41,299 bases of DNA from Promethearchaeota archaeon. GTDB taxonomy: Archaea; Asgardarchaeota; Lokiarchaeia; Sigyniarchaeales; SOKP01. The notes below the pieces were generated by a model. That model was given only the letters and a program-made list of their open reading frames with translations, searched no databases and had not been told where the DNA came from. Position numbers and translations under genes: made by a program. The DNA is taken from contig JAUVXW010000038.1 of NCBI GenBank assembly GCA_030603385.1, positions 1 to 41,299 of the forward strand, written 5' to 3'. Shown here one piece after another: positions 1 through 41,299 of this stretch (within the stretch, counting starts at the first letter, position 1; the number at the start of each line of letters is the position of its first letter).

Positions 1-2
1 CT

Positions 3-131
3 AAAATATCTCCCATTTTAATTGAACGTCAAAATACAGCTAAAAATGAATTATCATATGACGACAGTATCGGTATTAAATATGCTAAAAAAATAATTAG
101 TCTAAAAGATTTGATTAAAATAGTTTATTAA
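3..131 (+). CDS. C-terminal end of a probable HAD-family hydrolase (partial, runs off the window start)
   Basis: Manual translation KISPILIERQNTAKNELSYDDSIGIKYAKKIISLKDLIKIVY*; '..ILI.R....I.SL.DL' resembles typical HAD C-termini. Confidence 0.5.
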   Translation, partial: KISPILIERQNTAKNELSYDDSIGIKYAKKIISLKDLIKIVY

Positions 132-157
132 TTGAAAAACTTTCCAGAACTAACATA

Positions 158-259
158 CTATTTGAAAAATGCGGGACATTTCACATATTCAAATACATCT
201 GTTGCGCTAATTTCTAATTTCCGTTTAATTTTTTCCTCTACTTTTTCGTTTTTAGACAA
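158..259 (-). pseudogene. Truncated N-terminus of a Cas4/RecB-like PD-(D/E)XK nuclease
   Basis: TTG start immediately after the mazF stop; MSKNEKVEEKIKRKLEISATDVFEYVKCPAFFK*; IS(A)TD...Y..CP is the N-terminal motif of Cas4/RecB-like nucleases. Confidence 0.45.
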
Positions 260-260
260 T

Positions 261-626
261 TTATAAATTTAAGAAATCTTTTAATAGTGTTTTAATTTTG
301 ATTAAATCTTTGTCTCCGATGACACCTATGAAATTTCGGAATCTCTTGCAATCGAGAGAGCGCATCTGAAAAATCACAGCAATAGAGTCATGTTTTAGTT
401 TATTTTTTTGGCTTTTTTTAATTAAATGTGTATAGGGGAGATTGCTGGTATCTAAATTAGATTGTAATGGGATTTCCGTTATCATTTTAGCTACTGGGCT
501 ATTTGCTATAACAAGACAAGGGCGTGTTTTTTTAGTTTCATGTCCAACTGTATTGTTAATTTTTGTTGATAATTCGACTATCCAGATTTCACCAGGTTTA
601 ATATTTTGAAAATGTTTAGTCGGCAT
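261..626 (-). CDS. mazF: PemK/MazF family endoribonuclease toxin
   Basis: GEIWIV...GHE.KK.RPCLVI...IPL...S.A...Q.RSLD..R motif. Confidence 0.9.
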   Translation of the reverse strand: MPTKHFQNIKPGEIWIVELSTKINNTVGHETKKTRPCLVIANSPVAKMITEIPLQSNLDTSNLPYTHLIKKSQKNKLKHDSIAVIFQMRSLDCKRFRNFIGVIGDKDLIKIKTLLKDFLNL

Positions 627-641
627 GATTCAAATTAATCT

Positions 642-1205
642 CTAGTCCTCTGCTTTATCCCATAAATCCAGTTCATCTTGGATTTCTTTAGTTAAGTATT
701 CAGGTTTAAACTTCAATTTCTTTACGATATTGATGGCAATTGTAATGATTTTAGCACTAATAAATGGCTTCTCATCTTTAGTTTTTTCAAAGAGATCATC
801 ATCTAAAAAATAATCATTATAATGTTTTATGTAGTAGGCTGTTGAGACGGCTTCTAGTAAATCTGCCTGGTTATATTTATTTAACGGATGCTCTAATACT
901 ACATTATTTATTTTACCGACAATTTCTTGTTCATTCGGCGTTAAATGATAACTGGTTTCTAAAGCAGCTATTGATTCATTATTATCATAATAATCAGCAG
1001 TTAAACTAGGTGAATAAGGGCCATTTTTATAAAGGCTGAAGTTATAGCTCCTCAAATTAATGCCTAATATTTTGCTTAAGAATATGATTTTTTGAATTAT
1101 AAGTCGAGTCTGGAAGTTTTTTGCTGGTTTCGGGTTTTTCATCTCTATATTACAATTACTTAAGATAGCAATAGCTTTAAGAAAATCAGGATTTATTTTG
1201 CTCAT
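642..1205 (-). CDS. Panacea/DUF4065 (SocA/YwgA-like) antitoxin
   Basis: IQKIIFL...YNFSLYKNGPYSPSL motif; directly upstream of the MazF toxin. Confidence 0.7.
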   Translation of the reverse strand: MSKINPDFLKAIAILSNCNIEMKNPKPAKNFQTRLIIQKIIFLSKILGINLRSYNFSLYKNGPYSPSLTADYYDNNESIAALETSYHLTPNEQEIVGKINNVVLEHPLNKYNQADLLEAVSTAYYIKHYNDYFLDDDLFEKTKDEKPFISAKIITIAINIVKKLKFKPEYLTKEIQDELDLWDKAED

Positions 1206-1545
1206 TATACATTCCCTCCACTTCTTTTACATTTTCCACCCATCTAATTATTTTTTTAAGTTCATTTTTACCTGAATCTTCAATCATATAGATATGCATA
1301 TCCTTTTGATCAAGTCGTATAGGAATCCTTTTGATAAATCCGATTTCCTGTAGAAAATCAAGATTTGATTTTAGTTTTCCATCTGATATGTTTAGCATGT
1401 TTTTTAATTCACGGAATTGAAGCCCATCTTTATTGAACCACATTAAGGTTAGTAATATACAGCGAGTTAATGTAAATACTTTAGAATTTATCTTTTTAGA
1501 GTTTTCAACGACATCTCTTATTATATTTTTAGGATCTTTTTCCAT
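1186..1545 (-). CDS. Winged helix-turn-helix transcriptional regulator (ArsR/HTH_34-like)
   Basis: FRELKNMLNISDGKLKSNL..L...GFI...Y.I...G pattern; overlaps the next gene. Confidence 0.85.
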   Translation of the reverse strand: MEKDPKNIIRDVVENSKKINSKVFTLTRCILLTLMWFNKDGLQFRELKNMLNISDGKLKSNLDFLQEIGFIKRIPIRLDQKDMHIYMIEDSGKNELKKIIRWVENVKEVEGMYNEQNKS

Positions 1546-1591
1546 TTTTCTACAATATATAGATATAATTAAATTATTTAAACTATTTGTT

Positions 1592-1660
1592 TAACTTTGA
1601 AAATAAAAGTGAAATCCAAAGTTATATAAATAATAATTCTTTATTTTAAATTAAACTTTG
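1592..1660. promoter_or_regulatory. Putative operator between divergent promoters
   Basis: Perfect 8-bp inverted repeat TAACTTTG(1592-1599)-N17-CAAAGTTA(1617-1624) overlapping TATA-like TTATATAAA; third AACTTTG half-site at ~1654. Confidence 0.55.
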
Positions 1661-1675
1661 AAAAAGTGAATTAAT

Positions 1676-1969
1676 ATGGGTACACATCAAAATAAAAACG
1701 CTATAAGAAAAATTGAAAGGCGATTAGGTGTAAAAGAAAGGACTCAAGGTGTTGATTTCGTAGTTGGCGGTAATGCTTATGAATTTGCAGAAACTAAAGA
1801 GGATATTAGCGAATCGATTGGACAATTAAATAGAAGTAGGGTACCTAATTCAAAAAAACTAATTGTACCAAATAATTTAGAGATTTTTGCTAAAGAGGCA
1901 GTAAAAAGAACTGGAATTGGGATTGAAAACATCTCAGGCAAAATATTGAAAAAATCTAGGAAAAAATAG
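1676..1969 (+). CDS. Small basic protein, possible minimal PD-(D/E)XK-fold nuclease
   Basis: 97 aa; GVDFVV...YEF and GQL motifs; divergent from the wHTH gene. Confidence 0.5.
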   Translation: MGTHQNKNAIRKIERRLGVKERTQGVDFVVGGNAYEFAETKEDISESIGQLNRSRVPNSKKLIVPNNLEIFAKEAVKRTGIGIENISGKILKKSRKK

Positions 1970-2041
1970 AGATTAAAAATGAATCATAATCAACTAGTAT
2001 AGAAATGTAGATTACTATATTCAATTTTTTAGAGAGATACA

Positions 2042-2112
2042 ATGGACTTAGCAAATTCTCGTTTGAAAACAATCAAAAGATTATTCGCAGTTTCAGGAAA
2101 TTGTTGTTATTT
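2042..2112 (+). pseudogene. N-terminal stub of an HNH endonuclease
   Basis: MDLANSRLKTIKRLFAVSGNCCYF matches the T.K.LFA.SGN.CAF start of HNH nucleases; then joins unrelated duplicated DNA. Confidence 0.55.
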
Positions 2113-2395
2113 TATGATGGCATCGACACGCCTTCTGAGGATGATAAAAGCGATATTAAAAGTTTAGATGGAGGGGATGATGAGCAAAGCAATGATTATG
2201 ATGGTGTAGATGATCCTCAAGAAAGTGTAGTTAAGGATTATGATAAGATAGATGAGAGCTATGGTGAGGGGGGTTTATGAAGGATGATATATTGTTTTGA
2301 CAATCTCGAATTAAGTTAATCCAAGCTCCAGAACCATTTATCCCTCAATAATTGTACTTAACGAAATATAAATAATAATTAAATAAAATTCTTGA
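2112..2395 (+). repeat. ~284-bp segment duplicated at 39954-40235 (acidic-protein 3' end + HerA N-terminal stub + AT-rich tail)
   Basis: Manual alignment gives ~32 differences in 284 nt (~89% identity). Confidence 0.95.
2277..2351 (+). pseudogene. HerA-like ATPase N-terminal stub
   Basis: MKDDILF*QSRIKLIQAPEPFIPQ* versus MGEDALFWQTRIRLIQAPEPFIPQP of ORF 4137. Confidence 0.85.
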
Positions 2396-2579
2396 TCGAA
2401 ATATGTAGATGTGTTGTCTTGGAAAAACTTCTATTTTAATAGTTCTCTCTGAATTGAAAGAATCTTACGAAAACGAGACTTCTCCGCCAAATGATCTCAA
2501 AATTTTTTTAAAGAAACAGATCACTAGCGACTAGTTAAAAATAAATAATCATTTCTCTTATAAGATATTAAATTACAGT

Positions 2580-3194
2580 TTGAGTAGAGTTCTAATGACT
2601 CTTTTTAAGGAATTATTTAGAAATAATTTAATTAAAGTTTTTGTAGGTATTTTTATAACATTAATAGCCTTGATTTTTGTTCTAGTGGGGTTTCATTTAG
2701 CAAAACGGTTAGATGTAGGGATTTTTTCGGCATATATCGCCGCTGTGAATAATTTTGTTGCTATAATTGCAAGTTTGATAGCACTTTCTATTCCCTTTGT
2801 TATGAAGGGAGTCGAGAGGAAGAAAGAAGCAGAATCTGAAGAACGTTCATTAAAAATGATCATAAAAAGACTAGAGGATTACTTAAACTTGCCTGTAAGA
2901 CCTGAAGATGAGACAAGACGACCCTCTAAAAATATGCCCTATTTTTTATCCTTATCTAATAACAACCCAAACCTACTTTTACAGCTTGGGATCGAAGTCG
3001 AACCAATCTCAGATCGTAGCTTTGGTACTTACACCAGATTGCATATAATAGACAAGTATAGATTATCGATTGAGATTGAAGGTTTAAGATTAGAAAAAAA
3101 AGAGGGTTATGGTCAGTTTACTGATATTTCCGCAGAACAGGGAATTTCACAGAAAATCATAAAAGAAATAAAAGAAAACCGAAAAAAAATATAG
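2580..3194 (+). CDS. Hypothetical membrane protein (2 N-terminal TM helices)
   Basis: 204-aa ORF with two hydrophobic stretches. Confidence 0.7.
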   Translation: MSRVLMTLFKELFRNNLIKVFVGIFITLIALIFVLVGFHLAKRLDVGIFSAYIAAVNNFVAIIASLIALSIPFVMKGVERKKEAESEERSLKMIIKRLEDYLNLPVRPEDETRRPSKNMPYFLSLSNNNPNLLLQLGIEVEPISDRSFGTYTRLHIIDKYRLSIEIEGLRLEKKEGYGQFTDISAEQGISQKIIKEIKENRKKI

Positions 3195-3247
3195 TATAAC
3201 TCTCTAATAAATATTTCGATTACCTGAAATTGAAAAAAAGAGATAAT

Positions 3248-3904
3248 TTAGGAATATAGTATAGGTAAGGATACTTCCATTATAGGTAATGTACTATTCA
3301 ACCCTCCAATAAATTTAAGATTATCGCTGTTCTCTTTGATTGATTCGATAAACATCTCGTATGGGTTTTTTTTCTTCCAAGATTGATTGGCTATCTCCAT
3401 TATATTAAATAGAGTCTCTTCAACAAGTATCTCTGAACTGCAATCTACTAAATCGAAAACTTCATATCTTAATTCATGCTCCTTTTCGAGGGTTTTCTCA
3501 ATTTGGGGAAAAGTAATCGCTGGAAGATTTACACGATTATTTAGCATTGTTTCTATGCTTTTTTTAAATTTATGAACTCTTGCCATTATTTCTTCTCTAT
3601 CAGAATCACTTTTATAGAAGCGAATCATCTCCCTTAACCTGTACTGTGCCTTTGAATTCAAAGCTTCATATCTCTTGATATCCCTTGCCAACCAACTATC
3701 AGTTGGTTTACCAACAGCAAATATTAATAAGTGATTTACACCAGTTTTTATGTCAAGATTTACCCAGTGTTTTGAAATGTAGTTATTTAGGTGTTCGCAT
3801 TTTATACTATCTTCTGACAATATTTGACAGGTATATCCCTCCCATCTGCTAATCCTCTCAGCCATCAATTTTAACCAATCATTGGTATAACCATTAACAT
3901 CCAT
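3248..3904 (-). CDS. Hypothetical protein
   Basis: 218-aa ORF, ATG preceded by GGAGG. Confidence 0.7.
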   Translation of the reverse strand: MDVNGYTNDWLKLMAERISRWEGYTCQILSEDSIKCEHLNNYISKHWVNLDIKTGVNHLLIFAVGKPTDSWLARDIKRYEALNSKAQYRLREMIRFYKSDSDREEIMARVHKFKKSIETMLNNRVNLPAITFPQIEKTLEKEHELRYEVFDLVDCSSEILVEETLFNIMEIANQSWKKKNPYEMFIESIKENSDNLKFIGGLNSTLPIMEVSLPILYS

Positions 3905-4136
3905 TAAAATCCAATCCTCCCAGTTTTTCGATATTTGATCTCATAAAAGACACTTTTAGGTCATTGGAGATTTTACAAATATTTATAAAAAATATTGAAA
4001 TTAAAATAAAGGCAAATACCATGATATTTAAATTTTACAAAAGTATCAAAATCTCTGGTTTTTTATAGAGGTATTAAGAATCAATTATAATCTTTAGTCT
4101 AATTTAATCATTATATCTTGTAAGAAGAAATTAAAA

Positions 4137-6077
4137 ATGGGAGAAGACGCGTTATTTTGGCAAACTCGAATTAGGTTAATCCAGGCTCCAGAACCATTTA
4201 TCCCTCAACCTACACCTGAGAATGCGGTTCCTTTTTATCAGAAGCATGAGGATATTAGGTCTTTTTTATATGATCCTTTTGGCGAAGATCCTCCTGGCAC
4301 ATATGGTCTCGAATTAAGAGCCAACGAGAATGTAGAAGTTGTTTTTTTTACGAGAGCAGAATCTCGAAATGCTGCAATCCAATTAGGTTATGCGTGGCTT
4401 ACGAATTTGAAGTACAAGTTTATAGGGTTAGATGGAGTAGTCGAAGCAGAACCAATTAAACAAGATCCTCAAGAAATCCAAAAGAATAACCATTTATTAG
4501 AAATTGAACTTCCAAGGGGATTCATTAAGAATAAGATCAACATAGTTGAGAGGTTTATTAATGCGTTTTATAGTATGAAGGATCGTGAGGTCCAATTGTT
4601 TATATTGTGGCGAAGAGAACCTCGTTCAGAGAAGTCTCAAGAGCAATCTAATTTATTCAATTTAAGAGTTATCGTAAGATATTGTTTTGAAGGTTCCAAT
4701 ACGGATGAGGAGCTGAAACTCAAAGGGATTTTACAATTTTTAGCAATGGATATAGAAAACCAGATGGGTGACCGTGCTAGGGTTATTAATCCTTCTGTTA
4801 TCTCACATAGAGAAATATTAGAAGGAAATGTTTTCAAAAACAAAGAAGAGTCCTTGAGAACTTTCGTTCAAGAAGATGTGAATTTTGATTTTCCTGAAAA
4901 TCTGCCTCTGCCAAAGCTACCTATTTTGAAAAATGAAAATGTGAGATATATAGATATTAACAGTGAGTTTAAGAATAGGGCAATCACTGTAGGAAAGCAT
5001 ATTAAAAATGGTGTTATAACGGAGCATGAGACATTTGTACCAATAAATAAACTTCCTCAAGATTTAGCTATTTTTGGGAAATCTGGTAGTGGCAAGACAT
5101 ATTTTCTTGCTCGATTTATAGATGAACTTTCGAATAAATCCAAAAATGTAGGCATTTTAGTTCTGAATGTTGCGAAAGAATCTCAAGAAATATTCTACCG
5201 CGATTTCAAAAAGGTGAAATATTCCGACGAGGATTTTCATATACCTTATTTTATTGACGCCGAGAAAGAAACCTTAAAAAAACGATTGCAGGAAACTGCT
5301 ACATATATTTGTGCTTCATTAGGTTTAAAAAATGTATTCGAAAAAATTATTTATCGTACAGAAGTAGGTTTTTTTGAATTAAAAGGTCAGCTACCGGAAT
5401 TTTTTATAGCTTTACTAAGGGGTGTGGAGACTTATATTAGAAATAACCCTTATGGTCCCGAAGAACAGGCTAATTTATTACAAGTTTTTAGGAATCGAAT
5501 GAATACTTTTGATGAAGATAAAGTTCAAGATGTATTGAAAATCACTGAGAGTTTACCGAATTGGGTTAAGGATTGGTTGAGTGGAAAAAATATTTTCCTT
5601 GATTTATCAATGTGTAGCAAATTCGTAAAAATGCTTATTGTAAATGCGATTCTTCAGCTTATAAGAACAGTTACAAAAGACAGTGAAGCAGAGGAGTTAA
5701 AATATCTCATTGTAATTGATGAGGCTCATGCTATTTTGGAAAAACCTATTACTACCAACAGCGATGACGCTGACTTTATCATGAAAGAACAAATGGCAAA
5801 AATATTCTCAGAGTTATTAAAAGAATATCGGAGCCGAGGGGCTGGATTTGTTATTGCTGATCAATCTCCCGCGCGTTTATTTGATGATGTTGTATCTCAA
5901 CCAAGTATAAAAATTATTTTTAGGGAAGATTACCCTAATAATCTTCTTTTTTCAGAAGATCCATTTGAACGGCAAATATTTACACAATTACCAAATAGGC
6001 TAGCATTAGTAATCAATGGGGCAACTGGTGAAAAATATATTATCAAAACAATAAATTATAGATTATCAAGGAAATAA
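4137..6077 (+). CDS. HerA/FtsK-superfamily (DUF87) P-loop ATPase
   Basis: Walker A GKSGSGKT, Walker B IVIDEAH, EYRSRG arginine finger, ADQSP. Confidence 0.88.
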   Translation: MGEDALFWQTRIRLIQAPEPFIPQPTPENAVPFYQKHEDIRSFLYDPFGEDPPGTYGLELRANENVEVVFFTRAESRNAAIQLGYAWLTNLKYKFIGLDGVVEAEPIKQDPQEIQKNNHLLEIELPRGFIKNKINIVERFINAFYSMKDREVQLFILWRREPRSEKSQEQSNLFNLRVIVRYCFEGSNTDEELKLKGILQFLAMDIENQMGDRARVINPSVISHREILEGNVFKNKEESLRTFVQEDVNFDFPENLPLPKLPILKNENVRYIDINSEFKNRAITVGKHIKNGVITEHETFVPINKLPQDLAIFGKSGSGKTYFLARFIDELSNKSKNVGILVLNVAKESQEIFYRDFKKVKYSDEDFHIPYFIDAEKETLKKRLQETATYICASLGLKNVFEKIIYRTEVGFFELKGQLPEFFIALLRGVETYIRNNPYGPEEQANLLQVFRNRMNTFDEDKVQDVLKITESLPNWVKDWLSGKNIFLDLSMCSKFVKMLIVNAILQLIRTVTKDSEAEELKYLIVIDEAHAILEKPITTNSDDADFIMKEQMAKIFSELLKEYRSRGAGFVIADQSPARLFDDVVSQPSIKIIFREDYPNNLLFSEDPFERQIFTQLPNRLALVINGATGEKYIIKTINYRLSRK

Positions 6078-6235
6078 TTCAAAATCTGGGATTTATATAA
6101 AACTCAAACAGGCTAATTTAATAAAGTAATTATTAATATGGTTTCTTGTAAATTCTTTCTTATGATTTTACTATGAATTGAGCCTTCCGAATATATTTTA
6201 CAACTGTTTTTATAAAACACCCTACTTCATAAGAT

Positions 6236-7615
6236 TTAAAAATTATCTAGAGAGATTTGTTTTTCAATTTTATTTATTTTAATATTTAACAATTTAAACT
6301 TCTCTTTTAGTGATTCAATTTCATAAATTTTTTCCCAACTAGGAAAAGCTACTAAGTTAAGTTTTAGTTTATCATCAATAGAATTCTTAATTATATTTTT
6401 GAAAGCTAATCCACTTATTACAGCTAAATATATAGAATTTGGTTCCTTTTCTTTTAAAATCTCATTCTCAAAAACAATTCTTTTTACCCAAAAATCAGCT
6501 TGTTTCAAACTTTTTGCATAGATTAATCTTAAGATTAGGTTATAACTATTATTCAGATGAACCACTAATTCAAATCTATGAATTTTATTATTTTTATCTT
6601 TTAATCGGTAATTAATATCAATTAAATCTTCTGAAACCCTTAAGTCGTTAACAAGGAGATTCTTAATTGTTTCTTTCATTAAAAAAGCATTACTTAATTT
6701 GTTTTTAGGGATTTCTTTATAGTAATAGTTTTCTAATTTTGAGTGTATTAGTTTAATGTCATTGACCCAAATTTCATCAAGATTTTCTGAATAAATATAC
6801 GAATTAAAAAATCTATCTACACTATCGTCGTCTCTCATTAATTGTAATCTCTTTTCAATAGCATTTACGTTTAGTGAGTCAATTTCAATTGAAATCGAAT
6901 TTCTCTTTAACTGTTTAGCAACAATAGCAGTCACTCCCGTTCCAGCAAATGGATCTATGATAAAATCACCAACATTGGAGGAAGCTAGTATAATTCTAGA
7001 TAATAATTCGATTGGTGACTGTTGTTTATGAAATCTCTCTCCTTTTTTTGTAAAAAGTTCATTGTTCTTCATTCTAATGGCTTCTCCTCCTGCAAAATAT
7101 CCTGATGTTAACTCTCGAATATCATCCCATATATCAGTTAAATACATACCTGTTTCTCTCTCATGTTCATGCATAGCTAACAATGGAGGTTCATATCTTA
7201 AGTTATTAAATCTCAAAGGCTTATTTCCTTTAGTAAAGAAGGCAATAATTTGATATTTTTTACTGAACCTAATTTTAGAAGGAATCGCAGAGGTTAATTT
7301 ATTCCAAATTATTAGGTTTTGAAAATTCCACCCCGTTTTTCTTAAAGTCCTTAATACATATTCAGTGTTTTTTTCTCTTTGCATGAAATAGATAGCGCCT
7401 CCATCAACTGTGAGAGTATATATCTTCTTAATTACATTTTCCATCCAATTCCAGTATTCTTCCTCAGGCATACTATCCATATGACTATTGTATTTTTTTC
7501 CTTGATTAAATGGGGGATCTAAAAATGTTAAGTGAATCCCTTTAAAATATTCTTTTTCTCTTAAAGTTGGGAGTATTTCTTCACACTCTCCTTTAATAAC
7601 TTCAGTAATCATCAT
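6236..7615 (-). CDS. Amino (N6-A/N4-C) DNA methyltransferase, beta class, with ~190-aa C-terminal extension
   Basis: DPPF catalytic motif precedes H..Q.P and the DPFAGTG SAM motif. Confidence 0.9.
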   Translation of the reverse strand: MMITEVIKGECEEILPTLREKEYFKGIHLTFLDPPFNQGKKYNSHMDSMPEEEYWNWMENVIKKIYTLTVDGGAIYFMQREKNTEYVLRTLRKTGWNFQNLIIWNKLTSAIPSKIRFSKKYQIIAFFTKGNKPLRFNNLRYEPPLLAMHEHERETGMYLTDIWDDIRELTSGYFAGGEAIRMKNNELFTKKGERFHKQQSPIELLSRIILASSNVGDFIIDPFAGTGVTAIVAKQLKRNSISIEIDSLNVNAIEKRLQLMRDDDSVDRFFNSYIYSENLDEIWVNDIKLIHSKLENYYYKEIPKNKLSNAFLMKETIKNLLVNDLRVSEDLIDINYRLKDKNNKIHRFELVVHLNNSYNLILRLIYAKSLKQADFWVKRIVFENEILKEKEPNSIYLAVISGLAFKNIIKNSIDDKLKLNLVAFPSWEKIYEIESLKEKFKLLNIKINKIEKQISLDNF

Positions 7616-7634
7616 TATTGCTCGTTTTAAATTT

Positions 7635-7829
7635 TTAATTAATTTCTTTACTATTTTTTTTTATTTTCATTTTAGTCATATCTGTTACAAAGGATTTCTC
7701 TGCTAGCCAGGCTAATACAATATTTCTAACAATGTCAGCATCATTATCACCCAACTCCCCTCTTAAGTTTTCAATCATATTCCATTGTTTTTCTGTAAAA
7801 GAAACTTGTACTCTTTTAGACTTTACCAT
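7635..7829 (-). CDS. Ribbon-helix-helix (CopG-like) regulator
   Basis: KRVQVSFTEKQW..IE.L.G.LG..DADIVRNIV; 64 aa; upstream of the MTase. Confidence 0.75.
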   Translation of the reverse strand: MVKSKRVQVSFTEKQWNMIENLRGELGDNDADIVRNIVLAWLAEKSFVTDMTKMKIKKNSKEIN

Positions 7830-7836
7830 TTTGTAT

Positions 7837-8089
7837 TCAAATTGTGTTTGGTTTGTGTATCAATATAATTTGTTAATACTTATATAATATATACTTCCAT
7901 TCTGTAATAAAAATTATTATTAACATACTATTTTATTAGTAATATTTAAAGCAAAATTCTGGAAGAGCTTATAGATTTTTCTTTTTCATTGTATCTGATT
8001 TGTGTATGATTTGTGTCTATAAAGACTCATTCTAAACAACATAAAAAGGTTTATTTTCAATAAATACAAATATAGGCATAATTCCGTTA
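7837..8089 (+). repeat. Intergenic regulatory block, copy 1 (copy 2 at 9864-10117), with tandem TTGTGT boxes
   Basis: Shares e.g. TTTTCATTGTATCTGATTTGTGTAT(G/A)ATTTGTGTCTATAAAGACTCATTCTAAACAACATAAAAAG with copy 2. Confidence 0.9.
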
Positions 8090-8186
8090 TCAATTTTTTT
8101 TCCTTTTCAGATCTGATAAAATAGAGCATTATTAAACAATACTCCGAATTTAAAGCCAAGAACAAGTTGAAAATTGTAAAATTATC

Positions 8187-9695
8187 ATGATTGATTTTGA
8201 ATTTAATAGTGATGTAATCAAATCCATTAAAGCAGAGTTAAACGCTGCTGAAAAATATATCCACATTGCTGTTTTTCAATTGCATAGAAAAGATATTTTT
8301 GAAACATTAAGTGAGAAATTAAAACAAGGAGTAGCTGTTGAAATTTTCACTTTACCCTATGATAGCATTAATGCAGATAATGCTGAGGAGATAGAAGAGA
8401 GATTTAAAGATCTTAAGGAAAAGGGAGCCATTTTAAACTTTTGTCATTGGAATGTTGGAGATCCTAGTAGAACGACAACAGCAGTTGGGAAGTGGTATTC
8501 ATTTCATGGAAAATTCATAACAACTGAAAAAGCTGCTATCGCAATGTCTGCTAATTTCACAGAACAGGCAGAACTAGATGCTATATTGATTTATAATAAA
8601 GAAGAACAACAAGTAGAAGAATTTGAAAGAAAATTTCAATGGCTTAAAGAGTTTTTTATTACACAACATGACAAATTTGATGGAAGTATACGTCAAGAAA
8701 TAATTAATACAGGATTAGAGGATGTTGAAGATTTATTTAAATTGCCGAAAGACATCAAAGGCGATAAGTACAAATATCATTGGATACAAGATTATCCTGC
8801 AATAATTTGTTCTGAGCCAGAGCAGATTGAAAATAAATTATATGTCGCACCATTTGATTGTAAAGCACTCCCTTTCTTTAAAGCTATTATTTCTAGGGCA
8901 AAAAAATTTGTATATATTTCAACTGAAACATTTACAGATCGAGAATTTCCTGATTTCTTAAAAAAAATTGCATTAAAGGGTATAGTTATCAAGATATTAT
9001 CAGGAACAAAAACAATGGATTTTTCAGATAGAATTCAGAAAATGTTTCGTGAATTATTAGCTCAAAATATTTTAATTAGGACAACTGAAGAGGAACTGCA
9101 TGCAAAATTATTTATTACGGATAAAAATTTGGTTTTAAGCTCAATAAATTTAAACAAAATTAGTCTTGGTTTTACTAGGAAGAAAGGTTTGTGGAGAGGA
9201 AACACTGAAACCATTAATGTTTGTGATAATAAATACATAATTGATATCGCTGTAAAAAAATTTAACAAAATCTTTGAATTGAGTAAAAACGTTGAATACA
9301 AAATTGAAGAAAAATTAGGAGCGGATTTAGCTAAAACTATTAGAACAATTTTTGAAATAAAATCCGTGAGTAATGATGTTAAAACTGTACTTAGTCACTT
9401 TGTGCTTAAGAAAGAAATTGAAACAAAATCAGCTTTTATGAGTTTAAGTAACAATATTTCAGAAATTACTAAACATTTTAATAAGAATAAAGTCGGCTTA
9501 GAACAATTTAAAATGGCTGTGATTCTTTACGTACTTAACAGACAGAAATTAATTTTGGACCAAATTAAAAGAAGGGTTGCGAACTTCAATGTCGAATTTA
9601 ATTTAAATAATTTACTCGATGCTTTATTAAGAGAAGGGTTGATACAAAAAACGGGAGAATATTATTCTAGAACAAGATTTAAAAAATTAATATAA
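8187..9695 (+). CDS. Tandem phospholipase-D-fold nuclease with C-terminal winged helix
   Basis: Two HxK motifs (FHGKFI...SANFT; LHAKLFITD...SINL); divergent from the MTase. Confidence 0.8.
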   Translation: MIDFEFNSDVIKSIKAELNAAEKYIHIAVFQLHRKDIFETLSEKLKQGVAVEIFTLPYDSINADNAEEIEERFKDLKEKGAILNFCHWNVGDPSRTTTAVGKWYSFHGKFITTEKAAIAMSANFTEQAELDAILIYNKEEQQVEEFERKFQWLKEFFITQHDKFDGSIRQEIINTGLEDVEDLFKLPKDIKGDKYKYHWIQDYPAIICSEPEQIENKLYVAPFDCKALPFFKAIISRAKKFVYISTETFTDREFPDFLKKIALKGIVIKILSGTKTMDFSDRIQKMFRELLAQNILIRTTEEELHAKLFITDKNLVLSSINLNKISLGFTRKKGLWRGNTETINVCDNKYIIDIAVKKFNKIFELSKNVEYKIEEKLGADLAKTIRTIFEIKSVSNDVKTVLSHFVLKKEIETKSAFMSLSNNISEITKHFNKNKVGLEQFKMAVILYVLNRQKLILDQIKRRVANFNVEFNLNNLLDALLREGLIQKTGEYYSRTRFKKLI

Positions 9696-9761
9696 AATTT
9701 TTGCTTTTAGAATCAACATAAAACATGGGCTTTAAAATATCTTTATTTGAAAATATTTCAG

Positions 9762-9862
9762 ATGGAAGAATTAAGATACAAATTTAATTTTGAGCCAATA
9801 TCAGATAGTTTAACTGCTTTTGAAAAAAATTACAATATTTAGATCAATTATGATATATTGAG
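9762..9862 (+). pseudogene. Frameshifted N-terminal stub homologous to the MTase at 10989
   Basis: MEELRYKFNFEPISDSLTAFEK...DQL*YIE versus MDFGQYKYEFELISSDLTDFEEK...EQIRYIE; upstream AAATATCT(T/C)TATTT also shared. Confidence 0.6.
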
Positions 9863-9863
9863 A

Positions 9864-10117
9864 TCAATTTGTGTGCAGTTTGTGTATAATTATGATTTGT
9901 TTATACTTATAAACTGTATATTTCCATTAGGTAATAAAAATTATTATTAACAATCTATTTTGCTAATAATATATAAAGCAAAATTCTGGGAGAGCTTACA
10001 GATTTTTCCTTTTCATTGTATCTGATTTGTGTATAATTTGTGTCTATAAAGACTCATTCTAAACAACATAAAAAGATTTATTTTATATTAATTTAAATAA
10101 AGGTATAAAATCCGTTA
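9864..10117 (+). repeat. Intergenic regulatory block, copy 2
   Basis: Direct repeat of 7837-8089. Confidence 0.9.
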
Positions 10118-10217
10118 ATATTTTTTACTTTTTTAAAGTAATGATAAGGTTAAATCGCTCGTAATCAATTGTCGCCAACAGATTTGAATAATAAAGTATC
10201 ATTTAAGGTTAATTGAA

Positions 10218-10952
10218 TTGCCAAGAAAGTCAATAGCAAGAGGAAAAAATCTAGGTATAAGATATGAAGAGAGAATTAACAAATTATTAAAAAATAGAGA
10301 ATTACAACTTGAATCAACCGATTCTGCTGGTGCTTCAGATGCTCCTGATGGGTTTTTTTGGTTTAAAGGAAGTAGATTCCCCATTGAAATTAAAAGACAA
10401 AATGCAGATTTTGCTCAGGTCGAATTAAATTGGGATGATAAAACAGGATTCATTTTTTCAGATAAGTCGAAGAATCTTTTTTTTAGTAAATTTTTTAGAG
10501 ATAATACTAATTTTTTAGAAAGAATAAATCGTACATGGTCAGAAAAACCCAGAAAGTTCACCCATCAAAAATTAACACAATACGATAGAAATTGGGATTT
10601 GGATCATTTTGTTGACATCAAAGAACCAATAGATGTCTCCTTTATTGAAAGCTTTTATAATTTGAAGGAACCTCCAGTGCATTATATACAAATTGAAAAT
10701 AGAGGTTTTTTTTACCTTGGGTATGATATTGCTGAGTTGGGAGTACCAAGAATTAATGGAAAACCTTATCTTAGAGCCAGGGTAAAAACTAGATCTGCTT
10801 CTAATAACAAATGGGGTTTTCTGGTAGCTATAAAAATGCCTGGTATAAATCCTTCTGATTATGATATTGAAGAAAAAAAAGATCGCATATTCCCTTTCAC
10901 AAAAGGAAATCATATTGATAATCCTCAGAGATCCTTGAAGAATTTTTTTTAA
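10218..10952 (+). CDS. Putative type II restriction endonuclease (PD-(D/E)XK)
   Basis: G..YE...APDGFF...IEIK motif; directly upstream of an MTase. Confidence 0.7.
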   Translation: MPRKSIARGKNLGIRYEERINKLLKNRELQLESTDSAGASDAPDGFFWFKGSRFPIEIKRQNADFAQVELNWDDKTGFIFSDKSKNLFFSKFFRDNTNFLERINRTWSEKPRKFTHQKLTQYDRNWDLDHFVDIKEPIDVSFIESFYNLKEPPVHYIQIENRGFFYLGYDIAELGVPRINGKPYLRARVKTRSASNNKWGFLVAIKMPGINPSDYDIEEKKDRIFPFTKGNHIDNPQRSLKNFF

Positions 10953-10988
10953 GTTTATTTTAAATATCTCTATTTATAATTTCTATCG

Positions 10989-12146
10989 ATGGATTTTGGG
11001 CAATATAAATATGAGTTTGAGCTAATTTCTAGTGATTTAACCGATTTTGAAGAAAAAATAGCGAGACTAGAGCAAATACGTTATATTGAGGATCCTAAAA
11101 GGTTTTTCACAGAAACAGCATACCAAAAAAGGGTTGATGGGAACTTAACCTACTATTCCTTATTTTCAAGAATTAAATCAAATCACTTTAATAGAGGTTC
11201 TGGGTATTTAACACATGGTTTTGGTTTTTACAGAGGTAGTTTTCATGGTCAAATGATTAGAGGCTTGATTAATTGTTGTAATTTGAAACAGGATTCTACA
11301 ATATTAGATCCTTTTTGTGGATCTGGTACTACTCTTGTTGAAGCAAGCCTTTTAGGATTTAGCTCAATTGGTATCGATATTAATCCAATAGCATGTTTGA
11401 ATAGTAAGGTAAAAACCGATTTATTGGATTATAATATTAATCATCTCACTAAAGATAATAATAAGTATTTTAATCTATCATTTTTTGATGATTATATTGA
11501 TAATTTAACAGATTTCAAAAAAAATATCATAGGGGATGTAAAAGATTTATTTTATTTATTTATCTTTTTAAGAGCTCTATCAACTGAATTTCGATTTTCA
11601 GTTGATAGGGAAACTAACTTTAAAAGAATATACAAACGGTATGTTAATACTCTGAAATTATATAATGATTTTAAAAAAAAAAATGACATTCTCCTTGGTA
11701 AATCAAGTATTTTTTTCAGTGATTGTTTAATGGAATTAAAAAAAATTAGAACAGATTCAATCGATACTATTATAACATCACCACCCTACATCGATATGAT
11801 TGATTACATACAAGAAGATTTAATACCAATTAAGCATCTGTTTAAAAAGAAAGAGATTGAATTTTTAAAGGCTAAATCAATAGGTAATAAATTTAAGAAT
11901 CTTTTAATCACAGAAAGGCTATATTGGAAAAGAATAAACATATTTTTGCAGGAATCATTCAGAATATTGAAACCGGATAAATATTTAATTATAATAATAA
12001 ACAATTATAAGAACATGAAAGAAACATATGAAAAACTCATATTTACAAATAATTTTTATATTGAAATGATACTTAAAAGAGAAGTTATAAATGTTAAGAA
12101 AAAAGATAATAAGGAATTTGTTTATTTCTTAAAAGCTAAAAAATAA
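10989..12146 (+). CDS. DNA methyltransferase, probably N4-cytosine, alpha class
   Basis: DPFCGSGTT SAM motif precedes TSPPY. Confidence 0.88.
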   Translation: MDFGQYKYEFELISSDLTDFEEKIARLEQIRYIEDPKRFFTETAYQKRVDGNLTYYSLFSRIKSNHFNRGSGYLTHGFGFYRGSFHGQMIRGLINCCNLKQDSTILDPFCGSGTTLVEASLLGFSSIGIDINPIACLNSKVKTDLLDYNINHLTKDNNKYFNLSFFDDYIDNLTDFKKNIIGDVKDLFYLFIFLRALSTEFRFSVDRETNFKRIYKRYVNTLKLYNDFKKKNDILLGKSSIFFSDCLMELKKIRTDSIDTIITSPPYIDMIDYIQEDLIPIKHLFKKKEIEFLKAKSIGNKFKNLLITERLYWKRINIFLQESFRILKPDKYLIIIINNYKNMKETYEKLIFTNNFYIEMILKREVINVKKKDNKEFVYFLKAKK

Positions 12147-12287
12147 GTGTATAATCCTATTTAAGATACTTAGGGGATCGATATTTTTCAATTCAAATGT
12201 GTATTTCACGCTATTAGCCTAAGAGAAAAAGGTGTAGGAGTAAATAACTATGTTTTCTAACCTTCTATTTCTCTTATCTCCCTCCCC

Positions 12288-12316
12288 CGTGGTGCCCCCT
12301 CCTAAAAAAGTAGGTG
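12288..12316 (+). repeat. 29-bp GC-rich direct repeat, copy 1
   Basis: CGTGGTGCCCCCTCCTAAAAAAGTAGGTG versus CGTGTTGCTCCCTCCTAAAAAAGTAAGTG at 15174-15202 (3 mismatches). Confidence 0.75.
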
Positions 12317-12552
12317 TAGACCGATCTCAATTTAGAAATAATTGTAAAATTTTCAAGATTAGAGTATCTATTTCCATACATAAATTATGTCATCAATATG
12401 GAATTTTACAAACTCATTAGGGTCATTCCTATTCTCAATATTATGTTTATAAATTTAAAATTAATTCTGATTGGTTTATCACTTCTAATTATGAATTATT
12501 TTATAATATGAACTTGAATTTAGTAGAGTACTTATCAAAATTAACTAATGAA

Positions 12553-13701
12553 TTAAGCATTATTCAAACAGTTTGGATCATTCCAAAATTCTGAAGCAAA
12601 TAATGAGATAAATAACTTTAATAATGGTCTATGTATCACAATATATTTCCAAAATCCTGTTAATTGTTTATATCTGTGGAGTTCATCAACAGTACTTCCT
12701 CCTATTCTCTCACGATTTGAAAAAAGAGCGCCAGGTTCTTCATATGATTGAGTAATAAATTGTTTAATGTCGTGATGAGTTATTTGAGTGGTATTATAAT
12801 GATCAGAATCTGAATGTTTGAATTCCAAAGAGATGTTTGATTTTAAAGCAGTCTTAAAGTATTCTTTAAGATTAATAATTCTACCATCAACTTTTCCTGC
12901 ACCACCAATTCTAAATATAAAAGAAGCTACTATACTGCCTGAGTATTTTTTTAAAAAATTTTTTCCCTCATTATATTTTCTTGGATGATCTACTATATAA
13001 TTTAGTAATCTCTTTATAAATTCTTCGAACTGATATTCATCTATCTTATCGATATTATCATTTATTATTTGTTCGATATTTTGAATCTTAATTGAAGGAG
13101 CCCTACTAAAGATAAAATCTACAATTGCATTATCATCAATTGAAAGCAAATCAATGATCCATATTACATTTTCTGCGTCAATTCTTTCATTATAATCACA
13201 ATAGGTATAAAGAATATCATCACTGTAGTAAAAAGAAGTCTTGCAATCAATATCTTGACATAAATCTAAAAAACAAATTTTGTGAATTTTCTCATTGTTT
13301 TTTAATATTATATGTGAATTATCTGTTTTCTCAGGCTCTAAAGTTCCCCGAATTTTATTGATTAAATATAATCGAAGGTTCAAACATAATATTTTAACAA
13401 AGTATGATGTAAAAATTTTCTTATTCTGAGTCCTAATTATGCGATTACATTTATTACACGTTGTAAATTCTGCATTATTTAGAACTATTCCCGTTCCAGT
13501 ACAATTTTTTTGATCTTCTGGTAAATCTACATAATCCTCATCATTTCTATTAACACATTTAACGTAAAGCTGTTCCTGTAATGTAATAAATTCAAGTTCC
13601 TCTAATTTTTTTAACTCCTCATTGATTATATCAGTCTTGTAATTGTTTCTGAAAAAAAATTTAAGTTTATCTTTATCAAAATCATCAAGGATTGATCCCA
13701 G
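12553..13701 (-). CDS. Zn-ribbon + Mrr-like restriction endonuclease domain protein (extends upstream of the listed ORF)
   Basis: Frame is open from 13704 and encodes KCVN...NCTG...CNKC before the listed TTG; C-terminus has YQFEEFIKRLL...VDG...LEFK; start uncertain (CTG at 13701 or frameshift). Confidence 0.65.
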   Translation of the reverse strand: MGSILDDFDKDKLKFFFRNNYKTDIINEELKKLEELEFITLQEQLYVKCVNRNDEDYVDLPEDQKNCTGTGIVLNNAEFTTCNKCNRIIRTQNKKIFTSYFVKILCLNLRLYLINKIRGTLEPEKTDNSHIILKNNEKIHKICFLDLCQDIDCKTSFYYSDDILYTYCDYNERIDAENVIWIIDLLSIDDNAIVDFIFSRAPSIKIQNIEQIINDNIDKIDEYQFEEFIKRLLNYIVDHPRKYNEGKNFLKKYSGSIVASFIFRIGGAGKVDGRIINLKEYFKTALKSNISLEFKHSDSDHYNTTQITHHDIKQFITQSYEEPGALFSNRERIGGSTVDELHRYKQLTGFWKYIVIHRPLLKLFISLFASEFWNDPNCLNNA

Positions 13702-14887
13702 GTATTACCACCAAATTAAACTCTTTTTGTATAAAATCTTCAAATGAATTTCTAAGACTTAATGATAGACTATTATCTGCATATCGAATTTCAAATCCCT
13801 TTTCCTCATCATGTTTAAAGACTAATCGTAATCGATGTTTTTCATAATAAATTTTACATTCTGAAATTGATTTAATATCTTCTATTAAATCTTTCCCATT
13901 CTCTCTAAACCATTTAATAGCCGGCCCTACACTTCTATTTTGCGGGGAAGAAATTTTTAAAGATGGATTACTCCTAATTGGACTTAACTCAATTAATAAC
14001 TCTACAAGAGGTGTTTGCTCAAAATCCTCAATTTCTTTAAAAAAATTTTGTACATTGGAGACATCATTAAAATCTTCATATTTTTTTACGATCTCAACAT
14101 CTCCGATTTTTTTTAAATCCATACCCATTACTATTGGGATAAATTTCTTAATATCTATCCTTGATTGATACCCTACTCTAAAACTTTTTCCCTCTCTTGG
14201 AATACGCAGGATTATCCATTCACAAATTGTATTATAGACTGTTTCATCCAATTTTTGATTTTTCATTCTTTTAAATTCTCTTATAAAAAAGGTATAGATG
14301 TTTTCTTCAAATTCTACTTTTCCTATATATTTGCTACTATAATCATCGTTCTCAAGGTTATCGAATTTTTCTAAAAAAGTGGTTATTTTATCTTCAGATT
14401 CGAATAAATTAATAACTGTATCAACATCCTTAATATCGATTGAAAACTTGTTAAGAGTACGTTTAAATGCTGTATATAAGAGAAGAATTTGAATTAATAA
14501 ATTTGGATTTTTTTGGTATAATTTTACTATTCCAGCATATTTATCATATTTTTTGTAATCTTCTATTGATGTCTTAGAAGTCTTTGTGATTTCAGCTCTT
14601 TCTGTTTCAGTTAAGTTTTCCTTTATTATAATTACAATTGGTTCCATCCACATATTATTAGCAAAATCTTGTAACAAAAAGAAAACTTTAAGATTTTCTT
14701 GATTACTAAACAACTGTGTAATTAATTCTTCACGAGAACCTGAAGATTTTAAAAATGTTGCTATAAGTCTCACAGTATATTTAGTTTTATTCTTTAAATC
14801 TTCAAGTTTTAAATTTTTGATGTTTTCCATAACCTTATCATAATCAACTAGAAGTTGATTTTGCCAATAAAATACATTCTCGCTCAT
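13685..14887 (-). CDS. Hypothetical protein, first gene of an operon with the Mrr-like nuclease
   Basis: 400-aa ORF overlapping the downstream gene. Confidence 0.8.
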   Translation of the reverse strand: MSENVFYWQNQLLVDYDKVMENIKNLKLEDLKNKTKYTVRLIATFLKSSGSREELITQLFSNQENLKVFFLLQDFANNMWMEPIVIIIKENLTETERAEITKTSKTSIEDYKKYDKYAGIVKLYQKNPNLLIQILLLYTAFKRTLNKFSIDIKDVDTVINLFESEDKITTFLEKFDNLENDDYSSKYIGKVEFEENIYTFFIREFKRMKNQKLDETVYNTICEWIILRIPREGKSFRVGYQSRIDIKKFIPIVMGMDLKKIGDVEIVKKYEDFNDVSNVQNFFKEIEDFEQTPLVELLIELSPIRSNPSLKISSPQNRSVGPAIKWFRENGKDLIEDIKSISECKIYYEKHRLRLVFKHDEEKGFEIRYADNSLSLSLRNSFEDFIQKEFNLVVIPGINP

Positions 14888-15173
14888 ATAAATCGTCTTT
14901 TAAATAAATTTTTATCTTTTCTCTAAAAATTACAATAATGTATATTATATTTATACTAAAAATAATATTTAAGAATGAACATTTATAGCCCCTATTCAAA
15001 AGAGATATTTTTAAATTTTTATAATGTAAATTTATATAATTGGGGCTTTGCTTTATCACTGACTGCTCTGCTTCATTCCACATCTAACTTAGGTGGAGCG
15101 GTAATAAATAAATGTTATCTTTTCCATATAACTTTTCTACTTATATTTTCTCTCTTTCTATAATCTCTTACCG

Positions 15174-15202
15174 CGTGTTGCTCCCTCCTAAAAAAGTAAG
15201 TG
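15174..15202 (+). repeat. 29-bp GC-rich direct repeat, copy 2
   Basis: Matches 12288-12316. Confidence 0.75.
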
Positions 15203-15244
15203 AAAAGATATCAGATCAAAAGATAAATTAAAGTTATTGAAAAC

Positions 15245-15961
15245 CTACAAATTAACCTTCTTCTTAATTGAACTGGAGATAAAGTCAATGTAGGTTTGAA
15301 TATTTCTACAGCATTCACCAATGTAAACATTATCACATATTAATTCCTTATTTAACTCCTCATTTGGTAATTCTAATTTCCTAAGATAAGTGCTTGAAAT
15401 CTTTCCATCGTTATGTACAATTATATTTCTCCTGAAATAGTTTTCTCTTAATTGTTTCCAGTATTCAAACTCTTCTTTTAAACTAATATTAAACTTATCC
15501 ATTAACATTTGTGCAATATTATCAATATCAAAATATCCATACTTGTTTACTTCTTTCTGGGTTATGTACTCATGTAAATCGTTGATATCAGAGAATTCCA
15601 ATATTGTTTCATAATTTAAATGTTTCCTTTTACTTTTCATTAGCTCTGGTCTATATTTAAATAAGGTTTGAAAGAAATCCTTATTAAATGCTTCAAATAG
15701 AGAGAAAAGGTAAATTAAACTCATTTTTGGAGTATGTTCCTCTATTAATTCAAATTTTTCAAATAAGCTATGACCTAACTTATCATACTTATCAGGTTTC
15801 CTATCCTTTATATGAATATAGTTTTTGTCACTCTGAATTCTTTTTAATTGAGCAAGTTGAGTATTCCAAAAGTAATTACTTGCAGTATTCATCTCTAGAA
15901 CTAAAGTGGTATGGTAACTGTAATAATATATTAATTTGTCAATTTCAGTGTTTAGATCCAT
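15245..15961 (-). CDS. HEPN-domain protein (putative RNase)
   Basis: RRNIIVHNDG RxxxxH motif; upstream S.FEAF helix. Confidence 0.7.
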   Translation of the reverse strand: MDLNTEIDKLIYYYSYHTTLVLEMNTASNYFWNTQLAQLKRIQSDKNYIHIKDRKPDKYDKLGHSLFEKFELIEEHTPKMSLIYLFSLFEAFNKDFFQTLFKYRPELMKSKRKHLNYETILEFSDINDLHEYITQKEVNKYGYFDIDNIAQMLMDKFNISLKEEFEYWKQLRENYFRRNIIVHNDGKISSTYLRKLELPNEELNKELICDNVYIGECCRNIQTYIDFISSSIKKKVNL

Positions 15962-16214
15962 AATTACACTATTCTAATATTCAATTTTCATAAACTTTTG
16001 TTTTATCCATCTAAAAATAATGCTAATTCATCAAATATTAAATGAGTCTATAAATCGTAACTCTATGATAATTTAATATAAAATAATGCTCTTAAATAGA
16101 TACCCTCTAAGTAATTCAATTTACTCCAAAAAATTAATAAGTGTAGGATTAACATATGGTTATAGTATGAATTTATTCAAAATATATGAAATATTAAAAT
16201 AGGAGGAATAGAAG

Positions 16215-17564
16215 ATGATATCTCCTATCTTTCAAAAAAAATTAATAGACGTACACTTTGCAGATATCCAATCTCTTGTTGATAATCAAATTCCAGAGTC
16301 TTACGATATAGATTATAAACAAGATTATCCTAATAGTAAGAAATTAGCAAAACTAATGGTTTCATTTGCCAATGCTTCAGGAGGATATATCATATTAGGA
16401 ATAAAAGAGAAAAAAATTAAAGATCCAATTACAAATAAAGAAAGTAAAACAGGTTTACCTGAAAAAATAATTGGGATTAATAAAGGAGATCATTCAATTA
16501 AAATAACTCAAATTATTTTAGCCCACTCACAACCAAAAATAATCCCACAAGTTCATTTTTTTGAGCATGCTCAAGATAACGATAAGGATGTTGTTATAAT
16601 AAAAATTGATGAAGCTGTAGAACCAATAATGTATTATCACGCCAATGATAAAGATAGTAATAAATTCTTTATCAGAATAAATGACAAAATAGAACCTGGA
16701 GATCAACCTCTTTTGAAAAAACTCTTCTCCTACAGACCATTTTACGAAAAAATCAGTGAAATCCAAAGAACTGTATTTGATAACCAAAATAATATTTATA
16801 GAATTTATAAAGCAGGACATCAGGAAAGGAAATATATATTATTAGGGTTAGTAGTAATTCCATTCAATAAAAACTTTCAAATTCTCGATCTTAAATCAGA
16901 AGATATTGAACACTTTATTCAGAATTTATATAATTCCCTCAATTTAGAAAACCCCTTCCAGTTAATGGTGAATTTCTCAAGTTTTTTAAGAAATTTTAAT
17001 TATATGGGGGATTATTTTAAAACTTCCTTTTTTGATGAAGGAGAAAATGAGAGTTGGTATAATAAATCAGAGCTAGATCTTTTTAGGAATGGAATAATTA
17101 AACATAATATTATATATCAAACAGTTTCAATTGCTTCTATTCATCCATATGTGAATATTCCCTTGTTAATGGAAGAGTCTAAAAAAGAAAGATTTCAAAA
17201 GGCACCATATTTGATGGGAGAATTACTAGTCTATATTTACACATGTTGGTTAAAATTAATAAAATTAGTCTTTGAAAGAGGAAATTTTGGCGGAAGATTT
17301 AATCTAACTTCCAGAATTAAATATAAGGATGATATAGCTTTAGGCATTGGGAAATACTCACCCTTAAGTCATACTAATGATATTAAAATAGAAAAAACAA
17401 TTTATACTATTGATTTATCTGGACGAGATTCTTTAAAAGCTATTCTAAAAGATATATTGAGAGAGATTTTAAGATATTTTGGATACGATTTATTAAATAT
17501 TGATACAAAACTTCAAGTTTTTGAAAGTTCAATAGATAATTATATAGATTTTATTATCGCTTAA
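16215..17564 (+). CDS. AlbA_2 (Schlafen-like) domain protein
   Basis: ESYDIDYK...LAKLMVSFANASGGYIILGIKE...FFIR. Confidence 0.85.
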   Translation: MISPIFQKKLIDVHFADIQSLVDNQIPESYDIDYKQDYPNSKKLAKLMVSFANASGGYIILGIKEKKIKDPITNKESKTGLPEKIIGINKGDHSIKITQIILAHSQPKIIPQVHFFEHAQDNDKDVVIIKIDEAVEPIMYYHANDKDSNKFFIRINDKIEPGDQPLLKKLFSYRPFYEKISEIQRTVFDNQNNIYRIYKAGHQERKYILLGLVVIPFNKNFQILDLKSEDIEHFIQNLYNSLNLENPFQLMVNFSSFLRNFNYMGDYFKTSFFDEGENESWYNKSELDLFRNGIIKHNIIYQTVSIASIHPYVNIPLLMEESKKERFQKAPYLMGELLVYIYTCWLKLIKLVFERGNFGGRFNLTSRIKYKDDIALGIGKYSPLSHTNDIKIEKTIYTIDLSGRDSLKAILKDILREILRYFGYDLLNIDTKLQVFESSIDNYIDFIIA

Positions 17565-17772
17565 AAACTCCAAACCTGTATAAATGATAAAATAAACCTA
17601 GTGATTAAATATTAAAAATGGACAAATTAAACTCATTTGTTTATTTTTTTAAAATCACTCAAATTATTTAACATTTCAACCCTATCATAATTTTCGATTT
17701 TCTTTTCACAGTTATAAATATATTTAATACTGTGTTTTTACTTAATAATCAAAACGAAATCCTGGTAATTAG

Positions 17773-18459
17773 ATGAAAGAAAAATTAAAATGGAATGCGA
17801 TTGGATTAGTTAAAAAAACCCAAATCCTTTATGACTACCTTCAAAATGAGAAAAATAATATTCCTATTGACCATACGAGTAAATCTTCAAAATTGTTAGG
17901 ATATTTAGCTGAATTGAATCATCTTCTTGAACAGATGGAAAAGATTGAAAAAATAATAATACCAAAACTTGAAAAGTTATTCCGATTGAAGTTTACTACT
18001 CCAGAACTAGTTATGTTTGCACTATCTCGCCCCAGTATTCGGAACATCTTTGACGACTTGAACAAGCATTTTAAAAGTGACGGAAATGCCCCATTGAATG
18101 AAAAAGAATTAATTGAGTTAGCAAGTTCTGGAGATGCTGCAGATGTTCTAGCCCTTTTAGGAGATGCTGCACTTGATCTAATCATTGTCCAATTATTATG
18201 GGATTCATCCTTGTCAAAAACAGGAAATCTTACCGAAAAACGACAAGAAGTTGTTTCAAATCAAAATCTTGCCAAATATTGTGATGAATGGGGATTATTC
18301 ACCTGCAGGCTCAACCGCTTAAAAGGTACTACAGAAGAAGAAGCAAAACAAGAAACTATAAATCATGAAAAAGCAACCTTAGTTGAATCAGTATTAGGAG
18401 TAATTTATCTTGAATTTGGACAAGAAGTCTTACTCAGGATAGTTCCATTGATCCAATAA
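17773..18459 (+). CDS. Ribonuclease III domain protein (Mini-III-like, no dsRBD)
   Basis: LALLGDAALDL...VSNQNLA...ATLVESVLGVIYLE. Confidence 0.85.
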   Translation: MKEKLKWNAIGLVKKTQILYDYLQNEKNNIPIDHTSKSSKLLGYLAELNHLLEQMEKIEKIIIPKLEKLFRLKFTTPELVMFALSRPSIRNIFDDLNKHFKSDGNAPLNEKELIELASSGDAADVLALLGDAALDLIIVQLLWDSSLSKTGNLTEKRQEVVSNQNLAKYCDEWGLFTCRLNRLKGTTEEEAKQETINHEKATLVESVLGVIYLEFGQEVLLRIVPLIQ

Positions 18460-18479
18460 AAATTATAAGTGAAAAACCC

Positions 18480-19307
18480 ATGTATTTAGCGTTTATTGAT
18501 GAATCAGGAACGATCCAAGAAAAAAATCCTCAGAATAATTATTATGTACTCACAACAGTGGTAATGCAAGAAAAAGGGATGAAGTACCTTCATCAAAAAA
18601 CTCAAGAACTTAAGAAAGAAATATGGAAGATTGTTCAAGGGTCAAAAAAACGAATGCCTATTCAATTTGAACTCCACATGCAAGAAATCAAGGATTCAAA
18701 GGGGTTCTTCAAGCCGTTAAGAAGTAAAAAGGATAAAGCTGAGAACATCCTGAGAAAAGTTTATAACTACATTCAAAATCTTTACATAAAAATCATTTCC
18801 ATAATTATTGTCAAAGATAAGTTTTTCGAGATTTATGATCTTGAAGAACTCTTAAAATGGGCTCTTAAATTACTTATTGAGCGCATAAATCGTTATGTCT
18901 GGGGAGAATCTAAAAATGATAAGGAATATGCTCTTTTAATAATGGATCAAGATTTTGTTCTTGATAAAAAGAAACGACAGTTTATCTCCGAAATGATGGA
19001 ACTTGGTGTTAAATACAATACAATAGATGTTGATAGAGTATTAGATACTCCAATAATTTTAAAATCTGAACTTCACAATGGAATTCAAATCGTTGATTCA
19101 GTAGCCTTTTTAATTCACAGATATACAAGAAAGAAGTTAGAAGGCAATATTTCTACGTTATTCGATGAATTATCCGATGAATTTGTTTTAAGTTTAGCCT
19201 GGAAATTCTATGGGGGTGCTCCTTCAAGTAATAATGAATCGGGGTTAAAATTCTTCCCTTCAAATTATTCACCTCCCTCCGCATATTGGGATGCCTTCTC
19301 GAAATAA
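18480..19307 (+). CDS. DUF3800 domain protein (RNase H-like fold)
   Basis: MYLAFIDESG, ELH and S....IQIVD motifs. Confidence 0.85.
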   Translation: MYLAFIDESGTIQEKNPQNNYYVLTTVVMQEKGMKYLHQKTQELKKEIWKIVQGSKKRMPIQFELHMQEIKDSKGFFKPLRSKKDKAENILRKVYNYIQNLYIKIISIIIVKDKFFEIYDLEELLKWALKLLIERINRYVWGESKNDKEYALLIMDQDFVLDKKKRQFISEMMELGVKYNTIDVDRVLDTPIILKSELHNGIQIVDSVAFLIHRYTRKKLEGNISTLFDELSDEFVLSLAWKFYGGAPSSNNESGLKFFPSNYSPPSAYWDAFSK

Positions 19308-19580
19308 ATGTCACATATAAAACGTTTTGTATCAATAAATTTCTAGTGTATTTCTCGTTTTGTATCATTAGATATCTTTTGTTAATAATTTTAAACACTT
19401 TATTAAGCTAGATAAAATCAGTTCAACTTCATTAATCCCTTAATAGTTTAAATAAACTTAACTCCCTATAGTAGTTTAGTTAAGAGATTAATAATTTCTT
19501 TTATAAATAAAGCTACTAAAAAATTTTATAGATAATGAAAATTTTAAAGAATTTTTTTCAAAAACTATTAAAACTACTAT

Positions 19581-19895
19581 ATGGAGGTGAAAAAGATGGA
19601 TAAAAGAGATTTACATTTTTTCAAATACAGACTTCATGGAATAATATACTTGAAATTTTATAGAGATCTAAAGAAGTTTGGATTCGAATTTCTAATAAAT
19701 CATTATGAGGAATTTTACTTTCTAACCAAGTATAAAGAGTATGGTCCAGAGTTTTTAAAATTCTTAAATGCGGCGATTGAATTGAAAATAATTGAAATCA
19801 TCAATATGAAGGATTTAATTGAGTTTAAAGATAGCTGTATATTGAGATGGGTCTTCATGAATTTAGATGATGATGGAAGGAATGAAAATAATTGA
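19581..19895 (+). CDS. Hypothetical protein
   Basis: ORF; GGAGGTG suggests the real start is the second ATG (MDKR). Confidence 0.5.
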   Translation: MEVKKMDKRDLHFFKYRLHGIIYLKFYRDLKKFGFEFLINHYEEFYFLTKYKEYGPEFLKFLNAAIELKIIEIINMKDLIEFKDSCILRWVFMNLDDDGRNENN

Positions 19896-20016
19896 TTGCA
19901 TCTTACAGTGCGGCAATATTCAATTATCTTTTCCTTCATTTAATATATTCTTATTTTTTTTTTAAAATTTATTATTAAAATTATTAAGATAGTATCAAGA
20001 ATTAAGAAACTCAAGA

Positions 20017-20247
20017 TTAGGTTTTGAGTCTGATTCGAGTGAGAAGTTTATCAACATCAATCTTTTCACTATATTTAATAATATACTTATTTGGACCTGT
20101 AGTCTCAGTCACATCTAATAATTCTACATTAGCTAAAAGCCCTAATGATCTCCAGATGAAATTAATTTTTGAGCGATCAGTTGATTCTATATTTTTTTTT
20201 ATTCGAATTTTTTTTACAGTGATGATATTATCGCCTTTCTCAATCAA
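20017..20247 (-). CDS. Small winged-helix-like protein, possibly 5'-truncated
   Basis: ITVKKIR...SKINFIWRSL..L...KY.I; TTG start. Confidence 0.4.
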   Translation of the reverse strand: MIEKGDNIITVKKIRIKKNIESTDRSKINFIWRSLGLLANVELLDVTETTGPNKYIIKYSEKIDVDKLLTRIRLKT

Positions 20248-20251
20248 TTTA

Positions 20252-20560
20252 TTATCTTAATGTTTTTTTTTTGTATATCCATTCAGTAGCATAGAGATAT
20301 CCATTTCGAACTATTAATTGACTTTTAGGGCACCATGTTCCACGTTTACCACCAATAAGTATTGCTTTTCGCGTCTGTTTTCTACGCCTTTGAGCTGGAA
20401 CCAATCTAATATACTTCTTTCCATTTTCATATATAACTTGTCCATGTTGTACTTCATGTTCTTCTCTAAAAATTATATTAAGATTATTTGGATTATTATT
20501 GAACTTATTTCCATCTTTATGATGAATGTCGTAATCAGATGCTATCGAGTCCCTATTTAT
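20252..20560 (-). pseudogene. 5'-truncated HNH endonuclease with C-terminal T.KA...W.PKS domain (absent from the ORF track)
   Basis: Manual translation: YDIHHKDGNKFNNNPNNLNIIFREEHEVQHG...ENGKKYIRL...KQTRKAILI...WCPKSQ...YLYATEWIYKK; no start codon, abuts the RM gene stop. Confidence 0.75.
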
Positions 20561-23538
20561 TATTCATATAAATATTCTCTCACAATCTGTTCACTTTCTT
20601 TAGATTTTAAGATTTTTGAGCCAATTTCATCGATTTTCGTAACTTCTTCTTGTATTACAGCCATTAATTCATGTTCCCTAATTTTCTCATTATTCCTCAC
20701 AAAATCTTCAACTTTCTGACCACATTTCTTTGATAAATTTGATATATTAAGTTGGTCTTCGTCACCAGTAAATTTAGGGATATTAAAATATAGCGGTCTT
20801 TTATGATGATGTCGAGTATCGCTAATTTTTTTTACGCTTCTTTCTAAAATCGAGTTATTAAGCATTCCACACAGGTAATAAGCCTCAAGCTCATTTTCAG
20901 TTCCATAATAGTATAATGTTGAGTCTACATAAACACGACCTTTAAGATCATGAATAACTGCTGCCGTCAATTTCTTAGCATTAGGAAACACGACTTTATA
21001 AAGTTTCCTTTGGGATGGTCGAACTATTTTATTAGTACATAGTTTATTTCTGTAATTGATGCCTACTTCAAATAGATCATTTTTTGTATTATTAAAATAA
21101 GTCTCTTTTATGGAATTCCAATGTTTTCGGCTAAAAGGACCAATCTTAGAAAGTCTATACTGAAAATTTGAATCTAAAGGCAAAAAAATGGAATATGGTT
21201 TTATATAAAATGGATATAATTCTCTTGATAATGTCGCTTTAAAGATATTTTCACTTTCTACTTGAACTTTCTTAAAGTATTTTTTTTTCCAGACTCCTTT
21301 AGCTTGAGGGGATATCCATGGATCGATGATTGATATTTTTCCTTGTTGAATTCTATTTACTACTTCACAATAGAGTAGAGATTTAGGTATTAAATCAGCC
21401 CCTTGAATAAACTCTTTATAATAATCTGATAAGAAGAAAGGTAACAATTCTTGTTTTTTCTCAGAATGTATTAATTTTTTAACTCTATATTTTTCTTTTC
21501 TTTTCTTGTGGAAATATACGTATGGTTCTAATTTGAAATCTTCAATTAATTCAAGCGTCTCAGAATCTAAATATTTACAATTGATTGGATATTTATTGAA
21601 CACATCATCTTGGTTTATTTTGATATCATTATAATTAGCAAAAATACAACAACAATCTATATTAAAAATCAAGTCATTAAATTCGAAAAATTCTATATTA
21701 AAGAAAGCATCAAACCTTCTCGCTTTTTCATTTTGAGATGAAACAAGTAAAGAACGAGGCATTATAAAAGCTATTTTTCCATTTCCATCTTTCCTTAAGT
21801 ATAAATCAGGTATTTTATAAAGAAACACCACTGCTTCTTCGATATTTGTTATATTTTTAGCATCAGGTCTGATATCAAATTGTTCAGTGATTTTTTTCAT
21901 ATTTTCTTGTAATTTCTTATCAGCATCTTTGTATGTTAGCCAAGGGGGATTTGTGATTATTAAATCCATCTTTTTCTTTAATAAGAGTAAATGAATACCA
22001 ACTAAATTATTTAGAATATATAACCAGATATGATCTTTATCTTGCTCTTTTAATACATATAATTCTTCGAAAAATTTTAGTATATATTGATATTCTATTT
22101 CATTTGAATCAAGAAAAGAAGATATAACATTTGTATCAATAGCTCTAATAGCTGCATCCCATGTATCTTTAAAACTATCAAATGTTTCCCATACTCGATA
22201 AAGTGAATCTAGAACAATTTGAAAAGATTCAATATTATTCTGAGTTAATGCACTTCCAGGGATTCGTAGCTCTAGCTCTTCATCCAATAAATCTATACAG
22301 AATGAATAGTAACTTCCTAATTCTATATCCGCATACGAAGCAAATTCTATTGGATCAATAGAATTACATAAATATACGTTTATGAATATATCTTCAATAA
22401 ATCTTTCTCTTGATTTAAAATATAATAATAAGTTAGCTTTGGTAGTAAGAACAGCAATAGGATTAATATCAAACCCAAAAATATTATTAACAGCCTTAAA
22501 CCATTCTTTTGGAGGTCTTTCATTAATGGTAAAATCAAATTGTGAATCAATTTTTTTGCAGGTTTCAATTAAAAATGTTCCCGATCCACAAGATGAATCT
22601 AACACGCGATCACCTAAATCATATGCTTTATTAACCATTTTTCTGCAGAGAATTTCAGGTGTGTAATATTCTCCTAACCGATGACGCACTCCAGCTATAA
22701 TCATTTCTTGATAGATTGTTCTAAAAATATCCGTTGCTTCAAAATTCATTATTTTTAACTTTTCAAAATAATCATCACAAAAATCTTTAACATTTATAAC
22801 CCAGCGAAAAAAATCATAATGGAACAATGATATTCCCAATTTCTCAAAATAGCCTTCCAAATCCTTAAAGTAATCACGGGAATATTCCTCGGGATCCATA
22901 AACTCTTTGTATAATATTAATTTTAGTAGTGTACTAAGATATGAATGTCTAAGGAATAGTTCTTTTCCAACTTCTTCATCATGATATGCTAGTCTAAAAT
23001 GGTTTTTCCATTGTTCAAAACACACATTTCCCTTTCTATAACGATCATCAAAATGTTTCTCCAATCTAGAATAAGCTAAGATGTATAATGGTGAATTCAC
23101 TCCAAATAATACGGCAAATTGATCAGAATTTACACTTTTTGGTTCGAGAAGACATTCTATTAATGATATAATTGATTTTCTATCGATTTCGCGATCATTT
23201 CTTAATGCTAAGTCTTTATCATAATAATAAATATTCTTTTCAGATATTACAATTAATAAAGAGGGATTTTTACCTCTTTTTTTCAAATACTCTTGGATAT
23301 ATTGGCTACCTTTCGTTAAGGCCCATTGATTTATTTCTCGCTTTTTCAGCTTATATTTAAAGTCAATAATTATATCTCCAATTAAACAATCTGGTTTACC
23401 CTTTAACAATCTTTGCTGTGGCTGATATTGTAATTCTAATTTATCAAATAAACTATCAAACAAATGCTCAATTTGATACTCGTTTTGAGCACGTTTAATC
23501 AAGTTTATGTCGATTTCAATGTCTTTTAGGGTTGCCAT
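20560..23538 (-). CDS. Type IIG-like restriction-modification fusion (endonuclease + N6-adenine MTase + specificity region)
   Basis: N-terminal KPD...IDFK; GEYYTP, DSSCGSGTFL, GFDINP, TNPPW. Confidence 0.88.
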   Translation of the reverse strand: MATLKDIEIDINLIKRAQNEYQIEHLFDSLFDKLELQYQPQQRLLKGKPDCLIGDIIIDFKYKLKKREINQWALTKGSQYIQEYLKKRGKNPSLLIVISEKNIYYYDKDLALRNDREIDRKSIISLIECLLEPKSVNSDQFAVLFGVNSPLYILAYSRLEKHFDDRYRKGNVCFEQWKNHFRLAYHDEEVGKELFLRHSYLSTLLKLILYKEFMDPEEYSRDYFKDLEGYFEKLGISLFHYDFFRWVINVKDFCDDYFEKLKIMNFEATDIFRTIYQEMIIAGVRHRLGEYYTPEILCRKMVNKAYDLGDRVLDSSCGSGTFLIETCKKIDSQFDFTINERPPKEWFKAVNNIFGFDINPIAVLTTKANLLLYFKSRERFIEDIFINVYLCNSIDPIEFASYADIELGSYYSFCIDLLDEELELRIPGSALTQNNIESFQIVLDSLYRVWETFDSFKDTWDAAIRAIDTNVISSFLDSNEIEYQYILKFFEELYVLKEQDKDHIWLYILNNLVGIHLLLLKKKMDLIITNPPWLTYKDADKKLQENMKKITEQFDIRPDAKNITNIEEAVVFLYKIPDLYLRKDGNGKIAFIMPRSLLVSSQNEKARRFDAFFNIEFFEFNDLIFNIDCCCIFANYNDIKINQDDVFNKYPINCKYLDSETLELIEDFKLEPYVYFHKKRKEKYRVKKLIHSEKKQELLPFFLSDYYKEFIQGADLIPKSLLYCEVVNRIQQGKISIIDPWISPQAKGVWKKKYFKKVQVESENIFKATLSRELYPFYIKPYSIFLPLDSNFQYRLSKIGPFSRKHWNSIKETYFNNTKNDLFEVGINYRNKLCTNKIVRPSQRKLYKVVFPNAKKLTAAVIHDLKGRVYVDSTLYYYGTENELEAYYLCGMLNNSILERSVKKISDTRHHHKRPLYFNIPKFTGDEDQLNISNLSKKCGQKVEDFVRNNEKIREHELMAVIQEEVTKIDEIGSKILKSKESEQIVREYLYE

Positions 23539-23593
23539 AATATTATTATTATTTTTTGATTATTTAAATCGTATTCTGGTTTTTCACTCATCA

Positions 23594-24104
23594 ACTGGAT
23601 GGTGGAAATATATTTCTTGATTTATCAATATGCAGTAAATTTGTTAAAATGTTAATTGTAAATGCAATTTTTCAGCTTATAATTACAGTTACAAAAGATA
23701 ATGAGGCAGAAGAGTTAAAGTATCTTATTGTTATTGATGAGGCTCACGCTATTTTGGAAAATCCCATTACTACAAACAGCGATGATGCTGACTTTATCAT
23801 GAAAGAACAGATGGCTAAAATATTTTCTGAATTATTTAAAGAATATATTGAAAATATGATAATTGAAGCATCCACCAAGGGAATAAAGATTAAAGAATGG
23901 AGAGATCGAAATACGTTTGAGAAAGATGGGAAAAAATATATTCCTTTGTGCAGACTTAATAAAATTTATCATGAAACCCTAAAAGCCTACTTAGTTTGGT
24001 CTGATCAATGGATTCCTAAATCAATTTCGTATAAAGATAAGAAGTATTTATATTGTGAAGAATGGATGTATAAAAGGATTGAAAATGGTTTCAAAGAAAA
24101 ATGA
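23594..24104 (+). pseudogene. Chimera: internal HerA fragment (copy of 5572-5827) fused in frame to a T.KA...W.PKS domain
   Basis: MLIVNAI.QLI.TVTKD.EAEELKYLIVIDEAHAILE.PITTNSDDADFIMKEQMAKIFSEL.KEY nearly identical to ORF 4137, then unrelated sequence. Confidence 0.85.
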
Positions 24105-24437
24105 TCTATTGTGACTTTGCGAATTGATCAATCGATCATGAAATCATGATTTGCATAAATGTTAGTAAATTTAAAATAAATTAAAATTACTATATTTTTA
24201 CCAATATTTTAGGCCATCTTCTTCCCCAATTATCATTTATGATTTATAATCTCAATGCTTTTATACTTTTCTACATTTTTTCATTTAACAAAAGCGGTGT
24301 AGGTAAGGACTTACAAAAACTAGGTAGTAATGGAAAATTTGAAGAAAAAAATAATTATTTTATGGAAATCGTTCAAGATATAAAAAAACTAGTAAAAGAA
24401 CATCATCAAATATGAAAGATTTTCAAATTGATATTAT

Positions 24438-24521
24438 GGTGGGGTTCCCGAGTGGTTAAAGGGACTAGATTACCAATCTAGCGGCTAAGAGCCTTCGTGG
24501 GTTCGAATCCCACCCCCAATT
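24438..24521 (+). tRNA. Atypical type II tRNA (Leu-like body, anticodon ACC = Gly), possibly a pseudo-tRNA
   Basis: D arm CCC-GAGTGGTTAAA-GGG; anticodon arm CTAGA-TTACCAA-TCTAG; variable arm GGCT-AAG-AGCC; T arm GTGGG-TTCGAAT-CCCAC; acceptor GGTGGGG/CCCCAAT with a G2.A71 mismatch. Confidence 0.8.
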
Positions 24522-24682
24522 ATATTATAATACAATAGGATTATATAGAACTAATCATCACCACTCGTTTTATATAGAATCTCAATACAACTAATTAATT
24601 TAATTAAATTTTGCAAAGAAAAGCATAAATACGGTTTTCAATATATTTCTTTTAGACAGGAAATAAAAAAGAATGAAAAAGA

Positions 24683-25264
24683 ATGGAGAGAGAGTTATCC
24701 GAAAGAGAATTTAGGGAATTTATTGAAGTTGGATTATCAAATGCGGGATATTTCTCGTGTGTCATCCAATATAAAAGCAGAGATGCAATAGCCTGGTATA
24801 CGGCTCTAAGAATAGGAGAAATAATTTCAAACTATTATAAAGCAAAAATGAGCGAAGTAGTAAAGATACATTTAAACCTTCAAGTAATTAAAGTTATAGA
24901 TAAGATAAACGAGATGATGAAAAATGACGTATTACTTATAACTGTTGACAATAAAAATATTAAACCTTTAAGTCAATACCTAATCACGGAATTGCTTATT
25001 AAAAAGAAGAATCTAATCTTCATTTCAAAACGAGAAAATCCCCTAAGCAAACCATTTAAGGAAATCACTAATGTAGTTATAGATGTATACACTTTAAGCC
25101 AGAATAAAATAAACTGTATAATTAACATAAATGAAATCGGTGATAGAGGATTTAAACTAACACTTCCTAACAGATCACTGATTGAAAACTATCAATCTCT
25201 TCGTACAGCTTTAATAAAGGAATCCATAAGAAGACAAGTTCCAGAGCTTGAAGATCAAGAATAA
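24683..25264 (+). CDS. Hypothetical protein, possibly a degenerate viral-type P-loop ATPase
   Basis: 193-aa ORF; YTALRIGE and LIFIS segments but no intact Walker A or B. Confidence 0.55.
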   Translation: MERELSEREFREFIEVGLSNAGYFSCVIQYKSRDAIAWYTALRIGEIISNYYKAKMSEVVKIHLNLQVIKVIDKINEMMKNDVLLITVDNKNIKPLSQYLITELLIKKKNLIFISKRENPLSKPFKEITNVVIDVYTLSQNKINCIININEIGDRGFKLTLPNRSLIENYQSLRTALIKESIRRQVPELEDQE

Positions 25265-25341
25265 ATAATATTTTTTTAGTGTAAAGATTCTTAGACTTCC
25301 TCTGAAAATTAGAGTAAACCCATATGAATTTTAACTCGTTG

Positions 25342-26043
25342 TTAAATAAGTTCAAAAAATTCGCTTATGAGAGAGAACATTTTTGTGCGGGTGGCTTCTA
25401 AAAATGTTATTGCGTCACGTTCATCATCTTTTAACCTAAAAGATACGCTTTTCCTAATTTTATGAGATATACTGGGATTAATTTTAGCCCTTTGTATCAT
25501 TTCGTCAATCATCTTATCTTTTACGTCATCAGTTTCTCTAATTTTACCTAGGTCTTCTGCCCAAGACATTTTTCCTCTAAAAGACTCAATAAGATGAATG
25601 TTAAAATCTTTGCGTACTTGTTCAGAAAATCGTTCATGCTTTCCTTTTCCAACCATTCTACTTAAATCAAATAACCATTGGTACTTTTTATTTGTGAAAA
25701 CTTGATGGTTTAAAAGAAAATCATACATATGAGGATCTTTGTTCTTTAAATTCTTCATCTTTTGCCATTCTAATCTGTTTTCAAAAGAACTTCTCTTTTC
25801 ATATATGGGAAAATATACTGGAACATGTTCATCTTTGTACAAACATAGATATTTTTTATCCCAATATATCCGAAAGGAATGATCCAGAATATTTCGGTAT
25901 TTTTCAATTATTTCATGCGTAATGTTTTTTGCTTTTTCTGAAATGTTACCTGACTCAATGCATTTCTTATATTCTTTCATTAAATCACCTATCAGTTCTT
26001 CTGCTCGATTAAACATGGAAGTAATACTTTCAGGAATCTTCAT
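25342..26043 (-). CDS. Hypothetical protein
   Basis: 233-aa ORF; R..LD, YFPI and KH motifs, possibly HEPN-like. Confidence 0.7.
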   Translation of the reverse strand: MKIPESITSMFNRAEELIGDLMKEYKKCIESGNISEKAKNITHEIIEKYRNILDHSFRIYWDKKYLCLYKDEHVPVYFPIYEKRSSFENRLEWQKMKNLKNKDPHMYDFLLNHQVFTNKKYQWLFDLSRMVGKGKHERFSEQVRKDFNIHLIESFRGKMSWAEDLGKIRETDDVKDKMIDEMIQRAKINPSISHKIRKSVSFRLKDDERDAITFLEATRTKMFSLISEFFELI

Positions 26044-26124
26044 TAGAACATTATCGATTTTTTAATCTAAATCTCTGTCTCATATTTAATCTTCCCCTTA
26101 ATAGTAATATTATCTTGGCTAAAA

Positions 26125-26775
26125 TTAGAACTTATTTGAACTTACATATTTGACAATTCTATTAAGTTCAGCATTAGCCATTCGTTTATTTAAATCATGT
26201 ATATATCCAATAATTTTAGCATAGACACATACCACATGAATAAACTTTTCTTGTGAAAATAGGGAAAGGGTATACTGAGAATCTACTAATTCTTTACGAT
26301 ACTTACCCTTATCATATTTTTTATATTTCTTTTTGTTGATATAATCCATTAATTTATCTTTATTTTCTGTTTCTAACGTCCCGTGAGCACACTTTTGGTC
26401 TTTTTCTTCTAAAAAACCTAACTTTTCCTTCTTTAATTTCCTACCTATTTTATATATCTCCCCAATATCTCTTTTCCCCATTCGGTCAGCAAAATGTTTT
26501 TCACGTCCATGAACAACCTTAATTACATCAAAATGAGCAAATACTTTAATCTGGGGGTATTTTTCAGTACCAGAATACTTATAACCAAAGGATAAATGAA
26601 GATGGTATCGACCAGCTTTGGTTTTTCGCACAAATACTTCAGTAGGAATGATTTTGTCTTCCACCCTTATGGATTTATTATTCGAACCGATATGTTCATA
26701 TCCAAGTTCCTTAAAAAACTGATAGATACGACTCTCTTCAACCCCATAATTTTTTCGGAAATTAACTCGTACCAT
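26125..26775 (-). CDS. Hypothetical basic protein
   Basis: 216-aa ORF, His/Lys-rich. Confidence 0.7.
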   Translation of the reverse strand: MVRVNFRKNYGVEESRIYQFFKELGYEHIGSNNKSIRVEDKIIPTEVFVRKTKAGRYHLHLSFGYKYSGTEKYPQIKVFAHFDVIKVVHGREKHFADRMGKRDIGEIYKIGRKLKKEKLGFLEEKDQKCAHGTLETENKDKLMDYINKKKYKKYDKGKYRKELVDSQYTLSLFSQEKFIHVVCVYAKIIGYIHDLNKRMANAELNRIVKYVSSNKF

Positions 26776-26959
26776 CCAAATCCCTAATTTATTGTTTTAA
26801 AGAGGAATTATTATTCATTATAAGACTGCTTATAAATTTAAATTCATCTCAAGGGTAAAAAAAAAAGGAAGTAAAAAAAATAAATTGGATTAGTAATATT
26901 TATTTCCTTAGGCATCCCAAGTGTAATTAAGAATATTGGATAAATATTCGAAAAGAAAA

Positions 26960-28051
26960 ATGAGTAAAAAGGGCAATCGCTTCAATCTTGTAGTTCTTTC
27001 AATCAGTTTCATAATTATCTCATTAAATTTCTTTACGATACCTGTATATTCTTGGGAGATTGACAAGACGGGCACGGTATATAATATTGTTGACGGAGAC
27101 ACTGTTGATGTAACGTCAGTGGGAAGAATTCGCCTTGCTGACATCGATTGTCCAGAGTCGGGAGAGGCAGGGGGTGCTGCAGCGACCCAATATATTGGCT
27201 CTCTTATATATCAAAAAGAAGTCTATGTTGATGTGGATGATATAACTGGCACAGATCCCTATGGTCGTGTGGTAGCGGTGATTTATGTCTATTATGATGA
27301 TAATAATTTAAAAAATGTAAACAAGGCAATGTTGGTTGCAGGCCATGCGGAGATATGGGATTTTGATAATAATGAATTCAATCCGTATAGCTGGACCTTG
27401 TATGTTAGTTATCAATCTAATCCCCCTCCAGATCCTCCACCTCCGGATCCACCACCTCCGGATCCTCCACCTCCGGATCCTCCACCTCCAGACCCCCCAC
27501 CTCCAGATGATCCTTTACCACCTGATTATACAACCACTTATGTTGGGATTGCTGTTGGAGGTTCTCTTATCGCTGCTAGTGTTATTACTGGAACATATGC
27601 TTTCAAAAATAAGGAAAAAATAAAATCTAAGATTAGAAGCATGAAACGGTCTATGTCTAAAAATACACAGAATAGAGCAAAACCTAAACATGTAAATACT
27701 GTAAGTTCCCCAAAAACTGTGAGTCCTCAAGCTAACAAAACCCAAATAAAAGATATAACATCTAACATGAGAAATATATCTATACATGGTAAAGTAGAAA
27801 AAGTTGATGAGATTCGTGATTTTGTGAGAAAAGATGGTTCACATGGACGAGTGGGCTCTTTTATTCTTTCAGATGAGACAAAAAGTATCAGAGTTGTTCT
27901 ATGGGATAACAAATGTTCACTGCTTAATCAAAGTAATTTTGTTGTTGGGGGACAGGTCAAAATTATGAATGCCCATAGCAAGATCAATACCTTTTATGGA
28001 AAAAATGACATTGAGATTCATCTCGGTAAGTTTTCAAAATTAGAGATTTGA
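26960..28051 (+). CDS. Thermonuclease (SNase) - Pro linker - TM helix - RPA-type OB-fold fusion protein
   Basis: Signal peptide; VDGDT, IRLADIDCPE, DPYGR; (DPPPP)5; hydrophobic helix followed by basic residues; F.RKDG..GRV....LSDET.SIRVVLWD OB motif. Confidence 0.88.
   Translation: MSKKGNRFNLVVLSISFIIISLNFFTIPVYSWEIDKTGTVYNIVDGDTVDVTSVGRIRLADIDCPESGEAGGAAATQYIGSLIYQKEVYVDVDDITGTDPYGRVVAVIYVYYDDNNLKNVNKAMLVAGHAEIWDFDNNEFNPYSWTLYVSYQSNPPPDPPPPDPPPPDPPPPDPPPPDPPPPDDPLPPDYTTTYVGIAVGGSLIAASVITGTYAFKNKEKIKSKIRSMKRSMSKNTQNRAKPKHVNTVSSPKTVSPQANKTQIKDITSNMRNISIHGKVEKVDEIRDFVRKDGSHGRVGSFILSDETKSIRVVLWDNKCSLLNQSNFVVGGQVKIMNAHSKINTFYGKNDIEIHLGKFSKLEI
27431..27505 (+). repeat. Five 15-bp tandem units encoding DPPPP
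   Basis: GATCCTCCACCTCCG-like units. Confidence 0.9.
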
Positions 28052-28369
28052 GAATGTGCTTACAACAGATACAGGTGCTTTGAATTTAACAGGGAATTCT
28101 TAAGAATAATATTTTATTATTCAATATTTTACTATATAAAATAGATTAGAGTAATAAAAGTTTGAATGAAAAAATCAAGAAGAAGAGGAGTAACGTTAAT
28201 TACTCCTGGGCAATGATCTATGTTTTTTGATAACCTTAAAAAACAAAACGATGTAAGAAATAGTGATCAAATTAGTGTTTGAGTTTGAGTATTTAAATTG
28301 TCTGAGATTTTATTCAATTTTTTCTTTCATAATCTGAAAAAATATTTTGATAAATCTATACACAAAAGT

Positions 28370-29173
28370 TTAAAATAGGAAGTATTGTAGATAAAGGATA
28401 AAAGGATAAAGGAAGAAACATAAACTAATTAGAAACACGAGTACAGGTATGATCCAGGTTTTCGACCGGTTTTCTTGCACATTTCCTTTATTAATTGACG
28501 AGCCATTGATTTTAGCTGTCAAGTACTCTATTTCTTCCTTCCTTTCCTTTTCTTCTTCAACTATTTCTTTTATACCTAATGCTGTAATTGAAAAACCAAA
28601 AAGACCAATAAGAATACTAAATGAAATTCTAATTTTTTCTAATGAATCAATCGTAGCTGATTTAATATTTTCTACTATATCTTCCATAATTTCAGCTTCG
28701 AATAGAAATGTAAAAAGTTTTGTATTTTCACCATACTCATTTATTAAAAGTTCATAAGTATAATTAAAAGTAAAGTAATTTTCGTCATAAAGATCAATGA
28801 TATAGTATTCTGTCATAATATTCGGATTGTTTTTAAACTCAGAATGATCATTAATACCACTTCTATCTTCAATTTCTAGAGAAGTCATTATATTTTCCAT
28901 AATAAATCTATAAATTGTATTGTTTCCTTCCTCTATGCTCATTAATCCATCTTCTACCATAGTCCCAATGTACCAATCTAATGATTTTAAATTATAATGT
29001 AAACTAGAAGCTTCCCAATTCAAATCTTCACAAACATTTATTACATCTTGAAGTTCATTAATATGATGATTTTCTTTACCATATTCGTTAATGACATGAA
29101 TAGTTAACAATCCAGTTACTGGCATCAAAAGAAGAGAAATAAAAAAAATAAATAATCGATTAACGTTTATCAT
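28370..29173 (-). CDS. Hypothetical membrane protein (~3 TM)
   Basis: Hydrophobic segments; ATGA overlap with the upstream gene. Confidence 0.75.
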   Translation of the reverse strand: MINVNRLFIFFISLLLMPVTGLLTIHVINEYGKENHHINELQDVINVCEDLNWEASSLHYNLKSLDWYIGTMVEDGLMSIEEGNNTIYRFIMENIMTSLEIEDRSGINDHSEFKNNPNIMTEYYIIDLYDENYFTFNYTYELLINEYGENTKLFTFLFEAEIMEDIVENIKSATIDSLEKIRISFSILIGLFGFSITALGIKEIVEEEKERKEEIEYLTAKINGSSINKGNVQENRSKTWIIPVLVFLISLCFFLYPFILYLQYFLF

Positions 29174-30138
29174 ATAAGTCTATTCCTCTTCTTATAATTT
29201 AAATAAGCGATTCCAACTGAAATTATACACACTAATCCTGAGACGATAATTAAATTATAACTATTAATATTGGGTGATCCTAGAGGAGGAGGACTGCCTA
29301 GTCCTAGATAGTAGAATTGCTTATTGTTTTTATTGAAAAAAGTGACTCCATATAGATCAGAAGATTGATTATGATATTCAGCATATACAAAATATTTCTG
29401 TTTAGCCTTTCTTGAAAATATGAGAGTCGTTTTTGAAAGAGTAATATTTTGAGGTGCAAGAGAACCTTTTAGTTCTTCTAGATATGAATCTACAGGTCTA
29501 CCAAACAGAAATCTCTTTAACATCATCTTATAAATAAATTCAGAAGCAGTAAAATTCTCAACGGATAAAAAGGAGTAATTAATTAAAGCTTGTATTTCCT
29601 CATAGACTAGGGACATTTCATTAGGATTTTGAAGTATAGGGAATTTGATATTAGCATAATCAGGTTCATCACTAAAGGAATTGTTTGAAAATGCCCAAAT
29701 ATCTCTTGTAATAATCCAAGAATCCCATTCACCTCCGATTTCTTCACGAGCTTGTTTAATATTCTCTTTTTGAATTACATCAAAGGTTACATCATATAAA
29801 CATTCAACAAAGTCAAACACATCAATTGAAATATTCTGAAGAGCCTTATTATAATATTTACATTGATATAAAACTTTATCGGCATTAGGTCCAAATAACT
29901 CTGAAGGATTTGTATTGCTCCCAAAGACATCTGCCCAAATAGACTGATTATATTGATAAATCTGTGTATAATCATTTGAAGCTATTCGAGGTTGTTGCCA
30001 CCCCACAGGTGGTTCATATTCAGGTTCTTCATCTGATGGTGAGGACTTCGGCCATTCAAATAACAAAATAAAACCAATAATACCCCCAATAAAAACCCCA
30101 ATTATAATTACAATCCCAATCTGTTGCCATTTTCTCAT
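29170..30138 (-). CDS. Cell-surface protein with N-terminal anchor and Loki-CTERM-like C-terminal tail
   Basis: Ends PNINSYNLIIVSGLVCIISVGIAYLNYKKRNRLI. Confidence 0.75.
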   Translation of the reverse strand: MRKWQQIGIVIIIGVFIGGIIGFILLFEWPKSSPSDEEPEYEPPVGWQQPRIASNDYTQIYQYNQSIWADVFGSNTNPSELFGPNADKVLYQCKYYNKALQNISIDVFDFVECLYDVTFDVIQKENIKQAREEIGGEWDSWIITRDIWAFSNNSFSDEPDYANIKFPILQNPNEMSLVYEEIQALINYSFLSVENFTASEFIYKMMLKRFLFGRPVDSYLEELKGSLAPQNITLSKTTLIFSRKAKQKYFVYAEYHNQSSDLYGVTFFNKNNKQFYYLGLGSPPPLGSPNINSYNLIIVSGLVCIISVGIAYLNYKKRNRLI

Positions 30139-30283
30139 TAAATTATCGCCAAATATAAATTACTATAAATCAAAAAACACAATCATTTTTAACATTTTCG
30201 TATAATTTTAATGATTTAGGACCGTTGTGTTATATTAAAGAATTTAGTGCTCTTTTTAATCTTTTTAATGAATAAAGAATGAT

Positions 30284-32071
30284 ATGTCTAACCTGATAGA
30301 ATTAGTATTTCTGTTTTTAGTTCTTATTTTAACGGGGTTAAGCATCATTTATTTCATAGCTCAGAAAAGAGAGAATTCACCCATCATTCTAAAATATACT
30401 ATAGTACTTCTTTTAGGGATCTCGGTTATCATTTTCATTATAAATTCATTACCCATTATAACGTCTGTTTCAGAGCCTGAAATTTCTTCTGAAAACGTAA
30501 TAATTACCAATATTCCGCTTTTTTTACTCTGCTTTTCTACTGCGTTATTTATTTATTCACTAAATATTTCCGATGATGATGTTATAGAATTGGACAAACC
30601 TTCAATCTTTAAATCAAGAAAAGGTACAATTAAAATTGGCAGAGTAATGAAAGGAGATCATAAGAAACATAAATTCTTTCTTTCACTTAAAGATCTGGAA
30701 AAGCATATGTTTATTTGCGGGGCAACAGGTACGGGAAAAACAACATTTTTACAATATCTTCTCATGAATTTTACTAAGCATCATAAAATTCCTTTTATGC
30801 TTGTTGAGTTTAAAGGAGAGTATCATTTTTTACAACGAAAAATTGAGAATTTATTAATAATAAGACCAGGAGATAATTTTTCGATAAATATCTTTAATCC
30901 AGGGAATATATCTCCAGAAGTTCATGCTGAACGAGTTTTTGATATTTTAAAGAGTGGTAAGTTTTTAGATGAAAATGCTGAGTTCAGCCCACAAATGGAA
31001 AAAGTTCTCGTTGAAATTCTAACGAAGGTATGTGGACACAAACAATTTCAGAGTTGGAAAGGGTTTTATGATTATTGTAAGGGGTATGCGAAGAATAAAA
31101 AAGATGAAATTCCAATGTTAAGTCAAACTCTTATCAGTATTACAAATAGGATTAGGCGGTTTTCCTTAGGGTCGTTAAAAGCATTATTTGATACAGATCA
31201 TAAAATTAAAATAGAAAATATTTTTGAGAGAAATATTTTAATTGATTTGAGCTCTATTATTCGTTTAGGTGGAGAGAAAGAAGATGCTCTTTTCTTTTTG
31301 AATATGCTATTAAAGTATTTATGGGATAAAAATCTCACGCGTGGAGCTTTTAATTTTAAGGGCATAAAACATGTGACTATCATCGAAGACACTCAATATT
31401 TTGCTCCAAAAGACCTTACTCGCAAAAATAAATTAACTACATATTTAGAAGATATTGCTTTGCTTCAAAGAGGTACTGGAGAATGTCTAATCTCCTTAGC
31501 AACTCATCCTGAAATAAGTCAAGAAATATTGGCAAATTGCGGCGTTTTGGTATGTTTTAAAACTCATATGGAAAAGGAATTTCTATGTAAATTATTAAAT
31601 CTTGATACAGAACATGAAGATTACCTATCAATTTTAGAGGAAGGGCAATGTTTAATTCGAGTTAATTCCATCAAGAGACCCTTTTTACTTGGCGTTCCAT
31701 TTGTTAAAAGAGATTGGTTAGAGATGTCAGAAATTAACAGAAATAATCAAGTTATTTTGGAAAATCTTGAAAATAAAAGTTTTGAGAGTGTAAAAACACC
31801 ATCCTTTAAATTTATCAAGAAATTTAAGGAAAAAAGTGCTAAAAGTATGAATAGAATAAATAATAAAATTAAAGGATTTAAGAATAAACTCAAAAAAAAG
31901 TTTAATGATAAAGAAATTGATCCATTAAGTATCCCTGATTTTGATTCTGATAAAGATTATTTAGAAAATGATATTGATACTTTTGATGAAGATGAAAAAG
32001 AGAGATTAGCATATGAGAGATTGAAAAAATACATAAATGAACTAGCCGCAGAACAGGAAAAAAGCGGTTAA
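30284..32071 (+). CDS. Membrane-anchored HerA/VirB4-like (DUF87) ATPase
   Basis: Three N-terminal TM helices; KHMFICGATGTGKT; atypical Walker B TIIEDTQ; QRGTG. Confidence 0.85.
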   Translation: MSNLIELVFLFLVLILTGLSIIYFIAQKRENSPIILKYTIVLLLGISVIIFIINSLPIITSVSEPEISSENVIITNIPLFLLCFSTALFIYSLNISDDDVIELDKPSIFKSRKGTIKIGRVMKGDHKKHKFFLSLKDLEKHMFICGATGTGKTTFLQYLLMNFTKHHKIPFMLVEFKGEYHFLQRKIENLLIIRPGDNFSINIFNPGNISPEVHAERVFDILKSGKFLDENAEFSPQMEKVLVEILTKVCGHKQFQSWKGFYDYCKGYAKNKKDEIPMLSQTLISITNRIRRFSLGSLKALFDTDHKIKIENIFERNILIDLSSIIRLGGEKEDALFFLNMLLKYLWDKNLTRGAFNFKGIKHVTIIEDTQYFAPKDLTRKNKLTTYLEDIALLQRGTGECLISLATHPEISQEILANCGVLVCFKTHMEKEFLCKLLNLDTEHEDYLSILEEGQCLIRVNSIKRPFLLGVPFVKRDWLEMSEINRNNQVILENLENKSFESVKTPSFKFIKKFKEKSAKSMNRINNKIKGFKNKLKKKFNDKEIDPLSIPDFDSDKDYLENDIDTFDEDEKERLAYERLKKYINELAAEQEKSG

Positions 32072-32097
32072 TTAATGTTTTAATCTGTATAGCTTCA

Positions 32098-32682
32098 TTA
32101 AATCATTAAACTTAGGGAAGTTCTAAATCCAACAAGGATCCAGAAGAAGAAGCCAACACCTATAAATGTCATGAACTTCAATTTAGAACGTAGTATGAAT
32201 TTATTAAAGAACATCAGATAAATTCCTATGATTATTAAGAGAAGCGAAATTAATGAGAGAGAATTTATAAAAAAAAATAAGGCCCTGAGCCCTATATTTA
32301 AGCTGTGAACATCATTTAATGAGATAGAATTGAAATCCTCCATGTAACCTAACAATATTGCTGGTTCTGGTAAAATTTCGAACAATTGAAACAATGATTT
32401 CAGGAGATCTTCAGATAAGAAGGCAAACGCGAGAATAAAGTAAATTGCCATTCCTATCCTTCCACGTTTTTTCACCAATTCTTCTTTTCCATGAACCCTC
32501 TCATCATATTCTCTTTCTCTTGCATTTATCAATAAAAGGACACTCAGAATTAGAAAGAGAGAAAAGAACAAATAATTAGCATGCTTGAAGAGGACATAAA
32601 AAAAGTTGTTAAATCCATTTAGAAAAGGGATTAGTGGTTCAAAAATTTCACTGAAATCAAATTCTGAAAGATAATCTAACAT
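32098..32682 (-). CDS. Integral membrane protein (~4 TM)
   Basis: Four hydrophobic stretches in 194 aa. Confidence 0.75.
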   Translation of the reverse strand: MLDYLSEFDFSEIFEPLIPFLNGFNNFFYVLFKHANYLFFSLFLILSVLLLINAREREYDERVHGKEELVKKRGRIGMAIYFILAFAFLSEDLLKSLFQLFEILPEPAILLGYMEDFNSISLNDVHSLNIGLRALFFFINSLSLISLLLIIIGIYLMFFNKFILRSKLKFMTFIGVGFFFWILVGFRTSLSLMI

Positions 32683-32933
32683 AACAACTTCAATTAATCA
32701 AAATCTATAGTTCTGCAAATTTTATTTAGGACACTAGAAAGTTCAATAATAGGTATTTAAAGTCAAATTTTTGAGATGTTGAGAGAAGTTCTATTTAGTT
32801 GATATATTCTTTTCTCTCGACTTAAACAAATGAAGGTGAAATAAGTTATCTAAAATTTTAAATATTAGAATGTAATCTTTTAGTTTAATCGTTAAAATTT
32901 TGTAAAATGTTATTTAACCGAGGGTGAAAAATT

Positions 32934-35840
32934 TTGAAGAATAATACAAAATATTTGATTTTAATGCTGATCGCAATTACACTAACTTTTCTTAATATTA
33001 AGATATTACCACATCAATCCATTGAAGGAAAAGATTCCCTTGAGGTTATTACTCCACAACCTCCCAGAGTATCTCCTGTTTATTACGAAGATACGGCCGG
33101 ATTAGCACGTGGCATTTACTTGAGCGGAGATTACGCCTACGTGGCTGTTGGGAGCTGGGGCTTAGCGGTCATTGACATTTCCGATCCGACAAATCCGGGA
33201 TACCCCCGCTACAGCGTCACAACCGGATGGTCACGGGACATCTACGTGAGCGGAGATTATGCCTATATGGCTGATAATACTTCGGGCTTGGCGGTCATTG
33301 ACATCTCCGACCCAATAATCCCGGGAACACCCGTCTATGAACCCACGACCTCATTGGCATGCGGTGTTTACGTGAGCGGAAATTATGCCTATGTAGCGGA
33401 TGATGAAGAAGGCTTGGCGGTCATTGATATATCCAACCCGACAAACCCGGGAACGCCCGACTACAGAAACACGACCGGATCTGCATATGGCATTTACGTG
33501 AGCGGAGATTATGCCTACGTGGCTGATGGGGGCTCTGGCTTGGCGGTCATTGATATTTCCAACCCGACCAACCCTGGAACGCCTGTCTACGAAGACACGA
33601 CCGGATCTGCGTATGATGTTTACGTTAGCGGAGATTACGCCTACGTGGCTGATGGGAGCTCGGGCTTGGCAGTCATTGACATTTCCGATCCGACAAATCC
33701 GGGACCGCCCGTCTACGAAGACACGACCGGATCTGCAAATGACGTTTACGTGAGCGGAGATTACGCCTACGTGGCTGATGGGAGCTCTGGCTTGGCGGTC
33801 ATTAACATTTCCGACCCGACTAACCCGGGAATGTTCTTCTACGAAGACACGACTGATAATGCCCTTGGCGTTCACGTGAGCGGAAGTTATGCCTACGTGG
33901 CTGATGAGAGCTCTGGCTTGGCGGTCATCAAAGTTTCCGACCCGATCAGCCTGGGAACGCCCATCTACGAAGACACGACCGGATTTGCATATGACGTTTA
34001 CGTGAGCGGAGATTACGCCTACGTGGCTGTTGGGTACTCTGGCTTGGCGGTCATTGACATTTCCGACCCGACCAACCCGGGACCAACCTTCTACGAAGAT
34101 ACGACCGGAACTGCGTATGATGTTTACGTTAGCGGAGATTACGCCTACGTGGCTGATGGGTACGATGGCTTGGCGGTCATTGACATTTCCGACCCAACAA
34201 ATCCAGGAACACCCAATTATTACCTTACAACTGATGCTCGTGGCGTGTACGTGAGTGGAGATTATGCCTATGTAGCGGATGCTTCGATCAATGGCTTGTG
34301 GGTCATTGATATTTCCGACCCGACCAACCCAAGACTCGCCGATATCCAAATGGGTAATATATTAGACGTTTACGTGAGCGGAGATTACGCCTACGCGGCT
34401 GGTTTTTCCAGTGGCTTGTTTGTATTTGATATTTCCGACCCTTTCGGCTCGGGAGTGCCGATCTCCAGCGAGGACACGACTGGTTATGCACGTGGCATTT
34501 ACGTGAGCGGAGATTATGCCTATGTAGCGGATGATGAAGAAGGCTTGGCGGTCATTGATATATCCAACCCGACAAACCCGGGAACGCCCGACTACAGAAA
34601 CACGACCGGATCTGCATATGGCATTTACGTGAGCGGAGATTACGCCTATGTAGCAGATGAGGCCTCGGGCTTGGCAGTCATCGACATTTCCGATCCGACC
34701 AACCCAGGAACGCGCATCTACAAAGACACGACCGGATCTGCACGTGGCATTCACGTGGACCAGGATTACGCCTATGTAGCCGATGGAATTTCGGGCTTGG
34801 CGGTCATTCAAGTAAGACAACTAATTGATGAGTGGAATCCTGTAATTACCGATTTACCTAGCGATCTTTCCGTCGAATACAGCTACACTGGGCAGAGTCT
34901 ATCATGGACTGCGATTGATGCTAACCCAGATATATATACCATCGAATTGGAAGGAACAGGAATAGTAGATGGTCCGAATGTATGGACGTACGGAAATACA
35001 ATTACCTACAACATCCCCGAGGGATTTAGCCTAGGATCCTACATTTACACGGTTAACTTCACAGATCTTCGGGGCCATTTCGTTACCGACAGCGTCAATT
35101 TTGAAGTAGGTGCAGACACGATCGATCCAACAATAATTAGCGCTCCAAGCGATTTCATTTTGGAATTCGGATACACGGGGCAGAGCCTGTCGTGGACGGC
35201 AACTGATCCCAATCCTGACACTTACACGATTGAACTCCAAGGGTCAGGAATAATAGATGGTCCGAATGTATGGACGAGCGGAAACGCAATTACCTACAAC
35301 ATCCCTAATGGATTTAGCCTAGGATCGTACATTTACACGGTTAACTTCACGGACGACTTTGGTAATTCTAAAATTGACAGCGTTACATTTACAGTAGATG
35401 ACACTATTGCTCCTATAATTATGATTAATTCTCCAAATACCAATGATGAATTTGGCACTCTTGCTCCAGCATATGAAATTTCCATCAATGATCCACATTT
35501 AGATAAAATTTGGTATACGCTAGATGGAGGTCTTACTAATATTACAACTGCAAGTGTATCAGGACCAATAAATGAAGCTATTTGGGAAGGGATTTCAGAA
35601 GGTCCTGTAACTATAAGATTTTATGCTAACGATACATTAGGAAACATCGATTATAACGAAGTTACTGTAATAAAATCTGTACCAGCTAAAGACTCAGACA
35701 ATTTTTGGAAAGATTTGATGCAACAAGGACTATTAATCCCTATAGTTGGAGCTGGTGTAGGAGGTATAATTGGGATAGCTTTTTTCATTATTAAGAGGAA
35801 GTTAAAGAAAAAGGGAGAGAAAGTTGGTGTTGCTGCATAA
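32934..35840 (+). CDS. Cell-surface LVIVD-repeat protein (14 repeats, two Ig-like modules, C-terminal TM)
   Basis: 14 x ~42-aa VYVSGDYAYVAD..GLAVIDISDP repeats; signal peptide; TM plus basic tail. Confidence 0.92.
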   Translation: MKNNTKYLILMLIAITLTFLNIKILPHQSIEGKDSLEVITPQPPRVSPVYYEDTAGLARGIYLSGDYAYVAVGSWGLAVIDISDPTNPGYPRYSVTTGWSRDIYVSGDYAYMADNTSGLAVIDISDPIIPGTPVYEPTTSLACGVYVSGNYAYVADDEEGLAVIDISNPTNPGTPDYRNTTGSAYGIYVSGDYAYVADGGSGLAVIDISNPTNPGTPVYEDTTGSAYDVYVSGDYAYVADGSSGLAVIDISDPTNPGPPVYEDTTGSANDVYVSGDYAYVADGSSGLAVINISDPTNPGMFFYEDTTDNALGVHVSGSYAYVADESSGLAVIKVSDPISLGTPIYEDTTGFAYDVYVSGDYAYVAVGYSGLAVIDISDPTNPGPTFYEDTTGTAYDVYVSGDYAYVADGYDGLAVIDISDPTNPGTPNYYLTTDARGVYVSGDYAYVADASINGLWVIDISDPTNPRLADIQMGNILDVYVSGDYAYAAGFSSGLFVFDISDPFGSGVPISSEDTTGYARGIYVSGDYAYVADDEEGLAVIDISNPTNPGTPDYRNTTGSAYGIYVSGDYAYVADEASGLAVIDISDPTNPGTRIYKDTTGSARGIHVDQDYAYVADGISGLAVIQVRQLIDEWNPVITDLPSDLSVEYSYTGQSLSWTAIDANPDIYTIELEGTGIVDGPNVWTYGNTITYNIPEGFSLGSYIYTVNFTDLRGHFVTDSVNFEVGADTIDPTIISAPSDFILEFGYTGQSLSWTATDPNPDTYTIELQGSGIIDGPNVWTSGNAITYNIPNGFSLGSYIYTVNFTDDFGNSKIDSVTFTVDDTIAPIIMINSPNTNDEFGTLAPAYEISINDPHLDKIWYTLDGGLTNITTASVSGPINEAIWEGISEGPVTIRFYANDTLGNIDYNEVTVIKSVPAKDSDNFWKDLMQQGLLIPIVGAGVGGIIGIAFFIIKRKLKKKGEKVGVAA

Positions 35841-35857
35841 CTTAAAGTTATAAAATC

Positions 35858-35901
35858 CTTTTTTTTATATCTCTTTTATTTTTTATTTATGATTTTTTTT
35901 T
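35858..35901 (+). terminator. Oligo-T tract terminator candidate after the LVIVD gene
   Basis: Several T6-T9 runs just after the stop codon. Confidence 0.45.
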
Positions 35902-35915
35902 ATAATGCTATTATT

Positions 35916-35963
35916 CTGAAAGGTAAATTCAGAGTCTGATTTCAATGAAAATTCCTTTGAAAA
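35916..35963 (+). repeat. Intergenic palindromic repeat, copy 1 of 5
   Basis: CTGAAAGGTAAATTCAGAGTCTGATTTCAATGAAAATTCCTTTGAAAA. Confidence 0.97.
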
Positions 35964-36198
35964 AACCGAACTATTTTATCATTAATCTTCTATGTTGTAA
36001 AATTTCTGACAATATTGTAAAGATATATATATAGTAACTTCTTAATCATCAATTGCCAAATTTTTGGTTTTAATTAATTTGAATCAAATATTTTAAAGCA
36101 TTTTTTTTTATGTGAAGGTTAACGCCTTGTTTAAAGGAGCAATCTTTTCAAGGCTAAAAGAAAAATCGAGGTTAACCAAAAAAATATTTGAGGTGAAA

Positions 36199-36870
36199 AT
36201 GGTAATGAAAAAGAAAATAAAAGTGACTAAAGCACTAATAGCAGTATCATTTTTAATAGGTATCATCGCACTTGTTACACCAGTGATTGCTTATGGCGCT
36301 AATGGCATTTTAATCATTGGAAAAGGGGATGACATGGATCTTGCTGAAACTACTAATTTTATCATTGCAAAGATTGATTTCGATAAAGATGGTGGTATTC
36401 CTAGGGCACATGTAATATTCCATTCAAAAATCTGTGATGAATCAGGGGAAAAAGTGTATGCAATGAAAGGAATGCTCAAAGATGGATTACTTCTAACAAC
36501 CGATCATTATTTTTATTGCCCAATCTTTAATGTCTGGTTTATTAATGTTTGGTGGGTCATGGGTGAGGGAATGGTTAAGACTACTGATACCGATTTTGAG
36601 GTATTTTTTCGAAACTCACTTCCAATAACTATGCCAAATACAGAAGGTAAATACGTATCAGCACCAATTTTAATGTTTCTGAGCCTTACAGCAGAATATT
36701 GTTTAGAAGATCCTGGCACATATCCCCCAGGAACATATCCTCCAGTTTTTATCATGCCAGAAGGAGGATGGATTCTTGCTGCGGTTATATGGGAAGTTGA
36801 AACACCGATCGGTCCAATGGAATTGCCGGTCGGTCCGATATCCTATTTGACAAAATATGTGGAATATTAG
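36199..36870 (+). CDS. Secreted hypothetical protein
   Basis: ATG at 36199 follows GAGGTGA; signal-peptide-like N-terminus. Confidence 0.75.
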   Translation: MVMKKKIKVTKALIAVSFLIGIIALVTPVIAYGANGILIIGKGDDMDLAETTNFIIAKIDFDKDGGIPRAHVIFHSKICDESGEKVYAMKGMLKDGLLLTTDHYFYCPIFNVWFINVWWVMGEGMVKTTDTDFEVFFRNSLPITMPNTEGKYVSAPILMFLSLTAEYCLEDPGTYPPGTYPPVFIMPEGGWILAAVIWEVETPIGPMELPVGPISYLTKYVEY

Positions 36871-36987
36871 GTCTCATCACGCTGCGTCAATCATATCAGA
36901 TAAAAAATATATTCTAAAATCTTTTTTTTTTCTTTTTTTTTAAAGAGATTTTTAAATTTTGTCCTAATTTTCTGTAAAACTGAAATG

Positions 36988-37028
36988 GAAAAGTAAATTC
37001 AGCGTCTGATTTCAATGAAAATTCCTTT
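36988..37028 (+). repeat. Intergenic palindromic repeat, copy 2 of 5
   Basis: GAAAAGTAAATTCAGCGTCTGATTTCAATGAAAATTCCTTT. Confidence 0.95.
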
Positions 37029-37086
37029 ACTACAATGGTTAAAATTGAAGATTTTTATCTACGATCAAATATTTTAGGTTATAATT

Positions 37087-37362
37087 ATGTCAACATTTAA
37101 GGTTTCTATCGAAATTTCCGATATTCTTGAAGAAGGGAAATGTCCTTTAGGTCATGTAGTTGGGGAAAATTTCCATTATCCTGAAGATCGTGGGAAAATT
37201 TGTGCTGCCGCATTTAACTCTATTTATCCTTATATTCGTGTATTAGAATCAGGTGGGTCCTATTCCTTTTTTGAAGATGATGGTAACACTCATAAAGCGT
37301 GCTGTCCTGATTATAAGCGCCCTGTCGTATTTAAAATGACTCGAAATGCAATATCGCAGTAG
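37087..37362 (+). CDS. TIGR04076-like Cys-rich small protein
   Basis: G.CP.GH.VG...ICAAAF..IYP...CCPD..RPVVF. Confidence 0.8.
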   Translation: MSTFKVSIEISDILEEGKCPLGHVVGENFHYPEDRGKICAAAFNSIYPYIRVLESGGSYSFFEDDGNTHKACCPDYKRPVVFKMTRNAISQ

Positions 37363-37492
37363 TAGACTACCCTTTCTAATAGAAAAGTATCGATAGAAGT
37401 ATTTAGAGCCCTAGGGAAAATTATTATATGGGATTATATTCCAGACTAAATTGGACTAATATCAGCTGGTTATATACTATAAGATGAAGGTC

Positions 37493-37540
37493 CTGAAAGG
37501 TAAATTCAGAGTCTGATTTCAATGAAAATTCCTTTGAAAA
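37493..37540 (+). repeat. Intergenic palindromic repeat, copy 3 of 5
   Basis: Identical to copy 1 over 48 bp. Confidence 0.97.
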
Positions 37541-37633
37541 GACAAAAAAATCTTAAATCGAAATTATAGTACACAAGGCTTTTAAAGAAACTTTTCTTCC
37601 TTTATTTTAAATTTATAATTAGGTTAGACAAAT

Positions 37634-39211
37634 ATGATTAAAGAAAGTTTTGCAGAAAAAGTTGATGAATTATTTAAGCAATGGGATAAACCAGACACCC
37701 CCGGATGTGCTGTAGCCATCATAAAGGATGGTAAGATTGTTTATAAAAAGGGTTATGGTATGGCCGATCTGGAGCATAACATTTCCATTACCTCTAAAAC
37801 TATATTTAGCGTCGGTTCAATTTCAAAACAATTTACAGCAATGTGTATACTCCTTCTCGTTGAGCAAAAGAAAATCTCCCTTGGTGATGATATTAGAAAA
37901 TATTTACCGAAATTTCCAGATTATGGTCAAAAGATTGCGATTCGTCATTTGATTCATCATACAAGTGGTATTCGGGATTATGCTAGTTTATTGAGCCTAA
38001 AAGGTATGAACACTCTGGAAATGACAAACCTTCCCATGCATGAAACCTTAAGTATCATCTTTAAACAGAGAGAGCTTAATTTTACTCCAGGAGATGATAT
38101 ACTCTATTGTAATTCAGGTTACCTGATGTTAGCAGCCATAATTAAAAATGTAACTGGAAAAACTTTAAGAGAATTTGCAGAAGAAAACATATTTAAGCCC
38201 CTTGGTATGAAAAATACTAATTTTATTGACGACAATAAATATATTATTAAAGATCGGGCTTTTGGTTATATACCCAATGGAAAAAAAGGATACTTTAATG
38301 CGATTATTAGCCATAGGAATTGGATAGGACCTGGAGGGGTTTATTCTAATGTAGAGGATCTTTTTTTATGGGATCAAAATTATTATAATAACAAATTAGG
38401 AAAAGGGGGGCAAGATTTAATCAAAACCATGCAGACTCCCGGTAAATTAAACAATGGAGAACAAGTAAATTATGCTTTCGGACTTGCTATTGATAAATAT
38501 AAAGAACAAAAAATAATTTTACATAGCGGAGGAACAGGAGGGTATAATGCACAATACATTTCCTTTCCTAAATATAAATTTTCTGTAATAATATTAGCTA
38601 ATATTCGAAGTGTAATGCCTGAACCATTAGCAAATAAAATTGCTGAGATATTTTTAGAAAGATTCTTTGAACTTGAACACACTAAATTTTCAGTTAATCC
38701 TAAGATTTTTCAATATTATGTAGGAAAATATCAATCAGACTCTTTAGGCATAGTATCAATTTCGCGTAAAAATAATGACCTTATGATCCAAGCAAGTCTA
38801 CGGTTTCCTGCATTGAAGCTCATTGCTGGATCTGAAACCTCTTTTATTTTAGAATATCCTAATCTACGGATAACATTTCAGAAGGATGAAGAAAACATTT
38901 ACTCAGAATTTATCTTATATGAGCAAGGAAAAGAATCTAAAATTAAACGAATAGAATCATCCAAACTAGTGCTAGAAGAGTTAAAAGGATATGTCGGAGG
39001 ATATTATAGTGAAGAAATCGACCATACTTATACCCTTATCATAAAGAATGACAGTTTATATATCGCTAACTTTGAGATGGTGTTCGCTGAAAAAGACAAA
39101 TTCCTCACAAATTGGGCGATACTTAGGTTCAAAAGAAACAATAATGGGAATATCGAAGGCTTTAATCTAAATGCCTGGGGGGTAAGAAATTTATGGTTTA
39201 AAAGAAAATAG
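37634..39211 (+). CDS. Serine hydrolase, beta-lactamase class C / penicillin-binding protein family
   Basis: SISK (SxxK), YCN (YxN), HSG triad, LIHHTSG. Confidence 0.92.
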   Translation: MIKESFAEKVDELFKQWDKPDTPGCAVAIIKDGKIVYKKGYGMADLEHNISITSKTIFSVGSISKQFTAMCILLLVEQKKISLGDDIRKYLPKFPDYGQKIAIRHLIHHTSGIRDYASLLSLKGMNTLEMTNLPMHETLSIIFKQRELNFTPGDDILYCNSGYLMLAAIIKNVTGKTLREFAEENIFKPLGMKNTNFIDDNKYIIKDRAFGYIPNGKKGYFNAIISHRNWIGPGGVYSNVEDLFLWDQNYYNNKLGKGGQDLIKTMQTPGKLNNGEQVNYAFGLAIDKYKEQKIILHSGGTGGYNAQYISFPKYKFSVIILANIRSVMPEPLANKIAEIFLERFFELEHTKFSVNPKIFQYYVGKYQSDSLGIVSISRKNNDLMIQASLRFPALKLIAGSETSFILEYPNLRITFQKDEENIYSEFILYEQGKESKIKRIESSKLVLEELKGYVGGYYSEEIDHTYTLIIKNDSLYIANFEMVFAEKDKFLTNWAILRFKRNNNGNIEGFNLNAWGVRNLWFKRK

Positions 39212-39720
39212 TCTATAAATCCGTTGAGTCGTTTCTAGTGTGCTATGTCATTAAAGGACAATCCTATCCCGCCTTACAGAAGTTAACACACTTTACCGAA
39301 ACCATTCGAGAGAACTCGGAAATTTGGCAAACCTTCAATAAGTCAGTTAAAACAAGCGAGATGTTGGAACTCGACAAACCTCCCGCGCTCAAAACAGTTA
39401 TCGATGAGATTTTTACTCAATAAATTTAGCAGAGAATTCTCTCTTCAAAACCAACGAAATAATAATCATTTTAAAGAGACTATCTGTTGAAAAGGTAACT
39501 TACTCCTTGATCTGATCATAATAAATGTGTGATGAAAACTATCTATTCGTGAGGAAAGTTATCTTTTTCATTATGTGCGTTAATTTCTCACCCCCAAATT
39601 TCGAATAGTTATGTAAGATTTTACCAATCGAAACATTTAAATACTCTAATTTATCTAATATAATTAAGAGAAGAGGAAGAAGGAACATCAGATCTTCAAT
39701 CTGAAGAGATTCAGAGTCAG

Positions 39721-40128
39721 GTGTCAAGAGAGGGTACTGATATTTCAGACAAAAAAGAAGAACAATTAGAAACACAAGGTGGCACAATGGAAACCAGTTA
39801 TCTTCCTGGACAAAGACCAAAAGAAAAGCAAGATAAAAAGGATGAGATTCATCCCTATATACTTACATCAGGAGAAGAACAAAGGCAACCAGATAAGAGA
39901 AGTTCTGAAGATTATGATGGTATTGATGAAAGGCTTGATGATAAGAAATTTGATTATGATGGTATCGACTCACATTCTGAGGACGATAAAAGCGATATTA
40001 AGAGTTTAGAAGGAGGGGATGATGAGCAAAGTAATGATTATGATGGAATAGACAATCCTCAAGAAAAAGTAGATAAAGATTATGATAAGATAGATGATAG
40101 ATATGGTGAGGGGGGTTATGAAGGATGA
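39721..40128 (+). CDS. Acidic YDGID-repeat protein (probably a C-terminal remnant)
   Basis: DYDGID x3 plus DYDKID; overlaps the ATG of a HerA stub. Confidence 0.55.
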   Translation: MSREGTDISDKKEEQLETQGGTMETSYLPGQRPKEKQDKKDEIHPYILTSGEEQRQPDKRSSEDYDGIDERLDDKKFDYDGIDSHSEDDKSDIKSLEGGDDEQSNDYDGIDNPQEKVDKDYDKIDDRYGEGGYEG

Positions 40129-40235
40129 TATATCGTTTTGGCAATCTCGAATTAAGATAATCCGAACGCCAGCACATTTTATACCTCAATAATTGTACTT
40201 AACGAAATATAAATAATAATCAAAAAAATTCCTGA
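39954..40235 (+). repeat. Second copy of the 2112-2395 segment
   Basis: ~89% identity by manual alignment; ends at palindromic repeat copy 4. Confidence 0.95.
40118..40192 (+). pseudogene. HerA-like ATPase N-terminal stub
   Basis: MKDDISFWQSRIKIIRTPAHFIPQ*; truncated at the same codon as the 2277 stub. Confidence 0.8.
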
Positions 40236-40279
40236 ATGGTAAATTCAGCGTCTTATTTCAATGAAAATTCCTTTGAAAA
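40232..40279 (+). repeat. Intergenic palindromic repeat, copy 4 of 5
   Basis: CTGAATGGTAAATTCAGCGTCTTATTTCAATGAAAATTCCTTTGAAAA. Confidence 0.95.
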
Positions 40280-40394
40280 AATTAAGTCTTCACTATGAAA
40301 TCTAAAACCATTTTCCAGAGGAAAAATAAAAAAAAAAGGGATTTATCTTGATTTGTTTTTTTAGTTTTGAGTTACTTAAGAAATCTTACTCAGA

Positions 40395-40835
40395 TCAAAC
40401 CTTTTCATTATAAAGCTTGAAGTTTACGTGGCCTATTCCTCCACCTTCCAGCCCTGGATCCAGACATCCAGCAATTCCAGCAAAGATCGAGTCATTAAGT
40501 TCATCTATATCATCAACGTCTTTGCTATAAAGTTCTATACCGCGTTCCCAAGCCTGTTGCACAGAAATAAGCACAGGAATGAGTGCCCTAGGGCAAAGAG
40601 GACAAGTGGATTCCTTCGCGTTCAAGAACGGGTTAAAAACAATTTTGTCTCCTACCTTGATTTGCGCGAAGCAGTATTTGGAAGATGTAACCTCAGCTAT
40701 GAGCTTATATCCCATAGATTTTGCTGCATTTGCAAATATCTTCTCTATATTCCGTGGAACCTTAGCCAAGTCTTCATCAGTTACACCTACTATATTTTTT
40801 AACACGTTTTTAGCTGTTTCATCCATATTTTTCAC
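40395..40835 (-). CDS. TIGR04076-like Cys-containing protein
   Basis: AEV..SKYC...KVGD...LCPRA...CLDPG...GG.G.V.F. Confidence 0.7.
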   Translation of the reverse strand: MKNMDETAKNVLKNIVGVTDEDLAKVPRNIEKIFANAAKSMGYKLIAEVTSSKYCFAQIKVGDKIVFNPFLNAKESTCPLCPRALIPVLISVQQAWERGIELYSKDVDDIDELNDSIFAGIAGCLDPGLEGGGIGHVNFKLYNEKV

Positions 40836-40962
40836 CCCCTTTAAAGATCATATTAGATCCCATGAGGATTCGATTTAAGATTAATGAACAATTATTTTTA
40901 TATTTAAGGGGAAATATGAAGTTGTTTTAAATTTTGTCCCAATTTTCTGTGAAATTGGGTTG

Positions 40963-41008
40963 GAAAGGTAAATTCATAGTCTGATTTCAATGAAAATTCC
41001 TTTGAAAA
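40963..41008 (+). repeat. Intergenic palindromic repeat, copy 5 of 5
   Basis: GAAAGGTAAATTCATAGTCTGATTTCAATGAAAATTCCTTTGAAAA. Confidence 0.95.
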
Positions 41009-41183
41009 CACGAAGTAAAGTCAAGAAAGATTCGGAATCGAAAAAGTTTTCTCAAAGAATATTAAATTTATGATTTAAAGTCTTAATTATATATTCCTCA
41101 CACTTTAATATCGTTATTTTTTATAATATTTATATAGCTAATTTATAATTTAATAAGAAAAGAATCATCCATATAGAAAGACA

Positions 41184-41299
41184 ATGATAAAAGGAGTGTT
41201 TTTTGATCTTTATGGAACACTATTGATTTATAATGATTTGGAAAGGTCACAGGAGGACGGGCTTTTAGAAATATACAAATACTTAAGAAATTTAGGCTT
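41184..41299 (+). CDS. HAD-family hydrolase, N-terminus (partial)
   Basis: MIKGVFFDLYGTLL = HAD motif I. Confidence 0.85.
   Translation, partial: MIKGVFFDLYGTLLIYNDLERSQEDGLLEIYKYLRNLG

Follow-up and report, generated by a model that had tools for sequence, protein, structure and literature searches.

An 84-nt class II tRNA gene with a glycine-type ACC loop in an Asgard archaeon, possibly an acquired and attenuated missense-type tRNA, and phage tRNAs of a similar design

In a contig of 41,299 nt from a Promethearchaeota archaeon (the window, which is one entire contig of a 3.9-Mb, 94% complete genome), we analysed an unusual tRNA gene, here called tRNA(ACC), that joins a long-armed, tRNA-Leu-like body to a complete glycine-type anticodon loop. 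On the observed basis of its fold, its loop, its status as a singleton, the unique segment of DNA in which it lies and a direct repeat at its 3′ end, the reading that we prefer, and hold with about as much belief as doubt, is that tRNA(ACC) is a missense-type tRNA which was acquired and has since been disabled or strongly attenuated.

ARAGORN reports a single tRNA gene in the window, at 24438-24521 on the plus strand, which it names tRNA-Gly(acc); it is 84 nt long, folds well and is of class II, with a long variable arm. The Rfam model RF00005 matches it end to end at the same coordinates (score 43.4 bits, gathering score 29, E = 4e-6). The gene has neither an intron nor an encoded CCA, and its geometry is 7/5, with an acceptor stem of 7 bp and a T stem of 5 bp, rather than the 8/4 or 9/3 of allo-tRNAs. 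All of its parts lie on the plus strand. The 5′ strand of the acceptor stem (nt 1-7, 24438-24444) is followed by a D arm with a 3-bp stem (24447-24464), which lies inside a 20-mer (24445-24464) that is discussed below. A perfect 5-bp anticodon stem (24465-24469 paired with 24477-24481) carries the loop U32 U33 A34 C35 C36 A37 A38 (24470-24476), in which the anticodon ACC occupies 24472-24474. The variable region of 15 nt (24482-24496) is made up of a 4-bp stem, an AAG loop and a UU-C base, and the T arm (24497-24513) is perfect. All tertiary nucleotides are present (U8, A14, G18-G19, A21, G15/C48, U33, A37, U54-A58 and C56). Irregularity is confined to the acceptor end, where a G1-U72 pair and a G2/A71 mismatch precede U3-A70 and four G-C pairs, and where the discriminator is U73 (24521). 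The minimum free energy fold is the cloverleaf, with z = -2.07 relative to shuffles, and the gene has 54% G+C, compared with ~28% in its flanks. An earlier reading of the letters alone (the sequence-only reading) had given the same coordinates, cloverleaf, anticodon stem, loop and variable arm, as well as G1-U72, G2·A71 and U73, and ARAGORN, Rfam and the cloverleaf drawing bear it out on each of these.

Among the 20 other confidently detected tRNAs of the host, all 20 have fully paired acceptor stems, including positions 1-72 and 2-71, and none has A34. The detectable host tRNAs other than tRNA(ACC) are archaeal and often contain introns. The Rfam score of 43.4 is ~20 bits under those of the intron-less host tRNA-Leu (63.5) and tRNA-Ser (62.6), and all nine intron-less host tRNAs score 61-67, above tRNA(ACC). 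A recent paralogue of a host tRNA is ruled out, since the T arm alone matches host tRNA-Leu(CAA) and tRNA-Ser(GCU). A contaminant contig is ruled out as well, because the genes to the left and right of the tRNA, R-M and HerA-like ones among them, have DNA matches of 69-88% across the genus.

The pattern U32-U33-N-C-C-A37-A38 is typical of the anticodon loops of glycine tRNAs, and it is the pattern of tRNA(ACC), whose loop differs from that of host tRNA-Gly(CCC) solely at nt 34 (six of seven positions are equal). The molecule nevertheless departs from both of the tRNA classes that it combines: a tRNA-Gly has a class I body with a variable region of 4-5 nt, where here there are 15 nt with a stem, and an archaeal tRNA-Leu has a leucine anticodon (NAG or YAA) and G37, where here there are ACC and A37. 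Converting a Leu or Tyr loop into the ACC loop takes four or five specific changes within 7 nt, and all 17 pairs outside the acceptor end are undisturbed, so the loop was probably selected in an ancestor to decode GGN. Random decay is no explanation for such a loop; it appears that selection once shaped it.

With regard to decoding, we found no match to the TadA or cytidine/deoxycytidylate-deaminase family in the 94% complete host genome. Inosine at nt 34 was rejected on this ground, and A34 should remain an unmodified A and should read mainly GGU on the ribosome. GGU makes up 33% of the glycine codons of the host, or ~20 per 1000 codons. tRNAs with A34 are mostly absent from archaea (PMC4928997). 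A host tRNA-Gly(GCC) was not found, in a genus where tRNA detection is poor owing to introns: a one-contig genome of the same genus yields only 24 Rfam tRNA matches. An antisense RNA that might mask the anticodon arm was also considered and rejected, as no partner was found across the window; stretches that are complementary or identical reach at best 9-10 nt in the whole window (E > 2).

The body of tRNA(ACC) has two sets of close relatives. In 400 Asgard genomes the best full-length matches are tRNA-Leu genes, at 74-79% identity. A run of 26 nt that takes in the T arm, along with the end of the variable arm before it and nt 66-69 after it, is 100% identical to tRNA-Leu of several other Asgard families, and the T arm (24497-24513) is identical in tRNA-Leu and tRNA-Ser of the genus and of other Asgard families. 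The class II body is likewise that of archaeal tRNA-Leu, as are the length of the variable region and the AG tip of its loop, and the AG tip is present in seven of the eight Asgard, DPANN and host Leu variable arms compared. In a maximum likelihood tree of 65 class II tRNAs, which are short sequences and a biased sample with a Tyr set picked by D-arm identity, tRNA(ACC) branches as the sister of the clade of archaeal Leu genes (support 0.86), and this clade is nested in a larger cluster, of which the bacterial Tyr genes are also members (support 0.94).

The second set consists of bacterial tRNA-Tyr, with which tRNA(ACC) shares its class II architecture, a characteristic D arm and a G1/G2/U3-type acceptor. 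The 20-mer at 24445-24464, which contains the D arm, occurs exactly in four phage tRNA-Tyr genes and in more than 120 GTDB genomes; among the 120 genome matches listed, it belongs to bacterial tRNA-Tyr(GTA) in 117 and to a tRNA-Leu(CAA) of a DPANN archaeon in one. The acceptor 5′ strand (24438-24444) is also identical in 15 of the 120 matches listed, which are bacterial tRNA-Tyr. The top global identity, 69/84, is to the tRNA-Tyr of the bacterium Ignatzschineria. However, a bacterial tRNA-Tyr has GUA, A73 and paired positions 1-72 and 2-71, in place of which tRNA(ACC) has ACC, U73, G1-U72 and G2/A71. In short, canonical archaeal tRNA-Leu and tRNA(ACC) have in common the class II architecture, the T arm, nt 66-69 (in Asgard archaea) and the AG-tipped variable loop, bacterial tRNA-Tyr and tRNA(ACC) have in common the architecture, the D arm and the 5′ acceptor strand, and tRNA(ACC) differs from both in its glycine-type loop, in A37 (G37 in Leu) and in U73 (A73 in both). 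By sequence the body is about equally near to the two; we describe it as archaeal-Leu-like, and only tentatively as of that ancestry. The term ‘Leu-like’, which the sequence-only reading had used, is therefore apt for the Asgard identities, the AG tip and the place in the tree, but it is not exclusive, given the D arm, the 5′ strand and the global identity shared with Tyr.

To be a missense tRNA in action, tRNA(ACC) must be charged, and none of the identity sets that we compared (LeuRS, SerRS, GlyRS and CysRS) appears to be satisfied by it. The identity set of tRNA-Gly includes the acceptor pairs C2-G71 and G3-C70 plus the discriminator. In tRNA(ACC) these are G2/A71, U3-A70 and U73, although C35 and C36 do fit GlyRS, and we know of no class II tRNA-Gly. 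In humans, a tRNA-Gly(ACC) does serve as a substrate of GlyRS (PMC4928997). For LeuRS, the tip of the variable arm matches and the archaeal tRNA-Leu discriminator A73 is missing, there being a U at 24521; every tRNA-Leu has A73, and so does each of the 115 nematode nev-tRNAs (discussed below), its substitution strongly lowers leucylation, and two nucleotides at the tip of the variable arm contribute to leucylation as well (PMC3333845). SerRS uses G73 (PMC7609411), which is also missing, and U73 suits CysRS but the anticodon does not. Since no identity set is matched, the two terminal pairs are weak and the Rfam score is ~20 bits low, aminoacylation is most likely poor or absent, as judged by identity rules measured in other organisms. 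A poor substrate of LeuRS (for want of A73), of SerRS (for want of G73) and of GlyRS (because of its acceptor pairs) would be a disabled or strongly attenuated missense tRNA. One proposal of the sequence-only reading, a missense tRNA that reads GGU as Leu or Ser, is weakened by the absence of both discriminators and by the weakness of the first two acceptor pairs.

The acceptor end also carries a possible trace of how the gene came to its locus. The last 8 nt of the tRNA (nt 66-73) lie inside a 10-nt exact direct repeat. The copy at the tRNA (24514-24523, plus strand) includes the acceptor 3′ strand (24514-24520), U73 (24521) and two trailer nucleotides. The other copy, 100% identical and on the same strand (24224-24233), is intergenic, 290 nt upstream of the first and 214 nt upstream of the tRNA 5′ end, and 280 nt lie between the two. 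Counted over both strands, the genome has 18 copies of the 10-mer, which is 2.3 per Mb per strand, and the nominal chance of a second copy within 500 nt, calculated from this genome-wide frequency, is ~0.002. For similarity beyond the 10-mer, alignment scores are no better than those of shuffles. An extended tandem duplication upstream (collinear repeats D1, D3 and D6) was rejected, as its scores are at shuffle level; the 10-mer alone stands.

The repeat suggests that a tRNA-bearing piece may have been joined at the locus through the C-run of the acceptor strand. If so, either nt 71-73 may have been replaced at the joint, or the 3′ end of a small tRNA-carrying element may itself have been the attachment site. 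The scars left by integration into tRNA genes, such as the att repeats of genomic islands, similarly consist of a direct repeat containing the tRNA 3′ end. They differ in that here the repeat is of 10 nt, the partial copy is upstream and not downstream, and the 280 nt between the copies stand in place of an integrase and cargo; no integrase domain was found in the 30 window ORFs scanned, and an empty site was not found. A relic with an altered 3′ end, as the sequence-only reading had suggested, gains some support from a repeat that includes the last 8 nt. That reading had also advised looking for a duplicate of the 3′ end outside the window; the 10-nt copy was found, but within the window and upstream of the gene.

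Two ways of restoring a normal acceptor end were examined and discarded. A CCA followed by a T run ~42 nt downstream would, if it were a 3′ exon, restore C71, C72 and A73. This finds no support, because a hand check found no bulge-helix-bulge in either splice register and the 4-nt central helix is unpairable; the seeming conservation of the downstream CCA/T-run motif in L178 vanished in a proper alignment. A permuted acceptor end supplied from upstream was rejected too, as there is no complementary ACC(A) upstream.

BLAST found no full-length homologue of tRNA(ACC) in 53 genomes of the same genus or in 400 Asgard genomes; in a positive control by the same method, 17 of 36 genomes of the genus gave matches to host tRNA-Cys, with identities of 83-100%. 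A search of the 400 Asgard genomes with one T-loop pattern gave no second class II tRNA with an NCC loop, JGI metagenome contigs gave five chance matches and no tRNA to a pattern of the D-arm end plus the ACC loop, and two pattern scans of IMG/VR for the D-arm type of tRNA(ACC) with any NCC loop gave no relatives. The homologues in Asgard genomes and viruses that the sequence-only reading had proposed to look for were thus absent from the same-genus genomes, the Asgard genomes and the IMG/VR pattern scans. Since tRNA(ACC) is a singleton, there is no covariation, and hence neither selection nor decay is measurable.

The tRNA and both copies of the repeat lie in a segment of ~540 nt (24085-24628) that has no counterpart in the related contigs found. 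Homology to L409 and L411 stops at ~24084, and a 99%-identical contig (L177) starts at ~24629. Across positions 24000-26800 of the window, there are no genus matches except for two short stretches, at ~26.1 and 26.5 kb. The left neighbour is a 151-aa orphan ORF (23649-24104, plus strand) that is a mosaic of two modules; its first 200-240 nt are 87% identical to window positions 5588-5828, the 3′ part of a HerA-like gene, and both of its halves recur elsewhere without the tRNA. The right neighbour is a 193-aa orphan gene (24683-25264, plus strand), the first gene of a three-gene module that also comprises 25342-26043 and 26125-26775 on the minus strand and that likewise recurs elsewhere without the tRNA. 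The syntenic loci of relatives have no tRNA. There is also none beside the homologues of the 193-aa gene in seven contigs, and none beside those of the 151-aa ORF in three.

Genes for R-M, HerA-like, RNase III-domain, Schlafen/AlbA_2 and MazF proteins surround the tRNA. The stretch is variable and rich in defence genes, with a type IIG R-M system on the left of tRNA(ACC) and orphan genes and a HerA-like ATPase on its right. The sequence-only reading had placed the gene at the right edge of a defence island; the defence-rich stretch is there, but the gene is inside it and not clearly at an edge. Nothing shows the anti-defence role that had been offered as an option. The viral derivation offered beside it has indirect support, from the status of the gene as a singleton in a unique segment and from analogous ACC tRNAs in phages (see below).

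These observations can be combined as follows. We suppose that tRNA(ACC) is a class II gene that is peculiar to its lineage and was acquired horizontally, with an archaeal-Leu-shaped body, a full glycine-type loop and an unmodified A34, and that it belongs to a wider group of tRNAs on mobile DNA that have a long arm and an anticodon out of keeping with it. The 10-nt repeat over its last 8 nt would mark an insertion or recombination joint, and at this joint A73 and two Watson-Crick pairs would have given way to G1-U72, G2/A71 and U73. Transcription and folding of the RNA may well continue; as a presumably poor substrate of LeuRS, SerRS and GlyRS, however, it would stand outside the normal decoding of the cell. 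Several facts speak against a disabled gene. Apart from nt 71-73 nothing is decayed, with a G+C content of 54% kept in a 28% background and the tertiary nucleotides intact, so the gene must have arrived recently or else be selected to this day. In the phage family described below, which is conserved and looks functional, one member (L295) has G1-U72 as well, so a weak first pair is perhaps tolerable. Moreover, the putative joint is marked by a repeat of just 10 nt, with no significant flank similarity, no integrase in 30 ORFs and no empty site.

A different possibility is that tRNA(ACC) is an active missense tRNA whose variable arm recruits LeuRS, or an enzyme that tolerates U73, and that leucine or another residue is inserted at GGU. 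The weak acceptor end could then be low activity by design, in an effector of the abortive-infection type that poisons translation or in stress-induced mistranslation. This would accord with the perfect cloverleaf, a glycine-type loop apt for decoding and an AG-tipped variable loop like that of archaeal tRNA-Leu; it would also accord with the neighbouring R-M, HerA-like, RNase III-domain, Schlafen/AlbA_2 and MazF genes, with the conserved phage family that has the same loop on a Leu-shaped body, and with the precedents of nev-tRNA-Gly (PMC3333845), of tRNA-ProX with A34 (PMC11415595) and of allo-tRNAs at toxin-antitoxin loci (PMC5389517). We nevertheless consider it unlikely, if well short of negligible, given that tRNA(ACC) has U73 and not the A73 that all nev-tRNAs keep and that is important for leucylation, that GGU is so frequent (33% of Gly codons) that even modest activity would be costly, that no antisense or other obvious control element is nearby, and that the gene is not conserved in any relative.

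Instead of misreading GGU, the molecule might read it correctly, as a genuine extra class II tRNA-Gly that GlyRS charges via C35 and C36 and that decodes the frequent GGU, for example as leftover viral cargo. Its loop equals the tRNA-Gly consensus at six of seven positions, and GGT is still glycine in the phage family (in four of four proteins), so a glycine-accepting role would be harmless there. We see only a slim chance of this, as the gene is a singleton, no class II tRNA-Gly is known to us, and the pairs 2-71 and 3-70 and the discriminator depart from the textbook identity set. The rarity of A34 tRNAs in archaea (PMC4928997) also counts against it. Little credence seems due to a function outside translation, be it as a decoy or sponge for a tRNA-cleaving nuclease of defence or counter-defence or as the attachment site of a small element. 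The direct repeat at the 3′ end, the nuclease-rich surroundings and two phage or prophage ACC tRNAs whose acceptor ends are likewise broken, one of them at a provirus contig edge, would suit such a function, but there is no integrase and no second, longer repeat, no nuclease partner was identified, and a glycine-type loop with intact tertiary nucleotides is needless for a mere DNA site. Finally, the identity of the 5′ acceptor strand and of the 20-nt D arm to bacterial tRNA-Tyr, the top global identity to Ignatzschineria and an acceptor stem that differs from that of Tyr at nt 71-73 only raise the question of a pseudogene of a bacterial or phage tRNA-Tyr acquired by the archaeon. This is very improbable in our view: the Tyr set was picked by its D-arm identity, the variable region has an AG tip and is of 15 nt (mostly 13 in Tyr), Asgard tRNA-Leu has an identical T arm and identical nt 66-69, the tree groups tRNA(ACC) with archaeal Leu, CCA is not encoded, and decay of a Tyr loop does not account for the loop with the anticodon.

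The closest published case to tRNA(ACC) is that of the nematode nev-tRNAs (Hamashima et al. 2012, 2015), class II tRNAs that derive from tRNA-Leu but whose anticodon is that of Gly(CCC) or Ile(UAU) (PMC3333845, PMC4300185). The nev-tRNA-Gly is charged with leucine and decodes GGG as Leu in vitro (PMC3333845), and no mistranslation by nev-tRNAs was detectable in vivo (PMC3333845, PMC4300185). Like tRNA(ACC), they have a Leu-type class II body of 7/5 geometry, a 7-nt loop and a class I, in this case glycine, anticodon; the Leu derivation of tRNA(ACC) is taken from the tree (support 0.86, with short sequences and a biased sample). The tip of their variable arm matters for LeuRS, they are weakly expressed, and their in vivo role is unclear. 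They differ in being eukaryotic and nematode-wide, in always having A73 and in reading mostly rare codons (GGG), whereas tRNA(ACC) is an archaeal singleton (with no relative in 53 same-genus and 400 Asgard genomes) that has U73 and a weak acceptor end and would read the frequent codon GGU via A34.

Two bacterial systems can also be compared. Allo-tRNAs (Mukai et al. 2017, PMC5389517) share with tRNA(ACC) a long arm and an anticodon at odds with identity; their genes often have those of toxin-antitoxin systems or transposons as neighbours, and translation possibly makes no use of many of them (PMC5389517). However, they are bacterial, have an 8/4 or 9/3 geometry, whereas that of tRNA(ACC) is 7/5, and mostly have Ser identity (G73). 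The tRNA-ProX of Streptomyces and Kitasatospora are missense tRNAs that all have A34, and they share with tRNA(ACC) this nucleotide and a natural dual identity (PMC11415595). They differ in their class I tRNA-Pro bodies, in A33 and in having a dedicated synthetase, ProRSx (PMC11415595); there is no synthetase gene near tRNA(ACC).

The phage family is a more robust lead than the singleton tRNA(ACC). When IMG/VR was scanned for an ACC loop at class II distance from the T loop, tRNAs came to light that have the shape of bacterial tRNA-Leu and the same 7 nt in the loop. A second IMG/VR scan, which used their 5′ end only, gave 12 tRNA-bearing phage contigs, and the ACC loop is present in all 12 (L195, L201, L218, L234, L289, L295 and six more). 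These contigs have 28-30% G+C and belong to tailed phages with terminase and portal genes. Four pairs of the anticodon stem and one pair of the T stem are changed on both sides between lineages, and the loop is fixed. The acceptor stems are intact and followed by A73, with G1-U72 in one member (L295). GGT accounts for 13-28% of the glycine codons of the family. Reading GGT as Leu lowers profile scores in four of four proteins, for example from 116 to 81.8 bits for portal, so a reassignment of the codon in these phages is ruled out. The tRNA has no match among isolated phages, and a literature search found no published description of it.

Common to the phage family and tRNA(ACC) are an 84-nt class II body, the identical ACC loop, A+T-rich genomes and a location on mobile or viral DNA. 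The two are not homologous in detail: unlike tRNA(ACC), the phage tRNAs have a bacterial tRNA-Leu D arm (of the A15-U48 type), intact acceptor stems and A73, and they are conserved. The family shows that a Leu-shaped body with an ACC glycine loop is a design that recurs, under selection, on viral DNA, which raises the prior probability that tRNA(ACC) descends from a functional ancestor of such a kind. The phage parallel does not indicate which amino acid is carried by the phage tRNAs or by that of the window.

Mismatched tRNAs have so far been documented in nematodes (nev-tRNAs), in some bacteria (allo-tRNAs and tRNA-ProX) and in yeasts. The Asgard copy and the phages of A+T-rich hosts together suggest that the chimera of a Leu body and a Gly loop arises repeatedly on mobile DNA. 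Class II tRNAs with an anticodon that contradicts their body are natural raw material for codon reassignment and for deliberate mistranslation, and should the archaeal or the phage version prove to be aminoacylated and to take part in translation, a sense codon would be ambiguous in a further case, or else a class II glycine tRNA would exist. It is conceivable, though quite unlikely, that tRNA(ACC) is a missense tRNA (inserting Leu or another residue at GGU) whose odd acceptor end limits its activity and which serves on a defence island to poison translation or to mistranslate under stress, and that the phage family is the same device on the side of the virus; if so, tRNAs with a Leu body and a Gly anticodon would be a recurrent weapon of virus-host conflict across two domains. 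If the archaeal copy is dead, as we think most likely, it would be a footprint of such tRNAs circulating among Asgard mobile elements. The two further phage or prophage ACC tRNAs mentioned above (L199 and L247) have broken acceptor ends and group with the phage family in the tree, and one of the two lies at the edge of a provirus contig.

The IMG/VR contigs contain a conserved family of tRNAs of 84 nt that combine the shape of a bacterial tRNA-Leu and an A73 discriminator with a glycine-type loop and the anticodon ACC, the 7-nt loop being the same as that of the window tRNA. Members occur at L195:8338-8421, L201:10857-10940, L218:2116-2199, L234:6632-6715 (-), L289:3946-4029 (-) and L295:7043-7126 (-), L-numbers denoting loci on other contigs, and further members at L331, L332, L334, L336 and L340. 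Their carriers are tailed phages with 28-30% G+C, in which GGT still means glycine, and compensatory changes are found at five pairs of the tRNA. A search of isolated phages gave no match to the family, and we found no description of it in the literature searched. Two additional Leu-like IMG/VR tRNAs with the ACC loop, at L199:88-173 and L247:1866-1951, have disrupted terminal acceptor pairs, although the tree groups them with the phage tRNAs. One of these lies at the extreme start of a provirus contig, a situation reminiscent of the broken acceptor end of the window tRNA.

The 151-aa ORF to the left of the window tRNA (23649-24104) has a mosaic structure. The initial ~240 nt match window positions 5588-5828, within the 3′ part of a HerA-like gene (4137-6077), at 87% identity. 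For the second half of the ORF, matches at 88-90% come from other metagenome contigs. The head shared by the two genes recurs across many same-genus genomes, and the arrangement of a conserved head with variable tails looks like a recombination hot spot. On the right side, homologues of the 193-aa orphan gene on JGI contigs (L181, L182 and L183) lie one gene from a type IIG restriction-modification gene, and the same pairing is present in the window (20560-25264). The 193-aa protein may belong to this defence unit.

Further genes of the island code for a Schlafen/AlbA_2-domain protein, a MazF-like toxin, and two proteins from adjacent genes, one with an RNase III domain and one with DUF3800 (16215-19307 and 261-626). 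Eukaryotic Schlafens cleave class II tRNAs. The 50% G+C island at 32934-35840 is not an RNA gene; it is the coding sequence of a 968-aa protein whose 13 LVIVD repeats are encoded by a 126-nt tandem array.

The sole tRNA-Cys(GCA) detected in the genome holding the window (contig C36:146039-146124 (+); orthologues L184-L193) is a class II-like tRNA-Cys, with an extra arm of 13-14 nt, discriminator U73, G at T-loop position 55 and a D loop that lacks the usual GG. Its conservation extends to 17 of the 36 same-genus genomes, at 83-100% identity, and the acceptor and T stems of its orthologues show compensatory changes.

Rfam matched only 23-24 tRNAs per genome in this genome and in G006, a one-contig genome of the same genus; in both, ARAGORN and Rfam missed many tRNAs, probably tRNA-Gly(GCC) among them, and multiple or atypical introns are the presumed reason. 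A 22-nt tRNA-Gly 3′ fragment, comprising a T-arm half and the acceptor strand, stands isolated amid A+T-rich DNA on another contig of the window's genome (C51:425-446 (-)). It could be a scar left by integration, or else the final exon of a gene broken up by many interruptions.

Follow-up and report, generated by a model that had tools for sequence, protein, structure and literature searches.

To our knowledge, little has been learnt about the handling of environmental DNA by archaea, those of the Asgard group in particular; the only archaeal ties to such DNA that we know of are the surface SNase of Haloferax, pili and a few methanogen genes, and the Ced system of Crenarchaeota. The gene at positions 26960..28051 (forward strand, as for all its features below; stop codon included) of the window, a 41,299-nucleotide stretch of DNA from a Loki-type Asgard archaeon, raises the question of why one polypeptide should combine a nuclease with an OB fold beyond a predicted membrane helix, and what such a protein might do. 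The gene is delimited by its ORF and by full-length orthologues: a single unbroken reading frame with an ATG start and no internal stops, encoding a putative type I membrane protein of 363 aa. The ATG at 26960 is preferred over an upstream TTG at 26936 because the orthologues also start with MSKKGN. From the N to the C terminus, the protein consists of a signal-like N-terminus, an SNase domain, a (DPPPP)5 stalk, a hydrophobic helix, a basic segment of 42 aa, and the OB fold. An earlier note, made from the sequence alone, had proposed this order and had not recognised the architecture as described. The order is confirmed by profile matches, alignment to thermonuclease, and Foldseek, and the architecture does look undescribed, as no paper describing it was found in the literature on thermonuclease or staphylococcal nuclease in Asgard archaea or Lokiarchaeota. 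The AlphaFold modeling that the note had suggested was helpful only in part: in an AF2 model built on 30 orthologues, both domains are confidently folded (pLDDT about 80 to 94), but the helix, as well as the stalk and the basic tail, falls below 50. What the sequence comparisons show is the architecture itself, namely its domains and their conservation, a complete nuclease site, an OB-1-type domain, and a consistent predicted sidedness.

Given that the source MAG carries 7% estimated contamination, the gene might have been an assembly chimera or a read-through of two adjacent genes. This is hardly credible, as the same unbroken ORF is found in about 45 clusters of full-length relatives (322 to 374 residues, 39 to 85% identity) that keep the whole architecture together with its charge asymmetry. 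These clusters come from independent Lokiarchaeial assemblies in NCBI, JGI, ENA, and Logan, including Lokiarchaeum GC14_75 and contigs that measure 20 to 175 kb, and the ORF recurs in two further species genomes. Such conservation across assemblies refutes the chimera reading and upholds the initial view of a real fusion. Residue and topology conservation, as reported below, was read from an alignment of 30 of the about 45 clusters. A viral origin was considered and rejected, as IMG/VR contains only generic SNase domains (27 to 38% identity) and no fusion.

The fusion is nevertheless thinly spread: of 400 Asgard species genomes searched with its family profile, 3 give a match over the full length, which are the gene's own genome, 1 of the 53 others in the genus, and 1 in another genus of the same family. 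About a dozen of the 400 genomes encode the SNase part with other tails, and the rest of the profile matches are due solely to canonical RPA1 or to a soluble two-OB paralogue. This gene is accessory and not part of the core machinery. The sequencing runs that match it are cold-seep and marine-sediment DNA metagenomes, in which the share is at most 0.24, and no RNA runs are listed among them; the contigs from these runs are short unitigs that bridge nothing.

The SNase ectodomain (aa 33-150, 27056..27409; pLDDT 80 to 90) is the only SNase encoded in its genome. It matches PF00565 over residues 56-138 (E 3.6e-11, 43.9 bits against a Pfam cut-off of 21) and thermonuclease in a phmmer comparison (E 9e-7). 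Foldseek aligns its model, including the OB-like barrel characteristic of the SNase fold, with many SNase structures, among them that of staphylococcal nuclease, with target-normalised TM-scores of 0.66 to 0.70 and an rmsd of about 2 A. The alignment to thermonuclease places the catalytic and Ca-binding block (DGDT ... RIRLADIDCPE) at aa 45-66 (27092..27157) and the Arg of the YGR motif at R103 (27266-27268). In this alignment, D47, R58, D63, C64, E66, Y101, and R103 correspond to D21, R35, D40, T41, E43, Y85, and R87 in the numbering of staphylococcal nuclease, so that the Ca-ligand and catalytic set (D21, D40, the T41 backbone, R35, E43, and R87) is matched in full. D45, G46, D47, T48, R56, R58, D61, P65, Y101, and R103 are invariant across the 30 orthologues; E66 is Glu in most of them and Asp in a few, and D63 varies among Asp, Asn, and Gln. 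The alignment and the invariance bear out the earlier claim of intact catalytic motifs and show that the predicted ectodomain belongs to the SNase nucleases and has all of the active site in place.

The C-terminal domain (aa 258-363, 27731..28048) is an OB fold that resembles OB-1 of archaeal RPA1. The NCBIfam replication factor A models match residues 252-360 with an E value of 3.8e-22, but only in part, so that the scores stay far short of the cut-offs set for whole proteins; the sequence of Pyrococcus abyssi Rpa1 (PDB 8aa9) is matched with an E value of 6e-9, and Foldseek superimposes the domain on P. abyssi OB-1 (8aa9/8oej) with an rmsd of 1.6 to 1.8 A and 32 to 33% identity. Compared with the three OB folds of Asgard RPA1, it is 41 to 48% identical to OB-1, about 35% to OB-2, and 27 to 34% to OB-3. 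In a tree of OB domains, the fused ones form a single group (SH-aLRT 86) inside the OB-1 clade (90) and apart from OB-2 and OB-3, but they are not nested within the present-day Lokiarchaeial RPA1. The proposed assignment to the archaeal RPA type is therefore confirmed and can be narrowed to OB-1. The tail shows the residues that are conserved in OB-1 of archaeal RPA1, as judged from the alignment: G277, F288, G296, S300, F301, D305, V313, L314, W315, K341, E352, and H354 are all kept in the query, and 18 positions, including F288, F301, and W315, are common to the fused OB and genuine OB-1 domains. Among the 30 orthologues, F288, F301, W315, Y339, K341, E352, and H354 are invariant or nearly so. 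Position 339, which is Tyr in the family, is His in the query only, an observation that counts against the functional reading preferred below. No canonical RPA1 or AROD was found in the gene's own genome by protein query, Pfam family, or tblastn. The missing RPA1 most likely lies in an unassembled region of this 94%-complete MAG, because relatives in the genus have an ORF of canonical RPA size (about 580 aa), which is matched by the OB part of the fusion-family profile.

The membrane topology was judged from hydropathy, charge bias, and comparative evidence. The signal-peptide-like N-terminus (aa 1-31, 26960..27052; Kyte-Doolittle 2.26) contains K3, K4, and R7, followed by a hydrophobic segment of 22 residues (8-29) and a predicted cleavage site between VYS and WE; the hydrophobic segment is flanked by 3 K/R before and 2 D/E after, and the pattern is kept in 30/30 aligned orthologues. 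The nuclease is followed by the Pro-rich stalk (aa 153-189, 27416..27526), in which DPPPP is repeated five times (aa 158-182). The stalk is encoded by a tandem repeat of 15 bp x 5.9 (27421-27508), and its length differs among the orthologues. The predicted transmembrane (TM) helix (aa 194-215, 27539..27604), recognised by its hydropathy and flanking charges, is uncharged and rich in Gly, Ala, and Ser. Its best 19-residue Kyte-Doolittle window in the query is a marginal 1.59, with most orthologues having 1.7 to 2.6 at the same position; this marginal hydrophobicity, along with the low AF2 confidence, is a point against the preferred reading. The basic linker (aa 216-257, 27605..27730), predicted to be cytoplasmic, has 13 K/R and 1 D/E in 42 residues. 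In every aligned orthologue, the first hydrophobic segment has K/R ahead and acidic residues behind, and the second one has 0 to 1 K/R and 1 to 5 acidic residues in the 15 residues upstream, usually with 4 to 9 K/R downstream. Placing the nuclease outside and the OB fold inside is the sole orientation that satisfies the positive-inside rule. This topology, as originally proposed, finds support in the adherence of all 30 aligned orthologues to that rule and in the same sidedness of a reverse-order fusion. Thus, the protein is best predicted to be a type I single-pass membrane protein with the SNase outside and the OB fold in the cytoplasm.

The reverse-order fusion (P0083/P0084) is a 302-aa protein without a signal peptide, in which an SSB-type OB fold (Pfam PF21473; NCBIfam PRK06461, E 9.5e-23) at the very N-terminus is followed by a basic stretch (about 12 K/R) and then by a TM helix that leads into the SNase domain. 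It is rare, being represented by one cluster, assigned to Helarchaeota by its NCBI name; its genome (L016) belongs to another family of the same class. Its SNase domain is 58% identical to that of the studied protein. Because its OB fold is merely 30% identical to the one described here, the same sidedness was reached by an independent fusion, which provides separate support for the predicted placement of the SNase outside and the OB fold inside.

In other relatives, the basic side of the membrane is occupied by modules of other kinds. Tails consisting of a nucleotidyltransferase of the Pol-beta/NTP_transf_2 type and a helical domain are found in P0036, P0038, P0040, P0050, and L015; this tail was identified through the ESM Atlas only, and a PDB sequence search with it gave no match. 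Some SNase-TM relatives have Zn-ribbons on their basic side, either N- or C-terminally, and others have Rpp29/S1-like barrels there (PF01868, 32.4 bits, the cut-off being 27); one further type has an unassigned Trp-rich tail. Some relatives have a tail of just 3 to 18 residues, so the nuclease is evidently able to work without a tail. Many of the longer relatives have Ig-like, CARDB, or CBM domains on the outer side instead and a TM anchor at their end. In a tree of the ectodomains, OB tails are found in 36 of the 48 rows, spread across the whole tree, and the forms with a nucleotidyltransferase or a short tail branch from within the OB-tailed ones (starred branch, 97). Taken together, these comparisons show the SNase-TM part to be a probable scaffold with exchangeable inner modules, that is, a group of predicted surface enzymes diversified by the swapping of cytoplasmic tails. 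That the pairing recurs with more than one kind of binder, and in either order, argues that it is functional and not accidental.

The studied locus is a defence and cassette region that encodes a DUF87 helicase, methyltransferases, a PLD nuclease, Schlafen/AlbA_2, RNase III, DUF3800, and a type IIG restriction-modification (R-M) system, with cassette-like repeats downstream of the gene. Neighbourhoods of the orthologues include HsdR, MvaI/BcnI with a methyltransferase, AbiTii, TIR proteins, GIY-YIG with DUF87, and MazE-PIN. Such surroundings, consisting of defence and not nucleotide-salvage genes, weigh against the reading that we prefer; a nucleoside hydrolase gene located 33 bp downstream in one orthologue weighs in its favour. 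Conservation of the neighbourhood, one of the checks suggested at the outset, failed to materialise: no gene recurs across the nine loci compared, and there is no conserved neighbour, channel, ComEC-like, DprA, or pilus gene in any of them. A 3-TM HerA/FtsK-like ATPase (30284-32071) is encoded 2.2 kb downstream of the fusion, and in three related genomes it lies 2.2, 5.2, and 9.2 kb away. Obligate coupling of the two was rejected, as 49 of the 54 genomes in the genus encode this ATPase and 2 of the 54 encode the fusion. The DUF87 gene that adjoins the Helarchaeota fusion belongs to a different, soluble subfamily. The 216-aa ORF upstream has a homologue solely beside one of the nucleotidyltransferase-tail variants.

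As for the function, the reading that we prefer, and to which we would give an even chance, is that of a membrane-anchored surface nuclease that acts on extracellular nucleic acid and has an inner tail that binds single-stranded nucleic acid. By analogy with known enzymes of this family, the ectodomain, held off the membrane by the Pro-rich stalk, would cut extracellular DNA and RNA at the cell surface in a Ca-dependent, sugar-nonspecific manner. The tail, located on the inner face directly below the site of degradation, would bind single-stranded nucleic acid and might capture or retain incoming oligonucleotides or strands brought by a separate transporter, which would couple the protein to import. 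Alternatively, single-stranded nucleic acid within the cell might serve, by way of the tail, as an anchor for the enzyme. The protein itself is not a channel, since a single-pass helix cannot serve as one for DNA, and, being present in full in 3 of 400 species genomes, it does not qualify as general uptake machinery. Cleavage of the SNase type leaves small 3'-phosphorylated products and no long transported strand, which fits scavenging better than the import of strands. It also has to be kept in mind that a lone OB fold usually binds ssDNA weakly, which counts against this reading, as do the short-tailed relatives and the failure of any partner gene to recur in the nine loci. The earlier note had proposed a single-chain module for DNA uptake, scavenging, or exclusion; any coupling of the two faces may be to import, to the exclusion of foreign DNA, or to something else. 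A more ambitious version of this reading, in which the family would form the DNA-handling core of a novel archaeal trans-membrane nucleic-acid route, serving either DNA/RNA import or loading into budding vesicles or protrusions, appears improbable to us; under it, selection for physically coupling events on the two faces of the membrane would explain why an outer SNase has been joined, repeatedly and in either order, to inner single-strand binders of four kinds.

The alternatives differ in where they place the OB fold and in what they take it to bind. It might be argued that both domains are extracellular, with the hydrophobic stretch not spanning the membrane and the OB fold serving as a substrate-binding module, as in ComEC, YhcR, and SWAN. 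An outer nuclease combined with an OB fold is indeed an established design (PMC12455585; PMC4118848), and the query helix is marginal (1.59) and modelled by AF2 with low confidence. However, the position of the hydrophobic segment and the K/R cluster C-terminal to it are kept in all orthologues, and the OB fold is closest to OB-1 of the cytoplasmic RPA1 and not to the YhcR-type OB folds. Further, the OB fold of the reverse-order protein stands first and is not preceded by a signal peptide, which means that Sec could not export it, and the alternative tails, such as the nucleotidyltransferase and the Rpp29/S1-like barrel, are typical cytoplasmic domains. The charge pattern, the reverse-order protein, and the cytoplasmic-type tails make this placement very unlikely. 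Accepting an inner OB fold still leaves its ligand to be considered. Single-pass receptors often work by clustering, and the tail could be a protein-interaction or clustering module that docks onto the acidic AROD of Rpa1, or onto Rpa3 on RPA-coated ssDNA. Besides ssDNA, the OB-1 of P. abyssi binds AROD as well as the Rpa3 OB fold of a neighbouring RPA (PMC10122647); the fused OB fold retains the residues typical of OB-1, and where AROD would be expected there is a basic linker. We consider such docking distinctly unlikely, and the same estimate covers docking together with its consequence, whereby RPA filaments or the nucleoid would be tethered to the membrane or the nuclease would be clustered upon cytoplasmic ssDNA. 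What speaks against it is that the SSB-type OB fold, the Rpp29/S1-like barrels, and the Zn-ribbons lack interfaces for RPA partners and yet have nucleic-acid binding in common, which points to nucleic acid as the common ligand. Since the alternative inner modules share nucleic-acid binding or modification, we favour nucleic acid over RPA partners as the ligand of the OB tail as well.

An inner OB fold that binds nucleic acid could also be part of a barrier against foreign DNA, with the surface nuclease destroying naked, vesicle-borne, or partly exposed DNA and the tethered OB fold sequestering any entering strand, so that the gene would be an accessory defence gene. Bacterial periplasmic or surface nucleases are known to reduce transformation, and the patchy distribution (3 of 400 species genomes) would fit such a role. 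So would the defence island at the gene's own locus, with its type IIG R-M system, PLD nuclease, methyltransferases, Schlafen/AlbA_2, DUF3800, and DUF87 helicase, and the HsdR, MvaI/BcnI, AbiTii, TIR, GIY-YIG with DUF87, and MazE-PIN genes near the orthologues. There is also a weak PADLOC match to the candidate family "SNc+LTD" (E 1.9e-6), and the alternative MNT/AadA-like nucleotidyltransferase tail has a fold that is frequent in toxin-antitoxin and defence systems. However, co-location with defence genes is weak evidence, because Asgard genomes are generally defence-rich, and no particular defence partner recurs among the loci. The viral contigs of IMG/VR contain no relative of the fusion, encapsidated viral DNA would not be exposed to a surface nuclease, and there is no mechanism by which the tail would feed into an abortive response or into signalling. 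On balance, a role in defence seems unlikely.

The preferred reading, a surface nuclease with an inner binder of single strands, has partial counterparts among known systems. Surface SNases include Hvo_1477 of Haloferax volcanii, which is surface bound and needed for growth on extracellular DNA (PMC3929857). The studied protein resembles Hvo_1477, the Bacillus subtilis proteins YokF and YncB, and the staphylococcal Nuc and Nuc2 in its SNase domain and in its predicted export and surface retention, whereas the link to the use of extracellular DNA comes from those enzymes. They are lipoproteins, N-terminally anchored, or secreted, and none of them has a C-terminal TM helix with a cytoplasmic nucleic-acid-binding domain; where the studied protein has its inner OB fold, Hvo_1477 has an extracellular lamin-tail-like domain. 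We therefore rate the surface SNase as a kind of protein already known and the inner RPA-type OB fold beyond the TM helix as what is new here. With OB-1 of archaeal Rpa1 (P. abyssi 8AA9/8OEJ; Asgard RPA1 of about 575 to 590 aa), the tail shares the fold and the signature residues, but the studied protein has a single OB fold and no AROD, OB-2, OB-3, Zn finger, or trimerisation helix. It is not an RPA subunit, because its lone OB fold is tied to the membrane by the basic linker.

ComEC, which acts on environmental DNA, likewise unites a nuclease and an OB fold with a membrane portion in one polypeptide, but its OB fold and nuclease are both outside, and the strand passes through a channel of several helices (PMC12455585). 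The studied protein, in contrast, has one helix, no channel, and its domains on opposite sides, and its nuclease is of the SNase fold and not the beta-lactamase-like one of ComEC; there is no Pfam or NCBIfam match to a competence domain or to a beta-lactamase-like nuclease. YhcR of B. subtilis and SWAN of Streptococcus sanguinis are all-extracellular, sortase-anchored proteins with YhcR-type OB folds (PMC4118848). As in the studied protein, a signal peptide, a nuclease, and an OB fold are combined in one surface protein, but the OB fold described here is RPA-type and located past the TM helix, on the basic side. Identity with the YhcR/SWAN type was rejected in view of the TM helix with a positive-inside bias between the domains and of the reverse-order homologue, which has no signal peptide ahead of its OB fold.

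The bacterial pairing of EndA/NucA with SsbB/DprA, which the earlier note had brought up, shows the same division of labour that we propose for the studied protein, cutting outside and binding the single strand inside. EndA and NucA are beta-beta-alpha-Me nucleases, SsbB and DprA are unrelated to OB-1 of RPA, and all of them are partners of ComEC. As none of those families is present here, the analogy holds at the functional level only. A conserved outer nuclease joined to an inner single-strand binder is a concrete, small, and easily expressed candidate for DNA handling in these archaea; should its tail prove to be a mere tether or regulator, it would still be a new architecture of a known surface nuclease. 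The closest counterparts are the reverse-order P0083/P0084 and the sibling SNase-TM proteins, which are unpublished metagenomic proteins: they share with the studied protein the SNase domain (about 58% identity), the single TM helix, and a nucleic-acid module on the basic side but use other module families in either domain order.

The only RPA-like OB domain detected in the genome from which the window comes is that of the SNase-OB fusion (positions 26960 to 28051, plus strand; 363 aa), and neither a canonical RPA1 gene nor one for AROD, the acidic domain of Rpa1 (DUF2240), was found in this assembly, which is 94% complete. In relatives from the same genus, RPA1 is accompanied, at a distance of ~8 to 12 kb, by a HerA paralogue. 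Because this paralogue is likewise missing from the assembly, the RPA1-bearing region of the genome has probably remained unassembled. Genomes of the family commonly encode, in addition to RPA1 of ~580 aa, a soluble RPA-like paralogue that combines an AROD-like N-terminus with two OB folds, in open frames of ~310 to 317 aa. As read in locus L105, this paralogue is 286 aa long.

Relatives of the fusion display other arrangements. A Helarchaeota protein (positions 958 to 1866 of locus L016, corresponding to 8001 to 8891 of L141/L142) has the inverse domain order, with an SSB-type OB domain followed by a basic stretch, a TM helix, and a C-terminal SNase. Two opposite-strand genes of 158 aa each come next, and 1.2 kb downstream a soluble DUF87 ATPase of 587 aa is encoded. 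In two metagenomic SNase-TM proteins, P0270 and P0173, the cytoplasmic tail (~180 aa) has matches to RNase P/MRP p29, exceeding the threshold in P0270, and weak ones to S1 RNA-binding domains.

Directly upstream of the SNase-OB gene, an uncharacterized 216-aa ORF is found on the minus strand (26125 to 26775). Its homologue in another metagenome (L143, 1268 to 2221; 36% identity) is located directly upstream of an SNase gene with a nucleotidyltransferase tail, and these two loci are the only ones in which this family was seen beside an SNase-type gene. On the other side, positions 30284 to 32682 encode a HerA/FtsK-like DUF87 ATPase (595 aa, three N-terminal TM helices) and, after it in convergent orientation, a 194-aa protein that has four TM helices. 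Lokiarchaeum GC14_75 retains this pair, with 71% and 62% identity, respectively. The ATPase is present in 49 of the 54 genomes of the genus and has no obligate link to the SNase-OB gene.

Further downstream (32934 to 35840, plus strand), a 968-aa ORF contains 14 LVIVD repeats (PF08309; E value, 3.6e-151), encoded by 126-bp tandem repeats, and an Ig-like domain. Its GC content is 0.50 to 0.52, versus ~0.28 in the rest of the window, a shift that might reflect either recent transfer or repeat-driven bias.

Positions 4137 to 23538 are occupied by tightly packed defence-type genes, encoding a DUF87/ResIII helicase-like protein, two N6/N4 methyltransferases, a PLD-family nuclease, a Schlafen AlbA_2 protein, an RNase III domain protein, a DUF3800 protein, and a 992-aa type IIG restriction-modification enzyme. 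The tRNA-Gly (anticodon ACC) called by ARAGORN at 24438 to 24521 on the plus strand (Rfam, 43.4 bits) is, at 84 nt, unusually long for its kind.

Follow-up and report, generated by a model that had tools for sequence, protein, structure and literature searches.

Co-oriented arrays of a conserved intergenic site in a Lokiarchaeial genus: most likely the attachment site of a mobile-element Xer-like integrase

Sites and gene modules at the contig end

The window, i.e., the whole stretch of 41,299 nucleotides analyzed here, is a contig of a Lokiarchaeial genome (G000) and contains close to its end five copies of a conserved intergenic DNA site of approximately 47 bases, which we call M. All copies are located on the plus strand, at positions 35919, 36989, 37496, 40235, and 40964 (spacing of 1070, 507, 2739, and 729 bp), and they show 0–3 mismatches to M, with an expected count of 0 as judged from 100 shuffles. 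Copy 1 (35915–35966, core 35919–35958) was delimited by motif scan and by loose ends in metagenomes and is followed by cassette 1 (35967–36949, plus strand), in which the gene at 36199–36870, as read from the sequence, encodes a protein that has a hydrophobic, signal-like stretch at its N-terminus and matched no Pfam or NCBIfam family. Copy 2 (36950–37035, plus strand) carries a type-A left extension (TTTTAAATTTTGTCC...), a relic of the promoter region of the RHH-IntM operon described below, and precedes cassette 2 (37036–37491, plus strand) encoding a TIGR04076 family protein (37087–37362; 63.6 bits versus a cut-off of 33). Copy 3 (37492–37543, plus strand), again delimited by motif scan and metagenome loose ends, is followed by cassette 3 (37544–40230, plus strand), which is composed of four parts: a gene assigned by family match to a beta-lactamase-fold/DUF3471 protein (37634–39211), the 3′ fragment of a gene for a TPR protein (39238–39423), a relic of an IntM-element backbone (39454–39671), which is 79% identical to positions 5747–5963 of L160 and 2939–3123 of L177, both inside complete IntM modules, and an acidic ORF of 135 amino acids (39721–40128). 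Copy 4 (40231–40281, plus strand; motif scan and junction alignments) is followed by cassette 4 (40282–40924), which encodes a Cys-rich protein of 146 amino acids on the minus strand (40395–40835). Finally, copy 5 (40925–41011, plus strand) shows a type-A left extension and a palindrome with an 8-bp stem, and it precedes cassette 5 (41012–41299, plus strand) with the 5′ part of a gene for a HAD-IA hydrolase (from 41184), in which the contig ends. The HAD-IA family was assigned via a full-length gene in genome G002, the cassette of which has 375 bp in common with cassette 5 at a DNA identity of approximately 95%. In four metagenomes represented by short unitigs, loose ends pile up at 35918 and 35964–35966 (copy 1), at 37494/37495 and 37530 (copy 3), and at 40925 (copy 5).

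An alignment of 88 copies from 8 species yields a consensus of about GGAAAGG-TAAATTCAGnGTCTGATTTCAATGAAAATT-CCTTTGAAAA, with one hypervariable position n at the center and a less conserved right end; a further approximately 40 nt are conserved to the left of copies 2 and 5. In these 8 species the M core is conserved to 94–99%, compared to a DNA identity of 83–88% for genes that the species have in common next to the arrays (thermosome, HerA-like ATPase, and a 194-aa ORF). The arms around the TCTGATTT core pair at 11 of 16 positions when counted by hand, and M contains nested dyads as well as three TT(T/C)CnnTGAAA boxes. A clear Xer-type dyad with 11-6-11 geometry was not found in M, for which the best frame with a 6-nt spacer pairs 6/11 positions, while one frame with a 7-nt spacer in the right half pairs 8/11. 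The 88-copy alignment revealed no promoter conserved upstream of all copies. Single-strand DNA folds of M units reach -5.5 to -10.3 kcal/mol (z-scores of -0.95 to -1.7), no better than shuffled sequence, and RNA folds do not surpass those of shuffled sequence either. An Rfam scan of 30000–41299 gave no match to M, the sole sub-threshold hit being a TPP element within the gene for the beta-lactamase-fold protein. A reading of M as C/D-box sRNA was rejected for the wrong order of the boxes and one as origin-recognition box for the gene-sized spacing; CACAAGGTTCGAGCC was dropped as a tRNA fragment, since the stretch, read on the opposite strand, is the RHH-IntM leader.

The initial annotation is thereby confirmed in the number, orientation, intergenic position, and spacing of the sites, in the imperfect inverted repeat, and, by sequence and profile matches, in the unrelated cargo (a secreted-type protein, a TIGR04076 protein, a beta-lactamase-fold protein with gene remnants, a minus-strand Cys protein, and a HAD hydrolase). 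The conserved unit extends beyond the 40-bp site that it described. Integron attC ends are absent as it had reported, RYYYAAC/GTTRRRY boxes being found neither in the copies nor in the consensus, and the window encodes no recombinase, as neither PF00589 nor PF00239 has a match on its contig.

Distribution, polarity, and cassette exchange

The genome G000 contains 15 copies of M, which are clustered as co-oriented arrays at contig ends. Of 36 species sampled in the genus, 34 contain M, and at least 120 metagenome contigs carry it as well; it was detected in none of 24 genomes searched from neighboring genera, and a scan of IMG/VR gave no match. Copy numbers are low, at 1–31 per genome, and the loci per genome number five or more. 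The polarity is strict: adjacent copies are co-oriented in 124 of 125 pairs (274 copies from 149 sources; p = 6e-36), and so are the copies on all 45 multi-copy metagenome contigs; M is thus not scattered in both orientations in the manner of REP/MITE repeats. The depth of M in sediment metagenomes is very high. The genes, on the other hand, are oriented at random relative to M, both for the directions flanking the site (++ 23, +- 21, -- 17, and -+ 16) and for the genes downstream of it (42 on the plus and 40 on the minus strand, relative to M). As genes lie in either direction, they are presumably transcribed from their own promoters. This randomness agrees with the initial view that a promoter or terminator role of M does not fit the window, where the genes on either side of copy 4 converge with their 3′ ends and those around copy 5 diverge from their 5′ ends. 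The intervals between M copies have a median length of 1.19 kb, and 42 of 66 contain one gene. The data support that M marks, with a fixed polarity, the junctions between exchangeable gene modules.

The initial annotation had suggested testing whether order and content of the cargo differ with breakpoints at the site, and comparison between genomes indicates that they do. Of 164 internal endpoints of homology, 52 fall on M in both sequences, approximately ten times above chance given that DNA within 30 bp of M accounts for 3.2%, and the junction alignments agree with this. A systematic search for pairs of the type A-M-C versus A-M-B-M-C uncovered a replacement, in which the same two flanks enclose two cassettes in C13 and one different cassette in C19. 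Moreover, the array downstream of the thermosome gene occupies the same locus in three species and differs in content. The cassettes of the window themselves recur in other contexts. On contig L142, the end of cassette 1 and M copy 2 are followed by a different gene. The last approximately 390 bp of cassette 3 together with M copy 4 match the end of C13 at 84% identity. Cassette 4 is found at 90–94% identity with other neighbors in G002 (L053/L061), L063, and L073, giving four contexts, and its homology between genomes begins at M copy 4. Cassette 5 is 95–98% identical to the end of C13, to L051 of G002, and to L121, and this HAD cassette, at an identity of 94.7% or more, has four mutually unrelated upstream neighbors. 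In the few cases available, cassettes are 90–96% identical, compared to 83–88% for shared genes flanking the arrays; the first 20 kb of the window had no match in G002, G006, or G024 and are unusable as an identity baseline. Some observations count against M as the crossover site. Some breakpoints do not lie at M, e.g., the break between L098 and L114, which the search for cassette pairs also turned up, and the TIGR04076 coding sequence alone recurs in L176, at 91% identity, reversed relative to M and with flanks lacking homology. In the short unitigs of four metagenomes, neither excision circles nor empty sites nor any further products of recombination were observed. Some unitig joints, among them joints that go back, connect one M copy to another, but they are ambiguous because M itself is repeated, and as they are indistinguishable from repeat mis-joins they were not taken as circles.

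A candidate recombinase linked to M

We report here a candidate enzyme, IntM, a Xer-like tyrosine recombinase encoded in an operon with a small ribbon-helix-helix-like protein of 182 amino acids (RHH). IntM matches PF00589 with 81 bits, and upon alignment to XerA (PDB 5hxy) the active-site Arg, the HxxR motif, the second His, and the Tyr are in register, and the stretches between these motifs contain no additional insert. The start codon of RHH is located 47–51 bp from M, in divergent orientation, at 12 loci from at least six assemblies, including every locus with readable upstream DNA; in L160, L177, L214, L216, L217, and L225 the RHH-IntM operon is found 48 bp from M, which is placed next to the TATA box of the operon. 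In L160 and L177, complete IntM modules of 5–6 kb are bounded on both sides by M as direct repeats of 30–38 bp. The element has its integrase gene next to M and is flanked on either side by M in direct orientation, and integrase-less relics keep M. Among these relics, the promoter or the leader/first codons of the RHH-IntM operon are kept at 30 of 88 M copies, and RHH stumps of 29–110 codons are located 47–51 bp from M also in G001 and G002, in which a search with IntM gave only XerA-level matches. In L131, an RHH stump lies 5.4 kb from the nearest detected M; the M there is cut short. Because the loci that join IntM to M are copies from a single element family, they represent one inherited association and not independent events.

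The distribution of IntM is narrower than that of M. Close copies (at least 83% identity) are present in only about 5 of 54 genomes of the genus and more distant relatives in 3 more, and IntM was not found in G000. A candidate for the recombinase that the initial annotation suggested looking for at the array end was found adjoining M in other genomes, but neither on the window's contig nor elsewhere in its genome. Genomes with IntM carry 4–8 copies of M and genomes without it up to 31 (G002), so no positive relation exists; since IntM does not come with a higher number of M copies, another enzyme may act at M or maintain it. The strong conservation of M even in genomes without IntM likewise counts against an assignment of M to IntM.

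Interpretation and relation to known systems

We assign a probability of roughly 0.6 to the reading that M is the attachment and crossover site of IntM, a genus-specific Xer-like tyrosine recombinase that integrative elements of 5–6 kb encode along with a small RHH-like DNA-binding protein. As M is most likely the attachment site of a mobile-element Xer-like integrase, the arrays would be a record of gene capture and shuffling, which they may continue to permit. We infer that IntM cleaves at M, the position of the cut, and that single cassettes continue to move. Mechanistically, an element with one M would recombine with a chromosomal M to give M-element-M in direct orientation, and repeated insertion at any resident M would result in co-oriented arrays. 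By later deletions, integrase, RHH gene, and helicase-like backbone would be lost, while the cargo genes would stay, each followed by M. Integrase-less modules may still be excised, inserted, or exchanged at M with IntM acting in trans, and host XerA or homologous recombination between M copies might provide alternative routes. In many cases the cassettes resemble integrative elements in decay more than dedicated cassettes without promoters, and we propose to read the window as a fossil state: five M sites accompany five accessory-gene modules, and one of these modules retains a backbone relic.

A more far-reaching reading, which we hold only tentatively and consider doubtful, is that M arrays are a working archaeal counterpart of integrons, in which IntM in trans, or else host XerA, would excise single-gene circles and insert them again at any M. 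If so, a whole Lokiarchaeial genus would have a common exchangeable pool of accessory genes, based on a site and an enzyme unrelated to attC/IntI. Asgard gene-moving elements and their enzymes are still poorly characterized, and gain and loss of genes in Asgard archaea matter for modeling gene flow around the origin of eukaryotes. For one Lokiarchaeial genus, the analysis yields a defined DNA site, a candidate recombinase with accessory protein, and dozens of natural cassettes, and if IntM is active, the site-enzyme pair could become a genetic tool for these organisms.

Among the rival explanations, it is unlikely that M is a dif-like site of host XerA, exploited by modules including the IntM elements as IMEX/pdif modules exploit bacterial XerC/D. 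A XerA-like gene is present in 4 of 5 genomes checked for PF00589 (none found in G003), 50 of 54 genus genomes have at least a XerA-level match to the IntM query, no tyrosine recombinase other than the XerA-like one was detected in the one-contig genome G006, genomes that lack IntM can contain large arrays, and IntM itself belongs to the Xer-like group. However, Xer recombinases are widespread in archaea and M is absent from all neighboring-genus genomes searched; M occupies several loci per genome instead of one, its best 11-6-11 frame pairs poorly, no xerA gene lies near any array, and the fixed linkage of IntM and M would be left unaccounted for. That M is mainly a protein-binding regulatory element, e.g., the operator of RHH-IntM, with other copies as promoter leftovers and rearrangements by ordinary homologous recombination, we regard as quite improbable. 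It would account for the position of M beside the TATA box and for the nested dyads and boxes, and near-identity over 47 bp could sustain homologous exchange; yet the promoter extension is missing from 58 of 88 copies, the far end of IntM modules is also flanked by M away from any promoter, M has no fixed relation to neighboring genes, and strict co-orientation over unrelated cargo is a product of site-specific insertion that leftovers alone do not give. M as a gene for a small RNA, or as a selfish repeat of the REP/MITE type spread by transposition, would suit a short, conserved, intergenic site with dyads and a very high metagenome depth, but is highly improbable in view of the Rfam and folding results, the lack of a common upstream promoter, the low number of clustered, co-oriented copies, and a search of five genomes in which no Y1/RAYT transposase (PF01797) was found. 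Serine recombinase (PF00239) was searched for in five genomes as well, and apart from one pseudogene both searches returned nothing.

The initial annotation had proposed an integron-like or dif-module-like platform of gene capture and shuffling. Swappable modules at M and a physical tie to a tyrosine recombinase lend this proposal partial support, but neither label fits. Sedentary chromosomal integrons and CALINs, including archaeal, Asgard-enriched ones (Ghaly et al., 2022; PMC9668308), resemble M arrays in co-oriented recombination sites with mostly one gene between them (M arrays contain variable cassettes of 1–2 genes), in accessory cargo, in conserved array loci with variable content, in a majority of arrays without integrase, and in a recombinase of the Xer/IntI-like group of simple tyrosine recombinases. 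In contrast, M is no attC (no R″/R′ boxes, no strong single-strand hairpin), and a fixed integrase-attI platform is absent; IntM is not IntI (TIGR02249, 50.2 bits versus a cut-off of 265; NF011946, 24.4 versus 435) and resides inside an M-flanked mobile module, not at an array head; the genes lie in both directions and are not promoterless cassettes read one way from Pc; and many modules are visibly decayed elements. With dif/pdif modules and IMEX, M arrays share a Xer-like recombinase, a short, partly palindromic site, and recombinase-less modules between sites. However, pdif sites alternate in orientation and follow the 11-6-11 scheme (28-bp site, 11-nt inverted arms, 6-nt spacer), whereas M sites are co-oriented, longer, and without a clear 11-6-11 dyad; the archaeal dif geometry is given in PMC8371274. 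As far as excerpts of the respective reports describe them, likeness also exists to tandem accretion of integrative elements and integrase-less CIMEs (ICESt1/3-type; PMC5704250), to ssrA islands of Dehalococcoides (PMC3146451), to tycheposons of Prochlorococcus (bioRxiv 10.1101/2020.12.28.424599), and to tandem integrated archaeal elements (PMC8371274): the integrase gene adjoins the att site, direct att repeats flank the units, which pile up in tandem, integrase-less relics keep att sites, and the islands contain accessory genes. Measured against the same excerpts, M arrays differ in that their target is a dedicated intergenic site instead of a tRNA/tmRNA gene, that the units are mostly single genes of approximately 1.2 kb, and that each genome has arrays at several loci, throughout an entire Asgard genus.

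Distribution of the M site and its surroundings

We put the probability that M, a conserved intergenic site of about 47 bases, is a site-specific recombination (att) site at roughly 60–75%. Its 40-nt core motif lies on the plus strand at 35919, 36989, 37496, 40235 and 40964 with 0–3 mismatches, and shuffled sequences are expected to contain none. Re-measurement on the window sequence returned the five same-strand copies and the spacings of 1070, 507, 2739 and 729 bp reported in the initial annotation. All five copies fall between open reading frames and separate the same unrelated items named there: a protein with a signal-like N-terminus, a TIGR04076 protein, a beta-lactamase-fold/DUF3471 protein followed by remnants (cassette 3, 37544–40230), a Cys-rich protein of 146 aa on the opposite strand, and the start of a HAD hydrolase, its family assigned via the gene in the matching cassette of a second genome, G002.

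In the 3.9-Mb assembly of the window's genome (G000) an nhmmer profile finds 15 copies, the next match following only at E ~0.4. The ends of three contigs hold most of them: five on the window's contig (C19), four on C42 and three on C13; C58, C47 and C26 have one each. The HAD cassette in which C13 stops is also the one in which C19 stops, and the 3' end of its gene opens C42, so the arrays probably continue across assembly breaks. Within the genus, the proposed scan of related Lokiarchaeia located M in 34 of the 36 species sampled (1–31 copies each); 24 genomes from further genera belonging to its order or class had none. At least 120 JGI metagenome contigs carry M, and an IMG/VR search returned no M. 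In 88 copies from 8 species, GGAAAGG and GAAAA bound the conserved unit, positions TAAATTCAG are conserved at 86–99%, and a single central position is hypervariable (A versus C). One G000 copy (C13:32827–32880) has an apparently inverted right half, ATTTCAAAGGAATT being the reverse complement of the usual AATTCCTTTGAAAT; chance may explain this, as may past recombination between inverted sites.

Directly upstream of copy 1 lies a gene for a 968-aa LVIVD-repeat protein with ~13 tandem 126-bp units (32934–35840); in G002, M comes immediately after the orthologous 194-aa neighbour gene, the LVIVD-repeat gene missing between them. The DNA upstream of the array (1–32700) is also accessory in look, with a HerA/FtsK-like ATPase (30284–32071), an SNase/OB protein, an Eco57I/MmeI-like methylase fusion (20560–23538) and many ORFs of no family. 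The first 19.9 kb have almost no DNA match in three congeners, except for bases 1–141, for which G002 contig C15 has a 96% match in its array region.

Array polarity and breakpoints

Among 274 copies from 149 sources, 124 of 125 adjacent pairs are co-oriented, as are the copies on all 45 multi-copy metagenome contigs. Most M-to-M intervals hold one gene (42 of 66; median 1.19 kb), and the cargo comprises miscellaneous accessory genes encoding beta-lactamase-fold and alpha/beta hydrolases, esterases, NosD/beta-helix proteins, TPR proteins, acyltransferases, an AMP-binding enzyme and a HAD hydrolase. Homology between genomes starts or stops at M far above chance: of 164 internal endpoints, 52 coincide with M in both partners, although only 3.2% of the DNA lies that near M. 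Together with cassettes whose neighbours are swapped, this bears out the expectation that cargo order and content vary with breakpoints at the motif. The Cys cassette is 90–94% identical in G002 and two further loci (L063, L073) with differing neighbours; L062 has only the Cys-protein CDS in common with the window, and M is absent there. The cassettes that precede the HAD cassette (at least 94.7% identity) in C13, C19, G002 and L121 are all unrelated to one another, and between the same pair of flanks C13 carries two cassettes where C19 carries one different cassette. Downstream of a thermosome gene, the array at the same locus differs in content among three species.

Some rearrangements are not at M. 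L176 contains the TIGR04076 CDS at 91% identity (match over window 37055–37352), but there it points the other way with respect to M and lacks flank homology, so some cargo has been moved or rearranged by routes besides M-to-M exchange. In public runs, whose short unitigs contain no usable junctions and revealed no recombination product, M has sharp repeat edges, heterogeneous flanks and 10–100-fold excess depth. Two truncated copies (L131:6150–6425, L063:5850–5900) break near GGTAAATT, retaining the left arm and only GGTA(AATT) of M before unrelated DNA; the breaks hint weakly at the left edge of M, and these copies may be secondary-target junctions that mark a crossover near it.

Other readings of M

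The integron-like or dif-module-like platform first proposed stands in part: the outcome resembles chromosomal integrons and CALINs, but the defining features of both are missing, namely IntI, attC, attI and one-directional promoterless cassettes for integrons and alternating 28-bp sites for dif modules. Archaeal integrons so far reported are attC/IntI-based (PMC9668308). M carries neither attC boxes, as initially annotated, nor an attC-type hairpin, it has no clear 11-6-11 dyad, and it is not described in the searchable Asgard mobile-element literature. A REP/MITE family, scattered genome-wide in both orientations, is opposed by copies that are few, clustered and co-oriented, and a search of five genomes found no Y1/RAYT transposase. 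A promoter, terminator or leader role, already doubted in the initial annotation, is excluded because flanking genes occur in four configurations at similar frequency (23/21/17/16) and at no fixed distance from gene starts; an Rfam search gave no match, folding of M as RNA or single-stranded DNA was not significant, and no conserved promoter precedes all copies.

A candidate recombinase and its fossils

Right next to M, the metagenome contigs L160 and L177 each have an operon for a tyrosine recombinase of 306–307 aa, IntM, and a 182-aa protein that gives a weak NikA-like, ribbon-helix-helix (RHH) match. In G000, XerA alone matches IntM (26% identity). IntM scores 81 bits against PF00589. Its nearest family is archaeal XerA, at a score far under the family cut-off. 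Among solved structures XerA 5hxy is the best match, and the active-site Arg, HxxR, His and Tyr of the two proteins align. Six loci combine an intact RHH gene with at least the IntM start and visible upstream DNA (L160, L177, L214, L216, L217, L225). In every one of them 48 bp separate the RHH start codon from the left edge of M, and the operon is directed away from M; with RHH-only loci and stumps included, the distance is 47–51 bp in 12 loci. The whole module lies between M direct repeats of 30–38 bp in L160 and L177 (module sizes 5.1 and 6.3 kb), in tandem in L177, each with a 492–505-aa protein whose likeness to viral SF2 helicases comes from language-model features only. IntM is a candidate enzyme of M, a proposal we hold less firmly than the att-site reading. 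Close copies (at least 83% identity) occur in about 5 of 54 genus genomes and distant relatives (32–59%) in three more, and genomes with IntM do not have more M copies. That M hardly varies in genomes lacking IntM keeps host XerA or another enzyme in play. RHH-IntM paralogues of 46–59% identity (G008:C76, L220; G063:C79, L221; G026:C7, L218) have no detectable adjoining M and may use other attachment sites.

The left extension termed type-A, present at 30 of the 88 copies and in the window at copies 2 and 5, consists of TTTTTAAATTTTGTCCC and then a palindrome; on the opposite strand it is the RHH-IntM operon's promoter plus leader. Some M copies keep the ribosome-binding site, the start codon and 29–110 RHH codons, also in G001 and G002, where IntM matches are at XerA level only; the unequal stump lengths indicate that the integrase end was deleted independently. 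Within the remnant part of cassette 3, the stretch 39454–39671 is 79% identical to the complete-module backbone. Such fossils link the arrays to IntM elements. In its workings the M system resembles integrative elements that pile up in tandem together with their integrase-less relics.

Also in cassette 3, the 61-codon ORF at 39238–39423 represents the 3' end of a TPR-protein gene; full-length genes of this family (606–680 aa) recur in several G002 arrays, and two of them have their stop codon inside the TTTTTTAAATTTT box of the following M unit. Between M and the RHH-IntM TATA box, a palindrome observed at 40938–40959 and in type-A copies of other loci has an 8-bp stem kept by paired changes (CCCAATTT/AAATTGGG versus CAAATTTT/AAAATTTG); because it lies upstream of the TATA box, a protein-binding dyad is more likely than an RNA hairpin.
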